Below are positions 1-64,000 of a DNA stretch of 64,000 bases, piece by piece. The DNA is taken from positions 384,001 through 448,000 of the forward strand of contig CAVSGM010000002.1 in assembly GCA_963727485.1 (NCBI GenBank). Reading direction: 5' to 3'. The notes under the pieces are model-generated. The model did no database searches. It saw only the letters and a list, made by a program, of their open reading frames with translations, and was not told the origin of the DNA. Origin of the DNA: an uncultured delta proteobacterium. GTDB taxonomy: Bacteria > Myxococcota > Myxococcia > SLRQ01. A program made the translations under genes and the position numbers. Each line of letters opens with the position of its first letter. The first letter of the stretch is position 1.

Positions 1-529
1 CAGGTCGCCACCTGCCCCGGGCCCGCCGGGCAGACGTGGCCGCAGGCGCCGCAGTTGGCCGGGTCGCCCGCGATATCGGTCTCGCAGCCGTCGGCGGCGG
101 AGACGTTGCAGTCGGCGAAGCCGTCGGCACAGAAGTAGGCGCACCGGTTGCCGGCGCAGGCCGCGGTGGCGTTGTCCGGCGCGGTGCAGGCGTGCCCGCA
201 GCTCCCGCAGTTCGCCGGATCGTGGGTGGTGTCCTTGCAGTGATCGGTCCCGTCGCTGGCGGTGCACCGGGTGAGGTCGGGGCCGCAGGTGGTGCCGCAG
301 GTCCCGCCGGCGCAGACCTCGCCGTCGGTGCAGGCGTTCCCGCAGGTGCCGCAGTTGGCGTTGTCGGTGTTCACGTCCACGCAGGTGCCCGAGCAGACCT
401 TCGAGGGGCTCTTGCAGTGCTCGGTGACCGCGGCGCCGCCGTCGGTGCCGCCGGTGCTGCCCCCGCCGCAGGCGGCGAGGAGGAGGGACAGGAGGGCGCG
501 GAAGCGGCCAGGTACCTTGAGGTGCGCAT
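1..529 (-). CDS. Cys-rich repeat lipoprotein (myxobacterial type); runs off the window start; frameshift near the N-terminus
   Basis: ATG at 529. Joining frames gives MRTSRYLAAS..LLSLLLAACGGG (lipobox), then repeats such as CVDVNTDNANCGTCGNAC and DGCETDIAGDPANCGACGHVC. Confidence 0.75.
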
Positions 530-554
530 GGTTCGAGTCTCCGAGTTGCTGGCG

Positions 555-2154
555 CTAGCGCACCCAGGTCTGGAAGTTGGCGTCCCAGGTCGAGCTGCCG
601 GGGCAGGTGGACCCACGCGCGTTGGAGCAGCCGTTCGCGTAGCCGCTGCGTGATGGTGAGGGCGCCGATGGTGGTGACGAAGTTCAGGGTGTAGGTCTGC
701 CCGGCGGTCTGGGGAATGACGACGTCGAGGGGCACGTGGAAGAGACCCGGGACCTTGTTGCAGGCCTGCACCGCGGGGAGGCTGCCGAGGAGGGTGCCGC
801 CCGTGCCGGCGCCGTCGTAGACCTCGAGGGTGTAGGTGGAGCAGCCGCCCCCTTGCGCGTTCCAGAAGGCGACCTGCCCCAGGGACCGGTGATGCCGGCG
901 ACGTAGGTCTGGTAGGCGGCCCCGCGACGCCGATGGTCGTGGTGCTCGTCGGGTCGTAGGGGAACGACTGGTCGAGGGTTCCCGCCGGCGGGGGCACGCA
1001 GGTGCCCGCCGCTGCACACGTCGCCACCGGTGACAGGCGCGTTGCAGGCCCCGCAGTTGGCGGCGTCGGTGTTCAGGTCGACCTCGCAGCCGGTGGTGTA
1101 GTCGGCGTCGCAGTCCGCGTAGCCCGAGGCGCAGCTGAGGACGCAGGCGCCGGCGGTGCAGGTGGGGCCGGTGGTGTTGGCCTCGGAGGCGCAGGCGTTG
1201 TCGCAGGTCCCGCAGTGCTGGGGGTCGGTCTGGTCGTCGACCTCGCAGCCGTCGGTCGCGTCCTTGTTGCAGTCGAGGTAGCCGGTGTCGCAGGTGAGGC
1301 CGCAGCCGCTGGTGGCGTCACAGACCGGCGCGCTGTTCGCCTGGGTGGCGCAGGCGTCGGCGCAGGCGGTGCAGTCGGTGAGGGTGCCGAGCGGCGTCTC
1401 GCAGCCGTCGCTGGGGTCCGAGTTGCAGTCCGCGTAGCCCGAGTCGCAGGCGATGCCGCAACTGGCCGGCGGTGCACGACGCCGACTGGTTCGGCCCGGC
1501 GCCGGATCCGGCACAGGCGTTGCCGCAGGTGCCGCAGTGGGCCGGGTCGGTGGCCAGGTTCACCTCGCAGCCGTCGAAGGGGGCGTTGTTGCAGTCGGCG
1601 TAGCCCGGGGCGCAGGCGATGCCGCACACGCCCTGGGTACAGGTCCCGACCTGCCCGGGCCCCGCGGGGCAGACGTGGCCACAGGCGCCGCAGTTCTCCG
1701 GGTCGTTTGCGACGTCGGTCTCGCAGCCGTCGGCGGCGGCGGCGTCGCAGTCGGCGAAGCCAGCCGGGCAGACGAAGGCGCAGGTGCCCCCGGCGCAGGT
1801 CCCCGACGGCGTTCGTCGGGGCGGTGCAGGCGTGGCCGCAGCTGCCGCAGTTCGCCGGGTCCACGTTGGTGTCGGCGCAGTAGTCGCTCCCGCCGGTGAC
1901 GGTGCAGCGGGCCAGGTCCGAGCCGCAGGTGGTGCCGCAGACGCCGCCGGCGCAGACCTCGCCGTCGGGGCAGGCGTTCCCGCAGCTGCCGCAGTTGGCC
2001 TCGTCGGTGCGCGGGTCCACGCAGGCGCCCCCACAGACCTTCGAGGGGCTCTTGCAGTGATCGGTGCCGACGGCTTGCCGGCGCTGCCGCCGCCACAGCC
2101 GGCGAGGACGAGGGACAGGAGGGCGCAGGCAGACAGACAGCGGGCCGTGTGCAT
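555..2154 (-). CDS. Cys-rich repeat lipoprotein with a C-terminal beta-rich domain; paralog of the adjacent gene; several frameshifts
   Basis: Starts MHTARCLSACALLSLVLAGCGGG (lipobox). Repeated GYADC..DGCE..L.TD..HCG.C units are spread over ORFs 1318-2262, 1073-2218, 684-1514 and 371-1027. Ends TWDANFQTWVR* at 555. Confidence 0.75.
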
Positions 2155-2321
2155 TGCGCGGGTCTCCAGGATGAGGGTTCGGGGTGGCGGGCCAGGAACT
2201 CCGGCGACCCGTTCGCAACCACGGTCAGTTTCGAGTGGGCCACAGCCGACGTGTTCTGACAATCAGCAGCATTCCATCGAGGGTTCTCCCTGGGTTCCCG
2301 CGAACCGGTATGCTGCGCACA

Positions 2322-3094
2322 ATGACCGAACCGCCCTCCGTCCCGCCCGCGCCGCCGCCGAAGAAGACCAGCGGCCTGGCCATCGCCGCCTTCGTCCTCT
2401 CGCTCATCCTCTGCTTCCCGCCGCTGTCGATCCTCGGGGCCATCCTGGGGATCGTGGCCCTGGTCCGGATGGGCGGGCGCCCGGAGCTGGGCGGGAAGAC
2501 CCTGAGCATCGTCTCCATCCCCCTGGGCGCGCTCTCGGTGGTGGTCACCGGGGTCCTGGCGGCGATCCTCATCCCCAACTTCGTCTACTTCAATGCCCGG
2601 GCGAAGACGGTCGAGGCCAAGGGCAACCTCCAGGCCCTTGCCACCGCCGAGATGAGCTACCAGGCGGAGCACTCGGCCCTCACCGCGGACATGGCCGCCA
2701 TCGGGTTCCGGCCCGAGCACAGCAACCGGTACGCCTACTTCCTGGCCGCGAGCGGGCCCACCGAGCGCCGCGGCACCACCGCGTCGGTCCCGCCGGCGCA
2801 CCCGGTGATCATCGACGTCGATACGGGGAAGTACCCGTACCTGCACGCCTTCGCGACCTTCGCCGAGACCGGCTGCCCGCTCGGACCGCCCGGGCCGACG
2901 GGGGCCCGCCCCTCGCCCTGGGCGTCAGCGGCGCCGGCGCCCAGGCGGCGTTCCTCGCTGCCGCCGCGGGCAACGTGGACAACGACGCCACCATCGACTG
3001 CTGGTCGGTCTCCAGCGTCACCCGGCGGACGCCGAGGGGCGCCACGATCGCCGCGGGCAAGCCCTTCCACGAGCAGGACGACGTCCACCACTGA
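2322..3094 (+). CDS. DUF4190-like membrane anchor fused to a type IV pilin (PilA-like) globular domain; one frameshift near 2900
   Basis: KTSGLAIAAFVLSL..LGAILGIVAL (DUF4190-like), then GVLAAILIPNFVYFNARAKTVEAKGNLQAL..IGFRPEHSNRYAY and AAGNVDNDATIDCWS, resembling myxobacterial PilA. Confidence 0.7.
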
Positions 3095-3129
3095 GGTCCC
3101 GCCCGCGACGCCCCGCCCTAGGCGAGCCC

Positions 3130-5118
3130 CCTCCCACGGTCGGGGTAACGGACCCTGGGCTCGTTCGTACGACCTTTCGGCAGTCGGTGTTCCACCAGAA
3201 GCTACTCCCCAGCGCCGGGACCCGGATGCCGCTGGGCGGCCCCTACCTCGACAGGCCGCCATGGGCCAGATCGCCGGCTGGATTCTGCGCCGGGGCGCCG
3301 CCCCCCGGGGCCGCCACCGACGGCGGGACCCCGACGACGGAGGCGTCCCCGACGGAGGGACCGCAGATGGCGGGACCTCGGACGGGGGCACGCCGACGGC
3401 GGGACTCCGGCGCCGGTCGATCACCGCCCTCACCCCCAGCCAGGTCTTCGCCGGCGACGGGGCCTTCACCCTCACCCTCACCGGCACCGGCTTCGCCAGC
3501 GACGCCACGGTCACCGTGGGCGGCGTGAACGTCTCCAGCCACCTTCGTGAGCGCCACCACCCTCACCGCCAGCGTCGACGCCGCCTCGACGCCGATGGCG
3601 CCACCCTCCCGGTGGTGGTCACCGACCCCACGCCCACCGCGGTCTCCAGCGCGCCGGTGGACCTGCGTCGTGGACAACCCCGCGCCGGTGATCACCGTGA
3701 TCCAGCCCGCCGCCGTCGCCACCGGCGGGGCGCCCTTCACCCTCCAGGTCACCGGTTCGGGCTTCGTGCCCGAGCGCCTCGGTCACCCTCGACGGCACCG
3801 CCGTGAGCACCACCTTCGTGAGCGCCACCGCCTCACCGCCGGCATGCCCAGCTTCCAGGCCCCGGGGAGCCACGCCATCGCGGTGGTGAACCCGGCCCCC
3901 GGGGGCGGGACCTCGGCGAGCGCCAGCCTCACCGCGAGCGCCACCACCGGGCCCACCCTCACCGGGCTCGCGCCGGCGAGCGCCGCGGCGAACACCGCGT
4001 TCACCCTGGCCGTCACCGGCTCGGGCTACGCGTGCCAGGGCCAGAAGAGCGTGGTGACCTTCGGCACCGCGACCCTCACCCCCACGAGCTGCACCCAGAC
4101 CAGCCTCGACGTGGCCGTGCCGGCGACCCCCGCGGGCACCTACCCGGTCACGGTCACCAACCCCGGCACCGGGATGACCAGCAACGCCGTGAGCCTTCGA
4201 CGTCTCGGCCCCCAACCCGGTGCCCACCCTCAGCGCCATCACCCCGGCCGCGGTCAGCGCCGGGAGCGGGGCCTTCACCCTCACCGTGACCGGCACCGGC
4301 TTCGTGCCCGCCTCCACCGTGGACGTCGACGGGAGCGCCCGGACCACCCACTATCGTGGGCGCCACCAGCGTCACCGCCGACCTCACCAGCGCCGACACC
4401 GCCTCCGCGGGGACCCACGCCATCAGCGTGGTGAACCCCGCCCCCGGCGGCGGGACCAGCGGCAGCCTCGCGCTCACGGTGGACGCGGTGAACCCGGTGC
4501 CCACGGTCACCAGCCTCTCGCCCTGCGGGACCTACGCCGGCGCCGCCGCCCTCACCCTCACCGTGACCGGGCTCGGGCTTCGCCAGCGGCGCCCAGGTGA
4601 CCTTCGCCGGCGCCCCGGTGACCACCACCTTCGTCAGTGCCACCCAGGTCACAAGCCGCCATCCCGGCGAGCTTGGTGGCCACCCCCGTCGCCGGCGACA
4701 TCGGTGCCGGTGGCGCGTCACGAACCCGTCCCCCGGGGGCGGCACCTCGGGTCGACCGTGGACTTCGGCCTCGCCACCCAGCAGGTGACCGTTCACCGCC
4801 GACGTCCAGACCGGCATCTTCACCCCCACCTGCGCCAAGAGTCGCTGCCACGTGACCGGTGTCCCCACGTCACCCATGAGCCTCGAGGCCGGGAAGGCCT
4901 ACGGCAACCTGGTCGGGGTCGCAGAGCACCGAGTGCGCGAGCGTCTGCGTGTCGAGGCCTGCGGCGCCGACCCCGGCCCGAGTAGCTACCTGGTCGCCAA
5001 GATCACCGGCACCGACATCTGCCAGGGCTCGAAGATGCCCAAGGTCGGGTCAGCTGACCGGCGCACCGAGATCCAGCAGATCACCGACTGGATCGCCGAG
5101 GGCGCGCCGAACAACTGA
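3130..5118 (+). CDS. IPT/TIG-repeat surface protein flanked by cytochrome c-like domains; heavily frameshifted; start not identifiable
   Basis: About five repeats of P.(I/L)T.(I/L).P...AG..FTLTVTG.GF...VVNP.PGGG. The C-terminus has TCAKSRCH..SYLVAKITG..KMP..ITDWIAEGA*. An N-terminal remnant reads QKL..RMPLGGPYL..QIAGWI. Confidence 0.6.
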
Positions 5119-5130
5119 CCGCCGGCGCTC

Positions 5131-6934
5131 CTAGCCGGCTTTGCGCGCCAGCACCCGGTAGGTGTTCGAGCGCCCCGGCGCGCGCCGGCCCGGCTCGGCG
5201 AGCTTGTCCAGGAGCATCCCCGCGGGCAGCAGCCACCCGAGGGTCGCCCACACCAGGTTGCGCCAGGCGCCCTGCCCCACCCGCTGCGGCCGCCAGGGCC
5301 GCCCGGGCCCCGGGGCCAGGTGCCCCAGCAGCATGATCGATGCCGCGGTCCAGTCCACCGCCTGGTGGGCCTCGCCCCGGTGCCGGGCGACGACCTGCGA
5401 AGCCGTGCTTCTCCAGGAGGCCCGCGAGGGTGTCGATGGGCACCAGGTGCTGGTGCTGGGGCTGGAAGTACGGGAGCCACCAGCGCCCCAGGCGCTTGCG
5501 GATGTCGCACTCGGGGTCCGGGACCTCGATGAGCAGGTGGCCCCCGGGCTCGAGGACCGTCGCCGCCGCCGCCACCTCGGCCTCGGGATCCCGGGTGTGC
5601 TCGAGGTAGTGGCTCATGCTCACCACGTCGTAGCCCCCGGCCAGGGACGGGGCGAGCTCCGGGAAGAGCCCCCGGTGGCCCTGGTCGATCCACCTTCGCG
5701 CCTCGGCCTCCTCCACAGCGTCGGTGAGGTCGAGGCCCTCGAAGCGGGTCTCGGGCCACCTCGGCCTTCAGCGCCAGCGGCAGGTGGCCGTGACCGGTGC
5801 CCACGTCGAGCCAGCGCCTCGGCTTCGGCACCGCCGTCGGCCACCAGGTCGCCGCGCTGCTCGTACTGGGGCGCCGAGAAGCCGAAGATCCCGTCGAGGC
5901 CCGCGGCGCCCAGGCCGTCGTAGAAGTCCCGGTAGTAGAAGTCGAGGCCGGCCAGCGAGAGGCGGGGGTTCTGGAACACGTGGCCGCAGCCCCGGCAGTG
6001 CTCGAGGCGGAAGCGCCCGGGCTTGTACTGGAAGAGGTCCGGGCACTCGACCTCGAGCTCCAGGTCGGTGGCGCCGCAGAGCGGGCAGTCGGCGCGCCGG
6101 GGGTCGAAGAAGGCGGTCCGTCCCCGCGGCCATCATCTCCGCGTAGACCGGGCGGCGCTCGGCCACCGGGTCCTCGCCCGCGGCGTGGGCCGGGCCGGCG
6201 AGGGTGTCGAGGACCTGCCAGACCACCAGGGGGACCCGGAGGACCACCGAGAGCAGGAGATCCCGGGGCCGCGCCCGGCGACCCGGCCACCACCAGCAGC
6301 GGCTGGAGGTGGAAGACCAGGAGGGCCGCCAGGCCGAAGGTCGGCGCCAGGGCGATGCTCGCCCCCAGGAGCCCCGAGGAGGATCACCTGGCCGGCGACG
6401 AAGGCGGGCGCCACCGGGCCCAGGGTCTCCCGGAGGATGGCGCGCTGGAGGCGCCCGGGGACCGGCGGGGCCACGAGATCCGGGGCCAGGGCGTGGCCGG
6501 TGGTCCGGGCGGCGAAGTGCTTGAGGCGCGCCCCGAGGCGGATGGCGGCGATGGCGTCGCCCGGGGCCTCGGCCTCGGCCCGGCGGGCGACCTCGGGATC
6601 CACCGCGAAGGCGGCGCCGGCGGTGCGGCCGCCGATGAAGGGGGCCTGGCGCTGGACGTCGGGATCGGCGAGGGCGAGGAAGCCCAGGAGGCGCTCCACC
6701 GGGAGATCGCCGGGGACCAGGTCGACGACCTCCAGGCCCTCGGCGCTGGCGTGGGCGGCGGCGGCGGCCACGGTGCCCGCGGGGACCTCGCACCCGGGGA
6801 CCGCGAGGATCACCGGGGCCTCGGGCCGGCGTGCCGTCGGCGCCGGTGAGGACCGGGAGGCGCCCCAGGCGGCCCCGGAGCCGGAGGGCGTCCACGACCC
6901 AGAGGAGCATGAGCACCAGCGCGACCCACCTCAT
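5131..6934 (-). CDS. Class I SAM-dependent methyltransferase with Zn-ribbon, fused to an N-terminal membrane domain; frameshifted
   Basis: Hydrophobic start MRWVALVLMLLWVV. CPLC..CRGCGHVFQNPRL, WLDVGTGHG (SAM motif I) and YDVVSMSHYLEH fall in successive frames. Start overlaps the stop of the glycosyltransferase. Confidence 0.75.
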
Positions 6935-8159
6935 GAGGCACCCGTCCCTTCCGCCCCCGCCCGTTCACTGCTGCCGATGGCCCGGCCCCGGCGCCCCGCC
7001 GCCCCGGCGAGGGCCTCGAGGCGGGACGCGGCCTCGTCGGCGCCCCCGGCACCCTGGAAGCTCGCCTGGATGCGCCGCGCCGCCGCCCGGTAGGCGCCGT
7101 CCTCGAGGACGGTGCGGAGGGCGACCGGCGAGCTGGCCCGCGGTGATACGCCCGAAGCTGCAGGCGCACCCCGGCCCCGGCAGCGACCACCTGCCCGGCG
7201 ACCACCGGCTGGTCGTCCTTCACCGGCGCCACCACCAGGGGCAGGCCGTGGGCCAGGGCCTCGCAGACCGTGTTGTGCCCGGCGTGGGTCACCACCGCGT
7301 CCACGTGGTCGAGGAGGGCCACCTGGGGGACGAAGTCCCGGCGGATGACGTTGGGCGGCAGCTCGGGGCACCGGTCCGCCGGGGCCACCAGGATGCCCTG
7401 CACCGGCAGGGACCCCAGGGCCTCGCAGGCGGCGGCGAAGAACCGCCGGCCCCGCTCGAAGTTCACCGTGCCCAGGCTCACCAGGACCTTGGGGCCGTCG
7501 GCGAGGGCGTCCCAGGGGAAGTCGACCTGGGGGCGGTCGGCGAAGGCCGGGCCCACGAAGGCATAGTGCCCGGGCCAGGGCCCCGCGCCCACCAGGGCCT
7601 CGGTGGAGAACACGACCACCAGGTGGGGTGAGAGGTCCGGGGAGCCGGGGGCCGGGTCGAGGCCCGCCTCGGCCTCGAGGGTGCGCACCTGCTGGTCGAG
7701 CCAGGCCTGCACCTTGGGCAGGCCCGCCAGGGGGTCGGTGATGGAGGCGGAGGTGGTGACGAAGCTGGCCCAGGGCAGGCCCCGGCGCCGGGCGACCAGG
7801 GTGCCCGCCAGCGTCTGGTGGTCGACGATCAGGGCGTCGGGGGCGAAGGCGTCCACCACGGCCTCGACCCCCGGCCGCATGGCCCGGGCCAGCGGCACCA
7901 GGAAGTCCTCCCAGAGGAACTTCAGGGACGCCAGGCCCCGGACGGTGTTGGCCCGGGCGGTCATCTTCTCCATGAGCGGCCTGGGCACCCGGTCGTCGAG
8001 CTCGTAGAGGGTGGCGCCGGCGGGGAGCCTTGGCCGCACCGCCCCCGGGTGCCCCACCCAGGCCACCTCGTGGCCCCGGCCGGCGAGGCTGGCGGCCACC
8101 GAGACGGTGGGGTTCACGTGCCCGGTGAGCGGGGGCACCACGAAGAGGAAGCGGCTCAC
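6931..8159 (-). CDS. GT1 (MGT/UDP-glycosyltransferase family) glycosyltransferase; frameshift near 7150
   Basis: N-terminal PPLTGHVNPT, VLVSLGT and the GT1 signature FVPQVALLDHVDAVVTHAGHNTVCEALAHGLPLVVAPVKDDQ. Confidence 0.9.
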
Positions 8160-8935
8160 GCGCCGGCCCCCCGGACCCAGGCCCCGAGGCGGTCCTTCAC
8201 GGTGTCGGTGGCCTCCCAGAGGACCGAGTGGCCGCAGCCGGGGAGCACCTCCACGGTGGCCCGGGGGAGCCTTTGGCAGAAGGCCTCGCCGACCGCCCGG
8301 ACGTCGGAATCGGCGCCGTAGAGGGCGAGCACCGGGGCCTCGAGGGCGGCGAGCGCGGCGGGGTCCACCGCCGGGGAGGCCTCGAGGTCGGCGAGGAGCG
8401 AGGTGCCCTCGACCAGGGCCTGGGCCTGGGTGGCCAGGCGGGTGCGCTTCCGGGCGCTGTGCCGGCCCGCCCAGGCGGCGAAGCGGTCGGCGATGAGGCT
8501 GTCCCGGTCGTCACCCTCGAGCCGAAGGGTGCCGGCCATCCGCGTGCCCCACCCCGGGTCCGGGACCAGGGCGTCCACGAGGAAGAGGCTCGCCACCGAC
8601 GCCGGCCGGGCCGCGGCGAAGGCCAGCGCCAGGAGGCCCCCGAAGCTGTTGCCCACCAGGTGCACCGGCCCGTCGACGCCGAGGCCGTCGAGGAGGGCCC
8701 CGAGGTCGGCGACCAGGTCGTCGAGGCCGTAGCCGGTGGCCGGGCGCGCGGAGAGGCCGTGGCCCTTGAGATCGTAGAGGATGGCCTCGGCGACGCCTTT
8801 GACCGCCGGCGCCGCGGCGAAGTACCAGCTCGAGAGGTTGTCCATGACCAGGCCGTGGACGAAGACCACGGTCTTCTCCCCGGCGCCGACGCGCTGGACG
8901 TGGTGGCGGACGCCCCGGAGCGCGAGATCAGCCAT
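8156..8935 (-). CDS. Alpha/beta fold hydrolase
   Basis: VFVHGL, YDLKGHGLS, nucleophile elbow GNSFGG, C-terminal GHS. ATG at 8935. Confidence 0.85.
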   Translation of the reverse strand: MADLALRGVRHHVQRVGAGEKTVVFVHGLVMDNLSSWYFAAAPAVKGVAEAILYDLKGHGLSARPATGYGLDDLVADLGALLDGLGVDGPVHLVGNSFGGLLALAFAAARPASVASLFLVDALVPDPGWGTRMAGTLRLEGDDRDSLIADRFAAWAGRHSARKRTRLATQAQALVEGTSLLADLEASPAVDPAALAALEAPVLALYGADSDVRAVGEAFCQRLPRATVEVLPGCGHSVLWEATDTVKDRLGAWVRGAGA

Positions 8936-9689
8936 CGAGGGCCTCCACCAGGGCCGCGGTGAGCCCCGCCGGGTTCTCGAGGGGCAGGTAGTGGCCGCCG
9001 TCGAGCGCCACCAGGCGCGCGCCGGGGACCACCCGGGCCAGGCGCGCCCCGGCGGGGAGGCAGGCGGACGACCGGCCGTAGACGGCGGTGAGGGGGGCCT
9101 CGAGGGCGGCGAGCTCGGCGTCGGGGACGTCGGCCTCGGCGGCCAGGTCCCGGGGGAGCGTGGTCCCGCCCACCAGGCCCGAGAGCTGGCCCAGGAGGCG
9201 CCGGGCCCGCCGGCCGCCGCCATCGAGGGCCGCCCGCTGCACCGCCGGGAGGCCCGCCACCAGGGTCGCCGGATCGGCGCTGGCGGCGACGGCGTCGATC
9301 TCGCCGAGGGTCGACGGGGGGAGCGGCGCGTCCACCAGGACCAGCCGGCGCACCTGCTTCGGGCGGTCGAGGGCGAAGCGCAGGGCCACCAGGCCCCCGA
9401 AGCTGTGGCCCACCAGGTCCACCGGCCCGGCAACCTCGAGGGCGCCGAGGAGGGCCTCGAGGTCCCCGGCCTGGGTCGCGACGTCGTAGCCGGTGCCGGG
9501 CCGCTCGGAGCGCCCGTGGCCGCGCAGGTCGTAGAGGACCACCCGGTGCGCCTTGGCCAGGGCCGGCGCCGCGGTGAAGTACCAGCCCGCCAGGCTCCCC
9601 ACCAGGAGCCCGTGGAGCATGACCACCGGGGGCCCGCTCCCGAGCTGCTGGACGTGGAAGCGCAGGCCGGCTGCGGGGATCAGCGACAC
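8928..9689 (-). CDS. Alpha/beta fold hydrolase
   Basis: VMLHGL, YDLRGHGRS, GHSFGG, GGHYLP. Confidence 0.85.
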   Translation of the reverse strand: MSLIPAAGLRFHVQQLGSGPPVVMLHGLLVGSLAGWYFTAAPALAKAHRVVLYDLRGHGRSERPGTGYDVATQAGDLEALLGALEVAGPVDLVGHSFGGLVALRFALDRPKQVRRLVLVDAPLPPSTLGEIDAVAASADPATLVAGLPAVQRAALDGGGRRARRLLGQLSGLVGGTTLPRDLAAEADVPDAELAALEAPLTAVYGRSSACLPAGARLARVVPGARLVALDGGHYLPLENPAGLTAALVEALDG

Positions 9690-9970
9690 CGGCCGATGAA
9701 CTCCACCACCTCGCCGACGGTGAGCCCGATGATGGCGTCCAGGTCCTTGTCGGCGAGCCAGCCGACGAAGTCCACGCCCTCGCCATAGCGGGCCTGCATC
9801 TTCTCGGCGAGGGCGACGAGCTCGATGCTCTCGAGCTCCAGGTCCTCGGAGAACGAGGTCTCGGGGCCGATGTCCAGCTCGTCTGCCCAGCCCTCGCCGA
9901 TGACCTCGCGGACGAGGCCGGCGACGGTCTGGAGGATCTCCTGCTCGGATGTCGATACCAGGGTGTCCAT
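9680..9970 (-). CDS. Free-standing acyl carrier protein
   Basis: 96 aa acidic protein with DLELESIELVAL (phosphopantetheine Ser) and LTVGEVVEFI; G-rich SD-like sequence before ATG 9970. Confidence 0.85.
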   Translation of the reverse strand: MDTLVSTSEQEILQTVAGLVREVIGEGWADELDIGPETSFSEDLELESIELVALAEKMQARYGEGVDFVGWLADKDLDAIIGLTVGEVVEFIGRCR

Positions 9971-10058
9971 CTCACCCCCTGGGTACCACGAATCCGAGGT
10001 CGATGCCGCATTCCGGGGCCTTACGGGCGACAGCCGGGGTCGGCTATCCTGCGGGCCG

Positions 10059-10904
10059 ATGCCGGTTGCCGACGACCACTCCGGCGGAGACCTCTCGGTC
10101 ACCGCCCTCTACACCTGCCAGACCTGGGCCTGGGGCGGCCTCCCGGGGGCCGAGCTGCTGGCCACCGCCGACAGCCGCCGGGTCTTCGGCGCCACCAACC
10201 TCTTCCTCGGCCTCGCCCGGCTCTTCCGGCCCCGGCTGCCCTCCCTGCGCCACTCCCTGGTGCTCCGGCACCTCATCCTCGACCACCTCACCGCCGAGGC
10301 CGGGAGCCCCCAGGTCCTCGAGCTCGCCGCCGGGCTCTCCCGCCGGGGCGTGACCCTCTCCTTGGACCCGGCGGTCACCTGCACCGAGGTCGACCTGCCC
10401 CCCATGGTCGCCCACAAGCGCGCCCTCCTCGCCGGGACCGAGGCCGGCCGCGCCGCCCTCGCCCGCCCCAACCTCCGCCTGGTCGAAGGCGACGCCCTCG
10501 ATGGCGCCTGGACCGGGCTCGTGGACCCATCCCGGCCGGTGACCCTCATCGCCGAGGGCCTCCTGGTCTACCTCGACGCCGAGGCCCGCCGGGCCCTGTG
10601 GCGCCTCGCCGCCGAGGTCCTCCGGGCCGCCGGCGGCGTGCTCCTCTTCGACCTGGTCCCCGGCGCCGAGGAGCCCCGCCCGGGCCCCCTCGGCCGGGCC
10701 CTGGGCTGGCTGATGCGCCGGTTCACCGGAGGCCGGGGCTTCGTCCGCGCCGGGGAGACCCGCTCCGAGCTCGTCGCCGACCTGGCCGCCTGCGGGCTCA
10801 CCGACGTGACCCTGGTGGAGCCGGCGACGGCGCCGGCGGGCTGGCAGCTCCCCTTCGGGGACCGGCGCACCCAGACCGTGGTCTTCCGCTGCGCCCCGCC
10901 GTGA
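10059..10904 (+). CDS. Class I SAM-dependent methyltransferase (leucine carboxyl methyltransferase/TcmP-like)
   Basis: QVLELAAGLSRRG, EVDLPPMVAHK, TLIAEGLLVYLD; TATCCT 8 nt upstream of ATG 10059. Confidence 0.8.
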   Translation: MPVADDHSGGDLSVTALYTCQTWAWGGLPGAELLATADSRRVFGATNLFLGLARLFRPRLPSLRHSLVLRHLILDHLTAEAGSPQVLELAAGLSRRGVTLSLDPAVTCTEVDLPPMVAHKRALLAGTEAGRAALARPNLRLVEGDALDGAWTGLVDPSRPVTLIAEGLLVYLDAEARRALWRLAAEVLRAAGGVLLFDLVPGAEEPRPGPLGRALGWLMRRFTGGRGFVRAGETRSELVADLAACGLTDVTLVEPATAPAGWQLPFGDRRTQTVVFRCAPP

Positions 10905-10942
10905 GACGGCCCGAGACCCCCACGCGTGCTAGCGTCCGGCCG

Positions 10943-11410
10943 ATGGCCGACGACCCCACGAGCCCCATCGACGACGCCGACGAGCGCCGGCGCGAGCGGC
11001 GCCTGTGGGTCGGCCTGGGGGTCGCCTCGGTGGTGGCCGCCCTCCTCTTCGGGCCGGGGCTGGTGCACCTCTCCGAGCGGCAGATGGAGATGGAGGCCGC
11101 CCGGTGGCCCTCGACCTGGCGGCCCGTGGCCCGGGCCATGGTCTCCCTCGCCGAGCGGGTCCCCGCCGAGCGACGCAGCGGCCCCGGGGACGAGGCCTGG
11201 GTCCCCGAGGCCATCCGCCACCTCCACGGGCGGGTCGACGCCGCACCGGGCCGGGTCACCGTGACCTTCGGCGATCCCGCCCACCGGTTCGGCTACCGGC
11301 TGGTGCCGGACCCGGCGGAGGCCGACGCCACCCACCTCGCGTGGCGCTTGAGCTACTTCTCCTACAGGCTTGATTCGCCGAAGGTTTTGAAGGTGATCCG
11401 CCGGCCCTAG
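10943..11410 (+). CDS. Hypothetical single-pass membrane protein
   Basis: ORF with one hydrophobic segment (LWVGLGVASVVAALLFGPGL); TGcTAGCGT 7 nt upstream of the ATG. Confidence 0.55.
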   Translation: MADDPTSPIDDADERRRERRLWVGLGVASVVAALLFGPGLVHLSERQMEMEAARWPSTWRPVARAMVSLAERVPAERRSGPGDEAWVPEAIRHLHGRVDAAPGRVTVTFGDPAHRFGYRLVPDPAEADATHLAWRLSYFSYRLDSPKVLKVIRRP

Positions 11411-14022
11411 CCGACCCCCACCGTCCCCCGCTTGCCCCCAGGCTGGAGGTCGGCGCAGTTCGGGAAGGGCCCGGTGGCCCCGGTGGGATCGGCCAGCAGG
11501 TAGCGGGTGACCGTCGCCTTGTCGAAGCGCCGGGAGAGCCAGAAGAGGTCGTACTCGTTGACCTTGTCGATGGTGCGGATGCCCAGCTCCTCGATGCGCC
11601 CGAGGATCCGGTTCCGGGAGGCGTCGATGGTGTCGCGCTTCTCCTCCCACTTCAGGCCCCCGACCTCGTCGTAGGCCATGGTCAGCTGCCCGGTCTTGAG
11701 CCGGTCGAGGTCCGGGCGCAGGGCGATGCCCTCGAGCTCCGGCTGCACCCCCATCCCCGGGAAGAGGTAGAAGCCCTGGAAGCAGCCGATGACGTCGATC
11801 TCCTGCTGGAGGGTCTCCACCAGGGAGACGGTGAGGTCGACGTCCTCGGGGGTCTCGTGGAAGTAGCCGGCGATGAGGTTCACCCGGTTGAGGATCCCCG
11901 CCTGGTGGGTGTGCCGGAGGGTGGCGAGGATGTCGGCGCGCTTGAGGCCCTTGTGCATCCGCTCGAGGATGGCGTCACTGCCGCTCTCGGCGCCGAAGTT
12001 GAGGAGCAGGCACCCGCTCTGGCGCATCAGGGACGCCAGCTCCTGGGAGACCTTGGTGGGCCGGCAGGAGTCGGTCCACTGGATCCCCGCGTCGGCGTCC
12101 ACCAGGAAGCGGCAGAAGCGCTCGAGCCACTTGGGCCCGATGTTCACCAGGTTGTTGAGGAACACGAAGTCCCGGGCGCCGTAGCGCTCGGAGAGCTCGA
12201 TGAGCTCGCCGGCGGCCTTCTCCGGGGCCTGGATGTCCAGGGACTCCTTGGCCGAGCAGAAGGTGCAGCTCGCGGTGCACCCCTTCACGAACCCGAAGGG
12301 CAGGTAGAGCAGCGGGTCCACCGGGTCGTCGGCGCCGAGGAGGCCGTCGGCGACCAGGCGCCGGCGCACCGGCTCCGAGAGGCGGCCCTGGTAGCGCTCG
12401 AGGGGCATCCCGTCGAAGTCAGGCCTCGGCATCGCCGCCATGTGGGAGCGGACCACCCGGTTGCGGATCAGCTCGCCGCCCTCCCGGGCGCACATCCCGG
12501 GGACGTCCTGGATCCGCCGGTCGCCGTAGGCCAGGAGGTGGGCGAGGCCGAGGAGCGGCACCTCGCCGTCGCCCTCGCACACGTAGTCGAAGGGCATGCC
12601 CTCGCCGAGGCCCCGGTCGGCGTCGACCTGGTCCCGCTCGCCCCCGAGGACCGTGGGGTAGCCGGTCTCGGCGCGGACCTTCCGCGCGAGGCACGAGGCC
12701 AGGTTCATCTGGAAGTTGCCGTAGTAGTCGACGATGGAGAAGCCCACGAGGGTCCGCCGGGGGAGCGCCTCGGCGAGGGCGGGCCACATGGCGTCGACGG
12801 CGGCGTCGATCCCGGCGTTGGCGCCGCCTCCGAGCCAGGCGTCGACCGCCGCGTCGTCGGCGAAGACCCCGAGGGGCACCGCCTCGAACTCGCCGGCGAG
12901 GTCCACCACCCGGGTCTCGAAGCCGTAGGCCCGCATGAACGCCGAGAGGCGGGCGATGGCCAGCGACGGGAGGCGCAGCTCGTCGTGGCGGTTGCGGAAC
13001 CGGGGCACGTGGACCAGGACCAGGTCCAGGGGCCGGGAGCGCCGGCGGGCCTCGGCCTCGGCGAGGTGGCGGCGGACCGTGCGGCCGGCGTCCACGGCCG
13101 AGCGCGGGGCCGCGAGACGCTTCGTGCCGGTGGCACCGGCGAGGGCGTGGCGCACCAGCAGCTCGTCGGCGCCGCGCGGGTCGAGGGGGACGTGGTCGGC
13201 ACGGCGCCCGTCGAGGCGGAGGAGCAGGTCCCGGCCCTCGTCGTCCCACCGGGCCACCAGCGCGCCGTCCCGGCCCCGGACCTCGAGCTCCAGGGGCCCC
13301 TCGCCGACCATGGCCCGGTCGAGGTCCACCTCCAGGCCGACCCCGTCGAGGAGGCCGTGGGCCACGTAGCGCTCGGCGCCCGGGTTGGCGACCAGCTCGG
13401 TGGGGGCGGTCACCGCCCCGGCGCCGGGGACGCAGAGCTCCAGGAGCCGGTAGGCCGGCCCCGCGAGGGCCGCCAGGCGCGCGACCGTCGGCAGATCGAA
13501 GTCGAAGGAGAGCCGCGCCCCGCCCTCGAAGGGGGTCCGGTGGTTGGAGGCCGGGAGGCGCCGGCGCCCGGCGGGGGTGCGCACCGCCACCTGGGTGAGG
13601 GGCCCGAGGGCGCCCGCCCGGACCTGGCCGAGGAGGGTCGCCATCGCCAGGGAGCCGATCCCCTGGCCCCCGGCGTGGAGGGTCCCGGTCCCGAGGCCCT
13701 CGAGGGCGGCGAGGTCGTCGGGGGGAAGCCCCATCCCGTCGGCGAGGATCACCGTGGCCCCGGCCTCGAGGCCCGCCCGGGCCAGGCCCCCGGCGTCCGG
13801 GACGTCCGCGTCGACGAAGAGGCACCCGCCGGCGGTGAGCTCGCCGAGGACGGCGGCGCCGCCCGCGGCCCGGATCGCCGTCAGGTCCTCCGGGGTCCGG
13901 ATCGTCAGGGCCGCCGCGCCCCCGAGGCGCTCGAGGCGGCGGGCGAGGCCGTCCGGACGGGCCGAGATGGCGAGGACCGGTCGACGCAGAGCCCGGCCAC
14001 GGGCCGCTGGGAGGGAAGCCAT
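11407..14022 (-). CDS. Cobalamin-binding radical SAM enzyme (class B methyltransferase-like) with a degenerate Gfo/Idh/MocA-like N-terminal region
   Basis: B12-binding region (PSLAIARLSAF..VVDL, VGFS, TVLGG, DYVCEGDGE), GCTASCTFC, GAESGSDAILERMHKG. An N-terminal extension of about 330 aa resembles a Rossmann oxidoreductase. Confidence 0.85.
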   Translation of the reverse strand: MASLPAARGRALRRPVLAISARPDGLARRLERLGGAAALTIRTPEDLTAIRAAGGAAVLGELTAGGCLFVDADVPDAGGLARAGLEAGATVILADGMGLPPDDLAALEGLGTGTLHAGGQGIGSLAMATLLGQVRAGALGPLTQVAVRTPAGRRRLPASNHRTPFEGGARLSFDFDLPTVARLAALAGPAYRLLELCVPGAGAVTAPTELVANPGAERYVAHGLLDGVGLEVDLDRAMVGEGPLELEVRGRDGALVARWDDEGRDLLLRLDGRRADHVPLDPRGADELLVRHALAGATGTKRLAAPRSAVDAGRTVRRHLAEAEARRRSRPLDLVLVHVPRFRNRHDELRLPSLAIARLSAFMRAYGFETRVVDLAGEFEAVPLGVFADDAAVDAWLGGGANAGIDAAVDAMWPALAEALPRRTLVGFSIVDYYGNFQMNLASCLARKVRAETGYPTVLGGERDQVDADRGLGEGMPFDYVCEGDGEVPLLGLAHLLAYGDRRIQDVPGMCAREGGELIRNRVVRSHMAAMPRPDFDGMPLERYQGRLSEPVRRRLVADGLLGADDPVDPLLYLPFGFVKGCTASCTFCSAKESLDIQAPEKAAGELIELSERYGARDFVFLNNLVNIGPKWLERFCRFLVDADAGIQWTDSCRPTKVSQELASLMRQSGCLLLNFGAESGSDAILERMHKGLKRADILATLRHTHQAGILNRVNLIAGYFHETPEDVDLTVSLVETLQQEIDVIGCFQGFYLFPGMGVQPELEGIALRPDLDRLKTGQLTMAYDEVGGLKWEEKRDTIDASRNRILGRIEELGIRTIDKVNEYDLFWLSRRFDKATVTRYLLADPTGATGPFPNCADLQPGGKRGTVGVG

Positions 14023-14099
14023 GGGGGCAGTCTAGCCCAGCGGCGCGCCGGCCTTCCAGGTGGGCGACGCGCCCGGGCCTTCGTGTAGGATGGGCGCCG

Positions 14100-17048
14100 G
14101 TGGACACCCAGAGCCAGCGCATCTCCGAGCTCGCCGTCGGCGCCGGCTGCGAGCTCGACTGTCCGGTCTGCGCCTGCAACGCCTCGGGCGGCGCCGATGC
14201 CGGCGCCCTCGCCCGGGCCCTCGCCGGGGGCGGCGCCCGGCTCAACCTCGTCGGGGGCACCCGGGACCTCGCCCAGGTCCTCGACCTCGCCCACCGGGGC
14301 CGGGACGCGGGCTTCGCGGAGATCGTCGTCCGGACCAGCGCCCTGGCCTTCGCCGAGCCCGGCGCCGCCGTGACCCTGTTCCGGGAGGGCGTCGACGGGG
14401 TCCGGGTGCCCCTCTACTCGGCCCGCGCCCAGGTCCACGACCGGATCGCCGGCCGCGAAGGCGCCCTGGTCCAGGCCCTGGTCGGGATGCGGGCCCTGGC
14501 GGCGGCCGGGTGCTTCGTGGAGATCGAGACGCCCCTGCTCCCCGAGCGCCTCCAGGACCTCACCGCCGTGGTCGACCTCGCCGCCCGGGCGGTCCCGGAC
14601 CTCCGCGCGGCGCGCTTCCACCTCCCCCAGGGTCCGGTCCCGGCGGCCCTGGCACCGCCCGCCTTCGGCGTCGCCGGCCCGGCCCTCGCCCGGGCCCTCG
14701 CCCGGTGCGAGGCGCTGGGGGTCGAGGCCCCGCTGACGCCCGCCGAGGCCATCCCCTTCTGCGCCCTCGCGGCCCACCCCGAGCACCTCCGGGCCTTCCG
14801 CTTCGACCCTCGGCGCCGAGCCCGGTCCCAGCCCTGGGCGAGCCACCCGGCCCTCTGCGAGGGCTGCGCCGCCCGGCCCCAGTGCCAGGGGCTCCCGGCG
14901 TCCTACCTGACGGCCCACGGCACCGCCGGCGTCACGCCCTTCGCCCGGCGTCCCCGGGATCTCTACGACCAGCGGACCACCCCCCGCCGGGTGTGGACCG
15001 ACGACCAGCGCGAGGCCGCCTCCCGGGCCAGCCTCCTGGTCCTGCGCCCGACGGTGAACTGCAACCAGGACTGCGTGTTCTGCTCGGCGAACGAGACCTC
15101 GGGGAACGTGTGGTCCGACCCGGACCGGATGTACCGGGTCATCGCCCGGGCCGCGCGCCGGAACCTGCGGCAGGTGAGCTTCAGCGGCGGCGAGCCCACC
15201 CTCTCCAAGCACCTGCCCTCGTTCATCCGCGTGGCCCGGCGCGCCGGGATCCCCCGGGTCGAGGTGGTGACCAACGGCGTCCTCCTCGACACCCCGGAGC
15301 GGGTCGCGCGCCTGGTGGACGCAGGCCTCACCCACGCCTTCGTCTCGCTCCATGCCCACGACGAGAACCTCGCCCGGGGCCTCACCCAGAAGGTGGGCGA
15401 CTTCGAGCGGACGGTGCGGGCCATCGGCCTGCTCTCCGAGGCCGGGGTGAAGACCGCCGTGAACCACGTCATCACCACCCGCAACTACCGCTACCTGCCC
15501 CACTTCGTGGCCTTCGCCCGGGCGCGCTTCGGGGGCCGGGTGGGGATCTCCTTCGCCTTCGTCACCCCCCAGTACAAGGCCCTGGAGCACCTCGATCTCC
15601 TGCCCCGGTTCAGCGACGTCATGCCCTACCTGAAGCGGGCGCTGCTGCGCGCCCTCGACCTGGGGCAGCCGGCGTGGGTGGGCTCGCGACAGGGCATCCC
15701 GCCCTGCCAGCTCGGCGCCTTCCAGGCCTGGTCCGACGTCCTGGGCCTGGCCGAGGAGGCGGTCTCCGAGGACGGTCCCCAGAAGACCCACGGGCCCGCC
15801 TGCGAGGGCTGCCGCTACGCCCGGGTGTGCACCGGGGTGTGGCGGCCCTACGCCGCCCGCTACGGGACCGACGAGCTGCGCACCGTCCCCGGAACGCCGG
15901 TGGAGTCCCTCGACGCCGAGGCCCTGGCCAGCATGCGGCAGAACGACTTTGGCATCCCCGAGGACTTCGACCACGTCCTCGACACCCTCCGCGACCGGGC
16001 GGACGAGGCCGCGACCCGGGCCCTCGCCGACGCCGCCGAGGCCGAGCCCGAGCCCTCGGCGCCTCCGGCCCTGGATCGGAGCCGGCCGCTGCGCGTCGCC
16101 CTGGTGGGCACCGGCCCCCGGGCCCGCCGCCTGGCCCGGGAGCTGACCCGGGTCCCCGGGGTCAGCCTCGACGCCGTGGCCTCACCCCACGCCCCGGACG
16201 GGGACCTCGGCGAGTTCGGCCACTGCCCCGCCTACCGGGACGCCGCCGAGGCCCTCGACGACATCCGCCCCGAGGCGGTGGTCATCGCCGCGGCCACCCG
16301 GGCCCACCGGGCGCTGGCCGAGGACGCCCTCAACCGGGGCATCCCCGTCCTCCTGGAGAAGCCGCTGGCCGGGCGCCTCGAGGACGCCGAGGCCCTGGTG
16401 GCCCTCGCCGGCGACACCGGCGTCCCCCTGGTCCCGGCCCACAACCTCCTCCACGCCCCCGGCCTCGCCGAGCACCTGGCCGGCGGGCCCCACGCGCGCA
16501 TCGACTACCACCTCCGGTGCCCCGCCGATCGCCCGGACGCCCCCCGGGCCTGGTCCCACGCCGGGCTCTACGAGACCCTCTACCACGTGCTGGTGGTGGT
16601 CGGTCGCGGCGCCGGCGGAGGCGTCCCCGAGGTCCGGGCCGCGTCGGCGACGGGCACCACCCGACCCTCCCGGGTCCGGGCGACGCTCGCCTACGCGGAC
16701 ACCGAGGCCGAGGTCCGCCTCGACTTCGACGCCGCCGTGGAGGACCTGGCGGTGGCGGTCTCCGGCGCCGACGGCGAGGCCCGGACCTGGCGCCGGGCCC
16801 GGGGGACGGCAACCCTCGAGGCCGGGGGCGTGGTGACGCCCCTCGAGCCCCGCGCCGGGGAGCTCGAGGCGATGGTCGCCGCCTTCCGGGATCACGTCCT
16901 CGGCCAGGGGCCCGCGGCGGCCTCGGCCTCGGAGGCGGTGGACGTCATGGCGGCCTGCGACCGGGTCATCGCGGCCCTCGAGGCCGCCGGCGCGCCCCTG
17001 CGCCGGGCCCGGGCCCCCAAGCACGTGGCCTCCCGGACCCTCGGCTGA
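14100..17048 (+). CDS. Tandem double radical SAM protein with auxiliary CxxCx5C motifs, fused to a C-terminal Gfo/Idh/MocA oxidoreductase
   Basis: CELDCPVC with CEGCAARPQC; CNQDCVFC with GGEPT and CEGCRYARVC; then RVALVGTG and VLLEKPLA. Confidence 0.85.
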   Translation: MDTQSQRISELAVGAGCELDCPVCACNASGGADAGALARALAGGGARLNLVGGTRDLAQVLDLAHRGRDAGFAEIVVRTSALAFAEPGAAVTLFREGVDGVRVPLYSARAQVHDRIAGREGALVQALVGMRALAAAGCFVEIETPLLPERLQDLTAVVDLAARAVPDLRAARFHLPQGPVPAALAPPAFGVAGPALARALARCEALGVEAPLTPAEAIPFCALAAHPEHLRAFRFDPRRRARSQPWASHPALCEGCAARPQCQGLPASYLTAHGTAGVTPFARRPRDLYDQRTTPRRVWTDDQREAASRASLLVLRPTVNCNQDCVFCSANETSGNVWSDPDRMYRVIARAARRNLRQVSFSGGEPTLSKHLPSFIRVARRAGIPRVEVVTNGVLLDTPERVARLVDAGLTHAFVSLHAHDENLARGLTQKVGDFERTVRAIGLLSEAGVKTAVNHVITTRNYRYLPHFVAFARARFGGRVGISFAFVTPQYKALEHLDLLPRFSDVMPYLKRALLRALDLGQPAWVGSRQGIPPCQLGAFQAWSDVLGLAEEAVSEDGPQKTHGPACEGCRYARVCTGVWRPYAARYGTDELRTVPGTPVESLDAEALASMRQNDFGIPEDFDHVLDTLRDRADEAATRALADAAEAEPEPSAPPALDRSRPLRVALVGTGPRARRLARELTRVPGVSLDAVASPHAPDGDLGEFGHCPAYRDAAEALDDIRPEAVVIAAATRAHRALAEDALNRGIPVLLEKPLAGRLEDAEALVALAGDTGVPLVPAHNLLHAPGLAEHLAGGPHARIDYHLRCPADRPDAPRAWSHAGLYETLYHVLVVVGRGAGGGVPEVRAASATGTTRPSRVRATLAYADTEAEVRLDFDAAVEDLAVAVSGADGEARTWRRARGTATLEAGGVVTPLEPRAGELEAMVAAFRDHVLGQGPAAASASEAVDVMAACDRVIAALEAAGAPLRRARAPKHVASRTLG

Positions 17049-17065
17049 TGCGACCGCGACCCGGG

Positions 17066-18880
17066 CTAGGCGTCGTTGCGGAGGATGACGTCGCAGACGC
17101 GCGAGGGCCGCGCCCGAGGGTCCCACCTTCCCCGGTACGCAGGTCGTAGTGCCGGGAGCGGGCGAAGGCCGGGTGTCGCTCCTCGGCACGAGCTCGAGGT
17201 CCACGGGCGCCGCCTCCGGGTGCTCGAGGCGCACCTGGAACCTGCCGGGGTCACGGAGATGGGACCGAAGCGCCAGCCGGCGGCAAAGGGTCCCTCGAGG
17301 TCCAGGGGTCGCACCAGGCGCGCGAAGCGGTCGCGCACCGCCGGTGAGGCGGGCGCGGCGTCTCCTCCATCCCCAGGCGCCGGCTCGGGACGGCGGGTTG
17401 CCGCAGCGAGGACCCGGGCGGCGTCGACGTCGGCCCACCGCTCGCCGGCGGCGTCGAAGGCCTCGAGGAGCACCTGGAAGATGCGGAGCTGGTCCTGGCC
17501 CCCGGTGCGCTCCACCACCTCGACGGCCACCTCTGCGAAGCGGGCTACCTGGGGGTCCTGGAACCGCCAGGGGTTCGAGGGGAAGTAGCCGTAGCGCCGC
17601 GAGTTGTCGGCGGCCGCGGCGGCGAGGTGGTCGACGAGGAGGCCGTCGCGCCGGGCCAGGTAGTAGAGGGCCGTGTCCGGGTAGAGACGCGCCCGGCTGT
17701 GGAGGAGCTTTCCCCGGAGCCGGTCGAAGCGGGTCCGCCGGATGCCCTCGAAGTTCGTCCGCAGGTCGTCCATCCGGGTCCAGGGGCTGAAGAGGACGAA
17801 CCCGAAGGCGGCGTTGTCGAGGTCGAGGGTGTCGCCGAAACGTTCGCGCCAGCCCCAGAGGGCCTCCAGGAAGGCGACGTTGGTCTCGGCCCGGATGCCC
17901 TTGTTGTAGCGGTCGAGCTCGGGCTGGGAGAAGTTCTCGATACCCACCAGGTAGAGACAGAGCCGATCCCGCAGCCTCGGCGGCCTCCAGGGCCTGGACC
18001 AGGCGCCGCTCGCCCCGCAGGATCGAGTCGGCGCGGGTCTCCAGCATCAGGGTGAATCCCCGATCCGCCTCGCCACAGGTGGTCACCAGATCGGCGAGAT
18101 AGCCGAAGGGGTTCTGGTCCTTGAGGACCAGGTGGCCGAGCGCCGGGGCCTCGCCGCGGACGTAGCGGAGCTGGGCCAGGACCGAGTCGGCGACTCCTTC
18201 GTGGGACGGCCGTCGTGCTCGTTGCCGGCCGTGCAGAAGGCGCACCCGCGGCCATGGCCCGTTGGGATCTCCACCCGGCGTACACGGGGTTCTCCCGCGC
18301 GTCGGCCTGGTAGGGGCAGCCACCGTTCCCTGGAGGGCAAAGGTCCGGAACGACGGGAGGCGCTCGGGGTTGACGACCACCGGCCGCAGGTTCGGGCGGA
18401 AGTGCTCGGGCACCGGGGACACGGGGACCGTCTCCGCGGGGGCGACGAAGCCGGCCGCCTCCCGACGGAGGACCTTCTCGGGGGGCAGGTCGGCCTCTCC
18501 GGCGAGGTAACGGAGCAGGGGGCCGAGGGTGTACGGGTAGTGCTCGACGCAAATCCACTCCGCCGGCGGGTCCTCGATGTGGTGCTCGCCCCGGCAGTGG
18601 ACGAAGGTGCGTCGGGAGCCGCGCCCGGAGCCGCGTCACCAGGTCCCGGCTCCACACCCGCTCGTAGACCACCACCTGGTAGGGCTCCAGGGTCGAGCCA
18701 GGGCGGCCTCGGCGTCGGGGTCGGCGCCGCCTCGAGGACGACGACGACCAGGTCATTGGCGAGTCCGGCGTCCCGGAGCTGGCCCGACACCAGTGCGAGA
18801 TCCTGGTCGTCCAGGAACGACCGGTCGCCGTGGCTGTGGACGCTCAGGATCGCCACCTTCGGCGCAGCCGGGCCCTTCAT
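17066..18880 (-). CDS. Radical SAM-like protein with a split Cys motif; several frameshifts
   Basis: Joining frames gives GCPY-(about 20 aa)-RGCAFC, then LKDQNPF, LETRAD, VGIENFSQPELDRYNKG and FGFVLFSPWT (rSAM barrel motifs). Confidence 0.7.
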
Positions 18881-18976
18881 GGACCCAGGGTAGCCCACCG
18901 CTCGTCATCGGTAAACCACGTCCCCACGGTGCCGCGGCGACCTTGCACCGGCAATCGTGGTTACAACCTAGGCGGC

Positions 18977-20790
18977 ATGGCGTCCCCGGTCGACCCCGCC
19001 GCCCCGGTGGCGCTCCTCCTCGTCGGGGCCGGCGACCGGGCCCGGGCCTGGGCGCGCCTCATCGACCGGTCCCCGCGCCTGGTCCTCGTGGGCCGGGTCT
19101 CCCGGCGCGGGGAAGGCGCCGGGCTCGCCACCGGGGGGCCCGTCCACACCGACCTCGCCGCCGCCCTCGACGCCCACCCCGGCGCCCGGGTCGCGGTCGC
19201 CCTGCCCCCCCGGGCCGGCCTCGCCGCCGCCCGCTGACCTCGCCGAGCGGGGCCGCGCCGGCCTGGTCGAGGCGCCCCTGCCCCTCGTCGCCGAGGCCGA
19301 CACCCCCGGGGGCGCCGGGCGGATCCAGGTCGCCCACGGCTGGGTGACCCTCCCGGGGCTCGCCGTCGTCCACCGGGCCCTCGCGGCCCCGGGCGTCCGG
19401 GCCCTCTCGGTGCGGGTCCGGGGGCTCCCCGAGGCCCCCGGCGGCGATCTCCCGGAGGTCGTGGCCCAGGGCGCGGCCCTCCTCCGCCGCCTCTGCCCGG
19501 GGGCCGAGGTCGGCGCGGCGCGGGTCGACGGCGACGGCCTCCTCGAGGCCACCCTCGTCGGCGGTCCGGTGCCCGTGAGGTTCCGGGCGGAGGCCCACGG
19601 CCAGGGCCTCGAGGTGCGCCTCGAGGGCGACGCGGGGCCGCTGTCCTGGCGGGTCGAGGGGGACACCGAGTCCCTCTCGGCCGGGGCCGGCAGCGGGTAG
19701 CCGGTCGCGCCCGGTGGCCCCGGCGGCGACCCGGGCCCTCCACCAGCTCCTCGATCCCGGGGCCGCCGGCGGCGACGATTCTCGAGGCGGGCCTCGCCGC
19801 CGCCGCCCTCGCCCGTCGCCTCCTCGACCGCGCCGGACGCCGCCCCGCGCCCACCCGGCGGGCCCTGGACCACGCCGGCGCCCTCGCCGGGCGCCCGGGG
19901 GTCCCCCTCGGCGACCGCCTCGGCCTCGTGGGCCCCCTCCCCGAGGGCCCGCCGGCGCCGTTGCTGGCGGTCCCCCAGCCCGCAGCGCCCTTCGAGCGCT
20001 TCGCCTTCGAGGCCGGCCTCAAGCCGGTGGTCTTCCTCACCCTCCGCCCCGAGGACGAGGCGCGGGTCCGCGGGAGCTTCCCCGGGGCCCACGTGGTCCG
20101 GCGCGCGCGCCGGGTCGAGGTCGGCCCCCTCGACGCCTGGGACGACCGCCGGGACCGGGGCGAGCCGCGGGTCGAGCTCTACGTCTCCCGGGACCCGGCC
20201 CTCGCCGAGGAGGCGGCGCGGATCCAGGCCGAGGGCGACCCCAGCGCCTCGCTTCAGGCCCTCGGCGCGCTCATGGGCTACCCCAGGTGCTGCGTCGCCG
20301 CCTTCGCCGGCCAGGGCGACCGGAGCCACAACACCTGGAACCGCTACGCCACCGCCGCCCGCACCGGCGCCGGGCCCTGGCCCGCGGCCCTGAACAACCT
20401 CTTCGCCATGGTCGCGCCCTTCTTCCCCTGCCGCTACGACTGCCCCGAGGCCGCGCGGTGGGCCGAGGCGGTCCTGGCCGCGGTCGCCGCCGCCGAGCCC
20501 GCGGTGGCCGCGGGCCTGAAGGCGGCCCTCGCCCACCCGGTGCTCTACTTCGACGACGCCCACCAGGTGGTCCTCGACGGCCACCTCGAGGACGGCTGGG
20601 TCGTCTACCGAGGAGTCTTGGTGCCCCCGGAGAGCCCCGACGACCTCCGTCGCCTCGCCGGGGGCCTCGGCCCCGCCGGGCGCCTGCGCCTCGACGACGA
20701 CGCCCTCCGCCTCGAGCCCGCAGGGGGGCCGGCGCTCGCGTAATCCGCCGCACCGACCCGGGCCTGGGGCTCCTGGCGCCGTTCGCCTGA
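18977..20790 (+). CDS. Degenerate Gfo/Idh/MocA domain fused to a DUF483-like domain; frameshifted
   Basis: N-terminal LLLVGAGDRA..LVEAPL; C-terminal GLKPV, LGALMGYPRCCV and FFPCRYDC (DUF483-like). Probably ends GLGLLAPFA* at 20790 after a final frameshift. Confidence 0.65.
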
Positions 20791-20812
20791 CGCGCCCGGC
20801 GCGAGCACGGGG

Positions 20813-22026
20813 TTAGGTGATTGCACGGAGAAAATGAGGCAAGAAGGAGATCAGGGTGCCGGGGATGGTCGCGGGCCGGCGTCGGGCAAGTAGGCCACCC
20901 GGAAGGCATGATAAGGCCGGTGGTACGGGGGTCCGGGGTGAGCCCGTTGGGGTACGGCCTCTTGGCCGTGTTACGGAGGATGATGGTATGGCTCTGGAGC
21001 TCAGAGAAGTGCAAGAGGATGTCGGCGCGCTCGGCCGGCGCCATGACCATCGTCGACTGGGGCACGGCGCCGCGAGGAGGATGTCGCTGTGATCTGACAC
21101 ATGGTAGTCTCAGAGGAGAGGAAGAGGTAGTAGAACAGAGAGTTGGAGCTGTTGAGGATATGGAGGTGATAGAGGCGCGGCTCCACGTAGAGGAACGGCT
21201 ACGCTATGTCGTAGACGAGGATTACGTTGCTGAAGAACTCCGGCACACGGAGGGCACGTCTGTGCGTTGGTGAGGGTAGTAGATCATGGGCGCTAGGTAG
21301 TAGAGGGAGCTGTCGGTGCGGAAGGCGTGGTACTGGATCACTAGGGGCACCTCGTAGTCGCGCTGGGCAGGTTCAGGGCGTACTCGGTGGCGTCACGGAT
21401 GAGGTAGAAGCTAGCGAGCGAGGCGTAGACGTTGAGATGGGTGATGGCTATGGCGTGGTAGTGGTACCAGAGCGTCGCCGGGCTGGTAGTTAGGGTAGTA
21501 GTAGGAGAAGATGGGAGTCTGGCTGGGGCAGTAACAGTACTTGGGGTTGCAGTCGCTGTAGTAGGGGAAGTGGCTTTAGTGGAGGTGGGTGACGACTAGG
21601 GTCTCGCAGGGCGCGTCGCTCACGGTGTGGGTGGCGTAGAGGGTCAGGGTGGGGTCCACGGGGAGCAGGTGGACGGGGGGCAAGTCGTTCTCGCACCAGA
21701 CCTTGATGGGCGTGCCGGTGCGGGCCTCGATGGTCGGCCCCGGGAAGGAGCCGCCGTAGCCCCAGACGGTGGTCAGCAGCGGGGCCCCGGTGACCGGGTC
21801 GTAGATACCGAGGTGCTGCTGGAACTCGGTCATCGCCAGGCGGTAGGTCTCGACGCCGTCGATCGACTGGGCCGCGGGCAGCGGCGTGGCCACGGCGGGG
21901 CGCGGGAGCGGGTTGATGAACTGGGGCTGGGTGTGCGGATCGAGCGGCGGCGCCTGGGCCACGGCCGGGAGCACGAGGACGAGGAGAGGAGATGAGCGCC
22001 AGGAGGCGCAAGGCGAGCGTACCCAT
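20813..22026 (-). pseudogene. Multicopper oxidase (CotA/bilirubin oxidase type); G-depleted in its 3' part and missing the third cupredoxin domain
   Basis: Intact TTVWGYGGSFPGPTIEAR and VVTHLH, then degraded motifs WYHYHAIAITHLNVYASLASFYLIRD, PEFFSN, LNSSNS and MAPAERADI. In-frame stops where Gly and Trp are expected; no HPxHxH or HCH motif. Confidence 0.85.
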
Positions 22027-22303
22027 GGTTTCCCCCCGTAGCCGGCGGCCGGGGATCGGGCGCCGGCCAAAGCACCGCCGAGCCGCAGTGGACTGCCGGC
22101 GGCGGCGGCAACGGCTGCATTGGCGGTGCCGACGAGTCGGCCCGCGTCCGCGGCGGCGCCATTCCCGTGCGGGCACGCCGACTTCGCGGAGGCGCGGCCG
22201 TAGCCACTCCCGGCAGGGGTGCACCGGATGACGGCCGGGGCCCAGCCGGCGTGACTAATGTTGTACCTGGTGCCTGCACGAGGGGATGTTCCCGGCGGGG
22301 CCA

Positions 22304-25300
22304 TCACACCGCCGAGAAGGCGACCACGGCGTCGCCGTCCACCCGGGTCTCGAACCAGCCGTCGCCCACGCGCACCCGGCGCCCGGCGACCTCGACCACC
22401 CGCTCGGCCGACCCGTCCCCGCCGGCGACCGCGGCCGCCGCCTTCGCCGCCAGCAGCCGCGCCACCCCCTCGAAGGCCCCGCCCTCCTGCTGGTCGAGGA
22501 GCCGGCGCTCGCCGGCGTCGAGGCGCCTTGCCACCTCCGCGTCCTCCACCGGGGCGATGGGGACGAGGGCGATGCCCACCGGCCGCCCCTCGGCGGCGAC
22601 GGCGACGCTGCGATCGCCGAGGTGGGCCACCGCCACCCGCAGGTCCCGGCCGCCGATGGCCGCCCGCAAGAGCCCCGCGTCGTCGCCCTCGATGGGCACC
22701 TCCACCGGGAAGAGCGGCCCCTCGCCGCCCTCCCAGAGGAGGCGCCGGACCGCGTCCTTGGCGGCGATGCGCCCGTGGAGGAACCACCGCTGGCGCCTGG
22801 GCCCGGCCTCGAGCATCGCCACCCGCTCGGCCTCCCCGAGGTAGCGGCGCATGAGCCAGTCGCGGCTCGGGGGCCGGTGCTCGGCGTCGTCGTAGAGGAC
22901 GTAGGCGGCGGGGATCTGGCAGAGGAGGTTGTCCTCGGGCTTGCGGAGCACCGACCACAGGCGCACGTCGCTGGGGAAGCGGTGGTCGGTCCAGCCCTGG
23001 ATCCGGGCCCAGACCCGGTCGCCGGCGGCGAGCACCAGGTCGCCCCGGACCTCCCGGGCGTCGATGGCGGTGATCCGCACCTCGCAGCGCAGCCGCGTGC
23101 CCACCGCCGGGTGGGGCCCGAAGACCTCCAGGCGATCGACGCCCACGGGCATCGCCAGGCGGTCCTCGTTGCGGGTGTCCATGACCCAGTAGCCGAAGAG
23201 CTGGCCGGCGCTGTCGAGGAGGGCCCCGGGGCCCTCGGGGGTGACGAGCTCGCCCTCGACCCCGTCGTCGCCGACCTGGCCGATGGCGGCGACGCCCTGG
23301 TAGCGCGGCCCGTGGAACATCCACCGCTCGGCGTAGAGCTCGGCGGCGTCGATGGCCGCCGGGTGCGGGCTGGTCAGGGGCGGCACCGCCGGCGCCGGGG
23401 CCTCGGGGTACGCCGGGGCGAGGATCACCGTGGCCCGGGCGTAGTCGTCGACGCGGACGGTGACCCGGTCCGGCCCCGCGGGCTCCACCGTGAAGGTGAC
23501 CTCCACCGGGGGGTGGACGTCGATCCAGCGGAAGGCCCGGAGCTCCTCGAGGGCCACCGCCACCCGCCCGGGCGCCGCCGCCTCGGCCGCCTCCATCATC
23601 AGGCCGATGGTCATGGTCATGGGGACCACCGGCCGGCAGTCCGAGCGCACCGGCCACCCCTCGGGCTGGGGGAAGAAGCTGTGGTCCCGGAGCGCCGGGA
23701 CCGTGTCCACCGAGAAGGTCCGGGTCTGGCTCACCGACGCCGGCGCGCCCCCCTGCCCCGGCCGCGCCTGCCAGGCGTCGAGGGCCCGGAGGACGTCGTC
23801 CCGGGCGAGGTCGAGGGCCCGCAGGGTCTCGGCGGCCTCGGTGAACACCACGCCGGCGCCCCGGGGCACCGGCCGCTTGGGCCCCGCGCCCAGCTCCAGG
23901 GGCGGCAGATCGACGGTGACCGCCGGCGCCCCGAGGGGGATGCGCAGGGGCCGGCCGCGGCGGCGGTGGCCCGGGATCAGGGGCCCGAGGTCCATCTCCA
24001 CGCCCTCGACCCAGAGCGCCAGCGCCAGGTTCCGCAGCTGGGCCAGCCCCGGGCGCCTCGCCACGTTGGCGCTCACCGCCAGGTGGGGCCGGCCCCGGAG
24101 GGTGTCCTCGACGAAGCCCTGGAGGCGCCCGGTGCCCACCTGGACGAAGTGGCGGAAGCCCTGGTCGTGGAGGTTGAGCAGGAGCTCCCGGAAGCGCACC
24201 GGCTCCACCAGGTGACGCAGGGCCAGGGCCCGGATGGCCTCGGGCTCCGCCGGGAACGGGGCGCAGGTCGTCGCCGACCACACCGGGGGATCGCCTGGGC
24301 CCAGGGGCAGGCGGGTGAAGTGGTCCCGGTGGGGGCCGAGGTAGCCCTCGAAGAGGGGCGAGTGGAAGCCCGAGCGGAACGGGAGCACCTGGCAGAGGAC
24401 CCCGCCCGCGACCAGGCGCTCCCGGGCGGTGTTGATGGCCGCCTCCCGGCCGCAGAGGATCACCTGGTGGGGGCAGTTGTCGTGGGAGACGGCGATGCCG
24501 TCGAGGCCCTCGATGGCCCGGCTGGCGACGTCGACGCCGCAGCCGGCGGCGGCGAAGAGGACCCCGGGGACCTCCAGGGTGCCGGCGCGCAGGGTCCCGA
24601 TGAAGGCGTCGGCGGCGTCCTCGCCGATGGCGCCGCTGACGATCATGGCCGTCCACTCGCCGATGCTGTGGCCGGCGACCGCGTCGGGGGTCAGGCCCAG
24701 CTGCCGGAGCACCCGGTCGAGGAGGCGGCTGACCCCGACGATGCCCATCCCCTGCTCCTCGATGCCCTCGGCCTCGAGGAAGGGCGGGAGCGGCAGCTCG
24801 AAGCGCTCGGCGACGTCCTCGACCCTCGGCTCGAAGGCGGCGTCGACCCCGGGGAAGAGGAAGGCGACCTTGCCGCCGCCGGTGCCCAGCGCCCGGGGGC
24901 TGAACCAGATGCCCTCCCGGCCGCGCCACGGGGCGCCGGTCTCGATCACCCGCCGGGCCCGGGCGAGGCGCGCCGGGGTCGGGTCCACCAGGGCGAGGCG
25001 CACCGGGCCCGCGACCTCGGGGGCCCCGGGGTCCGCGCCCGGGTCGTCGCCGACGCCCACCGGGGCGCCCTGATCCGCGGCCTCGAGGCGGGCGAGGAGC
25101 CCGGCGGCGTCCGCGGCGGCCAGGCGGAGGACCGGGCGGTCGGTGCCGTCCTCGGGGCGGGGCCGGCGCCGGCGCTCCCGGACGCCGTGGGAGGCGAGCA
25201 CCACGTGGGCGTTGATGCCCCCGAAGCCGAACGCGTTCACCCCGGCCACCCGTCCGTCGCCCTCCCAGGGCTCGGCGGCGGCGGTGACCCGGAACCGGGT

Positions 25301-26564
25301 GCCGGCGAGATTCTGCGTGGGGGCTCTCGCAGTTCAGGCTCGGCGGGCGCACCCCGTGGTGGACCGCGAGGACGGTCTTGACCAGCCCCGCGGCCCCGGC
25401 GGCGGGCATGGCGTGGCCGATCATGGACTTCACCGATCCCAGGACCGCCCGCGCGCCGTCCGCGGGGCCGAAGACCCGGCGGAGGGTCTCGAGCTCGGCG
25501 GCGTCGCCTGCGGGGGTGGCGGTGCCGTGGCCCTCGACGAGGCCCACGGTGGCCGGGTCCAGGCCCGCTTCGTGCCAGGCGCGCGCGAGGGCGGCGACCT
25601 GCCCGTCGACCCTGGGGGCCATGGGGCTCGCGGCCCGGCCGTCGCTCGAGGAGCCCACGCCCCGGATCACCGCGTAGATCCGGTCGCCGTCGTGCTCGGC
25701 CCGATCGAGGCGCTTGAGGAGGACCATGCCGCAGCCCTCGCCCACCAGCAGGCCGTCGGCGCCCCGGTCGTAGGGGCGGATGGCGCCGGTGCGCGAGAGG
25801 GCCCCGAGCTGGGCGAAGACGCTCCAGAAGGTCGCGTCCTGGACCAGGTGGATGCCCCCGGCGAGGACCAGGTCGGCGCGGCCGCTGCGCAGCAGGGTGA
25901 CGCCCTGCTCCACCGCCACCAGGGCCGAGGCGCAGGCGGCGTCCACGGTGTAGGCGGGCCCCCGGAGGTCCAGGCGGCTGGCGATCCGCGAGGCGGCGAG
26001 GTTGGGGACCAGGCCGATGGCGGTGTCGGGACCGAAGGTCCCGGCGCCGGCGCGCCAGGCCCGGCGGACCCGGTCGAGGGTGCCCTCGTCGAGGTCCGGG
26101 ACCAGGTGCCGCAGGAGATCGACGACCTCGCCGGCGCCCCGGACGTTCTGGAAGAGGCGGGTGAGCCCGGGGGTGAGGTAGCCGCCGCGGCCGAGGATCA
26201 CCGCGGCCTTGTCCCGGGGGAGCTCCCGGCCCTCGTAGCCCGCGTCGGCCACGGTGCGGGCGGCGACCTCGAGGGCGAGGAGCTGGTCGGGCTCGGCGCC
26301 CTCGGCGGCGACGGGCATGACGCCGAAGCCCAGGGCGTCGAAGTCGAAGGCCTCGCCGAGGAACCCCCCGCGGAGGGTCGGCAGGCGGTCGACCTCGTTG
26401 GAGGCCGGGTCGAGGTAGTGGCGCGGGAGGCGGCCCGGGGGCGCCTCGGTGATGGCGTCCTTCCCCGCCTCGACGTTGCGCCAGAAGACGTGGACGTCCG
26501 AGGCGCCGGGGAACACGCCGCCGACGCCGATGACGGCGACCTGGTCGTCGGGGGCGCGGGGCAT
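22304..26564 (-). CDS. Iterative type I PKS/PUFA-synthase-like subunit 2: KS-AT-DH-PPTase; frameshift near 25300
   Basis: KS motifs DAACAS, EGHGT, GHAMP; AT motifs GHSIG, GFHS; DH-like LRDHSFF..VVPMT and MFHGPRYQGV; PPTase-like YLGEAER..GRIAAKDAVR. TGATG overlap with the upstream PKS. Confidence 0.85.
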
Positions 26565-29500
26565 CAGCGCAGGCGGTCGGGGTGGGCGCGCATCAGGATC
26601 ACCTGGGGGCCGTCGCCCCGGGCGATCGCCTCGAGGAGGCGGTCGACGCCGTCCTCGGGGTCGATGAGGCCGATGCCCCGGCGGCCGTACTCGGCCTCGA
26701 GCTCGGGGGTGACCATGCCGCCGCCGGCCCACGGGCCCCAGTTCACCGAGATCACCCGGCCGGCGCGGTGGCCGTCGAGGGCGTGGGCGAGCTTGTCGAG
26801 GACGTCGTTGGCCGCCGCGTAGTCCCCCTGGCCCCTGTTCCCGAAGGCCGAGGCGATGCTGGAGAAGAAGACCAGCCGGGGCTCCGGGGGCAGGCGCTCG
26901 GCGAGGGTGAGGGCGCCGGTGACCTTGGTGTCGAAGACCCGGCGGAAGCTCTCCTCGGTCTTGTGGCGCAGGAGCTTGTCCTCGTTCACGCCGGCGCCGT
27001 GGATCACCAGGTCCAGGCGGCCGTGGCGGGCGAGGACGTCGTCGAGGACGGCGCCGAAGGCCACCGGGTCCCGGACGTCCACCGAGTGGTACTCGACCCC
27101 GGCGCCGGTGGCCTCGAGGGCGGCCAGGGTCATGCGGATCTCCCGATCGGCGAGGATGCGCCGGGCCAGGCGGCCGGCCTCGCCCGGGGTCTTCGCCTGG
27201 CCGAGCTCCACCAGGGCGGCCCGGAGCTCGACCTCGGTGCGCGCCGCGGCCAGGGCCTTCGGCTCGCTCCCGCTCGGGCGCGGGGAGCGGCCCAGGAGGA
27301 TGAGCGTGGGCGCGTGGCGCTCGGCGAGGGCCCGGGCGACCCGGGCGGTGATGCCCCGGGCGCCGCCGGTGAGCAGCACCACCGCCTCGCGGTCGAGGTC
27401 GAGGGGCACCGCGTCGACCTCGACGGCGTCGGCGACCGGATCCAGGCGGACCCGGGCCCCGCGGTCCCAGCCCACCTCGACCAGGTCGTCCTCGGAGCCG
27501 AGCTCGGCGACGAGGTGGGCCGCCAGGGCGCTGGCGTCCTCACCGGGGTCGAGGTCGACGCAGCGGACCCGGGCCGCCGGCCACTCCTTGGCCATGGTCT
27601 TGGTGAGGCCGGCGAGGCCCCCGGCGGCCAGCGGGTCGTGGCCGTTCATCGCCAGGCCCAGGCGTCCGCCGAGGGCCGTGGCCGTGAGGACCACGCCGGT
27701 GCCGCCCTCGAGGGCGGTGCGGGCGAGGTCGGCGACGGCGAAGATGCGGCGCCCCGGATCGAGATCGGCCGGGCGCCCGAGGGTGTGGAGGAGCACCAGG
27801 GCGTCGCAGCCGGCGACCGCGGCGGCGTCGCCCTCGGGGGCGACGGGGACGACCTCGGCGCCGGCCTCGGCGAGCCCCGCGGCGAAGGCGTCGGCGACGC
27901 CCTGGTCGTCGGCGGTGAGGGCCACCCGGCGGCCGGCCAGGGGCCAGTCGGCCCTCGGCGACGGGGCCGGGGTGAGCGCAAAGCGGTAGCGGGTGGTGCG
28001 CGCGGGGACCGGGGGGCCGTCGGTGTCGCCCGGGGCCCCGTCCTCGGCGACGGGGCGCGCCTCCGCGGGGGTCACCTCGCCCGCGTCGCCCGCGTCGGGC
28101 GCCGCGCCTTCGTCGGACGCCGCGCCCTCGCCCTGCGTCGCGCCGGCGCCGCCGGCCTCCCCGTGCCCGGGCGCCCTGCCCTCGACCCAGGTGAGGATCC
28201 CGCGCAGGGTCTTCACCCCGGCCAGGGCCTCGACCACCGCGTCCCGATCGGCCTCGCTGGCGCCGCCGAGGCCCAGGCGCTCGGAGAGCACCCCGAGGAT
28301 CTCGATGCGCTTGATGGAGTCGATGGAGAGGTCGGCCTCGAGATCGAGGTCGAGGTCGAGCATCGCCGCCGGGTAGCCGGTGCGCTCGCTGACCACCTCC
28401 AGGAGCACCTCGCCCGGCGACGCGGTGGGGCCGGCCTCGGCGGGGGCGTCGGGGGCGGTCGTGGACGCCGGGAGGGCCTCGACGGCGGCCGCGGGCGCGA
28501 CGTCGACGGTGCGCGGCCGGGCCGGGAGCTCGGTCCCGAGGAAGGCCAGCATCACGTCGCGCTGGCTCTCGGCGAGGGACCGGACGCCCCGGAGGTACTC
28601 GACGACCGCGGTCTCCCCGGGGTCGCTGGGCGCCTCGGCCGCGGTCGCCGAGGCGGCGAGGCCCAGGGGCGCCTCGAGGGGGCGGAGGCCGTGGGCCGGG
28701 ACCGGGCCGGCGACCGGGCGCGCCCGGTGGCCGTCCACCTGCCACACCGAGGCGCGCCGTGCGGGCGGCGTGGCCTCGAGGTCGAGGGCGCCGACGCTCC
28801 GGCCGGCGAAGAGGCGCGTCGGGTCGACCGGGAAGCCCGCGGCGGCGAGGCTGGCGAGGGCCTCCAGGAGGCCGGTGAGGCCGTCGGCGGCGGCGCCCTC
28901 GAGGGGCACCACCCGGTGGGGCCGGTCGCCGAGGATCTTCCCCACCAGGCCCGAGAGGATCCGGCCCGGGCCCACCTCCACGAAGGTGCGGGCGCCGGCG
29001 GCGTACATGGCCTCGATCTCCTCCACGAAGCGCACCGGCCGGGCCACGTGGGCGGCGAGGGTGCGCCGGAGGGCGTCGGGGTCCGGGTCGTGGGGCGCGG
29101 CGCGGGTGTTGGAGAACACCGGGAGGCGCGGGGCCGCGACCGCGACCTCGGCGAGGCGGGACAGGAGCGCCGCCTCGGCCCCGGCGACCACCGGGGAGTG
29201 GAAGGCGCAGGCCACGGGGATGGCCTTGGCGCCGATGCCCGCCGCCGAGAGGCGCCCCATCGCCGCCTCCACCGCGGGGGTGGGCCCGGCGATGACCGTC
29301 TGGCGCGGGGCGTTGAGGTTCGCCAGGACCACCGAGGCGTCGTCACCGAGGGCCGCGCGGACCGAGTCGGCGTCGGCGGCGGCGGCGGCCATGGTCCCCG
29401 GGTCGTCCCCGGCGGCGGCGAGGATGGCCTCGGCCCGGGCCTCGGAGAGGGCCAGGAGGTCGTCGGGGGTGAGGCTCCCGGCGACGGTGAGGGCGACGAG

Positions 29501-32500
29501 CTCGCCGTAGCTGTGACCCGCGAGCATCGCCGGGGCGAGACCCAGATCCGCGAGGAGCTCGGCGGCGGCGAGCTCGACCACGCCGAGGGCCGGCTGGGCC
29601 ACCCGGGTGTCGGTGATCGCCGCCCGCTGGGCCTTCATCGCCGCCGGGTCGTAGGCGGTGGGCGGGAGGATCCGGTCGAGCCACTTCGCCCCCCGGGCCA
29701 GGTGGCGCCTGGAGCGCCGGGAAGGCGACGAAGAGGTCGGCGAGCATCCCCGGGCGCTGGGCGCCCTGCCCGGGGAAGAGGAACGCGAGCGCCCCGGCGT
29801 CGGCGCCGGCATCGGCGAGGTGGACCCCGGGCGCCGCCCTCCCCGGCCCGCGCCGCGTCGAGCTTGCTCGAGCAGATCGGCGTGGCTCCGGGCGACGACG
29901 GCGACCTGGACCGGACCTTCGCCCCGGCGCGCCACCGCGGCGGCCGAGATCCCGGAGCGGCGGCGGCACCTCGGCGGCGGCCTGGCGGGCCACCCGATCG
30001 AGGTCGGCCCGGTCGCGGAAGAGGAAGAGCTCGGCGGGCCAGGCGGCGCGCCCGGTCGCGGGCGCGGGGCCGTCGTGGCTCGCCAGCACCGCGTGGAAGT
30101 TGGTGCCCCCGAAGCCAAACGCGCTCACCCCGGCGTAGCGCGGCTCGGCGACCCAGGGCCGCGCCTCGCGCAGAAGCGAGAAGGGGCTGGTCGACGGGTC
30201 CCAGGCGGGGTTCGGGCGCTCGACGTGGAGGGTGGGCGGCCGCACCCGGTGGTGCAGCGCCAGGGACGCCTTGATGACCCCGGCGAGGCCGGCGGCGCAC
30301 TTGGTGTGGCCGATGTTCGACTTCACCGAGCCCAGGGTGGCGCTGGCCGGGGTGGCCCCGGCGGCGCCGAAGACCTCGGTGAGGGTGGCGAGCTCGGTGC
30401 GGTCGCCGACCACGGTGCCGGTGCCGTGGGCCTCCACCAGCCCCACCTCGGCCGGGGAGACCCCGGCCATGTCGTAGGCCCGCTCCACCGCCCGCATCTG
30501 GCCCTCCTTGCGGGGGGCGGTGAGGCCCAGCGCCCGGCCGTCGGAGGAGCCGGCGACGCCCTTGACCACCGAGTAGATCCGGTCGCCGTCGCGCTCGGCG
30601 TCCTCGAGGCGCTTGAGGACCACCACCGCCACCCCCTCCCCGAGCGCGATGCCGTCGGCCTCGGCGTCGAAGGTGCGCGCACCGGCCCTTGCGCGAGAGG
30701 GCGTGGGTGGAGGCGAAGAGGAGGTAGTCGCCGATGGCGTTGTGGAGGTCGGCGCCGCCGCAGAGGACCACGTCGCTCTGGCCGGCGCGCAGCTCCTTCA
30801 CCGAGAGGTCGAGGGCGGCGATGGACGAGGCGCAGGCGGCGTCCACGGTGTAGTTGACCCCGCCGAGGTCCAGGCGGTTGGCGATGCGCCCGGCGATGAC
30901 GTTGGCGAGCACCCCGGGGAAGCTGTCCTCGGTGAGGCTGGGGAGGGCCTCGTCGAGGGCCGGGGGCAGCTCGCCGACCACCCCGGGCCACAGGGCGCGG
31001 AAGCCGTAGGCGCTGGCGAGGTCGGTGCCCGCCTCGGCGCCGAAGATCACCGAGGCCCGGCTCCGGTCGAGATCCCGGTGGGCGTAGCCGGCGTCGTCGA
31101 GGGCCCGGCGCGCCGCCTCGAGGGCGAGGAGCTGCACCGGCTCCACCGCCGCCAGGGAGTTGGGCGGGATGCCGTAGTCGAGGGGATCGAAGTCGATGGC
31201 GTCGAGGAAGCCGCCCCACTTGGACGGGGTCTTGGTCCCGTCGTTGGACTCGGGGTCGTAGTAGATGGCCGGGTCCCAGCGCTCCCGGGGCACCTCGGTG
31301 ACGCAGTCGGTGCCGTCGACCACGTTGGCCCAGAAGGCGTGGACGTCCGGGGAGCCCGGGTAGAAGCAGCTCATGCCCACGATGGCCACGTCGGCGGGCC
31401 GCGGGGCCGGTCGCTTCCGCAGCGGCGGCGGGTCCGGGAGGTGGGCGAGGCGCTCGGTGGCCCCGGCGCTGACCTCGGCGTGGAGCTCGGCGACGGTGGT
31501 CACCGCGTCGCGCAGCGCCGCCACCTGCCCGATCATGAACATCCCCTCCTCGGCCTGGTCCGCGGCGTCGACCTCGATGAGGGCGTCGCCGTCGCGGCGG
31601 ACGCCCTTGGCGGCGATGCGCAGGCGCCCGAGGTTGAGCTGCTCGAGCTCGGCCCAGACGTCGTCGGCGGGGCGGCCCTCGTCCTCGAGGCGCGCACGGG
31701 TGGCCTCGAAGTGGCGGACGTAGGGCCCGTCGACGCACCGGGTGGCGTGGCCCGGGGCGGTCTGGAGGCACCGGGTCTCCTCGCAGGCCAGCGCCGCCGC
31801 CTGGAAGCCCGGGAGGATGGCCCCGGCGCTCACCGCCTCCTCGGTGAAGAGGTAGGCGGTGCCCATGAGGACCCCGAGGCGCGCGCCCCGGGCGGCGAGC
31901 GGCGCGGCCAGCGCCGCGACCATGGCGGCGCTCACGTCGTCGTGGATGCCCCCGGCGAAGAGGACCTCGACCTCGGGGAGCGCCTCGAAGGCCAGGAGCT
32001 TCTCCACCTGGGCCTCCCAGAGGGCGAAGCTGGTGCGCGGTCCCACGTGGCCGCCGCACTCGCGGCCCTCGAAGACGAAGCGCCGGGCGCCGTCCTTGAG
32101 GAAGAGCTCGAGGAGCCCCGGGGACGGCACGTGGAGGAAGGTGGGGATGCCCGCGGCCTCGAGGGTGCGGGCCTGGGCCGGGCGGCCGCCGGCGATGAGG
32201 GCCGCCGGGGGGTGCACCGCCTCGATGGCGGCGAGCTGCTCGGCCCGGAGCGCCGGGGGCACGAAGCCGAGGATGCCCACGCCCCAGGGCCGGTCGCCGA
32301 GGCGCTGCTTCGTCTCCTCGAGGACCTTCCGGGCCCGGTCACCGGGCATCAGCGAGAGGGCGAGGAACGGCAGCCCGCCCCCGGCGCTCACCGCGGCGGC
32401 GAAGGCGGGGACGTCGCTGACCCGGGTCATGGGGCCCTGGGCCACCGGGTACTCGAGGCCGTGGGTGCGGGCGACGCCGGCGCCTGGGGCCAGGGGCTTG

Positions 32501-33324
32501 ACCGCCCGGGCCTGGCGCAGGTGGGCCCCGATGGCGGCCTCGAGGCCCCGGACCAGAGCCCCGGCGGTGGTGAAGCGCCTGGCCAGCGGCGCGGCGAAGG
32601 CGGCGTCCTGCCCCGCCGGGAGGAGCGCGTCCTCGAGGGCCTCGGCGGCGCCGAGGGTCCCCGGGAGCCCGACCGCCAGGTCGTCCACCGGGAGGTTCGG
32701 GCGCACGTAGACCCGGTAGCCCGCGCGGATCTCGGTCTCGCTGCCGTCCATGGCGGCGATGGCGCCCTTCACCGCGTCGGGGAGGCCCGACTCACGCACC
32801 AGGGCGAGCTGGGCGTCGAGGACCACGCCGGTGGCGCCGCCCACGACGCAGGCGGCCGCGGTGCGCAGCCCCACCCCGCCCTGGACCCAGATCGGCCGGT
32901 CGGTGACCCGGCGCAGGCGCTGGAGGAGGACGAAGCTCCCCTCCTCGCCGACCCGGCCGCCGCTCTCGTGGCCCTTGGCGACGAGGCCCGCGGCGCCGGC
33001 GGCGAGCGCCGCCCGGGCCTCGGCCTCGGAGGTGACCTGGACCAGGACCCGGCGGCCGGCGAACGGCCCCAGGTCGCGCCCGGCGTCGACCAGGAGGGTG
33101 GCGGCCTCCGCCGGGAGCGCCGGGACCTCGACGCCCTCGGGGATGCGGACGCCGAAGGGGACGCCCGTCGCCTGCAGGTGTGCCAGCGCTTCGGCCGCCT
33201 CGGTGGCGTCCCGCCCCAGGTCGAGGATCCCCAGCCCCCCGGCCCGGCTGACGGCCTCCACCAGGGCGGCGTCGGCGCGCTCGAAGGGGCAGAGCCCCAG
33301 GATGAGGTCGCGTGGATCCGCCAT
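26564..33324 (-). CDS. Iterative type I PKS/PUFA-synthase-like subunit 1: tandem FabK/PfaD-like enoyl reductase barrels-KS-AT-ACP-KR; frameshifts at about 29700-30700
   Basis: KGHESGG and EGRECGGH FMN-barrel motifs; KS DAACASS, EAHGTGT, GHTK; AT FPGQG, GHSYG, AFHS; ACP DLSIDSIKRIEI; KR TGGARGI, YAAAN. Confidence 0.9.
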
Positions 33325-33396
33325 GCCGTCGCCGCTGTCTGAAGCTCCCGACCCCCGGGATCTCCAGAAGATAGCACGGATCCTGGAGGTATCGCC

Positions 33397-33996
33397 TTAC
33401 CGTCCGCCGGGGGCAGGGGGCGTCCGATCTCCGGACGATTTCCCGCCCGTTTCGGGACCCGGATCGGGGGCGGGGCTGGCGGCACGGGCCTCGGCTTGAA
33501 GGCGAAGGGGAGGACGAGCTCCACGTCGTCATCCGCCGCGGGCTGGGGGAAGCGCCAGCCGGCGACGAGGTCGAGGACGCAGCGGCTGAGGGCGTCACCC
33601 GGCGGGATCTTCGGAGGTGGCGTCGACGCTCGGGCCGGTGACCGAGCCGTCGGGGTTCACCGGGACGCGGACGACCAGGACGCCCGTGAGCTTGGGGTGG
33701 TCGTGGAGCGCGTGCTCGTAGCAGGCCTCGAGGGCCTTGGCGTGGGTGGCGACGACGGCGCGGATGGCCGGGGCGGAGAGGCCGGCGCTGCGGGGTTGCG
33801 TGCCCTTGGCAGAGCCCCGGGCACCTTGTGGTCCGGATTGCCCGCTTCCCGCCGCCGAGGTGGAGGCCGTCCCGGAGTTGGATGCCCGACCCGCGGCGGT
33901 GGAGGTGGTGCAGGCCGAGATGAGGGCCGTGGCGACGAGTGGCACGGCGCAGGAGAGAACGGCCCGTTGGACGACGCGCCTGCGGGGTCCCGTCAC
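33397..33996 (-). CDS. Lipoprotein with AgmX/PglI C-terminal (TonB-C-like) domain; frameshifted; 3' end approximate
   Basis: ISAC lipobox; IRAVV..LEACYEHAL..PKLTG.LVV, then CV..VAGWRFPQP..LPFAF in a second frame. Confidence 0.6.
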
Positions 33997-34032
33997 CGGG
34001 GGGGCCGGCGACCTTAGCCGGCGGTGCCGGCT

Positions 34033-35178
34033 CTAGCGCGCCCCCAGGATCGACGCGGCGATGACCACCCGCTGGATCTCGCTGGTCCCCTCGTAGATCT
34101 CGGTGATCCGGGCGTCGCGGTAGTGCCGCTCCATGGGGTACTCCAGCGAGTACCCGTTGCCGCCGAAGATCTGCAGGGCCTGGTGGGTGACGAAGGTCGC
34201 GGTCTCGCTCGCGTAGACCTTGGCCATGGCCGACTCCTTGGAGTGGCGCACGCCCTGGTCCTTCAGCCACGCGGCCCGCCAGGTGAGCAGCCGCGCCGCG
34301 TCGAGGCGGGTGCCCATGTCGGCGAGCTTGAACTGGATGGCCTGGAGCTTGGCGATGGGCCCGCCGAAGGCCTCGCGCTCGAGGGCGTAGTCGCGGGCCT
34401 TCTCGAAGGCGGCCTGGGCGATGCCCAGCGCCTGGGCGGCGATGCCGATGCGCCCGCCGTCGAGGGTGCTCATGGCCACCTTGAAGCCCTCACCGTGCTT
34501 CCCCAGGACGTTCTCCTTGGGGACCTTGCAGTCCTCCATGAAGATCGCCGAGGACCAGGCGGCGCGGATGCCCATCTTCTTCTCGGGGGACGAGACGTTG
34601 AACCCCGGGGTCTTGGTGTCGACGATGAAGGCGGTGATGCCCCGGGTGCCCTTCTCGGGCTCGGTCATGGCGAAGACCACCGCGCCGTCGGCGCTGGGCC
34701 CGTTGGTGATCCAGTTCTTGGTGCCGTTGAGCACGTAGTGGTCGCCCTCGATGCGGGCGGTGGTCTTCTGGGCCGCGGCGTCGGAGCCGGCCTGGGGCTC
34801 GGTGAGGCAGAAGCACCCGAGCTTCCTCCCCTGGGCGAAGGGGGTGAGCCAGGTCTGCTTCTGCGCCTCGGTGCCGAAGCGCTCCACCGGGTCGCAGTAG
34901 AGGGAGTTGTTCACCGACATGATGACGCCGGTGGAGGCGCAGCCGCGGCTGACCTCCTCCATGGCCACCGCGTAGGCCACGTGGTCCATCCCCGCCCCAC
35001 CCCATTCCTCGGGGACGGCGACGCCCATCAGACCCAGCTCCGCCAGCCGCGGGAGGACCTCGGCGGGGAAGTGCTTCTCCTCATCCCAGCGGCCGGCGTT
35101 GGGGGCGAGCTCGCGGTCGGCGAGCTCCCGGACGGTCCGCCGAAGCATCTGCTGCTCTTCGTTCAGCTCGATCTGCAT
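34033..35178 (-). CDS. bcd: Acyl-CoA dehydrogenase (butyryl-CoA/short-chain type)
   Basis: FCLTEPQAGSD, LNGTKNWITNG, LDGGRIGIAAQ, IYEGTSEIQR. Confidence 0.9.
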   Translation of the reverse strand: MQIELNEEQQMLRRTVRELADRELAPNAGRWDEEKHFPAEVLPRLAELGLMGVAVPEEWGGAGMDHVAYAVAMEEVSRGCASTGVIMSVNNSLYCDPVERFGTEAQKQTWLTPFAQGRKLGCFCLTEPQAGSDAAAQKTTARIEGDHYVLNGTKNWITNGPSADGAVVFAMTEPEKGTRGITAFIVDTKTPGFNVSSPEKKMGIRAAWSSAIFMEDCKVPKENVLGKHGEGFKVAMSTLDGGRIGIAAQALGIAQAAFEKARDYALEREAFGGPIAKLQAIQFKLADMGTRLDAARLLTWRAAWLKDQGVRHSKESAMAKVYASETATFVTHQALQIFGGNGYSLEYPMERHYRDARITEIYEGTSEIQRVVIAASILGAR

Positions 35179-35221
35179 GGCACGTCCTTTCGGCGGGTCC
35201 GCCGCCGGGTGAGCGGTGAAC

Positions 35222-36010
35222 CTAGTGGCCGGTGAACTCGGGCTTGCGCTTCCCCAAGAACGCCTTCATCCCCTCGCGCATGTCGCTGGTGCCGAAGAGG
35301 AGCCCGAAGGCCTGCTGCTCCATCTGGTTGGCGGCCCGGAGCCCCTCGTCGTAGCCGAGCTCGGTGACCCGCTTCGCCTGGGCCACCGCCAGTGGCGCCT
35401 TGGCGGCGATCTCCTGGGCCTTGGCCATGGCCTTCGCCCGCAGCGTCTCCAGGGGGTAGACGTCGAGGACCAGGCCGATCTCCTTGGCCTTGGCGGCGTC
35501 GATCATCTCGCCGGTGTACATCAGCTCCCGGGCGCGCTGGAGGCCCACCCGGCGGATGAGGCGCTGGGTGCCGCCGAAGCCCGGGGTGACCCCGAGGTTG
35601 ACCTCGGGCTGGCCGAAGCGCGCGTTCTCCGAGCAGTAGGCGAGATCGCAGGCGAGCATCAGCTCGCAGCCGCCGCCGAGCGCGTAGCCGTTGACCGCGG
35701 CGATGACCGGGAAGGGCACGGCGGTCAGCAGGTCGAAGACCCGGTGACCCAGCGCGGAGAACGCCCGGGCGTCCTCGACCCCCAGCTCGACCATCTCGGA
35801 GATGTCGGCGCCGGCGACGAAGGCCCGGTCGCCGGTGCCGGTGAGGACGATGACCCGGGTCTCGTCCCGGTGGTCGTGGTGGAGCTCGGTGAGGCAGGCC
35901 TTCAGCTCCCGGAGGGTGTGGGAGTTGAGGGCGTTCATCGCCTTGGGCCGGTTGATGGCGATGGTGACGACGAAGCCTTCGCGCTCGACGACCAGGTTGT
36001 CGTAGGTCAT
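35222..36010 (-). CDS. crt: Enoyl-CoA hydratase (crotonase)
   Basis: NRPKAMNALN, AFVAGADI, NGYALGGGCEL, GQPEVNLG..PGFGGTQRL. Confidence 0.9.
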   Translation of the reverse strand: MTYDNLVVEREGFVVTIAINRPKAMNALNSHTLRELKACLTELHHDHRDETRVIVLTGTGDRAFVAGADISEMVELGVEDARAFSALGHRVFDLLTAVPFPVIAAVNGYALGGGCELMLACDLAYCSENARFGQPEVNLGVTPGFGGTQRLIRRVGLQRARELMYTGEMIDAAKAKEIGLVLDVYPLETLRAKAMAKAQEIAAKAPLAVAQAKRVTELGYDEGLRAANQMEQQAFGLLFGTSDMREGMKAFLGKRKPEFTGH

Positions 36011-36021
36011 GGGGACCTCCT

Positions 36022-36876
36022 TCAGCTCTCGTAGGTGTAGACGCCGCGGCCGCTCTTCCGGCCGTACCACCCGGCGTCGACGTACTGGCGCAGCAGCGGG
36101 CAGGGCCGGTACTTGGCGTCGCCGAGGCCCGTGTGGAGGACCTCCATGATCGCCAGGCAGGTGTCGAGGCCGATGAAGTCGGCGAGGGTGAGCGGCCCCA
36201 TGGGCTGGTTGGTGCCGAGCTTCATCCCGGTGTCGATGTCCTCGGCCGAGGCGACGCCCTCCATCAGGGCGTAGAAGGCCTCGTTGATCATCGGCAGGAG
36301 GATGCGGTTGACCACGAAGCCCGGGTAGTCGCGGCTGGTGCTCACCGTCTTGCCCAGGGTCCCGGCGAGGCCGAGGGTGGCCGCGTGGGTCTCCTCGGAG
36401 GTGGCGATGCCCCGGATGACCTCGACCAGCTTCATGATCGGCACCGGGTTCATGAAGTGCATCCCGATGACCTGCTCGGGGCGCCCGGTGGCCGCGGCGA
36501 GGCGGGTGATGGAGATGGACGAGGTGTTCGACGCCAGGATCGCCTCGGGGCGGAGGATCCCGTCGAGCTCGGCGAAGAGCCGGGTCTTGATCTCCTCGTT
36601 CTCGATGATGGCCTCGACCACGAAGTCGCAGTCCTTCAGGGCCTTGAGGTCGGTGCCGCTGGTGATGCGTCCGAGGGCTTCGTCCTTGCCGGCGGCGTCG
36701 AGCTTCTCCTTCTTGACCAGCCGGTCCAGGCTCTTGCCGATGCCGGCGAGGCCCCGCTCGACGAAGCGGTCCTCGGTGTCCACCAGGTGCACCTTCAGGC
36801 CCGACTGGGCCGCCACCTGGGCGATGCCACTGCCCATCTGTCCGGCGCCGACGACGCCGAGGGTCTCGATCTTCAT
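36022..36876 (-). CDS. hbd: 3-hydroxybutyryl-CoA dehydrogenase
   Basis: [39 protein letters not shown]. Confidence 0.92.
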
Positions 36877-36975
36877 CAGAGCCTCCTCGTGGCCAGGGCG
36901 CCCGGGGCGCCCCGCGCGGTTGGGGCCCGGGTTATAGGTCTGGGGCCGGCCGAGGTAAAGGCCGGCGTCCGGGCC

Positions 36976-37347
36976 TCACCGGGCGGCGAGGTAGACCACC
37001 ACGTCGCCGGGCTGCGAGGCGTCGAGGTGGCGCTCGACCACGGTGACCTTGCCGCCCAGGTGGGTGATCCGGGCGGTGAGCAGCAGGTCCTTCGGGGGCA
37101 CGGCGATCTCGTGGGTCACCCGCTCCGGCGCCTGGCCCGGCGCGAAGCTCCAGTGGCTCTCACGGACCAGGGTGTCGCCGGCGTGGTAGGCGACGGTCAG
37201 GCCCACGTCGGTGCCCCGGCCGGCGCCCAGGTCGTAGGAGAGGGTCCGCTTCACCGGGACCCCCGGCCGGCGCATGAACCACAGGGCCCCGGCGATGCCG
37301 ATGGCGAGCACCACCAGGGCCGGCACCCGGCGCTTGGGACGGCTCAT
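36976..37347 (-). CDS. Hypothetical membrane-anchored protein
   Basis: MSRPKRRVPALVVLAIGIAGALWF; ATGA overlap with the upstream gene stop at 37344. Confidence 0.55.
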   Translation of the reverse strand: MSRPKRRVPALVVLAIGIAGALWFMRRPGVPVKRTLSYDLGAGRGTDVGLTVAYHAGDTLVRESHWSFAPGQAPERVTHEIAVPPKDLLLTARITHLGGKVTVVERHLDASQPGDVVVYLAAR

Positions 37348-37794
37348 CCGTCCTCGACCTCGTCGACCTCGTCGAGCCCGGCGCCCGGCCCCGCGCCGGG
37401 TCTTCACCGACTTCGACTCGACCTTGGGGATGACCTCGCCGTCCTCGTTGCGGCGGAACGCCAGGGTGGCGTTCACGTCCACGGTGATCCCGGCCAGGGC
37501 CTTGGAGAGCTCGCCGGCGATGTTGGCGTGCTCGAGGAAGCGCCGCAGCTCCAGGGCGATCATCTTGAAGAGCTCGGCCCGGGCCTTCTCGCTCTGGGCC
37601 AGGAGGTTGCCCACCGCCTCGCGCGGCAGCTTCAGGTCGCCGACGACGTTGCGGATGCCCTCCTCGGTCATGAACAGGGCCCCGACCCCGGCGAGCGCCA
37701 GCTTCTTCACCGCGTCGGGGACGAAGCCCTCGATGCGGGAACGCACCCGGTCGGTGTCGGGGTCGCGCCCGGGTCCCTTGTCCTGCTCTGGCAT
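37344..37794 (-). CDS. Hypothetical protein (phasin-like N-terminal segment); probable frameshift near the 3' end
   Basis: DAVKKLALAGVGALFMTEEGIR..LKLPRE. An alternate frame ends DEVDEVEDG* at 37344. Confidence 0.6.
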
Positions 37795-37807
37795 GCGGCC
37801 TCCTGGG

Positions 37808-38257
37808 CTACTTCTTGAGATTGAGCGTGAACTGTACCCCAGGGCGGTTGCTCGCGTGGCCCGCGGCGTCGGTGACCTCGAGGTCCACCCAGAAGGTCAT
37901 CCCGTCGGTGACGTTCGCCAGCTGCAGGGGGGCGTCGACGTACATCACCCCCGCCGCCGCCGAGGCATCGAGCTTCGAGGCCTGGAACACCGTGGCCAGG
38001 GCCTCGTCCTGCACCAGGGTCTTCTGGTCGAGATAGAGGGTGTAGGTCCCGTTCCCCAGATCGCCGTCGGTGTCGCTGAAGTCCACGGCGAGCTTGAGCA
38101 GGAACGGGTCCTGGGGCGCCTGGCAGGCGTCGGAGGTGGCGCACCGGAGCCCGGTGAGGTGGGGGGTGCCCGGAGGCGGCCCGCAGGCGGCGACCCCGAG
38201 GACGAGCCCGAGGACCACGACGAGGCCCGGGGCCCAGCGCAGGGGCGCCCGGCCCAC
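37808..38257 (-). CDS. Hypothetical lipoprotein
   Basis: LVVVLGLVLGVAACG lipobox, VDFSDTDGDLG; GTG overlaps the mrp stop. Confidence 0.6.
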   Translation of the reverse strand: MGRAPLRWAPGLVVVLGLVLGVAACGPPPGTPHLTGLRCATSDACQAPQDPFLLKLAVDFSDTDGDLGNGTYTLYLDQKTLVQDEALATVFQASKLDASAAAGVMYVDAPLQLANVTDGMTFWVDLEVTDAAGHASNRPGVQFTLNLKK

Positions 38258-39360
38258 TAGGGGACCATCCGCAGGATCGGCGCCTCGTCCTTGCCGGCGC
38301 CGACGGCCTCGACGCTCACCCGGTGGGCGACCTGCCGGGCGACCTCGAAGATGGCCTTGGCCTCGGCGCCCTCGGGCTCGGCGAGGACGATGGGCCGGCC
38401 CACGTCGCCGCTCTCGCGCACCGCGGCGTGGAGGGGCACCGCCCCCAAGAACGGGATCCCCGCGCCCTCGGCGTAGCGCTCGCCGCCGCCCCGGGCGAAG
38501 ACGTCGGTCTCCTCGCCGCAGTGGGGGCAGACGAAGAAGCTCATGTTCTCCACCACGCCGAGCACCGGGACCCCGACCTTGTCGAACATCCCCTTGGCGC
38601 GCTTCACGTCGGCGAGCGCCACGTCCTGGGGGGTGGTGACCAGCACCGCCCCGGCGGCGCGGACCTGCTGGGCGATGGTGAGCTGCACGTCGCCGGTCCC
38701 CGGCGGCAGGTCGAGGACCAGGTAGTCGAGCTCGCCCCAGTCGACGTCCCGGAGGAACTGCACCAGGGCCTGGTCGAGCATCGGGCCCCGCCAGATCATG
38801 GCCTGCTCGGGCTCGACCAGGTAGCCGATGGACATGGTCTTCAGGCCCCGGCCCACCACCGGGTCGAGGTGCTTGCCGTCGGCGCTGGTGGGCTTCTCCT
38901 GGGCGATGCCCAGCATGGTGGGCACCGAGGGGCCGTAGACGTCGGCGTCGAGGATGCCGACCTTGGCCCCGAGCTGCTGGAGGGCCATGGCCAGGTTCAC
39001 GGCGATGGTGCTCTTCCCCACCCCGCCCTTGCCGGAGCCCACGAGGATCACGTTGCGCACCGACTCGGGGAGGATCCGCCCGCCGCCGAGGCCCCCGCCG
39101 GTGACCTCCCGGACCGAGGCGGTGAGGTTCACCGCCACCTCGGTGACCCCGGGGAGCTTCTCCACCGCCTCCCGGGCCTGGGACTCGAGGACCTCCTTGA
39201 TGGGACACGCCGGGGTGGTGAGATCGAGGGTGAAGGCGACCTTCCCGCCCTCGATCTTCACGTCCTTGACGAAGCCCAGGCTCACCACGTCCTGGTGGAG
39301 GTCCGGATCCTGAACGGCGCGCAGCGCCTGGCGAACGGCGTCCTCGGTGACCTGGCTCAT
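38257..39360 (-). CDS. apbC: Mrp/ApbC (NBP35 family) Fe-S cluster carrier ATPase
   Basis: N-terminal DPDL..TTPACP domain; SGKGGVGKST, DADVYGPS, DLPPGTGD, ENMS..CPHC. Confidence 0.93.
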   Translation of the reverse strand: MSQVTEDAVRQALRAVQDPDLHQDVVSLGFVKDVKIEGGKVAFTLDLTTPACPIKEVLESQAREAVEKLPGVTEVAVNLTASVREVTGGGLGGGRILPESVRNVILVGSGKGGVGKSTIAVNLAMALQQLGAKVGILDADVYGPSVPTMLGIAQEKPTSADGKHLDPVVGRGLKTMSIGYLVEPEQAMIWRGPMLDQALVQFLRDVDWGELDYLVLDLPPGTGDVQLTIAQQVRAAGAVLVTTPQDVALADVKRAKGMFDKVGVPVLGVVENMSFFVCPHCGEETDVFARGGGERYAEGAGIPFLGAVPLHAAVRESGDVGRPIVLAEPEGAEAKAIFEVARQVAHRVSVEAVGAGKDEAPILRMVP

Positions 39361-39464
39361 CTCGCGACTGGCTCCTTGATGCGGGTAGGCCCCGCGGGGT
39401 GCGGGGATCATCGGTGGCCCCGGACGACCGGTCAAGGCTGGCGGCCGGGGCGATGGGAGGGGGG

Positions 39465-40127
39465 TCAACGCAGGGCGGCGACGTGCCAGGCCCCGGCCTC
39501 GAGCACGAGGCGCAGGCGCTGGCCGCCGCCGAGGGGAAGATAGGCCCGGTCCGCGGTCACGACCACGGTGGCGCCCCCGGTGAGGGCGGCGCGGACCCGG
39601 TCCACCGCGCCCCGGGCGGCGCTGGCGGCGGCGCGGTAGTCGCGGGCGAGGCGCGCCGGGGTGTAGCGGGCGCGCAGGGCGCCCGAGAGGGCCGCGTAGG
39701 CGGCCTGGAAGTCCTCGCGATCCACCGCTTGGACGAAGGCCGCGGCGGCGGCCCGGGCGGCGGCGGCGGCGCCCGGAGACGGGATCGGGCCCTGTGGCGG
39801 GAGCACCCCCCAGCCGGCGCCCCGGGCCTCGAGCACCGGGTGCGCCGGGTCCGAGGCCGGGGCCACCACCAGGTCGGTGGCCGCGGCCCGGGCGGCGGCC
39901 GCCCCCTGGCGCCGGGCGGCGGGGGTGGCGTAGTGGGCCCCGAAGGCGGCGCGGCTCACCTTCCGCCGGTAGGCCGGCGCGGTGAGGGCGTAGGCCCGGT
40001 CGAGGCGCCCGGCGTCGAGGGCCCGGGCGTAGGCGTCGAGGGTCGCCGCCGGGCCCTTCGGGGGGACGCAGGCGGCGGCGAGGACGAGGGCCGCCAGGGA
40101 GGCGGCGACCAGGAGGCGCCGGCCCAT
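39465..40127 (-). CDS. Hypothetical lipoprotein
   Basis: LAALVLAAAC lipobox; two similar helical halves (AYALT..YR / AYAALS..LR). Confidence 0.6.
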   Translation of the reverse strand: MGRRLLVAASLAALVLAAACVPPKGPAATLDAYARALDAGRLDRAYALTAPAYRRKVSRAAFGAHYATPAARRQGAAAARAAATDLVVAPASDPAHPVLEARGAGWGVLPPQGPIPSPGAAAAARAAAAAFVQAVDREDFQAAYAALSGALRARYTPARLARDYRAAASAARGAVDRVRAALTGGATVVVTADRAYLPLGGGQRLRLVLEAGAWHVAALR

Positions 40128-40136
40128 GGGGGCGAT

Positions 40137-41906
40137 CTACCACCCCCGGCGGCGCAAGGGCCACACCGCCCACACCGACGCCGGGCGCCTCGCCGCGGCG
40201 AGCGCCCAGGCGAGGTCGAAGCCGGCGTCCTCGTCGAGGACCCGGCCGCCGGCCAGCGCCCCCACGACCTCCCCGGCCCGGGGGGCGAGGCCCATGCGCC
40301 GGATGAGCCGGGGCAGGAGGGCCGGCCCGGCGGTCTCGAGGACCACCAGCTCGGTGTGGGCCTCGGGGGCCAGCCCGGCCATCTCCCGGGCCCGGGCCAC
40401 CGCGTCCTCGAAGCCCCCGAGCTCGTCCACCAGGCCCACCTTCTCGGCCCGGATCCCGGTGTAGACCCGGCCCTCGGCGCGGCGGGCGACCTCGGCCTCG
40501 TCCATGCCCCGGCCCTCGGCGACCCGGGCGATGAAGTCGGCGTAGATCTCGTCGAGGTCCCGGTCCATGGCCGCCCGCTCGCCGTCGGTGGGCGCCCGGC
40601 TCGGGGTCCCCAGGGCGGCGTTCTCGCCCCGGGCGAGGATCTCCCGGGTGACGCCGACCTTCTCCAGGAGCCCGGAGACGTCGAAGAGGGCGGCGATGAC
40701 GCCGATGGAGCCGGTGAGCACCGCCGGGCTGGCGACGATCCGGCTGGCCCCGGCGGCGACGTAGTAGCCCCCGGAGGCGGCGACCGAGTCGAGGAAGGCG
40801 ACCACCGGCTTCTTCTCGGCGGTCCGGCGCACCTCGCGCCAGATGAGGTCCGAGGCGAGCGGCGAGCCCCCCCGGGAGTCGACATGGAGGACCACCGCCT
40901 TCACCGACGGCTCCTCCCGGGCGACCTCGAGGCTCTCGGCCACCGAGCGGGCCCCGGCGACCCGGCCGCCGGTGGCCAGGATCCGGCTCTCGCCCTCGGT
41001 GATGAGGCCCCGCACCGGCACCACCGCCACCAGGCGCCGGCGCCGGAGCACCGGCTTCCAGTCGATGGGCTCCCGGCGGGTGGCGCGGTAGCCGGCCCAG
41101 GGGGCCAGCCGCGCCTTCCTCTGCCCCTCGGCCGCGAGCCGGGCCGGGAGCTCGTCGCCGTAGCACACCCCGTCGGCGAGGCCGGCGACCACCGCCCGGC
41201 GCGCGGTGTAGGGCCCGTCGTCGACGCGGGCCCGGGCGGCGTCCCGGTCAATCCCCCGGCCCTCGGCCACCGCGTCCAGGAGGCGGTCGTAGAGGTCGTC
41301 GAGGATGCCGTCGAGGTCCTCCCGGGCCTCGGGGCTCATCCCGTCCCGGGAGGCGATCTCGCCGGCGGACTTGTAGGCCCCGCGCTGGAACACCGTGGCC
41401 CGGGCCCCGACCTTCTCCAGGGCGGCCCGCGCGGTGGTCCCCTCGACGGCGAAGCCCCGGAGGTCGAGGCGGCCCGCCGGCGCCAGGAACGCCCGGTCGG
41501 CGGCGAGGAGGAGCAGCGCCTCCCGGGTCCCGGCCTCGGGGGTCCAGACCACCACCTCCTTGCCCGCGGCCCGGAGCCGGGCGAGGTGCTCCCGGAGGGC
41601 GTCGACCTTGGGGAGGTCGGCCTCGAGATCGACCAGGCGCAGCACCACCCCCCGGACCCGCCGGGCCCCGGCGAGGGCGTCGAAGCGCCGGCCCAGGGTC
41701 TGGAGATCGTCGCTGGTGGGACGTCCGGCGACGCGATCGAAGAGGCGCCGCAGCCGCGGGACCGGGCGGTAGGCCAGGTGCCCGGTGAGCTCGAAGGTCA
41801 CGTAGTCGGGCGCCTGGGGCTTGATCCACAGGGTCTTGAGGAGGTTCTGGGTGCCCGTGAAGAGGGCGACCACCAGGTTTCGGACGAGGGTGACCAGGAC
41901 GCGCAT
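40137..41906 (-). CDS. sppA: Signal peptide peptidase SppA (protease IV, two-domain form)
   Basis: GAYKSA, VDSRGGS, AASGGYY, TGSIGV, GLVDELGG. Confidence 0.9.
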   Translation of the reverse strand: MRVLVTLVRNLVVALFTGTQNLLKTLWIKPQAPDYVTFELTGHLAYRPVPRLRRLFDRVAGRPTSDDLQTLGRRFDALAGARRVRGVVLRLVDLEADLPKVDALREHLARLRAAGKEVVVWTPEAGTREALLLLAADRAFLAPAGRLDLRGFAVEGTTARAALEKVGARATVFQRGAYKSAGEIASRDGMSPEAREDLDGILDDLYDRLLDAVAEGRGIDRDAARARVDDGPYTARRAVVAGLADGVCYGDELPARLAAEGQRKARLAPWAGYRATRREPIDWKPVLRRRRLVAVVPVRGLITEGESRILATGGRVAGARSVAESLEVAREEPSVKAVVLHVDSRGGSPLASDLIWREVRRTAEKKPVVAFLDSVAASGGYYVAAGASRIVASPAVLTGSIGVIAALFDVSGLLEKVGVTREILARGENAALGTPSRAPTDGERAAMDRDLDEIYADFIARVAEGRGMDEAEVARRAEGRVYTGIRAEKVGLVDELGGFEDAVARAREMAGLAPEAHTELVVLETAGPALLPRLIRRMGLAPRAGEVVGALAGGRVLDEDAGFDLAWALAAARRPASVWAVWPLRRRGW

Positions 41907-41997
41907 GGCTCGGCTCCCGCGCCACTATAGTCCACCGGAGGCGTCAGGCCCGCCGGGGACGGGCCGTCGCGGGACCATCGCCCCCCTTGGCCCTCCG

Positions 41998-42027
41998 TTG
42001 ACCCCCATGAACCGGCACCGGTATCAT
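41998..42027 (+). promoter_or_regulatory. Sigma70-like promoter
   Basis: TTGACC-N18-TATCAT, 9 nt before ATG 42037. Confidence 0.5.
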
Positions 42028-42036
42028 CCCTCACCA

Positions 42037-42534
42037 ATGCGCGCCCTACTCCGACTGGTCCTCCTCCTCGGGGTCCTCGTCGTCTCCGCGCCCGCCCTGG
42101 CGAGCCCGGCCGCCGCGGGTCACCGCCCCCCCCCGACCCACTCCGGCCTCCGCAACTTCGGGGGATCGGCCCAGCCCCTCGGCTCCGATGACACGGGCTA
42201 CTCGCCCATGGCGATCGTCTTCCTCGGGGTCCTCGCGGTGGTGGCCTTCGGGATCTGCGCGCTCATCTTCAAGCGGATCGCCCAGGACATGGGGCTGCCC
42301 GCGGACGAGGAGGAGCTGGCGACGGTCTCGGGCGCGGTGGGGGTGAGCCCCCGGGAGACCGTGTTCAACGCCGTGTCCCGGGCCGGCTCGTGGGTCACCC
42401 CCGGACGGGTGGCCATGGGCGCCGGCATCAGCACCCAGGAGGCCGAGGGCTTCCTCGAGGAGCTCGCCCGCGACGGCCGGGTCAAGGCCGGGCGCGACAA
42501 GCAGGGCCGCATCCTCTACCGGCTGCCGACATGA
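42037..42534 (+). CDS. Membrane protein with signal peptide, one TM segment and a C-terminal winged-helix-like domain
   Basis: Signal ..SAPALA; TM IVFLGVLAVVAFGICALIF; VTPGRVAMGAGISTQEAEGFLEELARDGRV..ILYRL. Confidence 0.6.
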   Translation: MRALLRLVLLLGVLVVSAPALASPAAAGHRPPPTHSGLRNFGGSAQPLGSDDTGYSPMAIVFLGVLAVVAFGICALIFKRIAQDMGLPADEEELATVSGAVGVSPRETVFNAVSRAGSWVTPGRVAMGAGISTQEAEGFLEELARDGRVKAGRDKQGRILYRLPT

Positions 42535-43202
42535 GCGACGTGGCCACCTCCGGACCCAGCTGCCCCGACTGCGGCGGCGCCTTCACCGAGGGCCCGCTGT
42601 GCAGCTACTGCGGCAAGGGGCTGCGCTTCGCCGGCGAGGGCTTCGTGTTCCAGGAGAGCCGGGTCACCTGCCCCCTGTGCCGGGTGGCGCTCCACCAGAT
42701 CGACTTCCACGGGGTCGCCATCGACACCTGCAGCACCTGCGAGGGCGCCTGGTTCGACCTCGGCGAGATCGAGCAGATCCTCCAGGCGGCACGTCAGGCC
42801 GTCAAGGAGGACCGCTTCGTCCCCACCCCCATCGAGGCCGCCCCCGGGGTCGAGCCCCCGCCCCGGGACCGGGCCTACCTCCCCTGCCCCCGGTGCGGCA
42901 CCCTGATGAACCGCCAGAACTGGGATCGCCGCTCGGGGATCCTCGTCGACTCCTGCCACTCGTGCGGCGTCTGGCTCGACGGCGGGGAGCTGGCCCAGAT
43001 GCGCTCCTGGGGGGCCCGCACCCCCGAGGGCGCCCCGCCGCCCCCCGAGGAGCCGAAGCCCCGCGCCGATCCCCTGGCGCGCACCTCGGTGTGGACCCAG
43101 GACGTCAGCGGCTACGGGAGCCTCGGCGGCCACGGCTGGGCCAACCACTCGGCCTTCGGGGGCCTGCTCACCTCGCTCCTCGAGTCGCTCTTCCGCTTCT
43201 AG
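42531..43202 (+). CDS. Multi Zn-ribbon (zf-TFIIB-like) protein
   Basis: CPDC/CSYC; CPLC..IDTCSTCEGAWFDLGE; CPRC..VDSCHSCGVWLDGGEL. Confidence 0.8.
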   Translation: MSDVATSGPSCPDCGGAFTEGPLCSYCGKGLRFAGEGFVFQESRVTCPLCRVALHQIDFHGVAIDTCSTCEGAWFDLGEIEQILQAARQAVKEDRFVPTPIEAAPGVEPPPRDRAYLPCPRCGTLMNRQNWDRRSGILVDSCHSCGVWLDGGELAQMRSWGARTPEGAPPPPEEPKPRADPLARTSVWTQDVSGYGSLGGHGWANHSAFGGLLTSLLESLFRF

Positions 43203-43221
43203 CGCGGTCAGCCGCGCGCGG

Positions 43222-44604
<1,383 letters not shown>

Positions 44605-44681
44605 GTGGGTCCTCTCGTCCGGCGGGCGAGCCTACGGCGAAGGCCACGGCGGGTAAAGCGACCGGCCGGGATCCGGGCGGG

Positions 44682-45707
44682 TCAGCGCTTCGGGGCCCGG
44701 GTGCCGCCGTCGGCCGGGGCGCCGGTGCCGCCGTCGGCCGGGGCGTTGGCCCCCGGGGCGCCCTGGCCCCCGGGGGCGCCCGGCCCCCCCGCAGGCGCCT
44801 TCGCCGCCGGCGCCCGCACCTCCACCTGGGGGACCTTCCCGGTGATCCGGACCCCCTTGGGGAGGGTCAGCTCCACCTCGACCCGGGCCTTCCCCCCCGG
44901 GCCCGGGAGGGCGTCGGCGGGGACCCGGGCGGTGAGCCCCCGGGCCTCGAGGCGCTCCACCGCCGTGTGGGGGCCGCGGACGGTCACCGAGACGTGATCC
45001 GGGTGGACGGTGGCGCCGCCGGGGGCCTCTACCGCCACCCCGTCGATGCGCCGCTCGAGGCCCTCCTCGATGACCGGCACCGTCACCGTCACCGGCTCGC
45101 GCTTCTCCCGGCTCACGTGGGGCCGCTGCACCAGGACCCGCACCTGGGCGGTGACGTCGGCGGTGGCCCCCTCGATGTCCACCGGCTCGGTGGTCACCTC
45201 GGTCAGGGTCGAGAGGTCGCTCTCGGCGCCCTTGAGGGCCACGGTGGACGGAATCACCTTCGGCGCCCCGGCGTGGAAGCCCGCCGCCGGCTCCCCGCGG
45301 ACGGTGGCCACCACGTGGACCTTCCGGGTGATGGTGGCCTCGAGATCGAGGCTCAGGGCGGCGGGGATGATCGAGGTGATGCGCAGGCCCGGCGGGAGGC
45401 GGATGGCCTCCTCGTCGAGGTAGTAGGTGAGCGGCCCGGCGCCGTAGCCGGTGAGGTCGACCTCCACCGGGGGCACGTCCCGGCGGGTGACGCCGCTGAC
45501 CGCCGACCAGGGGCCGGTGACCACCACCTTGAGGCGGTCGGGGACGGTGGTGACGTTCATCATGTCCGCCGGGAGCTCGAGGACCAGGCGCGGGGTGACG
45601 GTGGTGGTCACCTGCCGCTCGCCCTGGACGTAGACGTAGAGGATCACCGCCAGGGCGGCGGCGATGACCTTGAGGGTCCAGTTCTCGAGGAAGATCCGGC
45701 GGAGCAT
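44682..45707 (-). CDS. cdaR: CdaR/YbbR-like regulator of diadenylate cyclase
   Basis: N-terminal TM (NWTLKVIAAALAVILY), YbbR-like repeats, position between cdaA and glmM. Confidence 0.85.
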   Translation of the reverse strand: MLRRIFLENWTLKVIAAALAVILYVYVQGERQVTTTVTPRLVLELPADMMNVTTVPDRLKVVVTGPWSAVSGVTRRDVPPVEVDLTGYGAGPLTYYLDEEAIRLPPGLRITSIIPAALSLDLEATITRKVHVVATVRGEPAAGFHAGAPKVIPSTVALKGAESDLSTLTEVTTEPVDIEGATADVTAQVRVLVQRPHVSREKREPVTVTVPVIEEGLERRIDGVAVEAPGGATVHPDHVSVTVRGPHTAVERLEARGLTARVPADALPGPGGKARVEVELTLPKGVRITGKVPQVEVRAPAAKAPAGGPGAPGGQGAPGANAPADGGTGAPADGGTRAPKR

Positions 45708-45711
45708 GGCG

Positions 45712-46533
45712 TCAGGTGGGGCCGGTGAGGCTCCGGCGCAGGCGGCCGAAGAGGCCCGGGTTCTCGGGGGCGACGAGGGCCAGGAGGACCTTGCGCAGGG
45801 TCGCCTGATCCATGTCCCGGGTGAGCTGTCCCTCGAGGGCGAGCGAGATCTGGCCCCGCTCCTCGCTGACCACCACCACCGCCGCGTCCACCTCCTCGGA
45901 GAGGCCGAGGGCGGCGCGGTGCCGGGTCCCGAGGTCCCGGGCCACGGTGGGGCTGGAGGTGAGCGGGAGGAAGACGGCGGCGGCGGCCAGCCGCCCCTTC
46001 TGGATCACCGCGGCCCCGTCGTGGAGCGGCGAGGCCGGGTGGAAGATGGAGAGGAGCAGCTCCCGGCTCACCTCGGCGTCGAGGCGGACCCCCTGCCCCA
46101 CGTAGTCGTCGAGGTCGGCGGTGCGCTCGACGACGATGAGGGCCCCGAGGCGCCGGCTGGCCAGCGCCGCGGCGCCCTTGACCATCTCCTCGACCCGGGC
46201 GGTCTCGGCGCCGGGGTCCTGGGCCCCGAGGAAGCTGGTGCCCCCGAGGCGCTGGAGCCCCCGACGGATGTCGTGCTGGAAGAGGACGATGACCGCGAAG
46301 ATGAACGAGTAGGACAGGAAGTTGCCGATGAGCCAGTGGAGGGTGGTCAGGCCCAGGAGCCGGCTGGCGAAGAAGGCCCCGATGATGAGGAAGAGGCCCA
46401 TGAGCATCTGGATCGCCCGGGTGCCCTTGATGAGCAGGAGGATCCGGTAGATGACGTAGTAGACCAGCAGGAGGTCCACGGCGCGCAGCGCCCACTGGAC
46501 CCAGCCGGTGGCGTCGCCGAGACGGGCGAGCAT
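45712..46533 (-). CDS. cdaA: Diadenylate cyclase CdaA/DacA
   Basis: Three TM segments; LHDGA, GTRHRAA and VSEERG motifs. Confidence 0.93.
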   Translation of the reverse strand: MLARLGDATGWVQWALRAVDLLLVYYVIYRILLLIKGTRAIQMLMGLFLIIGAFFASRLLGLTTLHWLIGNFLSYSFIFAVIVLFQHDIRRGLQRLGGTSFLGAQDPGAETARVEEMVKGAAALASRRLGALIVVERTADLDDYVGQGVRLDAEVSRELLLSIFHPASPLHDGAAVIQKGRLAAAAVFLPLTSSPTVARDLGTRHRAALGLSEEVDAAVVVVSEERGQISLALEGQLTRDMDQATLRKVLLALVAPENPGLFGRLRRSLTGPT

Positions 46534-47750
46534 CAGAAGGCCTCGCCTTCGGCGTCGGCGGCGCGGATGGCGTCGGCCACGGTGAGGGCCTGGACCGCCT
46601 CGGCGACGTCGTGCACCCGGAGGAGGTGGGCGCCGCCGAGGGCCGCGGCGGTGACGGCGGCGAGGGTCCCGGGGAGCCGGTCGGCGGCCGGGGCGCCGGT
46701 GAGCTTGCCGATGAACGACTTGCGCGAGGGGCCCACCAGCACCGCCCGGCCGAGGCTGGCGAAGGCCGGGAGGCGCCGGAGGAGGACCAGGTTCTGCTCG
46801 GCGGTCTTGGCGAAGCCGATGCCCGGGTCGACGACGATGCGCGCCGGGTCGACGCCGGCGGCCTCGGCCCGGGCGACGGCGGCGGCGAGCCCCTCGAGGA
46901 CCTCGCCCACCAGGTCCCGGTAGCCGGTGCGCGCCTGCATGGTCCGCGGATCGCCGCGCAGGTGCATCACCACCACCGGGACCCGGGCCTCGGCGACCAC
47001 CGCCGCCAGCTCGGCGTCGGCCTCGAGGCCGGAGACGTCGTTGACCAGGGCGGCGCCGGCGTCGAGGGCGGCCCGGGCCACCGCGGCCTTGGTGGTGTCC
47101 ACGGACACGGGCACCTTGCCCTGCGCCAGCCGGCGGATCACCGGCACCACGCGCTCGATCTCCTCGGCGGCGGAGACGGCGGCGGCGCCCGGGCGGGTGG
47201 ACTCGCCACCCACGTCGAGGATCGCGGCGCCGGCCGCGGCGAGGGCCTCGCCCCGGGCCACGGCGGCGCCGGGGTCGAGGTAGCGGCCCCCGTCGGAGAA
47301 GCTGTCGGGGGTGACGTTGACGATGCCCATGACGTGGGCCTTGCGGCCGAAGCCCAGGCGGGTGGCGCCCAGCTCCAGGGGCGGCGGCGGCGCGGCGCCC
47401 CGGGAGAGGCAGCGGGTGAGCGCGGCCACGGCGTCGGCGACGCCCGGGTCGTCGGTGGTGGCGGCCAGCCGGCTCGCCAGGGCGAAGACCGACCACTGGC
47501 TCCCGGCCACCAGCGCCGCGTCGCCCCCGGCGGCGAGGACCACCGGATCCGCGGCCTCGTCCTCCGGCGCCCGCCCCGCCTGGCGCAGGGACTCGGCGAC
47601 CCCGGGCGGGAGCCCCGTGAGCAGCACCTGCGCCGGCCGGGCCACCGCCTTGGCGACCTGCTTGGCGGTGCCGTCGGGCAGCCCCACGCGGCGCAGGTGG
47701 GCGCGGGCCTCATCCAGGCCCTCGAGGATCACCCGGCGGGCGAGCAACAT
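46533..47750 (-). CDS. folP: Dihydropteroate synthase with N-terminal extension
   Basis: [41 protein letters not shown]. Confidence 0.95.
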
Positions 47751-47845
47751 GGCGCCTCTATAGCACGGGCCCGGCTGGAGGCCAGCGGGGCCCGGGCGTC
47801 ACGGGGCGCCCCGTCCGGGGCGCGACGGCTCGAGCCCGCGGCCGG

Positions 47846-49773
<1,928 letters not shown>

Positions 49774-49900
49774 GGGACTCCCTCGACGGCTGTAGCCTCG
49801 GAATTCTGCGCGGTTCTAGCACACGGGATCGAAGCGCGACAACACGGGGGGGCTAGGAGCCCCAGGCGCGAACGGCGTGGCTTCATAGTTGTCTAAACCC

Positions 49901-51298
49901 CTAACCGCCGTTGTCCCGTCGGGCTTCCGCGGGGGCCACCGGGGCGTCCTCGAGGTAGCGGAGGGTCCAGGACGGGGCGGTGACCGGGGGGGGCACGGCG
50001 ATCCGGACGCCCAGGATCCAGAGGACCGAGTCGCCCTCGGGGCCCCGGGCCACCAGCAGCGGCACGGCGCCCCGCGACGGCCTCGGCACCCGCGCCGCCT
50101 GCAGGAGCCGGGCGACCTTGGGGCCCCCGGCGAGGCGATCGCCGGGCGCGGGCCCCCGGAGCAGGAGGCGGTACGGCGCCGCGGGCACCGGGAGCACCAG
50201 GTGGCCAGCGCCGCCGGGGGTCACCTCGAGGACGCCTCGGCCCGGCAGGGGGTAGCGCCCCGGTCCAGGGACCTCGCGCTCGGCGAGGACGGGCCAGGGG
50301 CCCCGGCCGAAGAAGAGCCACCCCAGGGACCGCTCGGCGACCACGCCCCCGGGGAGGGTCGCCTGGGCCCCCTCGCCGGCGCCCCGGGCCAGCTCGAGGA
50401 GGGCGTCGAGGTGGGCGCCCTCCACGGGATCCACCGGGCCCGCCGCCGCCTCGCGCCAGGCCCGGGCCAGGATCCGCCGGGCCAGCGGCGCCGGGGCCGC
50501 GGCGAGGACCGCCGCCGAGAGGCCCCCCTCGAGGCCCGGGCCCCGGCCGGTGGCCCGGCGCCGCACCTCCGCCGCCAGGTCGTCGAGGAGGGCCGCCTCC
50601 TCGGCGGCGAGGGACGCAAGGCGCCCCAGGGCCTCCACCGCCGAAGGGTTCAGCTCACCGGCCAGGGCCGGGAGGAGACGCTGGCGCACCCGGACCCGGC
50701 GGAAGGCGTCCCGGTCGTTTGAGGGATCGTGGCGGACCGGGAGGTCGTGGGCCGCGCACCAGGCGGCGAGGACCTCCCGGCGGCAGGCCAGCAGCGGCCG
50801 GATCACCTGCCCGTGGCGCCGGCGGATGCCCGCGAGCCCCGCCGGCGTGGTGCCCCGGCCCAGGCGGAGGAGCACGGTCTCGGCCTGGTCGGTGGCGGTG
50901 TGGCCGGTGGCGACCCGGTCGGCGCCGACCTCCTGCCGGAGCCGCTCCAGGGCCCGGTACCGGGCGCGCCGGGCGGCGGCCTGGACGCCCCCCGGTCCCT
51001 CGACCTCGACCCGGGCGAGGCGGAAGCCCACCCCGAGCCGATCGGCGAGGGCGGCGACCGCGTCGGCGTCGGCGGCGCTGTCCGGTCGCAGGCCGTGGTC
51101 CACGTGGGCCGCCACCACCGAGGCCACCCCCAGGCCGGGGCCGAGGGTCGCCAGGGCGTGGAGCAGGGCGGTGGAGTCGGGCCCGCCGCTGGCGGCGACG
51201 AGGATCCGGGCGCCGCCGGGCCACAGCCCGTCGGCAGCGGCCGCCCGGAGCGCCGCCTCCACGGCCGCGAGGGCCTCGGGGCTGGCAATGGGGTGCAT
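49901..51298 (-). CDS. tilS: tRNA(Ile)-lysidine synthetase
   Basis: SGGPDS, HVDHGLR, GHTATDQAET, IRPLL, DPSN; lies upstream of ftsH. Confidence 0.92.
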   Translation of the reverse strand: MHPIASPEALAAVEAALRAAAADGLWPGGARILVAASGGPDSTALLHALATLGPGLGVASVVAAHVDHGLRPDSAADADAVAALADRLGVGFRLARVEVEGPGGVQAAARRARYRALERLRQEVGADRVATGHTATDQAETVLLRLGRGTTPAGLAGIRRRHGQVIRPLLACRREVLAAWCAAHDLPVRHDPSNDRDAFRRVRVRQRLLPALAGELNPSAVEALGRLASLAAEEAALLDDLAAEVRRRATGRGPGLEGGLSAAVLAAAPAPLARRILARAWREAAAGPVDPVEGAHLDALLELARGAGEGAQATLPGGVVAERSLGWLFFGRGPWPVLAEREVPGPGRYPLPGRGVLEVTPGGAGHLVLPVPAAPYRLLLRGPAPGDRLAGGPKVARLLQAARVPRPSRGAVPLLVARGPEGDSVLWILGVRIAVPPPVTAPSWTLRYLEDAPVAPAEARRDNGG

Positions 51299-51360
51299 GG
51301 GGGGTTTGTGGGATTTGGGCGTTCGGCCTATTGTAGGAGATGCGGCAGGAAAGGGCCCTA

Positions 51361-51378
51361 AGGTCGGAGTTCCGACCT
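51361..51378. promoter_or_regulatory. 18-bp inverted repeat upstream of tilS (possible operator)
   Basis: AGGTCGGA-GT-TCCGACCT. A TACAAT hexamer lies on the minus strand between it and the tilS ATG. Confidence 0.4.
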
Positions 51379-51533
51379 GGAATGCGGGTCTCAGTGGCCC
51401 TGTTCAGGACGAAGCGAGCAGCAGAATGGGATCCGGGGAACCCCCTCCCCCCCGGGTTCCGGGGGCGGCCGGTCCGAGCGGGCCGGCGCCCCAAACCTCT
51501 TCGATGGGATGGACTCTGGGGATCCCCCTCCCC

Positions 51534-52526
51534 CTAGGGTCCCCGGCCTCCGCGCCCCGCGCGGGGGCCGGTTTTTTCCGTCGTCGGGACCCGGGCGCCG
51601 CCGTCCGGGTCCCCCGCGCCGCCGTCCACCACGGCGCGACCGCCGTCGGGGGCCGCCGCGCCGCCGGCCCCGCCGCTCCGCCCGCCGCCCCGCCGTCCGC
51701 CCCGCCGTCCGCCCCGCCGTCCGCCCCGCCGTCCGCCCGCCCCACCCTGCGCGCCGCCCCCGAGGTTCGCCGCGAGCCACGCCGAGATGACGGCCCCGCC
51801 CACGCCGAGGGACCGGCTCCGGTCCGGGGTCATGCGCAGGGCCACGGCCACCAGGCGCCCCCGGGTGTCGAAGGCGGGGATGCCGTTGAGGGCCTGCCCC
51901 GAGAGGTAGAGGGTGGGCCCGTCGACGAGGGCCGCGGCGAGGCGGACCGACGCGGCGTCCCCCTCGAGGGTGGCGGGCATGACCACCTCCGAGGCGTTGG
52001 CCTCCCCCGCAGGCGGCGGCACCGGGCCCACCCCGACGACGGCCTGGAGCTTGGGCGCCTTCGCCGGCTCGAAGGTGAGGAGCGCCAGGCCCACCCGGGC
52101 ATCGACCTTCCGGACGCGCAGCGGCAGGTGCCGGCCGCTCCGGAGGACCGCGTAGACGCGGGTGGCCCCGGTGAGGTACCGGGCGGTGGTGAGCAGCACC
52201 CCTGGGGCGACCACCGTCCCCCCGCCGTCCTCGACGCGCAGGTTGTCGGGGTCGTAGGGGGGCGGGGGCACGTGGACCGTGTCCACCCGGACCACCCGGC
52301 GGGCCAGGTAGTACGCCAGGTCGATCTGCTGCTGGGTGTAGCGCAGGTCGAAGCCGCCGTCGGGGACCTCGAGGTCCTGCGAGGGCGGCGGCCAGGGGGC
52401 GTTGAAGCGGGCGCGGTGCGGCACCCACCAGCCGTGGCCCCCGCCGGCCCCGAGGAGGAGCACCGTCGCCGCGAGCCCCGCGGCCACCGCCGCCAGGGCG
52501 GCCCCGAGCCGCGCGCGGCCCCTCAC
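51534..52526 (-). CDS. Secreted trypsin-like (S1C) fold protein, probably catalytically inactive; low-complexity C-terminus
   Basis: GGTVVAPGVLLTTARYL, DARVGLALL and NGIPAFDTRGRLVAV align with S1C motifs but lack the His and Ser. Confidence 0.6.
   Translation of the reverse strand: MRGRARLGAALAAVAAGLAATVLLLGAGGGHGWWVPHRARFNAPWPPPSQDLEVPDGGFDLRYTQQQIDLAYYLARRVVRVDTVHVPPPPYDPDNLRVEDGGGTVVAPGVLLTTARYLTGATRVYAVLRSGRHLPLRVRKVDARVGLALLTFEPAKAPKLQAVVGVGPVPPPAGEANASEVVMPATLEGDAASVRLAAALVDGPTLYLSGQALNGIPAFDTRGRLVAVALRMTPDRSRSLGVGGAVISAWLAANLGGGAQGGAGGRRGGRRGGRRGGRRGGGRSGGAGGAAAPDGGRAVVDGGAGDPDGGARVPTTEKTGPRAGRGGRGP
51687..51734. repeat. Tandem repeat of a 12-bp unit, 4 copies
   Basis: (GCCCCGCCGTCC)x4; encodes an ADGG-type linker on the minus strand. 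Confidence 0.85.
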
Positions 52527-54262
52527 TCCTTGGCCCAGTGGTCGGCCACGGTGACGTCGACCACCGTGGGCACGGACGCGAGGAAGGCGTCGCCGGCGGC
52601 GACCATCTCCCGGCGCAGGACCTCGGCGGCGGCCTCGGCGTCGCCCTCGGCGGCCTCGACCACCAGCTCGTCGTGGACCGAGTTCACCAGGAAGGCGTCG
52701 AGGCCCTCGCGCCGGAAGGCCCGGGCGGCCCGGGCCATGGCGAGCTTGGTGATGTCGGCGCTGGTGCCCTGGATGGGCATGTTCCGGGCGACCCGCGAGA
52801 GGGACGACCGGCGCTCGGGATCGTCGGTGCCGTCGAGGTAGAGGCGCCGGCCGGCGAGGGTCACGGCGTAGCCCCGACCGAGCCCGGCCTCGGCGGTTTC
52901 CTCAAGGAACGCGCGGATCTTGGGGTAGGTCTTGAAGTACTGCTCGAGGAGCTTCTCCGCCTCGGGGACCGGGATCTCGAGCTGCCCGGCGAGGCCCGCG
53001 GCGCCCATGCCGTAGACCAGGCCGAAGTTGATGGCCTTGGTCCGCGCCCGGAGCTCCGGGTTCTCGGTCTTGCTCACCGGCTTGCCAAAGAGCCGGCTGG
53101 CGACGATGGCGTGGAGGTCGCCCCCGTCGGCGAAGGTCTTGACGAAGACCGGGTCGCCGCTCATCTCGGCGAGGATGCGCAGCTCGCAGGTGGCGTAGTC
53201 GGCGGTGACCATCCGCCGGCCCGCCGGCGCGGCGAAGGCGGCCCGGAAGGCGTCCCCGTGCTGGATGTTCTGGAGGTTCGGGTCCTGGCAGCTCGCCCGG
53301 CCGGTGGAGGCGCCGATCTGGCGGAACCGGGGGTGGATGCGCCCGGTGACCGGGTGGATGTGGGCCAGGAAGCCCTCGCCGTAGGCCGAGAGGATCTTCT
53401 GCTGGGCCCGCCAGGCGAGGAGCCCCCGGGCCACCGGGTGGTCGACCCGCGAGAGGGTCTTCTTGGAGAGGTCGGGCAGCTCCTCGTAGCCGAGGCGGGC
53501 GAAGACGTCCCGGAGCTCGGTCTCGGACTCGTAGTTGACCTGCACGTTGCCGAAGAGGTCGCCGCCGACCACCGGCAGCAGCGCCTTCTCCAGATCCTTG
53601 CGGGCGGCGTCCCGGGCGGCCCCGGCCCCGGCGAGGATGGCCTCCCAGGCGACGCGGTCGAGGTTGATCCCCCGCCACTCGAGCTCGGCGAAGGCGTCGA
53701 CGGCGGCGCCCTCGATCTGGGCCACCCGGGACAGGCCCGCCCGCTCGATCTCCGGGGCCTGGGCCACGAAGAGGTGCCAGGTGGCGAGCACGTCGTCGAG
53801 GGCGTACTCGATCTGGCTCTCGGTGAGGGTGCCCTCGAAGCCCACGAAGGTGGTGCGCTCGGCCTTGTCCAGGGAGATGCCCACCCGGCGCTCGGCGCTG
53901 GCCTTGAGGGTCCGGGGGCCGATCTTGCGACCGCCGGCGATGAGCATCTCCAGGAGCATGGTGTCCTGGGGACGGCTGACCTCGAGGCCCAGCTTCTTGA
54001 GGAACTTGAGGTCGAACTGGGCGTTGTGGAAGACGGTGATCCCCGGGCGCTCCAGCACGGCCTTCAGGGGCGAAAGGTCGGAGATCTGCCGGGCGTCCAC
54101 GGCGACCCGGAGCCGGTCGTCGCCGATCTGGATGAGGAGGGTCTTGTCCCGGTGGGGATCGAGGCCGGTGGTCTCGAGGTCGCAGGCGAGGACCGGGCGG
54201 CCCTCGAGGCGCCTGACCGCCTCCCGGAGGGCGGCGTCGTCCTGGATCATCCGCAGGTCCAC
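52523..54262 (-). CDS. Family A DNA polymerase with 3'-5' exonuclease but no 5'-3' nuclease domain
   Basis: ExoI CDLETTG, ExoII HNAQFD, ExoIII YALDD; pol motifs ADYATCELR, KAINFGLVYG, VHDEL. GTG at 54262 follows GAGG. Confidence 0.9.
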   Translation of the reverse strand: MDLRMIQDDAALREAVRRLEGRPVLACDLETTGLDPHRDKTLLIQIGDDRLRVAVDARQISDLSPLKAVLERPGITVFHNAQFDLKFLKKLGLEVSRPQDTMLLEMLIAGGRKIGPRTLKASAERRVGISLDKAERTTFVGFEGTLTESQIEYALDDVLATWHLFVAQAPEIERAGLSRVAQIEGAAVDAFAELEWRGINLDRVAWEAILAGAGAARDAARKDLEKALLPVVGGDLFGNVQVNYESETELRDVFARLGYEELPDLSKKTLSRVDHPVARGLLAWRAQQKILSAYGEGFLAHIHPVTGRIHPRFRQIGASTGRASCQDPNLQNIQHGDAFRAAFAAPAGRRMVTADYATCELRILAEMSGDPVFVKTFADGGDLHAIVASRLFGKPVSKTENPELRARTKAINFGLVYGMGAAGLAGQLEIPVPEAEKLLEQYFKTYPKIRAFLEETAEAGLGRGYAVTLAGRRLYLDGTDDPERRSSLSRVARNMPIQGTSADITKLAMARAARAFRREGLDAFLVNSVHDELVVEAAEGDAEAAAEVLRREMVAAGDAFLASVPTVVDVTVADHWAKE

Positions 54263-54318
54263 GTCGGCGCCCTCTATATCAGACCCCCCTGACCCCGACC
54301 CGGCCCGCGGCGGTTTTC

Positions 54319-54346
54319 TTGATGGACTCCTACCCTCACCTACACT
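54319..54346 (+). promoter_or_regulatory. Possible sigma70-like promoter of the small RHH-like gene
   Basis: TTGATG-N16-TACACT, then an AGGAG SD before ATG 54395. Confidence 0.35.
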
Positions 54347-54394
54347 GGACCACGTCAGACCCCCTTGACCCCACATCCCACGACAGGAGCCCAC

Positions 54395-54574
54395 ATGCGC
54401 GGCACCAAGAAGCGAAGCATCTACGTCCCCGCCGACATCCTCGAGGAGATCGAGCACGAGATGCAGCGGCAGGAGCGGACCATGTCCTGGCTGGTGCAGC
54501 AGGCCTGGCGCGTCGCCCGTCCCACGATCCAGAGCCTCCCCGGGGTCGAGGATCACTTCTCCGGCGTGGCCTGA
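54395..54574 (+). CDS. TIGR04563-like small protein (ribbon-helix-helix-like)
   Basis: KRSIYVPADILEEIEHEMQRQERTMSWLVQQAWRVAR; good SD; paralog at 56754. Confidence 0.8.
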   Translation: MRGTKKRSIYVPADILEEIEHEMQRQERTMSWLVQQAWRVARPTIQSLPGVEDHFSGVA

Positions 54575-54578
54575 TCCC

Positions 54579-54839
54579 ATGACCCGCCGCCTCCTCGCCG
54601 CCGCCGTCGTCGCCTGCGCCCTGGCCCTCCCCGGCCTGGCGCGCGCCGGCGGCGGCGCCGCCCCCCACGTCCTCCTCGGGGACTTCGCCCGAGGCCCCGC
54701 CCCGGCCTCGGTGGTCGACGCCCTGGCCGCCGACGAGGCCCGGCGCGACGCCAAGCGGCCCCACGTGCAGCCCACCGCCGCCGACCGGCTCCGCGCCGAG
54801 CGCCTCCTGGTCGAGGCCGCCCGCCTCGACCGCCGCTGA
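54579..54839 (+). CDS. Small secreted hypothetical protein
   Basis: Signal peptide MTRRLLAAAVVACALALPGLARA; starts 4 nt after the previous gene. Confidence 0.5.
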   Translation: MTRRLLAAAVVACALALPGLARAGGGAAPHVLLGDFARGPAPASVVDALAADEARRDAKRPHVQPTAADRLRAERLLVEAARLDRR

Positions 54840-54911
54840 GCCGGGCCACCGGCCCGCTCACCCCGCGCCCTGCCATACGGCACCCGACCGGACTGCCACC
54901 TGGCAGCCGGC

Positions 54912-56678
54912 CTAGGGCTGGCAGATCACCGGCCCGGTGTAGGCCCCGGTCGGCGTCCCCGCGGTGAACGCCGAGACGGTCACCGGGCTCACCCCCAGGT
55001 CCAACGTGGCCTGGTACCAGCCCCCGACGGCGCTCTTCTGGAAGGTCACCGTCTGCGTCGACACCACCGTCCCCCGGTGGTCGACCTCGAGGGTGGCGTC
55101 GAAGCTCGCCGGCTGGACCCCGTGGTCGGCGAAGTAGTTCACGCCGATGACGTAGTGCTCGCCGGGGACGATCTGCGCCTGGCCCATGCGGATGGTCTCC
55201 AGGCGCACGTCGGTGGTTCCCGGGCGGATGGACTGGCCCAGGTTGTCGAAGACCAGGAGCGGGTCGTCGGCGTGGATCCCGTCGGCGTTCAGCTTGCCGT
55301 CGCCGGTGGTGTCCGGGCCCCAGTCGAGGACCGGCACCCCCGGGCTCTTCGGAGCGCAGGTGTCCCAGTAGCAGTCCAGGGTCTGGCAGAAGCGCACGCC
55401 CCCTGGGGCGATGAGGTGGAGGTCGAGGTCCGCGTCCACGTGCCAGGCGAGCTGCACGGTGAGGTCGTCGGCGGGGACGGCGTTCACGGTCACCGCCGCC
55501 GGTGGCGAGGTGAGCCCCTGGGGGTCGGCCACGGTCAGGGCCACGGTGTAGGTGCCCACCGCGTCCACGTCGACGTAGGGCGGCGGGTCCCCGGAGCCCG
55601 GCGCCGGCCCGAAGGCGGGGTTGGCCACCGCGGCGCCCGAGAGGGCCGGCTCCCCGGTCAGCGACCAGGCGTAGGTGAGCGGATCGCCCTCGGGATCGCC
55701 GGAGCAGCTCGAGGTCGGGTGGGCGGTGAAGACCACCCGGTCGCCGGGGCCGGCCTGGGGGTTCGCCGGGTCGGCGGGCGTCGCCACGCTCCCGTCGCCG
55801 TGGACGATCTGGACCGCCGCGGCGCAGGCCGTGGGGGCCTGGTTCGGGGCCACCGTGGCCGAGAGGTCGACGCAGGCGGTGGGCTGGTCCGGGTCGTTGG
55901 AGGCGATCTCGAGCTTCCCGGTGACCGCGCCGGTGCCCGCGGCCGGGGCCGCGAAGGCCAGCGGCAGATCCACCCCGCCCCCGACGACGATCTTCGTGCC
56001 GGTGAGGTCCTTGCCCGCCGAGAACCCGGCGGCGGTGGTGCCGGGGGCCGGGGTCACCGCGTCGACGGTGAGCTTCGCCTGTCCGACGTTGCGCACCAGG
56101 ATGCCCGCGGTGGCGCTCCCCCCCGGGGCCACGTGGCCGAAGTCCACGGCGAGACACTGGCCCGGGGCGGCGCAGTCCGGGGTGGTCTGGCCGGCGGCCA
56201 GCGGGTGGCACAGGGCGATGTGCGCCGCCTTGCCGGTGCCGGTGAGGGGGATCGAGAGGTCCCCGGCGGTGGCGGTGCTGTGGATCACCAGGGTCGCCGC
56301 CGCGTCCCCGACGGCGCTGGGGTCGAAGCCCACCTCGAGGGTCACCGAGGCCGCCGGGCCCAGGGCCGCCTTGGCCGGGAGCGCCGGGGCCACGAAGGCG
56401 CCCTTCCCCGCCCCCGTGAGCTCGAAGCCCTTGAGGGTGACGCCGCCGGTCCCGGTGACCTTCAGCCCCAGGGTCTTGCGCGTGGTCTCACCCACCGGGG
56501 CGTCGCCGAAGGCCAGGGCCGAGGGCGTCGCCTGGAGGACGTAGGTGAGCTTCGACACCGTCGGGCCGCTGCAGCCGGCCGAGCTGCCCAGGAGGGCGGC
56601 GCCGAGGATCCCCGCCCCGAGGAGGGCCAGGACGCCGGACCGCGCCGCCGGGGGGTGGTATCGTACCTTTCGCGCCAA
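54912..56678 (-). CDS. Surface lipoprotein with ASH/choice-of-anchor-D Ig-like domains, a PKD-like domain and a C-terminal YfaP-like domain; start uncertain
   Basis: SSAGC lipobox; LAFGD/VDFGH..N.G repeats, IASNDPDQP, DPEGDPLTYAWSL, LAWHVDADLDLHL. Confidence 0.7.
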   Translation of the reverse strand: MARKVRYHPPAARSGVLALLGAGILGAALLGSSAGCSGPTVSKLTYVLQATPSALAFGDAPVGETTRKTLGLKVTGTGGVTLKGFELTGAGKGAFVAPALPAKAALGPAASVTLEVGFDPSAVGDAAATLVIHSTATAGDLSIPLTGTGKAAHIALCHPLAAGQTTPDCAAPGQCLAVDFGHVAPGGSATAGILVRNVGQAKLTVDAVTPAPGTTAAGFSAGKDLTGTKIVVGGGVDLPLAFAAPAAGTGAVTGKLEIASNDPDQPTACVDLSATVAPNQAPTACAAAVQIVHGDGSVATPADPANPQAGPGDRVVFTAHPTSSCSGDPEGDPLTYAWSLTGEPALSGAAVANPAFGPAPGSGDPPPYVDVDAVGTYTVALTVADPQGLTSPPAAVTVNAVPADDLTVQLAWHVDADLDLHLIAPGGVRFCQTLDCYWDTCAPKSPGVPVLDWGPDTTGDGKLNADGIHADDPLLVFDNLGQSIRPGTTDVRLETIRMGQAQIVPGEHYVIGVNYFADHGVQPASFDATLEVDHRGTVVSTQTVTFQKSAVGGWYQATLDLGVSPVTVSAFTAGTPTGAYTGPVICQP

Positions 56679-56753
56679 GGGAGGCAATCTTGACACAAAC
56701 GCAGCCGGTGTCGTACCTCCCTTCGGGGCGCATCCACTGCCCTGGGAGACCCA

Positions 56754-56960
56754 ATGGCCGGCACCGACAAGCGAAAGCAGAGCCTTTACTTCCCCGAGGA
56801 CATGCTCAAGGAGATCCAGGAGGAGGCGGCCCGGCAGGACAGGTCCCTCTCGTGGGTCGTCCAGCAGGCGTGGCGCCTCGCCCGTGGCGAGATCACGAAG
56901 TTCCCCTCGGTGAACGACGTCATCGGCGGCAGCGACGACATCCGCGGCCGGGACGAGTAG
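56754..56960 (+). CDS. TIGR04563-like small protein (ribbon-helix-helix-like)
   Basis: DKRKQSLYFPEDMLKEIQEEAARQDRSLSWVVQQAWRLAR; GGAG SD; TTGACA at 56690. Confidence 0.85.
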   Translation: MAGTDKRKQSLYFPEDMLKEIQEEAARQDRSLSWVVQQAWRLARGEITKFPSVNDVIGGSDDIRGRDE

Positions 56961-57011
56961 ACGCCCCGGCCGCACCGGCCTCCGGGCCGGCCCCCCGCCG
57001 ACGCCCCGGGA

Positions 57012-57863
57012 TCACTGGCAGTTGACCAGCTTGATCCGGTCGCCGACCTTCGGCGCCACGTAGGGCTGCGCGGCGGACGACTTCAGCTTCAGGTAGTCCT
57101 CGGCCACCTGCCAGCTGAACTCCCCCAGGCTGCTCTGGCCGATGAGCCCGGCGAGGGTGGCGTAGTCGTCGTTGCCCTGGGGCTGGATGAGGAAGTCGTT
57201 GGTGGCCAGGCGGTAGGGGGTCGTGGTGTCGGTGCGGGAGACGGCGTTCCCGCCGAGCATCACGTCCGAGACCCGGCTGCCCGCCTGGGTGATCTGGCCG
57301 CCGGAGACCTGCTGGGCGGTCTGGCTGCAGTCCACGGTGAACGAGAGCCCGGCGGAGACCTGGAGGAAGAAGCCCCGGGCCGGATCCTTGGGGTCCTTGA
57401 GGGCCGACACCGAGTGCTCGAGGACCTGGTAGAGCTGCTGTCCGTCGAGCTCGACCACCACCACCCGGTTGGTGAAGGGGTAGACCTCCCGGAGATCGAC
57501 CCGGCGGATGGGCGGCGGGTTGTCCTTGGCCCCGGGGAGGCTCGAGACGCTGCTGCAGAAGCCCTCGTCGCGGATGCCCCCGGCGTTCTCGAAGGCGGCG
57601 TCCACCGGCGGCACCCCGGCCCGGTAGCTGGGGTTCGCCGGGTCGTTGAAGGCGTCGGCGTCGGCGTCGGCGATGAGGTCGCCGAACGCCGTCTCCCGGG
57701 TGCGGACGTCCTCGCGCTTCACGGTCATCGGCTGGGCGAGGTAGCCGATGATCTGCTCGGGATCGACGAGGTCGGCCGGGGCCGAGCAGTCCTGGTTGTA
57801 GGCGAGGCAGCCCCCGAGGAGGACCGCCGCGGTGCCGAGACCGAGGAGGAGCGCGCGTTGCAT
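57012..57863 (-). CDS. Lipoprotein containing only the 5'-nucleotidase C-terminal domain
   Basis: LLGGC lipobox; VRTRETAFGDLIADA, NAGGIR, PFTN, FLQVS, YRLATNDF. No metallophosphoesterase motifs. Confidence 0.8.
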   Translation of the reverse strand: MQRALLLGLGTAAVLLGGCLAYNQDCSAPADLVDPEQIIGYLAQPMTVKREDVRTRETAFGDLIADADADAFNDPANPSYRAGVPPVDAAFENAGGIRDEGFCSSVSSLPGAKDNPPPIRRVDLREVYPFTNRVVVVELDGQQLYQVLEHSVSALKDPKDPARGFFLQVSAGLSFTVDCSQTAQQVSGGQITQAGSRVSDVMLGGNAVSRTDTTTPYRLATNDFLIQPQGNDDYATLAGLIGQSSLGEFSWQVAEDYLKLKSSAAQPYVAPKVGDRIKLVNCQ

Positions 57864-57871
57864 GGCTGGCC

Positions 57872-60391
57872 TCACCACCGGGCCCTCGCGGTGAACCGGG
57901 CGGAGAGGCCCGGCCCCGGGAGCAACCCGGTGATCCGGTCCGGCCGGGGCACGGCGTCGAGGTAGGTGCTGTCGAGGAGGTTTTCCAGGGTGAGGGCGAA
58001 GGTGAAGTGCCGGGCCACCGGCCGGGTGATGAGGGTGGCGTCGAGGAGGGCGTAGGCGGGGATGGAGAAGCGCCGGAGGGCCTCGAGCTGGCTGCGGGCG
58101 TCGTTGCGCCGCTCGGCGCCGAAGGTGGCCCCGAGGTGGAGATCGAACATGCCCGAGAGGGCGAGCTGGGCCTCGAGGATGAACCGGAGCTGGGGCACGT
58201 CGGTGAGCAGGTCCTTCCCCGGGGGCGCCTGGGTGTCGAGGCCCCGGAACCAGGCCATGGCCGCGGAGATCCGGTCCCGGGGCGAGAGGTCGATTCGCCC
58301 CTTGCCCTCGACGCCGAAGACCCGGGTCTCGGCCCGGTTGGTCAGGGGCGTGACGTTCCCGGTGAGGTCGATGGCCTCGATCCGCCCCTGGAACTGGTTG
58401 AAGAAGCCGTTGACCTCGAGGTGAACGCGGTGGTGCTCGAAGCCGTCGAAGGTGTGCTCGGCGGCGACCTCGACGGTGCGGGTGTGGACCGGCTGGAGCG
58501 TCGAGCTCCCCACGAAGCGCCCCCGGGAGTACCCGCCCTGGACCACCACGCTGGTCAGCTCCTCGAAGGTGGGCACCCGGAAGGCGGTGCCGTAGAGGAC
58601 CTTGAGGCTCCAGGCGCTGGTGGGCTGCCACACCAGGGCCAGGCGGGGGTCGAGGGCGAAGGCGGTGCCCGCGGTGCCCACCTTGGCCGCCGGGTCGTCG
58701 CGCCCCACCCCGCCGGAGAAGAGGTCGCCCCGGAGGCCGGCGGTGAGCTCGAGGCCCGGGACCAGGACCCAGGCGTCCTGGAGGAAGACGCCGAGGGCGA
58801 GGCGCTGGGTGAGGCCCGGGTCGTCCGCCGGGAACACGACCCCGGCGGGGACGGTGGTCTTCGCCAGGGGATCCCCGGTGGACGGGTCGAAGTTGACCCC
58901 GTAGCTGAAGAAGTTCAGGGCCTGCACCGAGAGCTCGGCGCCAGTGGTGAGGCGGTTGCCGGCGAAGAGGGGGAAGCGCCCGAGGACGCTGCCGCCGACC
59001 TGCCGGGTGCCGGTGCGGGTGCGCTCCAGGACGCCCTGGGGGAAGGCCTGGCCCGCGGCGGTGGTGAAGGGCGCCGGGGAGAGCTGGAAGAGGCGGTCGG
59101 TGCGCTGGTAGTCGCCGGAGAGGCGGAAGACGACCTCGCCGGAGCCCGCCGGGAGGGTGTAGGCCACATCGCCCAGGCCCATCAGCCAGGTGAGGTGCGA
59201 GGCCGGGCCCAGGGTGTCGAAGGCGCCGATGAGCGCCGCCCGATCCTGCCAGAACCCCCGGAGCGACCAGGTGAGCAGCCCCGGGCCCACCGGGTGCCGG
59301 CCCCGGAGGCCCGCGTCGGCGAGGAGGTGGCGGTCGTCGGTGCGCCCGATGGGGGCGGTGTTGGTGGCGTGGTAGGCGTCGTGGAGGACCGGCTGGCTGT
59401 ACCCCTGGCCCCCCTGGACGTCGGCGTCGGCGCGGATGAGGCCGCCGCGGCCCACCCGGACGCCCCACCCCAGGTGGCCGCCGTCCACCCCGAAGGTGTC
59501 GAGGTCCTCGGCGAGCTGGACCCCGAGCCGGGACGAGGGGATGACGTTGATCACCGCCAGGAAGGCGCCGCCGCCGTAGAGGGCCGCGCCGGGGCCGCGG
59601 ATGATCTCGACCCGGGCGAGGTTCTCGACGGGGAGCTCGTAGAGGTTCCGGCCGTCGTAGAGGTTGGAGAGGCGGTGGCCGTCGTAGAGGAGCAGGACCT
59701 CCGGGTCGCTGCGGATGCCCCGGACCGCCAGGCGCCAGAAGCCCTGGACGTCCCGGGAGGTCTCGAGGCCGGGGATGGTCTTGAGGACGTCGACCAGGGT
59801 CCGGGCGCCCATCTCCTGCATCTGGCGCCCGGTGATCACCGAGACCACCGCCGGCGCCCGGTCCACGGACTGGGAGGTCAGGGTCGCGAGGCGGGTGGCG
59901 GCGACCGGGGCGAAGGTGGGGACCGGGATCGCCGCCCGGGTCGCCGCGGCGCCCGCCTTGGCCTTCGGCGGCGCCCTGGAGGCCCTCGGGGGCCGGGCCC
60001 GGGCGAGGTTCCCGGTGACCACCCGCACCCGCTGGGGCTGGGTCCGGGAGGCGAAGATCGCCTGGGCCGGGCCGTCGTCGTGGATCCAGACGACGTAGTA
60101 CTCCACCGCCGGCGGGCGGACCTGGGCGGCGGGGATCACCGCCTGGTAGGTGTCCCCGTAGACCGGCTTCACGGGGACCGCGCGCCAGACGGGATCGCCC
60201 GGGTGGCGGTAGCGGACCTCCACCCGGTCCCCGGGGCCGGCGCCCACGAGGCTGCCCCCGAGGACGAGATCGGCGTCGGCGTGCTGCACGTCCGGCGGAG
60301 TGTGGAGAAACGCCACCCAACCCTGGGCGAGGACCGGACTCCCCAGCCAGGCCGTGACCGCGACCGCCATGGCGAGGAAGCGTACGCGCAT
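57872..60391 (-). CDS. TonB-dependent receptor with N-terminal Ig-like extension
   Basis: Signal peptide; plug motifs APAVVSVIT, LARVEIIRGPGAALYG; barrel motifs LYGTAFRVP, LENLLD; terminal W. Confidence 0.9.
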   Translation of the reverse strand: MRVRFLAMAVAVTAWLGSPVLAQGWVAFLHTPPDVQHADADLVLGGSLVGAGPGDRVEVRYRHPGDPVWRAVPVKPVYGDTYQAVIPAAQVRPPAVEYYVVWIHDDGPAQAIFASRTQPQRVRVVTGNLARARPPRASRAPPKAKAGAAATRAAIPVPTFAPVAATRLATLTSQSVDRAPAVVSVITGRQMQEMGARTLVDVLKTIPGLETSRDVQGFWRLAVRGIRSDPEVLLLYDGHRLSNLYDGRNLYELPVENLARVEIIRGPGAALYGGGAFLAVINVIPSSRLGVQLAEDLDTFGVDGGHLGWGVRVGRGGLIRADADVQGGQGYSQPVLHDAYHATNTAPIGRTDDRHLLADAGLRGRHPVGPGLLTWSLRGFWQDRAALIGAFDTLGPASHLTWLMGLGDVAYTLPAGSGEVVFRLSGDYQRTDRLFQLSPAPFTTAAGQAFPQGVLERTRTGTRQVGGSVLGRFPLFAGNRLTTGAELSVQALNFFSYGVNFDPSTGDPLAKTTVPAGVVFPADDPGLTQRLALGVFLQDAWVLVPGLELTAGLRGDLFSGGVGRDDPAAKVGTAGTAFALDPRLALVWQPTSAWSLKVLYGTAFRVPTFEELTSVVVQGGYSRGRFVGSSTLQPVHTRTVEVAAEHTFDGFEHHRVHLEVNGFFNQFQGRIEAIDLTGNVTPLTNRAETRVFGVEGKGRIDLSPRDRISAAMAWFRGLDTQAPPGKDLLTDVPQLRFILEAQLALSGMFDLHLGATFGAERRNDARSQLEALRRFSIPAYALLDATLITRPVARHFTFALTLENLLDSTYLDAVPRPDRITGLLPGPGLSARFTARARW

Positions 60392-60466
60392 CGCTGGGCG
60401 ATGTTCCCCGGGCGTGGGGCAGCGTGTCAACTCGGGCGCGTACGGGGCGGCCCCCCGGGGCGGGCT

Positions 60467-60496
60467 TTGACGCCAGGCGCCCGACCCGGGTACAAA
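60467..60496 (+). promoter_or_regulatory. Possible sigma70-like promoter; a divergent TTGACA lies at 60425-60430 on the minus strand
   Basis: TTGACG-N18-TACAAA in an AT-rich patch upstream of TTG 60528. Confidence 0.4.
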
Positions 60497-60527
60497 ATTT
60501 CCAGGCACCCGTCCCCCGGAGACCGCG

Positions 60528-63500
60528 TTGACCGACCCCCAGGCCCGGCTCGACGAGCTGGCGCAACAGGTCGCCGCCGACCCCGGCGGCCCCCGATATC
60601 CGGCGCTCGCAGATGCGCTCATCGGCCTCGGTCGCTACGACGAGGCGGTGGGGGTGTGTCAGCTCGGCCTCGCCAACACGCCCCGGGACGACGGGTACCG
60701 GAGCCTCGCCGAGGCCCTGCTCCTCTTGAACCGGGCCGACGAGGCCTTCGACGCCGTGGAGCAGGCCCTGGCCGGGGCCCACGAGGACCCGCGCTCCCTG
60801 CGCCTCCTCGGGGCCTGCCACCTGGCCATGGGGCGGCCCGATCTCGCCCAGCCGGTCCTCGAGCGATTGGCGCGCCTCGATCCCTCGGACATGGTCACCC
60901 TCGACCTGCTCACCCGGACGGCGATCCAGGCGTCCGGGGCCGGCGCCCTCGCCCCGGAGGCGGCCGGTGCGGCGCCGCCCGCCGACGCCGCGGCCCCCTG
61001 GGACCCCGGCGACGGGGACCAGGCCTGGAGCTTCCAGGGGACCGACGTCCTGGTCGACGGCTCCGAGGCCGCCCCCGGGGAGCTCTCCCTCGACCTCGGC
61101 GGGCCCCCGACCGCGGGCGCCCAGGATCCCGGCGGCGCCGACGACCTCGAGCCCCTCGAGCTCGATCTCGGCGGGGCGCCCGAGGCCGGTGTCCCCGGCG
61201 CGGACCCGCCCGGCGACCCGTTCCTCGGCTTCGGCCAGGGCCCCGACCTGGGCGGCCCGGCCCCGGGCTTCGATCCGGCCCCAGGGCCACCGTCGGCGTC
61301 CCGTCCCGCCGCGCCGTCGGCGTCCCGTCCCGCCGCGCCGTCGTCCTGGCCGGCCCCGCCGCAGGCCCCTCCCGCCGCGCCGTCCTCCCGTCCGGTCCCG
61401 CCCTCTGCCCGTCCGGTCCCGACGGGCCCCCGCCCCCCGGCCCCGACGCCGGTCGATGCCGCCCGGAAGCGCCAGCTCCTCATCGCCGGCGCCGCCGGCG
61501 CCGGCGTCCTGCTCCTGGTCATCGCCGGCTTCGCCATCCGCGGCGCCCTCCACCACCGGCACCTCTCGGCGGCCCTGGCCACGGCCACCGCCGCCTACCA
61601 GCACCACGACTACGCCGGCTACCGGAACGCCCAGCACGCCCTGAACCGGGCCCTGGCCCTCGACCCCATGAACCCGAAGGCCCTGGGCCTCGACGCCTTC
61701 GTCTCCGCCCGGCTCTTCGCCGACTTCGCCGGGGGGACCGAGGACCTGGTCCGGGCCCAGGAGCGCCTCACCGACGCCGAGCGCCTGCCCCAGGAGCCCC
61801 CCAGGGCCCTCGCCGCCCGGGCCCTCCTCGACCTCCACGCCGGGCGCCCCGGGGACGTGGTCCTCGCCACCGGCAAGGGCCTCGCCCACGACCCCGGGAG
61901 CCTCGAGCTCCAGTGGATCCAGGCCCGGGCCGAGTACGAGCTCGAGCGCCCGGACCTGGCCCTCTCGAGCCTCGCCGCCCTCGCCAAGGGCGGCTTCCTC
62001 CCGGCGGCGACGAGCCTCGCCGCCCTCCAGGTGCGCCGGCACCACCCGGGCAAGGCCGCCGCCACCCTCGCCGCGGTCCTCGACACCCACCCGGCCTACG
62101 TCCCCGCCCTCACCGCCTACCTCGCCGCCGCCGTCTCCGGCCACGCCAAGGCCGACGCCGCCCTCGCCGCCGTGGAGAAGCTCGGCGGCAAGCTCGCCCA
62201 GGTGGCCTCCCCGGACGAGCAGTGCCGCATCCACCTCGCCCAGGCCCGCCTCGCGGTGCGCGCCGGCCGCCCCGCCGACGCCGCCGCCGCCGAGGACGCC
62301 GCCCGGTCGGTGGAGGCCGCCCCCGACTGCCTCGCCGACCTCGGCCGGGAGCTCGCCTGGCGCGGACGTCCCCGGGCCGCCGCCGAGGTCCTGGCCACCG
62401 CCGCCGACGCCCTCGACGCCGACGCCCCCGAGCGCGCCGCCCGCCTCCGCCTCGCCGCCGTCGCCGCGGCCCTCGACGCCGGCCAGTCGGCCCGGGCCCA
62501 GGAGATCCTCGCCAAGGCGCCCCCCGACGCCGACGCCAAGGTCCTCACCGCCCGGGCCCAGCTCGCCGACGGCCACGCCGACCTCGCCGCCCGGACCCTG
62601 GCCCCCCTGCTCCGCCACCGGCGCCCGCCCCTCGCCGCCCTCGCCGTGGGCACCGACGTGGCCCTGGCCCGGGGCGACGCCGCCACCGCGCGCCGGGACG
62701 CCGCTCGGGCCCGGCGCCTCGCCCGCCGCGACCGCGCCGACGGCGCCCGGGCCCTCCTCGCCGTGGGCCAGGCCCGGTCCGCCGCCGCCCTCGCCTCCCG
62801 GGCCCTCGCCCGCGACCGGGCTCCCGGCTACGGCCTCCTCACCCTCGCCGGCCGGGCCGAGGTCGCCGCCGGGCACCTCGACCGGGGCCTCGGCGACCTC
62901 GAGCGGGCCCTGACCATGAACCCGGCGGCGCCGGGGGCGGTGGACGCCTACCTCGCCCTGGCGCCCCCGGACCGGGCCCGGACCTTCCTGGGCAAGCTCC
63001 CGGCCCCCGACGGCCCGGCCCTGGCGGCCCTCGCCGACCTCGACGCCGGGGACGCCGCCGCCGCCAAGGCCGACCTCCAGGGTGCCAAGGGCGCCGACAC
63101 GCCTCGGGTGGCGGTGGCCCGGGCACGCCTCGACGCCGCCCACGGCGAGGCGGGGGTCCTGGGACGCCTGGAGAAGCTCAAGGACGCCCACCCGGCGGAT
63201 CTCGACGCCCTCGTCGCCTTCGCCGACGCCGCCCTCGCCGGGGGCCGGATTGGCGACGCCGCCGACGCCTACCAGAAGGCCCTCCACCGGGACCCGGGCC
63301 TCATCCGCCCCCGGGTGGGCCTGGCGGTGGCCCAGGTCCTCGGCGCCGCCTCCGACGCCGGCGCCGCCGCGAGCGCCACCCGGGACGCCGAGACCTGGGT
63401 GGGCCGTCACGGGGTCTCGGGCCCCCTGGCCGGCCGGGTCCACGCCGCCCGGGCCCTGGCCTGCGCCACCATCTCCGACGGCCGCTGCACCCGCCGGGCC

Positions 63501-63782
63501 CTCGCCGAGGCCACCCGGGCCGCCCCCCACGACGCCCGGACCCTGCTCCTCGCCGGGCGGGCCCTCGAGCAGCTCGGGGACTACCGTGCGGCCCGCGCCC
63601 GCTACCAGGCGGCCTCGACCCTCCCCGGCGGCACCGAGGGCCTCCTCGACCTCGGGCGCCTCGCCGCCGCCGGCCACGCCCCGACCGCCGGCGCGGTGGC
63701 GGCCCTCAAGCAGTTCCTCGAGTCGGACCCGGAGGGCGCCCGGGCCGGCGAGGCGAGGCAGGCCCTCGCCAAGCTGCACTGA
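60528..63782 (+). CDS. Large membrane-anchored tetratricopeptide repeat protein
   Basis: N-terminal TPRs (YPALADALIGLGRYDEA), acidic/Pro-rich linker, one TM (LLIAGAAGAGVLLLVIAGFAI), many C-terminal TPR-like helices. Confidence 0.8.
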   Translation: MTDPQARLDELAQQVAADPGGPRYPALADALIGLGRYDEAVGVCQLGLANTPRDDGYRSLAEALLLLNRADEAFDAVEQALAGAHEDPRSLRLLGACHLAMGRPDLAQPVLERLARLDPSDMVTLDLLTRTAIQASGAGALAPEAAGAAPPADAAAPWDPGDGDQAWSFQGTDVLVDGSEAAPGELSLDLGGPPTAGAQDPGGADDLEPLELDLGGAPEAGVPGADPPGDPFLGFGQGPDLGGPAPGFDPAPGPPSASRPAAPSASRPAAPSSWPAPPQAPPAAPSSRPVPPSARPVPTGPRPPAPTPVDAARKRQLLIAGAAGAGVLLLVIAGFAIRGALHHRHLSAALATATAAYQHHDYAGYRNAQHALNRALALDPMNPKALGLDAFVSARLFADFAGGTEDLVRAQERLTDAERLPQEPPRALAARALLDLHAGRPGDVVLATGKGLAHDPGSLELQWIQARAEYELERPDLALSSLAALAKGGFLPAATSLAALQVRRHHPGKAAATLAAVLDTHPAYVPALTAYLAAAVSGHAKADAALAAVEKLGGKLAQVASPDEQCRIHLAQARLAVRAGRPADAAAAEDAARSVEAAPDCLADLGRELAWRGRPRAAAEVLATAADALDADAPERAARLRLAAVAAALDAGQSARAQEILAKAPPDADAKVLTARAQLADGHADLAARTLAPLLRHRRPPLAALAVGTDVALARGDAATARRDAARARRLARRDRADGARALLAVGQARSAAALASRALARDRAPGYGLLTLAGRAEVAAGHLDRGLGDLERALTMNPAAPGAVDAYLALAPPDRARTFLGKLPAPDGPALAALADLDAGDAAAAKADLQGAKGADTPRVAVARARLDAAHGEAGVLGRLEKLKDAHPADLDALVAFADAALAGGRIGDAADAYQKALHRDPGLIRPRVGLAVAQVLGAASDAGAAASATRDAETWVGRHGVSGPLAGRVHAARALACATISDGRCTRRALAEATRAAPHDARTLLLAGRALEQLGDYRAARARYQAASTLPGGTEGLLDLGRLAAAGHAPTAGAVAALKQFLESDPEGARAGEARQALAKLH

Positions 63783-63815
63783 AGCGCTCGAAGTTCGGAC
63801 GTCGCAGTTCCACAG

Positions 63816-64000
63816 ATGGGAAGTCGCAGGACACCGGGCAGGCCCCGGCGCCCCTCCCCGAGGAGCGGTCGCCGGGAGCTGGTCACCCTCCACCGGGCCA
63901 TCTGGCGCCGCCAGCGCCAGGAGATCAACGCCGCGGTGGCCGGCCAGACCTCGAGCTTCCGCAGCTACGAGATCACCTACCAGCGGGAGGTGCGCACCTA
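63816..64000 (+). CDS. Partial hypothetical protein running off the window end
   Basis: Open frame from ATG 63816 with GC3-rich codons (ELVTLHRAIWRRQRQEINAAV..). Confidence 0.35.
   Translation, partial: MGSRRTPGRPRRPSPRSGRRELVTLHRAIWRRQRQEINAAVAGQTSSFRSYEITYQREVRT

Follow-up and report, generated by a model that had tools for sequence, protein, structure and literature searches.

A four-gene radical SAM and dehydrogenase-like block as a probable detached accessory set of a myxobacterial HxsA4 peptide system

The HXS system of E. coli (HxsABCD) is an anti-phage defence system that acts through a substrate with His-Xaa-Ser repeats, and its description maps a modification of +8 Da (+C/-4H) on E. 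coli HxsA to the residues SHRSS (PMC13128918). According to the same source, the effector HxsA is a periplasmic protein of ~214 aa with a peptidoglycan-binding domain, more than 99.8% of HXS systems consist of four genes, and 99.7% of them occur in Pseudomonadota (PMC13128918). The first function for the His-Xaa-Ser motif dates from 2026, and its radical chemistry is described there as still to be settled (PMC13128918). A repeat-core precursor on which a radical SAM enzyme acts repeatedly is also known from the TVG pathway (TvgA/TvgB); this pathway differs from the system treated here in its TVGG repeats and in forming cyclopropylglycine, and its abstract mentions neither an HxsC expansion nor a Gfo fusion (PMC9062424).

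The core of a further set, that of HxsA4, is catalogued by NCBIfam (HxsA4, NF038313; HxsC4, NF038332; HxsD-like, NF038315; HxsB, TIGR03978; HxsD, TIGR03976), and the system is chemically unstudied. In a literature search that left out most subscription journals, we found no paper on HxsA4, on HxsC4 or on the families of the four genes reported below (A-D), and none on Hxs TIGR families or DUF483 in an HxsA4 setting, on myxobacterial repeat cyclophanes or on CX23-25CX2C motifs. The genome analysed here has all five NCBIfam members, and A-D accompany HxsA4; unlike these members, A-D have no model of their own over cut-off, and the precursor lies 1.15 Mb away. The HxsA4 system shares with HXS a His-Xaa-Ser substrate and maturation by HxsB, HxsC and HxsD. 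In contrast to HXS, the substrate here is a short peptide, made up of a leader and a core of 13-27 H-x-S units, there are at least 12 radical SAM paralogues, and some of these paralogues carry a dehydrogenase, methyltransferase or peroxiredoxin domain as a fusion.

The pairing of a cobalamin-type radical SAM fold with an NAD-dependent oxidoreductase is also seen in the aminoglycoside enzymes GenD1/GenD2 and AprD4/AprD3, and GenD2 (6nor) and AprD4 (6fd2) were among our fold matches. However, this likeness is confined to the level of the fold; unlike the aminoglycoside enzymes, A-D track a peptide precursor, include fused HxsC-like domains, and have two Gfo-like domains out of three that lack the catalytic lysine.

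The genome is 5.55 Mb in size and 93% complete, and the window, by which we mean the whole 64-kb stretch of DNA that was analysed, corresponds to C2:384001-448000. The four-gene module that had been proposed by the sequence-only reading is real and occupies 11407-20790 (Table 1), with three corrections: the strands alternate (-,+,-,+, two divergent pairs) and A-D are not one operon, both C and D are frameshifted in the assembly, and a candidate substrate gene lies elsewhere in the genome. The G+C content of the block, ~76-78%, is the same as that of its surroundings. Terminal repeats of a mobile element were sought in 10700-22500, which yielded only GC-rich chance repeats, and no conserved motif was obvious by eye in the divergent spacer between C and D (7 spacers, 40-190 bases). 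Among the listed sequencing runs that contain the genome (shares <0.2) there was no RNA run.

Table 1. Features in and around the block (positions in the 64-kb window).
Feature	Position	Strand	Size	Description
ACP/hydrolase/glycosyltransferase genes	6810-9970			On the other side of the block from the PKS
Small membrane-anchored protein	10943..11410	+		Converges on A; no Pfam match
Gene A	11407-14022	-	871 aa	Open frame; Pfam Radical_SAM 53 bits; possible degenerate Gfo/Idh/MocA-like N-terminal domain (~aa 1-330), probable domain for cobalamin binding, and radical SAM domain with the canonical CxxxCxxC motif
Gene B	14100-17048	+	982 aa	Open frame; Pfam Radical_SAM 110 bits and GFO_IDH_MocA 67.1 (cut-off 24); in order, degenerate radical SAM, HxsC-like radical SAM (CNQDCVFC, GGEP, C-terminal 4-Cys motif), Gfo/Idh/MocA dehydrogenase
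Gene C	17066-18880	-	~600 aa in relatives	Split across several frames; pieces matched to intact relatives
Gene D	18977-20790	+	~590 aa in relatives	Split across several frames; pieces matched to intact relatives; Gfo/Idh/MocA fold without EKP lysine, fused to DUF483-like domain (GYPxCC, PCxYxC)
Multicopper-oxidase gene	20850..22224	-		Pfam Cu-oxidase_3 E 6e-5; 3' part badly garbled
PKS	22304-33339			On one side of the block

The frameshifts in C are likely to be assembly errors, because run X2 has two contigs, 578 and 833 bases long, that are near-identical to C (2 and 5 substitutions, 6 and 7 gaps) and hold extra bases at 17964-18612, where the frame of C switches. For D, a single X1 contig shows an extra base at the first frame switch, at 19235, the one switch of D that long near-identical pieces reach. 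Each of these supports for a repaired frame is a single contig with a depth of ~5-6. Other genes of the window are frame-split as well, including the ftsH-like and PKS genes.

The proposed count of radical SAM domains, namely four, of three types and spread over three proteins, was right, as judged from Pfam, HHalign and the fold of an intact relative of C. Two of these domains are found in B: the first 290 aa of the protein and its second radical SAM domain align with each other at an HHalign probability of 99.6. Among 22 sequences, the first copy keeps CxxxCxxC in 19 and GGE, the motif that binds SAM, in 2, and the second has GGEP in all 22. The Gfo domain that follows retains GxGxxA in 19, EKP in 20 and acidic-x3-His in 16 of the 22 sequences. 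The EKP lysine is catalytic in Gfo dehydrogenases, and by alignment the domain of B is the sole one of three Gfo-like domains to keep this motif.

The top NCBIfam rows for B are HxsC4 (NF038332; 131.5 against a cut-off of 500) and HxsC (TIGR03977; 102.2 against 267.9), neither of which reaches its cut-off, and the sequence places B as a paralogue of HxsC4, with the true HxsC4 of this genome located at C2:1551411. In a tree of 95 domains, made by a quick method and weak in its deep branches, the catalytic domain of B forms its own orthologue clade with a support of 100; roughly a dozen orthologue clades with good support, this one included, are common to HxsA4 clusters. No gene of the block reaches the cut-off of any NCBIfam family, in agreement with the earlier remark that the module was not recognised as a described pathway.

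In gene A, the CxxxCxxC motif is kept in 6 of 6 sequences. Its match to the Pfam B12-binding domain is weak (E 0.006, 16.8 bits against a cut-off of 32.1), and its best NCBIfam rows are ApyD, PhpK and the RiPP C-methyltransferase TIGR03975, all of B12 type and all far below cut-off; the AprD4 diol dehydratase model NF033070 reaches 19.3 where 500 is needed. The sequence-only reading had placed oxidoreductase-like domains on three proteins, and those of B and D held up; that of A is at present a lead. In Atlas features, the first 330 residues of A reach 0.93 with Gfo clusters, but only 135-149 features are shared, and HHalign gives a weak match to Gfo (E 0.038 across 59 columns). Neither GxGxxG/A near the start nor EKP was seen in this domain in any of the 6 sequences.

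The fold predicted for an intact C from a relative (L006, pLDDT 83.8) is a radical SAM fold of the cobalamin-dependent type, with OxsB (E 2.4e-14) and AprD4 (6.6e-13) as top Foldseek matches, followed by CysS, TsrM and TokK. The same intact protein has no NCBIfam row at E 1e-8, and its Pfam radical SAM match is weak. Its cysteines are spaced CX24-26CX2C in 13 of 13 sequences and never as the canonical CxxxCxxC (0 of 13), and in the model the long-spaced motif sits in a loop after a barrel strand.

The protein that had been described as DUF483-like with Cys motifs is D, which we find to be a Gfo fold fused to such a domain. Residues 3-273 of the D model from L006 (pLDDT 85.7) superpose on Gfo enzymes with a Z of 22.8 and an rmsd of 3.0 over 261 aligned residues, and HHalign scores D against the Gfo domain of B at 99.4. 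For the Gfo-like domains in general, the fold matches have 11-22% identity and are tied across the whole Gfo family. The EKP lysine is present in 0 of 7 D sequences, a downstream Glu in 7 and a His in 6, and both GYPxCC and PCxYxC are kept in all 7. The C-terminal part gives 20.3 and 24.7 bits against Pfam DUF483 (cut-off 25) and 0.94 in Atlas, with 219-222 shared features and top clusters in which 20-34% of the members carry DUF483. PDB sequence searches with the block proteins returned few useful matches.

A short precursor gene had been reported as absent from the locus, and indeed we were not able to identify a precursor-like short ORF in 10000-22400 by coding score, nor a run of at least 3 H-x-S units anywhere in the window by an H-x-S scan. 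A candidate substrate gene is found elsewhere in the genome. Searching the genome with B led to a group of paralogues at C2:1.525-1.563 Mb, which contains an ORF of 105 aa composed of a 47-aa leader ending in LLAQ and of HVS-(HGS)18-W, that is, 19 H-x-S units; this is the sole run of at least 3 H-x-S in the genome. The genome has the full set of HxsA4 (120.5, cut-off 55), HxsB (378.9, cut-off 370), HxsC4 (546.4, cut-off 500; 3 kb further on), HxsD (60.8, cut-off 50) and HxsD-like (58.4, cut-off 41) above the NCBIfam cut-offs.

Radical SAM proteins number at least 12 in the HxsA4 cluster (Pfam identifies 10 among 26 selected proteins, to which HxsB and HxsC4 are added; one 14 kb further was left out). 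The cluster also has an HExxH hydroxylase, two halogenase-like flavoproteins, a UbiA, an ABC transporter and a protein with a metallo-beta-lactamase fold. It holds a 36% paralogue of C and no orthologue of A, B or D, the strong copies of which occur in this genome only in the window. The block and the precursor are on the same contig, 1,150,696 bases apart, and are thus not adjacent here.

Relatives of B (42-59%) were found at 30 loci in myxobacteria, Binatia or unnamed bacteria. The expectation that the four genes co-occur in other genomes was borne out to different degrees: of the 30 genomes that carry B, 24 have a C-like gene (20 at E <1e-120), 22 have D, and 6 have A (orthologues at 62-68%). 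HxsA4 is above cut-off in 28 of the 30, G003 and G020 being the two without it, which favours the branch of the earlier reading that spoke of a peptide encoded elsewhere. For comparison, the background frequency of HxsA4 is 18/250 in genomes of the window's phylum and 51/251 in the class of G017. All 11 genomes with B in the class sample have HxsA4 as well, and B is found in 0 of the 200 genomes that are negative for HxsA4; leaving out G017, G023 and G028, which were already in the first set, the counts for B are 8/48 versus 0/200, with 8/8 carriers HxsA4-positive. In those eight, B is less than 25 kb from HxsA4 in four, 138 kb away in one, and on another contig in three.

C occurs in two of the 250 phylum genomes, both of them HxsA4-positive, and A in none of the 250; the number of candidates scored per genome was 5 for C in the phylum sample and 3 for B in the class sample. 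Fisher values for the co-occurrence of B and HxsA4 (9.5e-9 and 1.2e-6) are overstated because the genomes are kin and not independent, and many of the genomes are fragmented. The dependence is one-way: B rarely occurs without HxsA4, and HxsA4 often occurs without B. Thus, 40 of 51 HxsA4 genomes are without B, and G148, of the same family as the genome studied here, has the HxsA4 core, matches to B at paralogue level only, and no orthologue of C.

Physical linkage is seen in 11 of the 30 B-carrying genomes, in which HxsA4 shares a contig with at least one of A-D at a distance of no more than 50 kb (G001, G005, G006, G007, G009, G013, G014, G016, G023, G028, G030). In G005, from the Archangiaceae, B, A, C and D are contiguous and 6.9 kb from HxsA4; here 18 of 35 scanned proteins (~52 kb) have a Pfam radical SAM match, one of them below cut-off, and with C the number becomes 19. 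In G013, D is 1.1 kb from HxsA4, with A and a copy of B next in line. B is apart from HxsA4 on contigs of more than 100 kb in G012, G022 and G024, and G020 shows no HxsA4; therefore detached modules recur.

We conclude that A-D very probably belong to the HxsA4 system, and that the block is probably a detached accessory tailoring set of its myxobacterial version, predicted to act in trans. Rather than a stand-alone four-gene system, as it had been proposed to be, it would be a detachable part of a far larger, catalogued one. A link to HxsA4 is favoured by the HxsC4 and HxsC rows of B and by a distribution that tracks HxsA4; on the other side stand the absence of any A-D gene over an Hxs cut-off, the distance of the precursor, and the presence of A in 6 of the 30 genomes. 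We also think it reasonably probable that A-D act directly on the HxsA4 peptide, as predicted here.

The surroundings of the block could point to a different pathway, since it is placed between the PKS and the ACP, hydrolase and glycosyltransferase genes, and on this basis it might be taken to tailor the product of a polyketide or glycolipid cluster. The flanking cluster encodes KS-AT, AT-DH, ACP, two hydrolases, a glycosyltransferase and a methyltransferase, and its PKS was found in 4 of 60 relatives (G142, G173, G282 and G148). In G142 and G173 the PKS is followed directly by ACP, and in G282, on a 7.4-kb contig, by the methyltransferase; in G148, the two sides of this site are separated by eight kb of unrelated genes. 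None of A-D has a match in the fetched stretch of any of these four relatives, and conversely no match to the PKS, ACP or glycosyltransferase was found at the 30 B loci. Membership in the polyketide cluster is thereby largely refuted, and we hold it to be extremely unlikely. As judged from these comparisons, the block interrupts a PKS-ACP operon at a variable insertion point, and the flanking PKS genes are probably unrelated to A-D. Mining by neighbourhood only would assign the block to the wrong (PKS) pathway.

The small membrane protein next to A is probably a passenger; tblastn matched it at none of the 30 B loci. The multicopper-oxidase gene on the other border is counted as a flank of the inserted block and not as one of its members; run X1 differs from it at 19 of ~155 bases in 20838-20992 and agrees elsewhere.

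Could the enzymes act on a small molecule rather than on the peptide? A-D might sit in the HxsA4 supercluster and work on a sugar, a cyclitol or a prenylated or lipid-linked compound that is attached to the peptide or made beside it. The Gfo domains of D and B are similar to dehydrogenases that act on sugars and inositol, including GenD2, and the top folds for C, OxsB and AprD4, are enzymes that we take, partly from entry titles, to act on small molecules. HxsA4 clusters also contain UbiA-like prenyltransferase, halogenase-like, epimerase and membrane glycosyltransferase-like (PMT-like) genes, so a non-peptide substrate is possible. However, the fold matches are of low identity and tied across the family, the AprD4 model is far from its cut-off, the radical SAM domains of B fall in the HxsC-like set, and no nucleotide-sugar pathway was found among the selected proteins that were scanned. 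We consider such a substrate unlikely, and the earlier suggestion of a sugar, cyclitol or lipid head group is not favoured, given the HxsC4 and HxsC rows of B, the distribution that tracks HxsA4, and a catalytic lysine that is kept solely in the Gfo domain of B.

It is also conceivable that the block in this genome is a stray piece, recently inserted or decaying, that has ceased to function with the precursor of this genome: it breaks an operon at a point where G148 has unrelated genes, C and D have many frameshifts in the assembly, and G148, from the same family, is without orthologues. Against this, A and B are open with conserved motifs, the run contigs carry extra bases at the frame switches of C and at the first switch of D, split genes are found elsewhere in the window, and B is apart from HxsA4 in three other genomes; we regard this reading as improbable. 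A further reading concerns the product, and is compatible with the peptide chemistry: the matured HGS peptide may be an anti-phage effector as in gammaproteobacterial HXS, with the accessory enzymes diversifying it. The common core of HxsB, HxsC and HxsD, the defence shown for HXS (PMC13128918) and a patchy distribution are in its favour. Yet HxsA4 has 105 aa and no peptidoglycan-binding domain, its sole Pfam match being a low-complexity collagen repeat, whereas HxsA has ~214 aa and such a domain; and a four-gene make-up is found in over 99.8% of HXS systems, so that the 12-19 radical SAM proteins of the present system are more suggestive of natural-product biosynthesis. A defence role is a minority possibility in our estimate.

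For the preferred reading, a detached tailoring set acting on the HxsA4 peptide, we propose the following course. The core enzymes HxsB, HxsC4 and HxsD would first modify the His-x-Ser units, perhaps forming His-to-Ser cross-links, a guess by analogy with three-residue cyclophane chemistry. The active HxsC-like domain of B may then carry out another H-abstraction. The hydroxyl or carbonyl that this step leaves on a former serine would be oxidised or reduced, with NAD(P), by the Gfo domain of B. A, and perhaps C, being of cobalamin type, might add methyl groups or rearrange the product. D, with no dehydrogenase lysine and with conserved cysteines, could serve B as a partner that is non-catalytic or binds metal; a partnership is suggested by the stop of B, which overlaps the start of D in L028, and by a DUF483 match that follows B within ~1 kb in six loci (L009, L011, L016, L021, L028, L033). 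A predicted complex of the B Gfo domain and the D Gfo-like domain, both from L006, scored 0.00 against a mark of 0.32, with controls not folded. That the chemistry takes exactly this form is doubtful.

On a broader scale, it is possible rather than probable that myxobacteria and Binatia build one (HGS)n product with a fixed cast of up to ~19 radical SAM proteins, in which HxsC-like domains are a reusable chassis for the attachment of dehydrogenase, methyltransferase and peroxiredoxin domains, docking is the task of Gfo-like and radical SAM domains that are dead, C holds its cluster through CX24-26CX2C, and the block is a movable, optional module that alters the decoration in trans. The new points are the tie between HxsA4 and four unnamed accessory families, the fusion of radical SAM and dehydrogenase domains, a cluster motif with long spacing, and the occurrence of a movable module at an unrelated locus. 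The four enzyme families thereby gain a concrete candidate substrate, and an orphan cluster becomes testable. In the myxobacterial version, the 12-19 radical SAM proteins per short peptide, the fusion and the non-canonical motif are each likely to yield new enzyme chemistry. In a cultured strain, Paraliomyxa miuraensis SMH-27-4, B, D, a paralogue of C and HxsA4 are found within 40 kb.

The Hxs maturation machinery of this genome (G000) is not confined to one locus. A second copy of the radical SAM protein HxsB lies on another contig with an HxsC-like gene alongside, and no H-x-S repeat precursor was found near it (locus L004, contig C1); this pair is another detached piece of the Hxs system. 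A lone HxsC-like gene on contig C11 stands between neighbours that we take, on sequence inspection, to be ruvB-like and lpxC-like. Genes bordering the HxsA4 cluster itself (G000:C2:1512321-1515441) resemble M16 peptidase subunits, again by sequence look; a Pfam scan of one piece from them gave no match, and they are possibly a leader protease or else an unrelated neighbour.

Features in the window, in G000 and in relatives' loci
Feature	Location	Remarks
Second HxsB	L004:5825-8229 (G000:C1)	58% to first HxsB; HxsC-like gene alongside
Lone HxsC-like radical SAM gene	L005:7148-8047 (G000:C11)	
Stand-alone DUF483 paralogues	L011:12971-13678; also L016, L021, L029	
HxsC-like + peroxiredoxin (AhpC/TSA) domain fusion	L010:17177-18670	
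HxsC-like + class I methyltransferase domain fusion	L002:6554-8356	
PKS cluster	window 6810-9970 and 22304-33339	KS-AT + AT-DH modules, ACP, two alpha/beta hydrolases, glycosyltransferase, methyltransferase
Two short paralogous genes	window 54395-54574 and 56754-56960	form KKRSxYxPxDxLxEI

In three of the four relatives' loci with a stand-alone DUF483 paralogue, this gene lies directly 3' of B, the HxsC-like/Gfo-Idh-MocA protein; such clusters may include DUF483 as a standard component. HxsC-like domains are also fused to other enzyme domains, and in an Archangiaceae cluster (L039, G005) WelO5-like, tryptophan-halogenase-like, PhyH, cupin and UbiA genes are interspersed with the radical SAM genes. 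One contig carries six HxsA4 copies above the cut-off (G030:C7:1155336-1311886), and several Binatia genomes have 2-4.

The PKS cluster flanking the block is kept in 4 of 60 relatives, and different inserts occupy its PKS-ACP gap. Beside the block, the 3' part of the multicopper-oxidase gene (window 20850-21560) is poor in coding-strand G (0.19 vs 0.27 upstream), contains many stops and differs at 19 of ~155 bases from sequencing run X1, which agrees elsewhere; it is therefore probably a low-quality assembly stretch. Farther along the window, the two short paralogues resemble small DNA-binding proteins.
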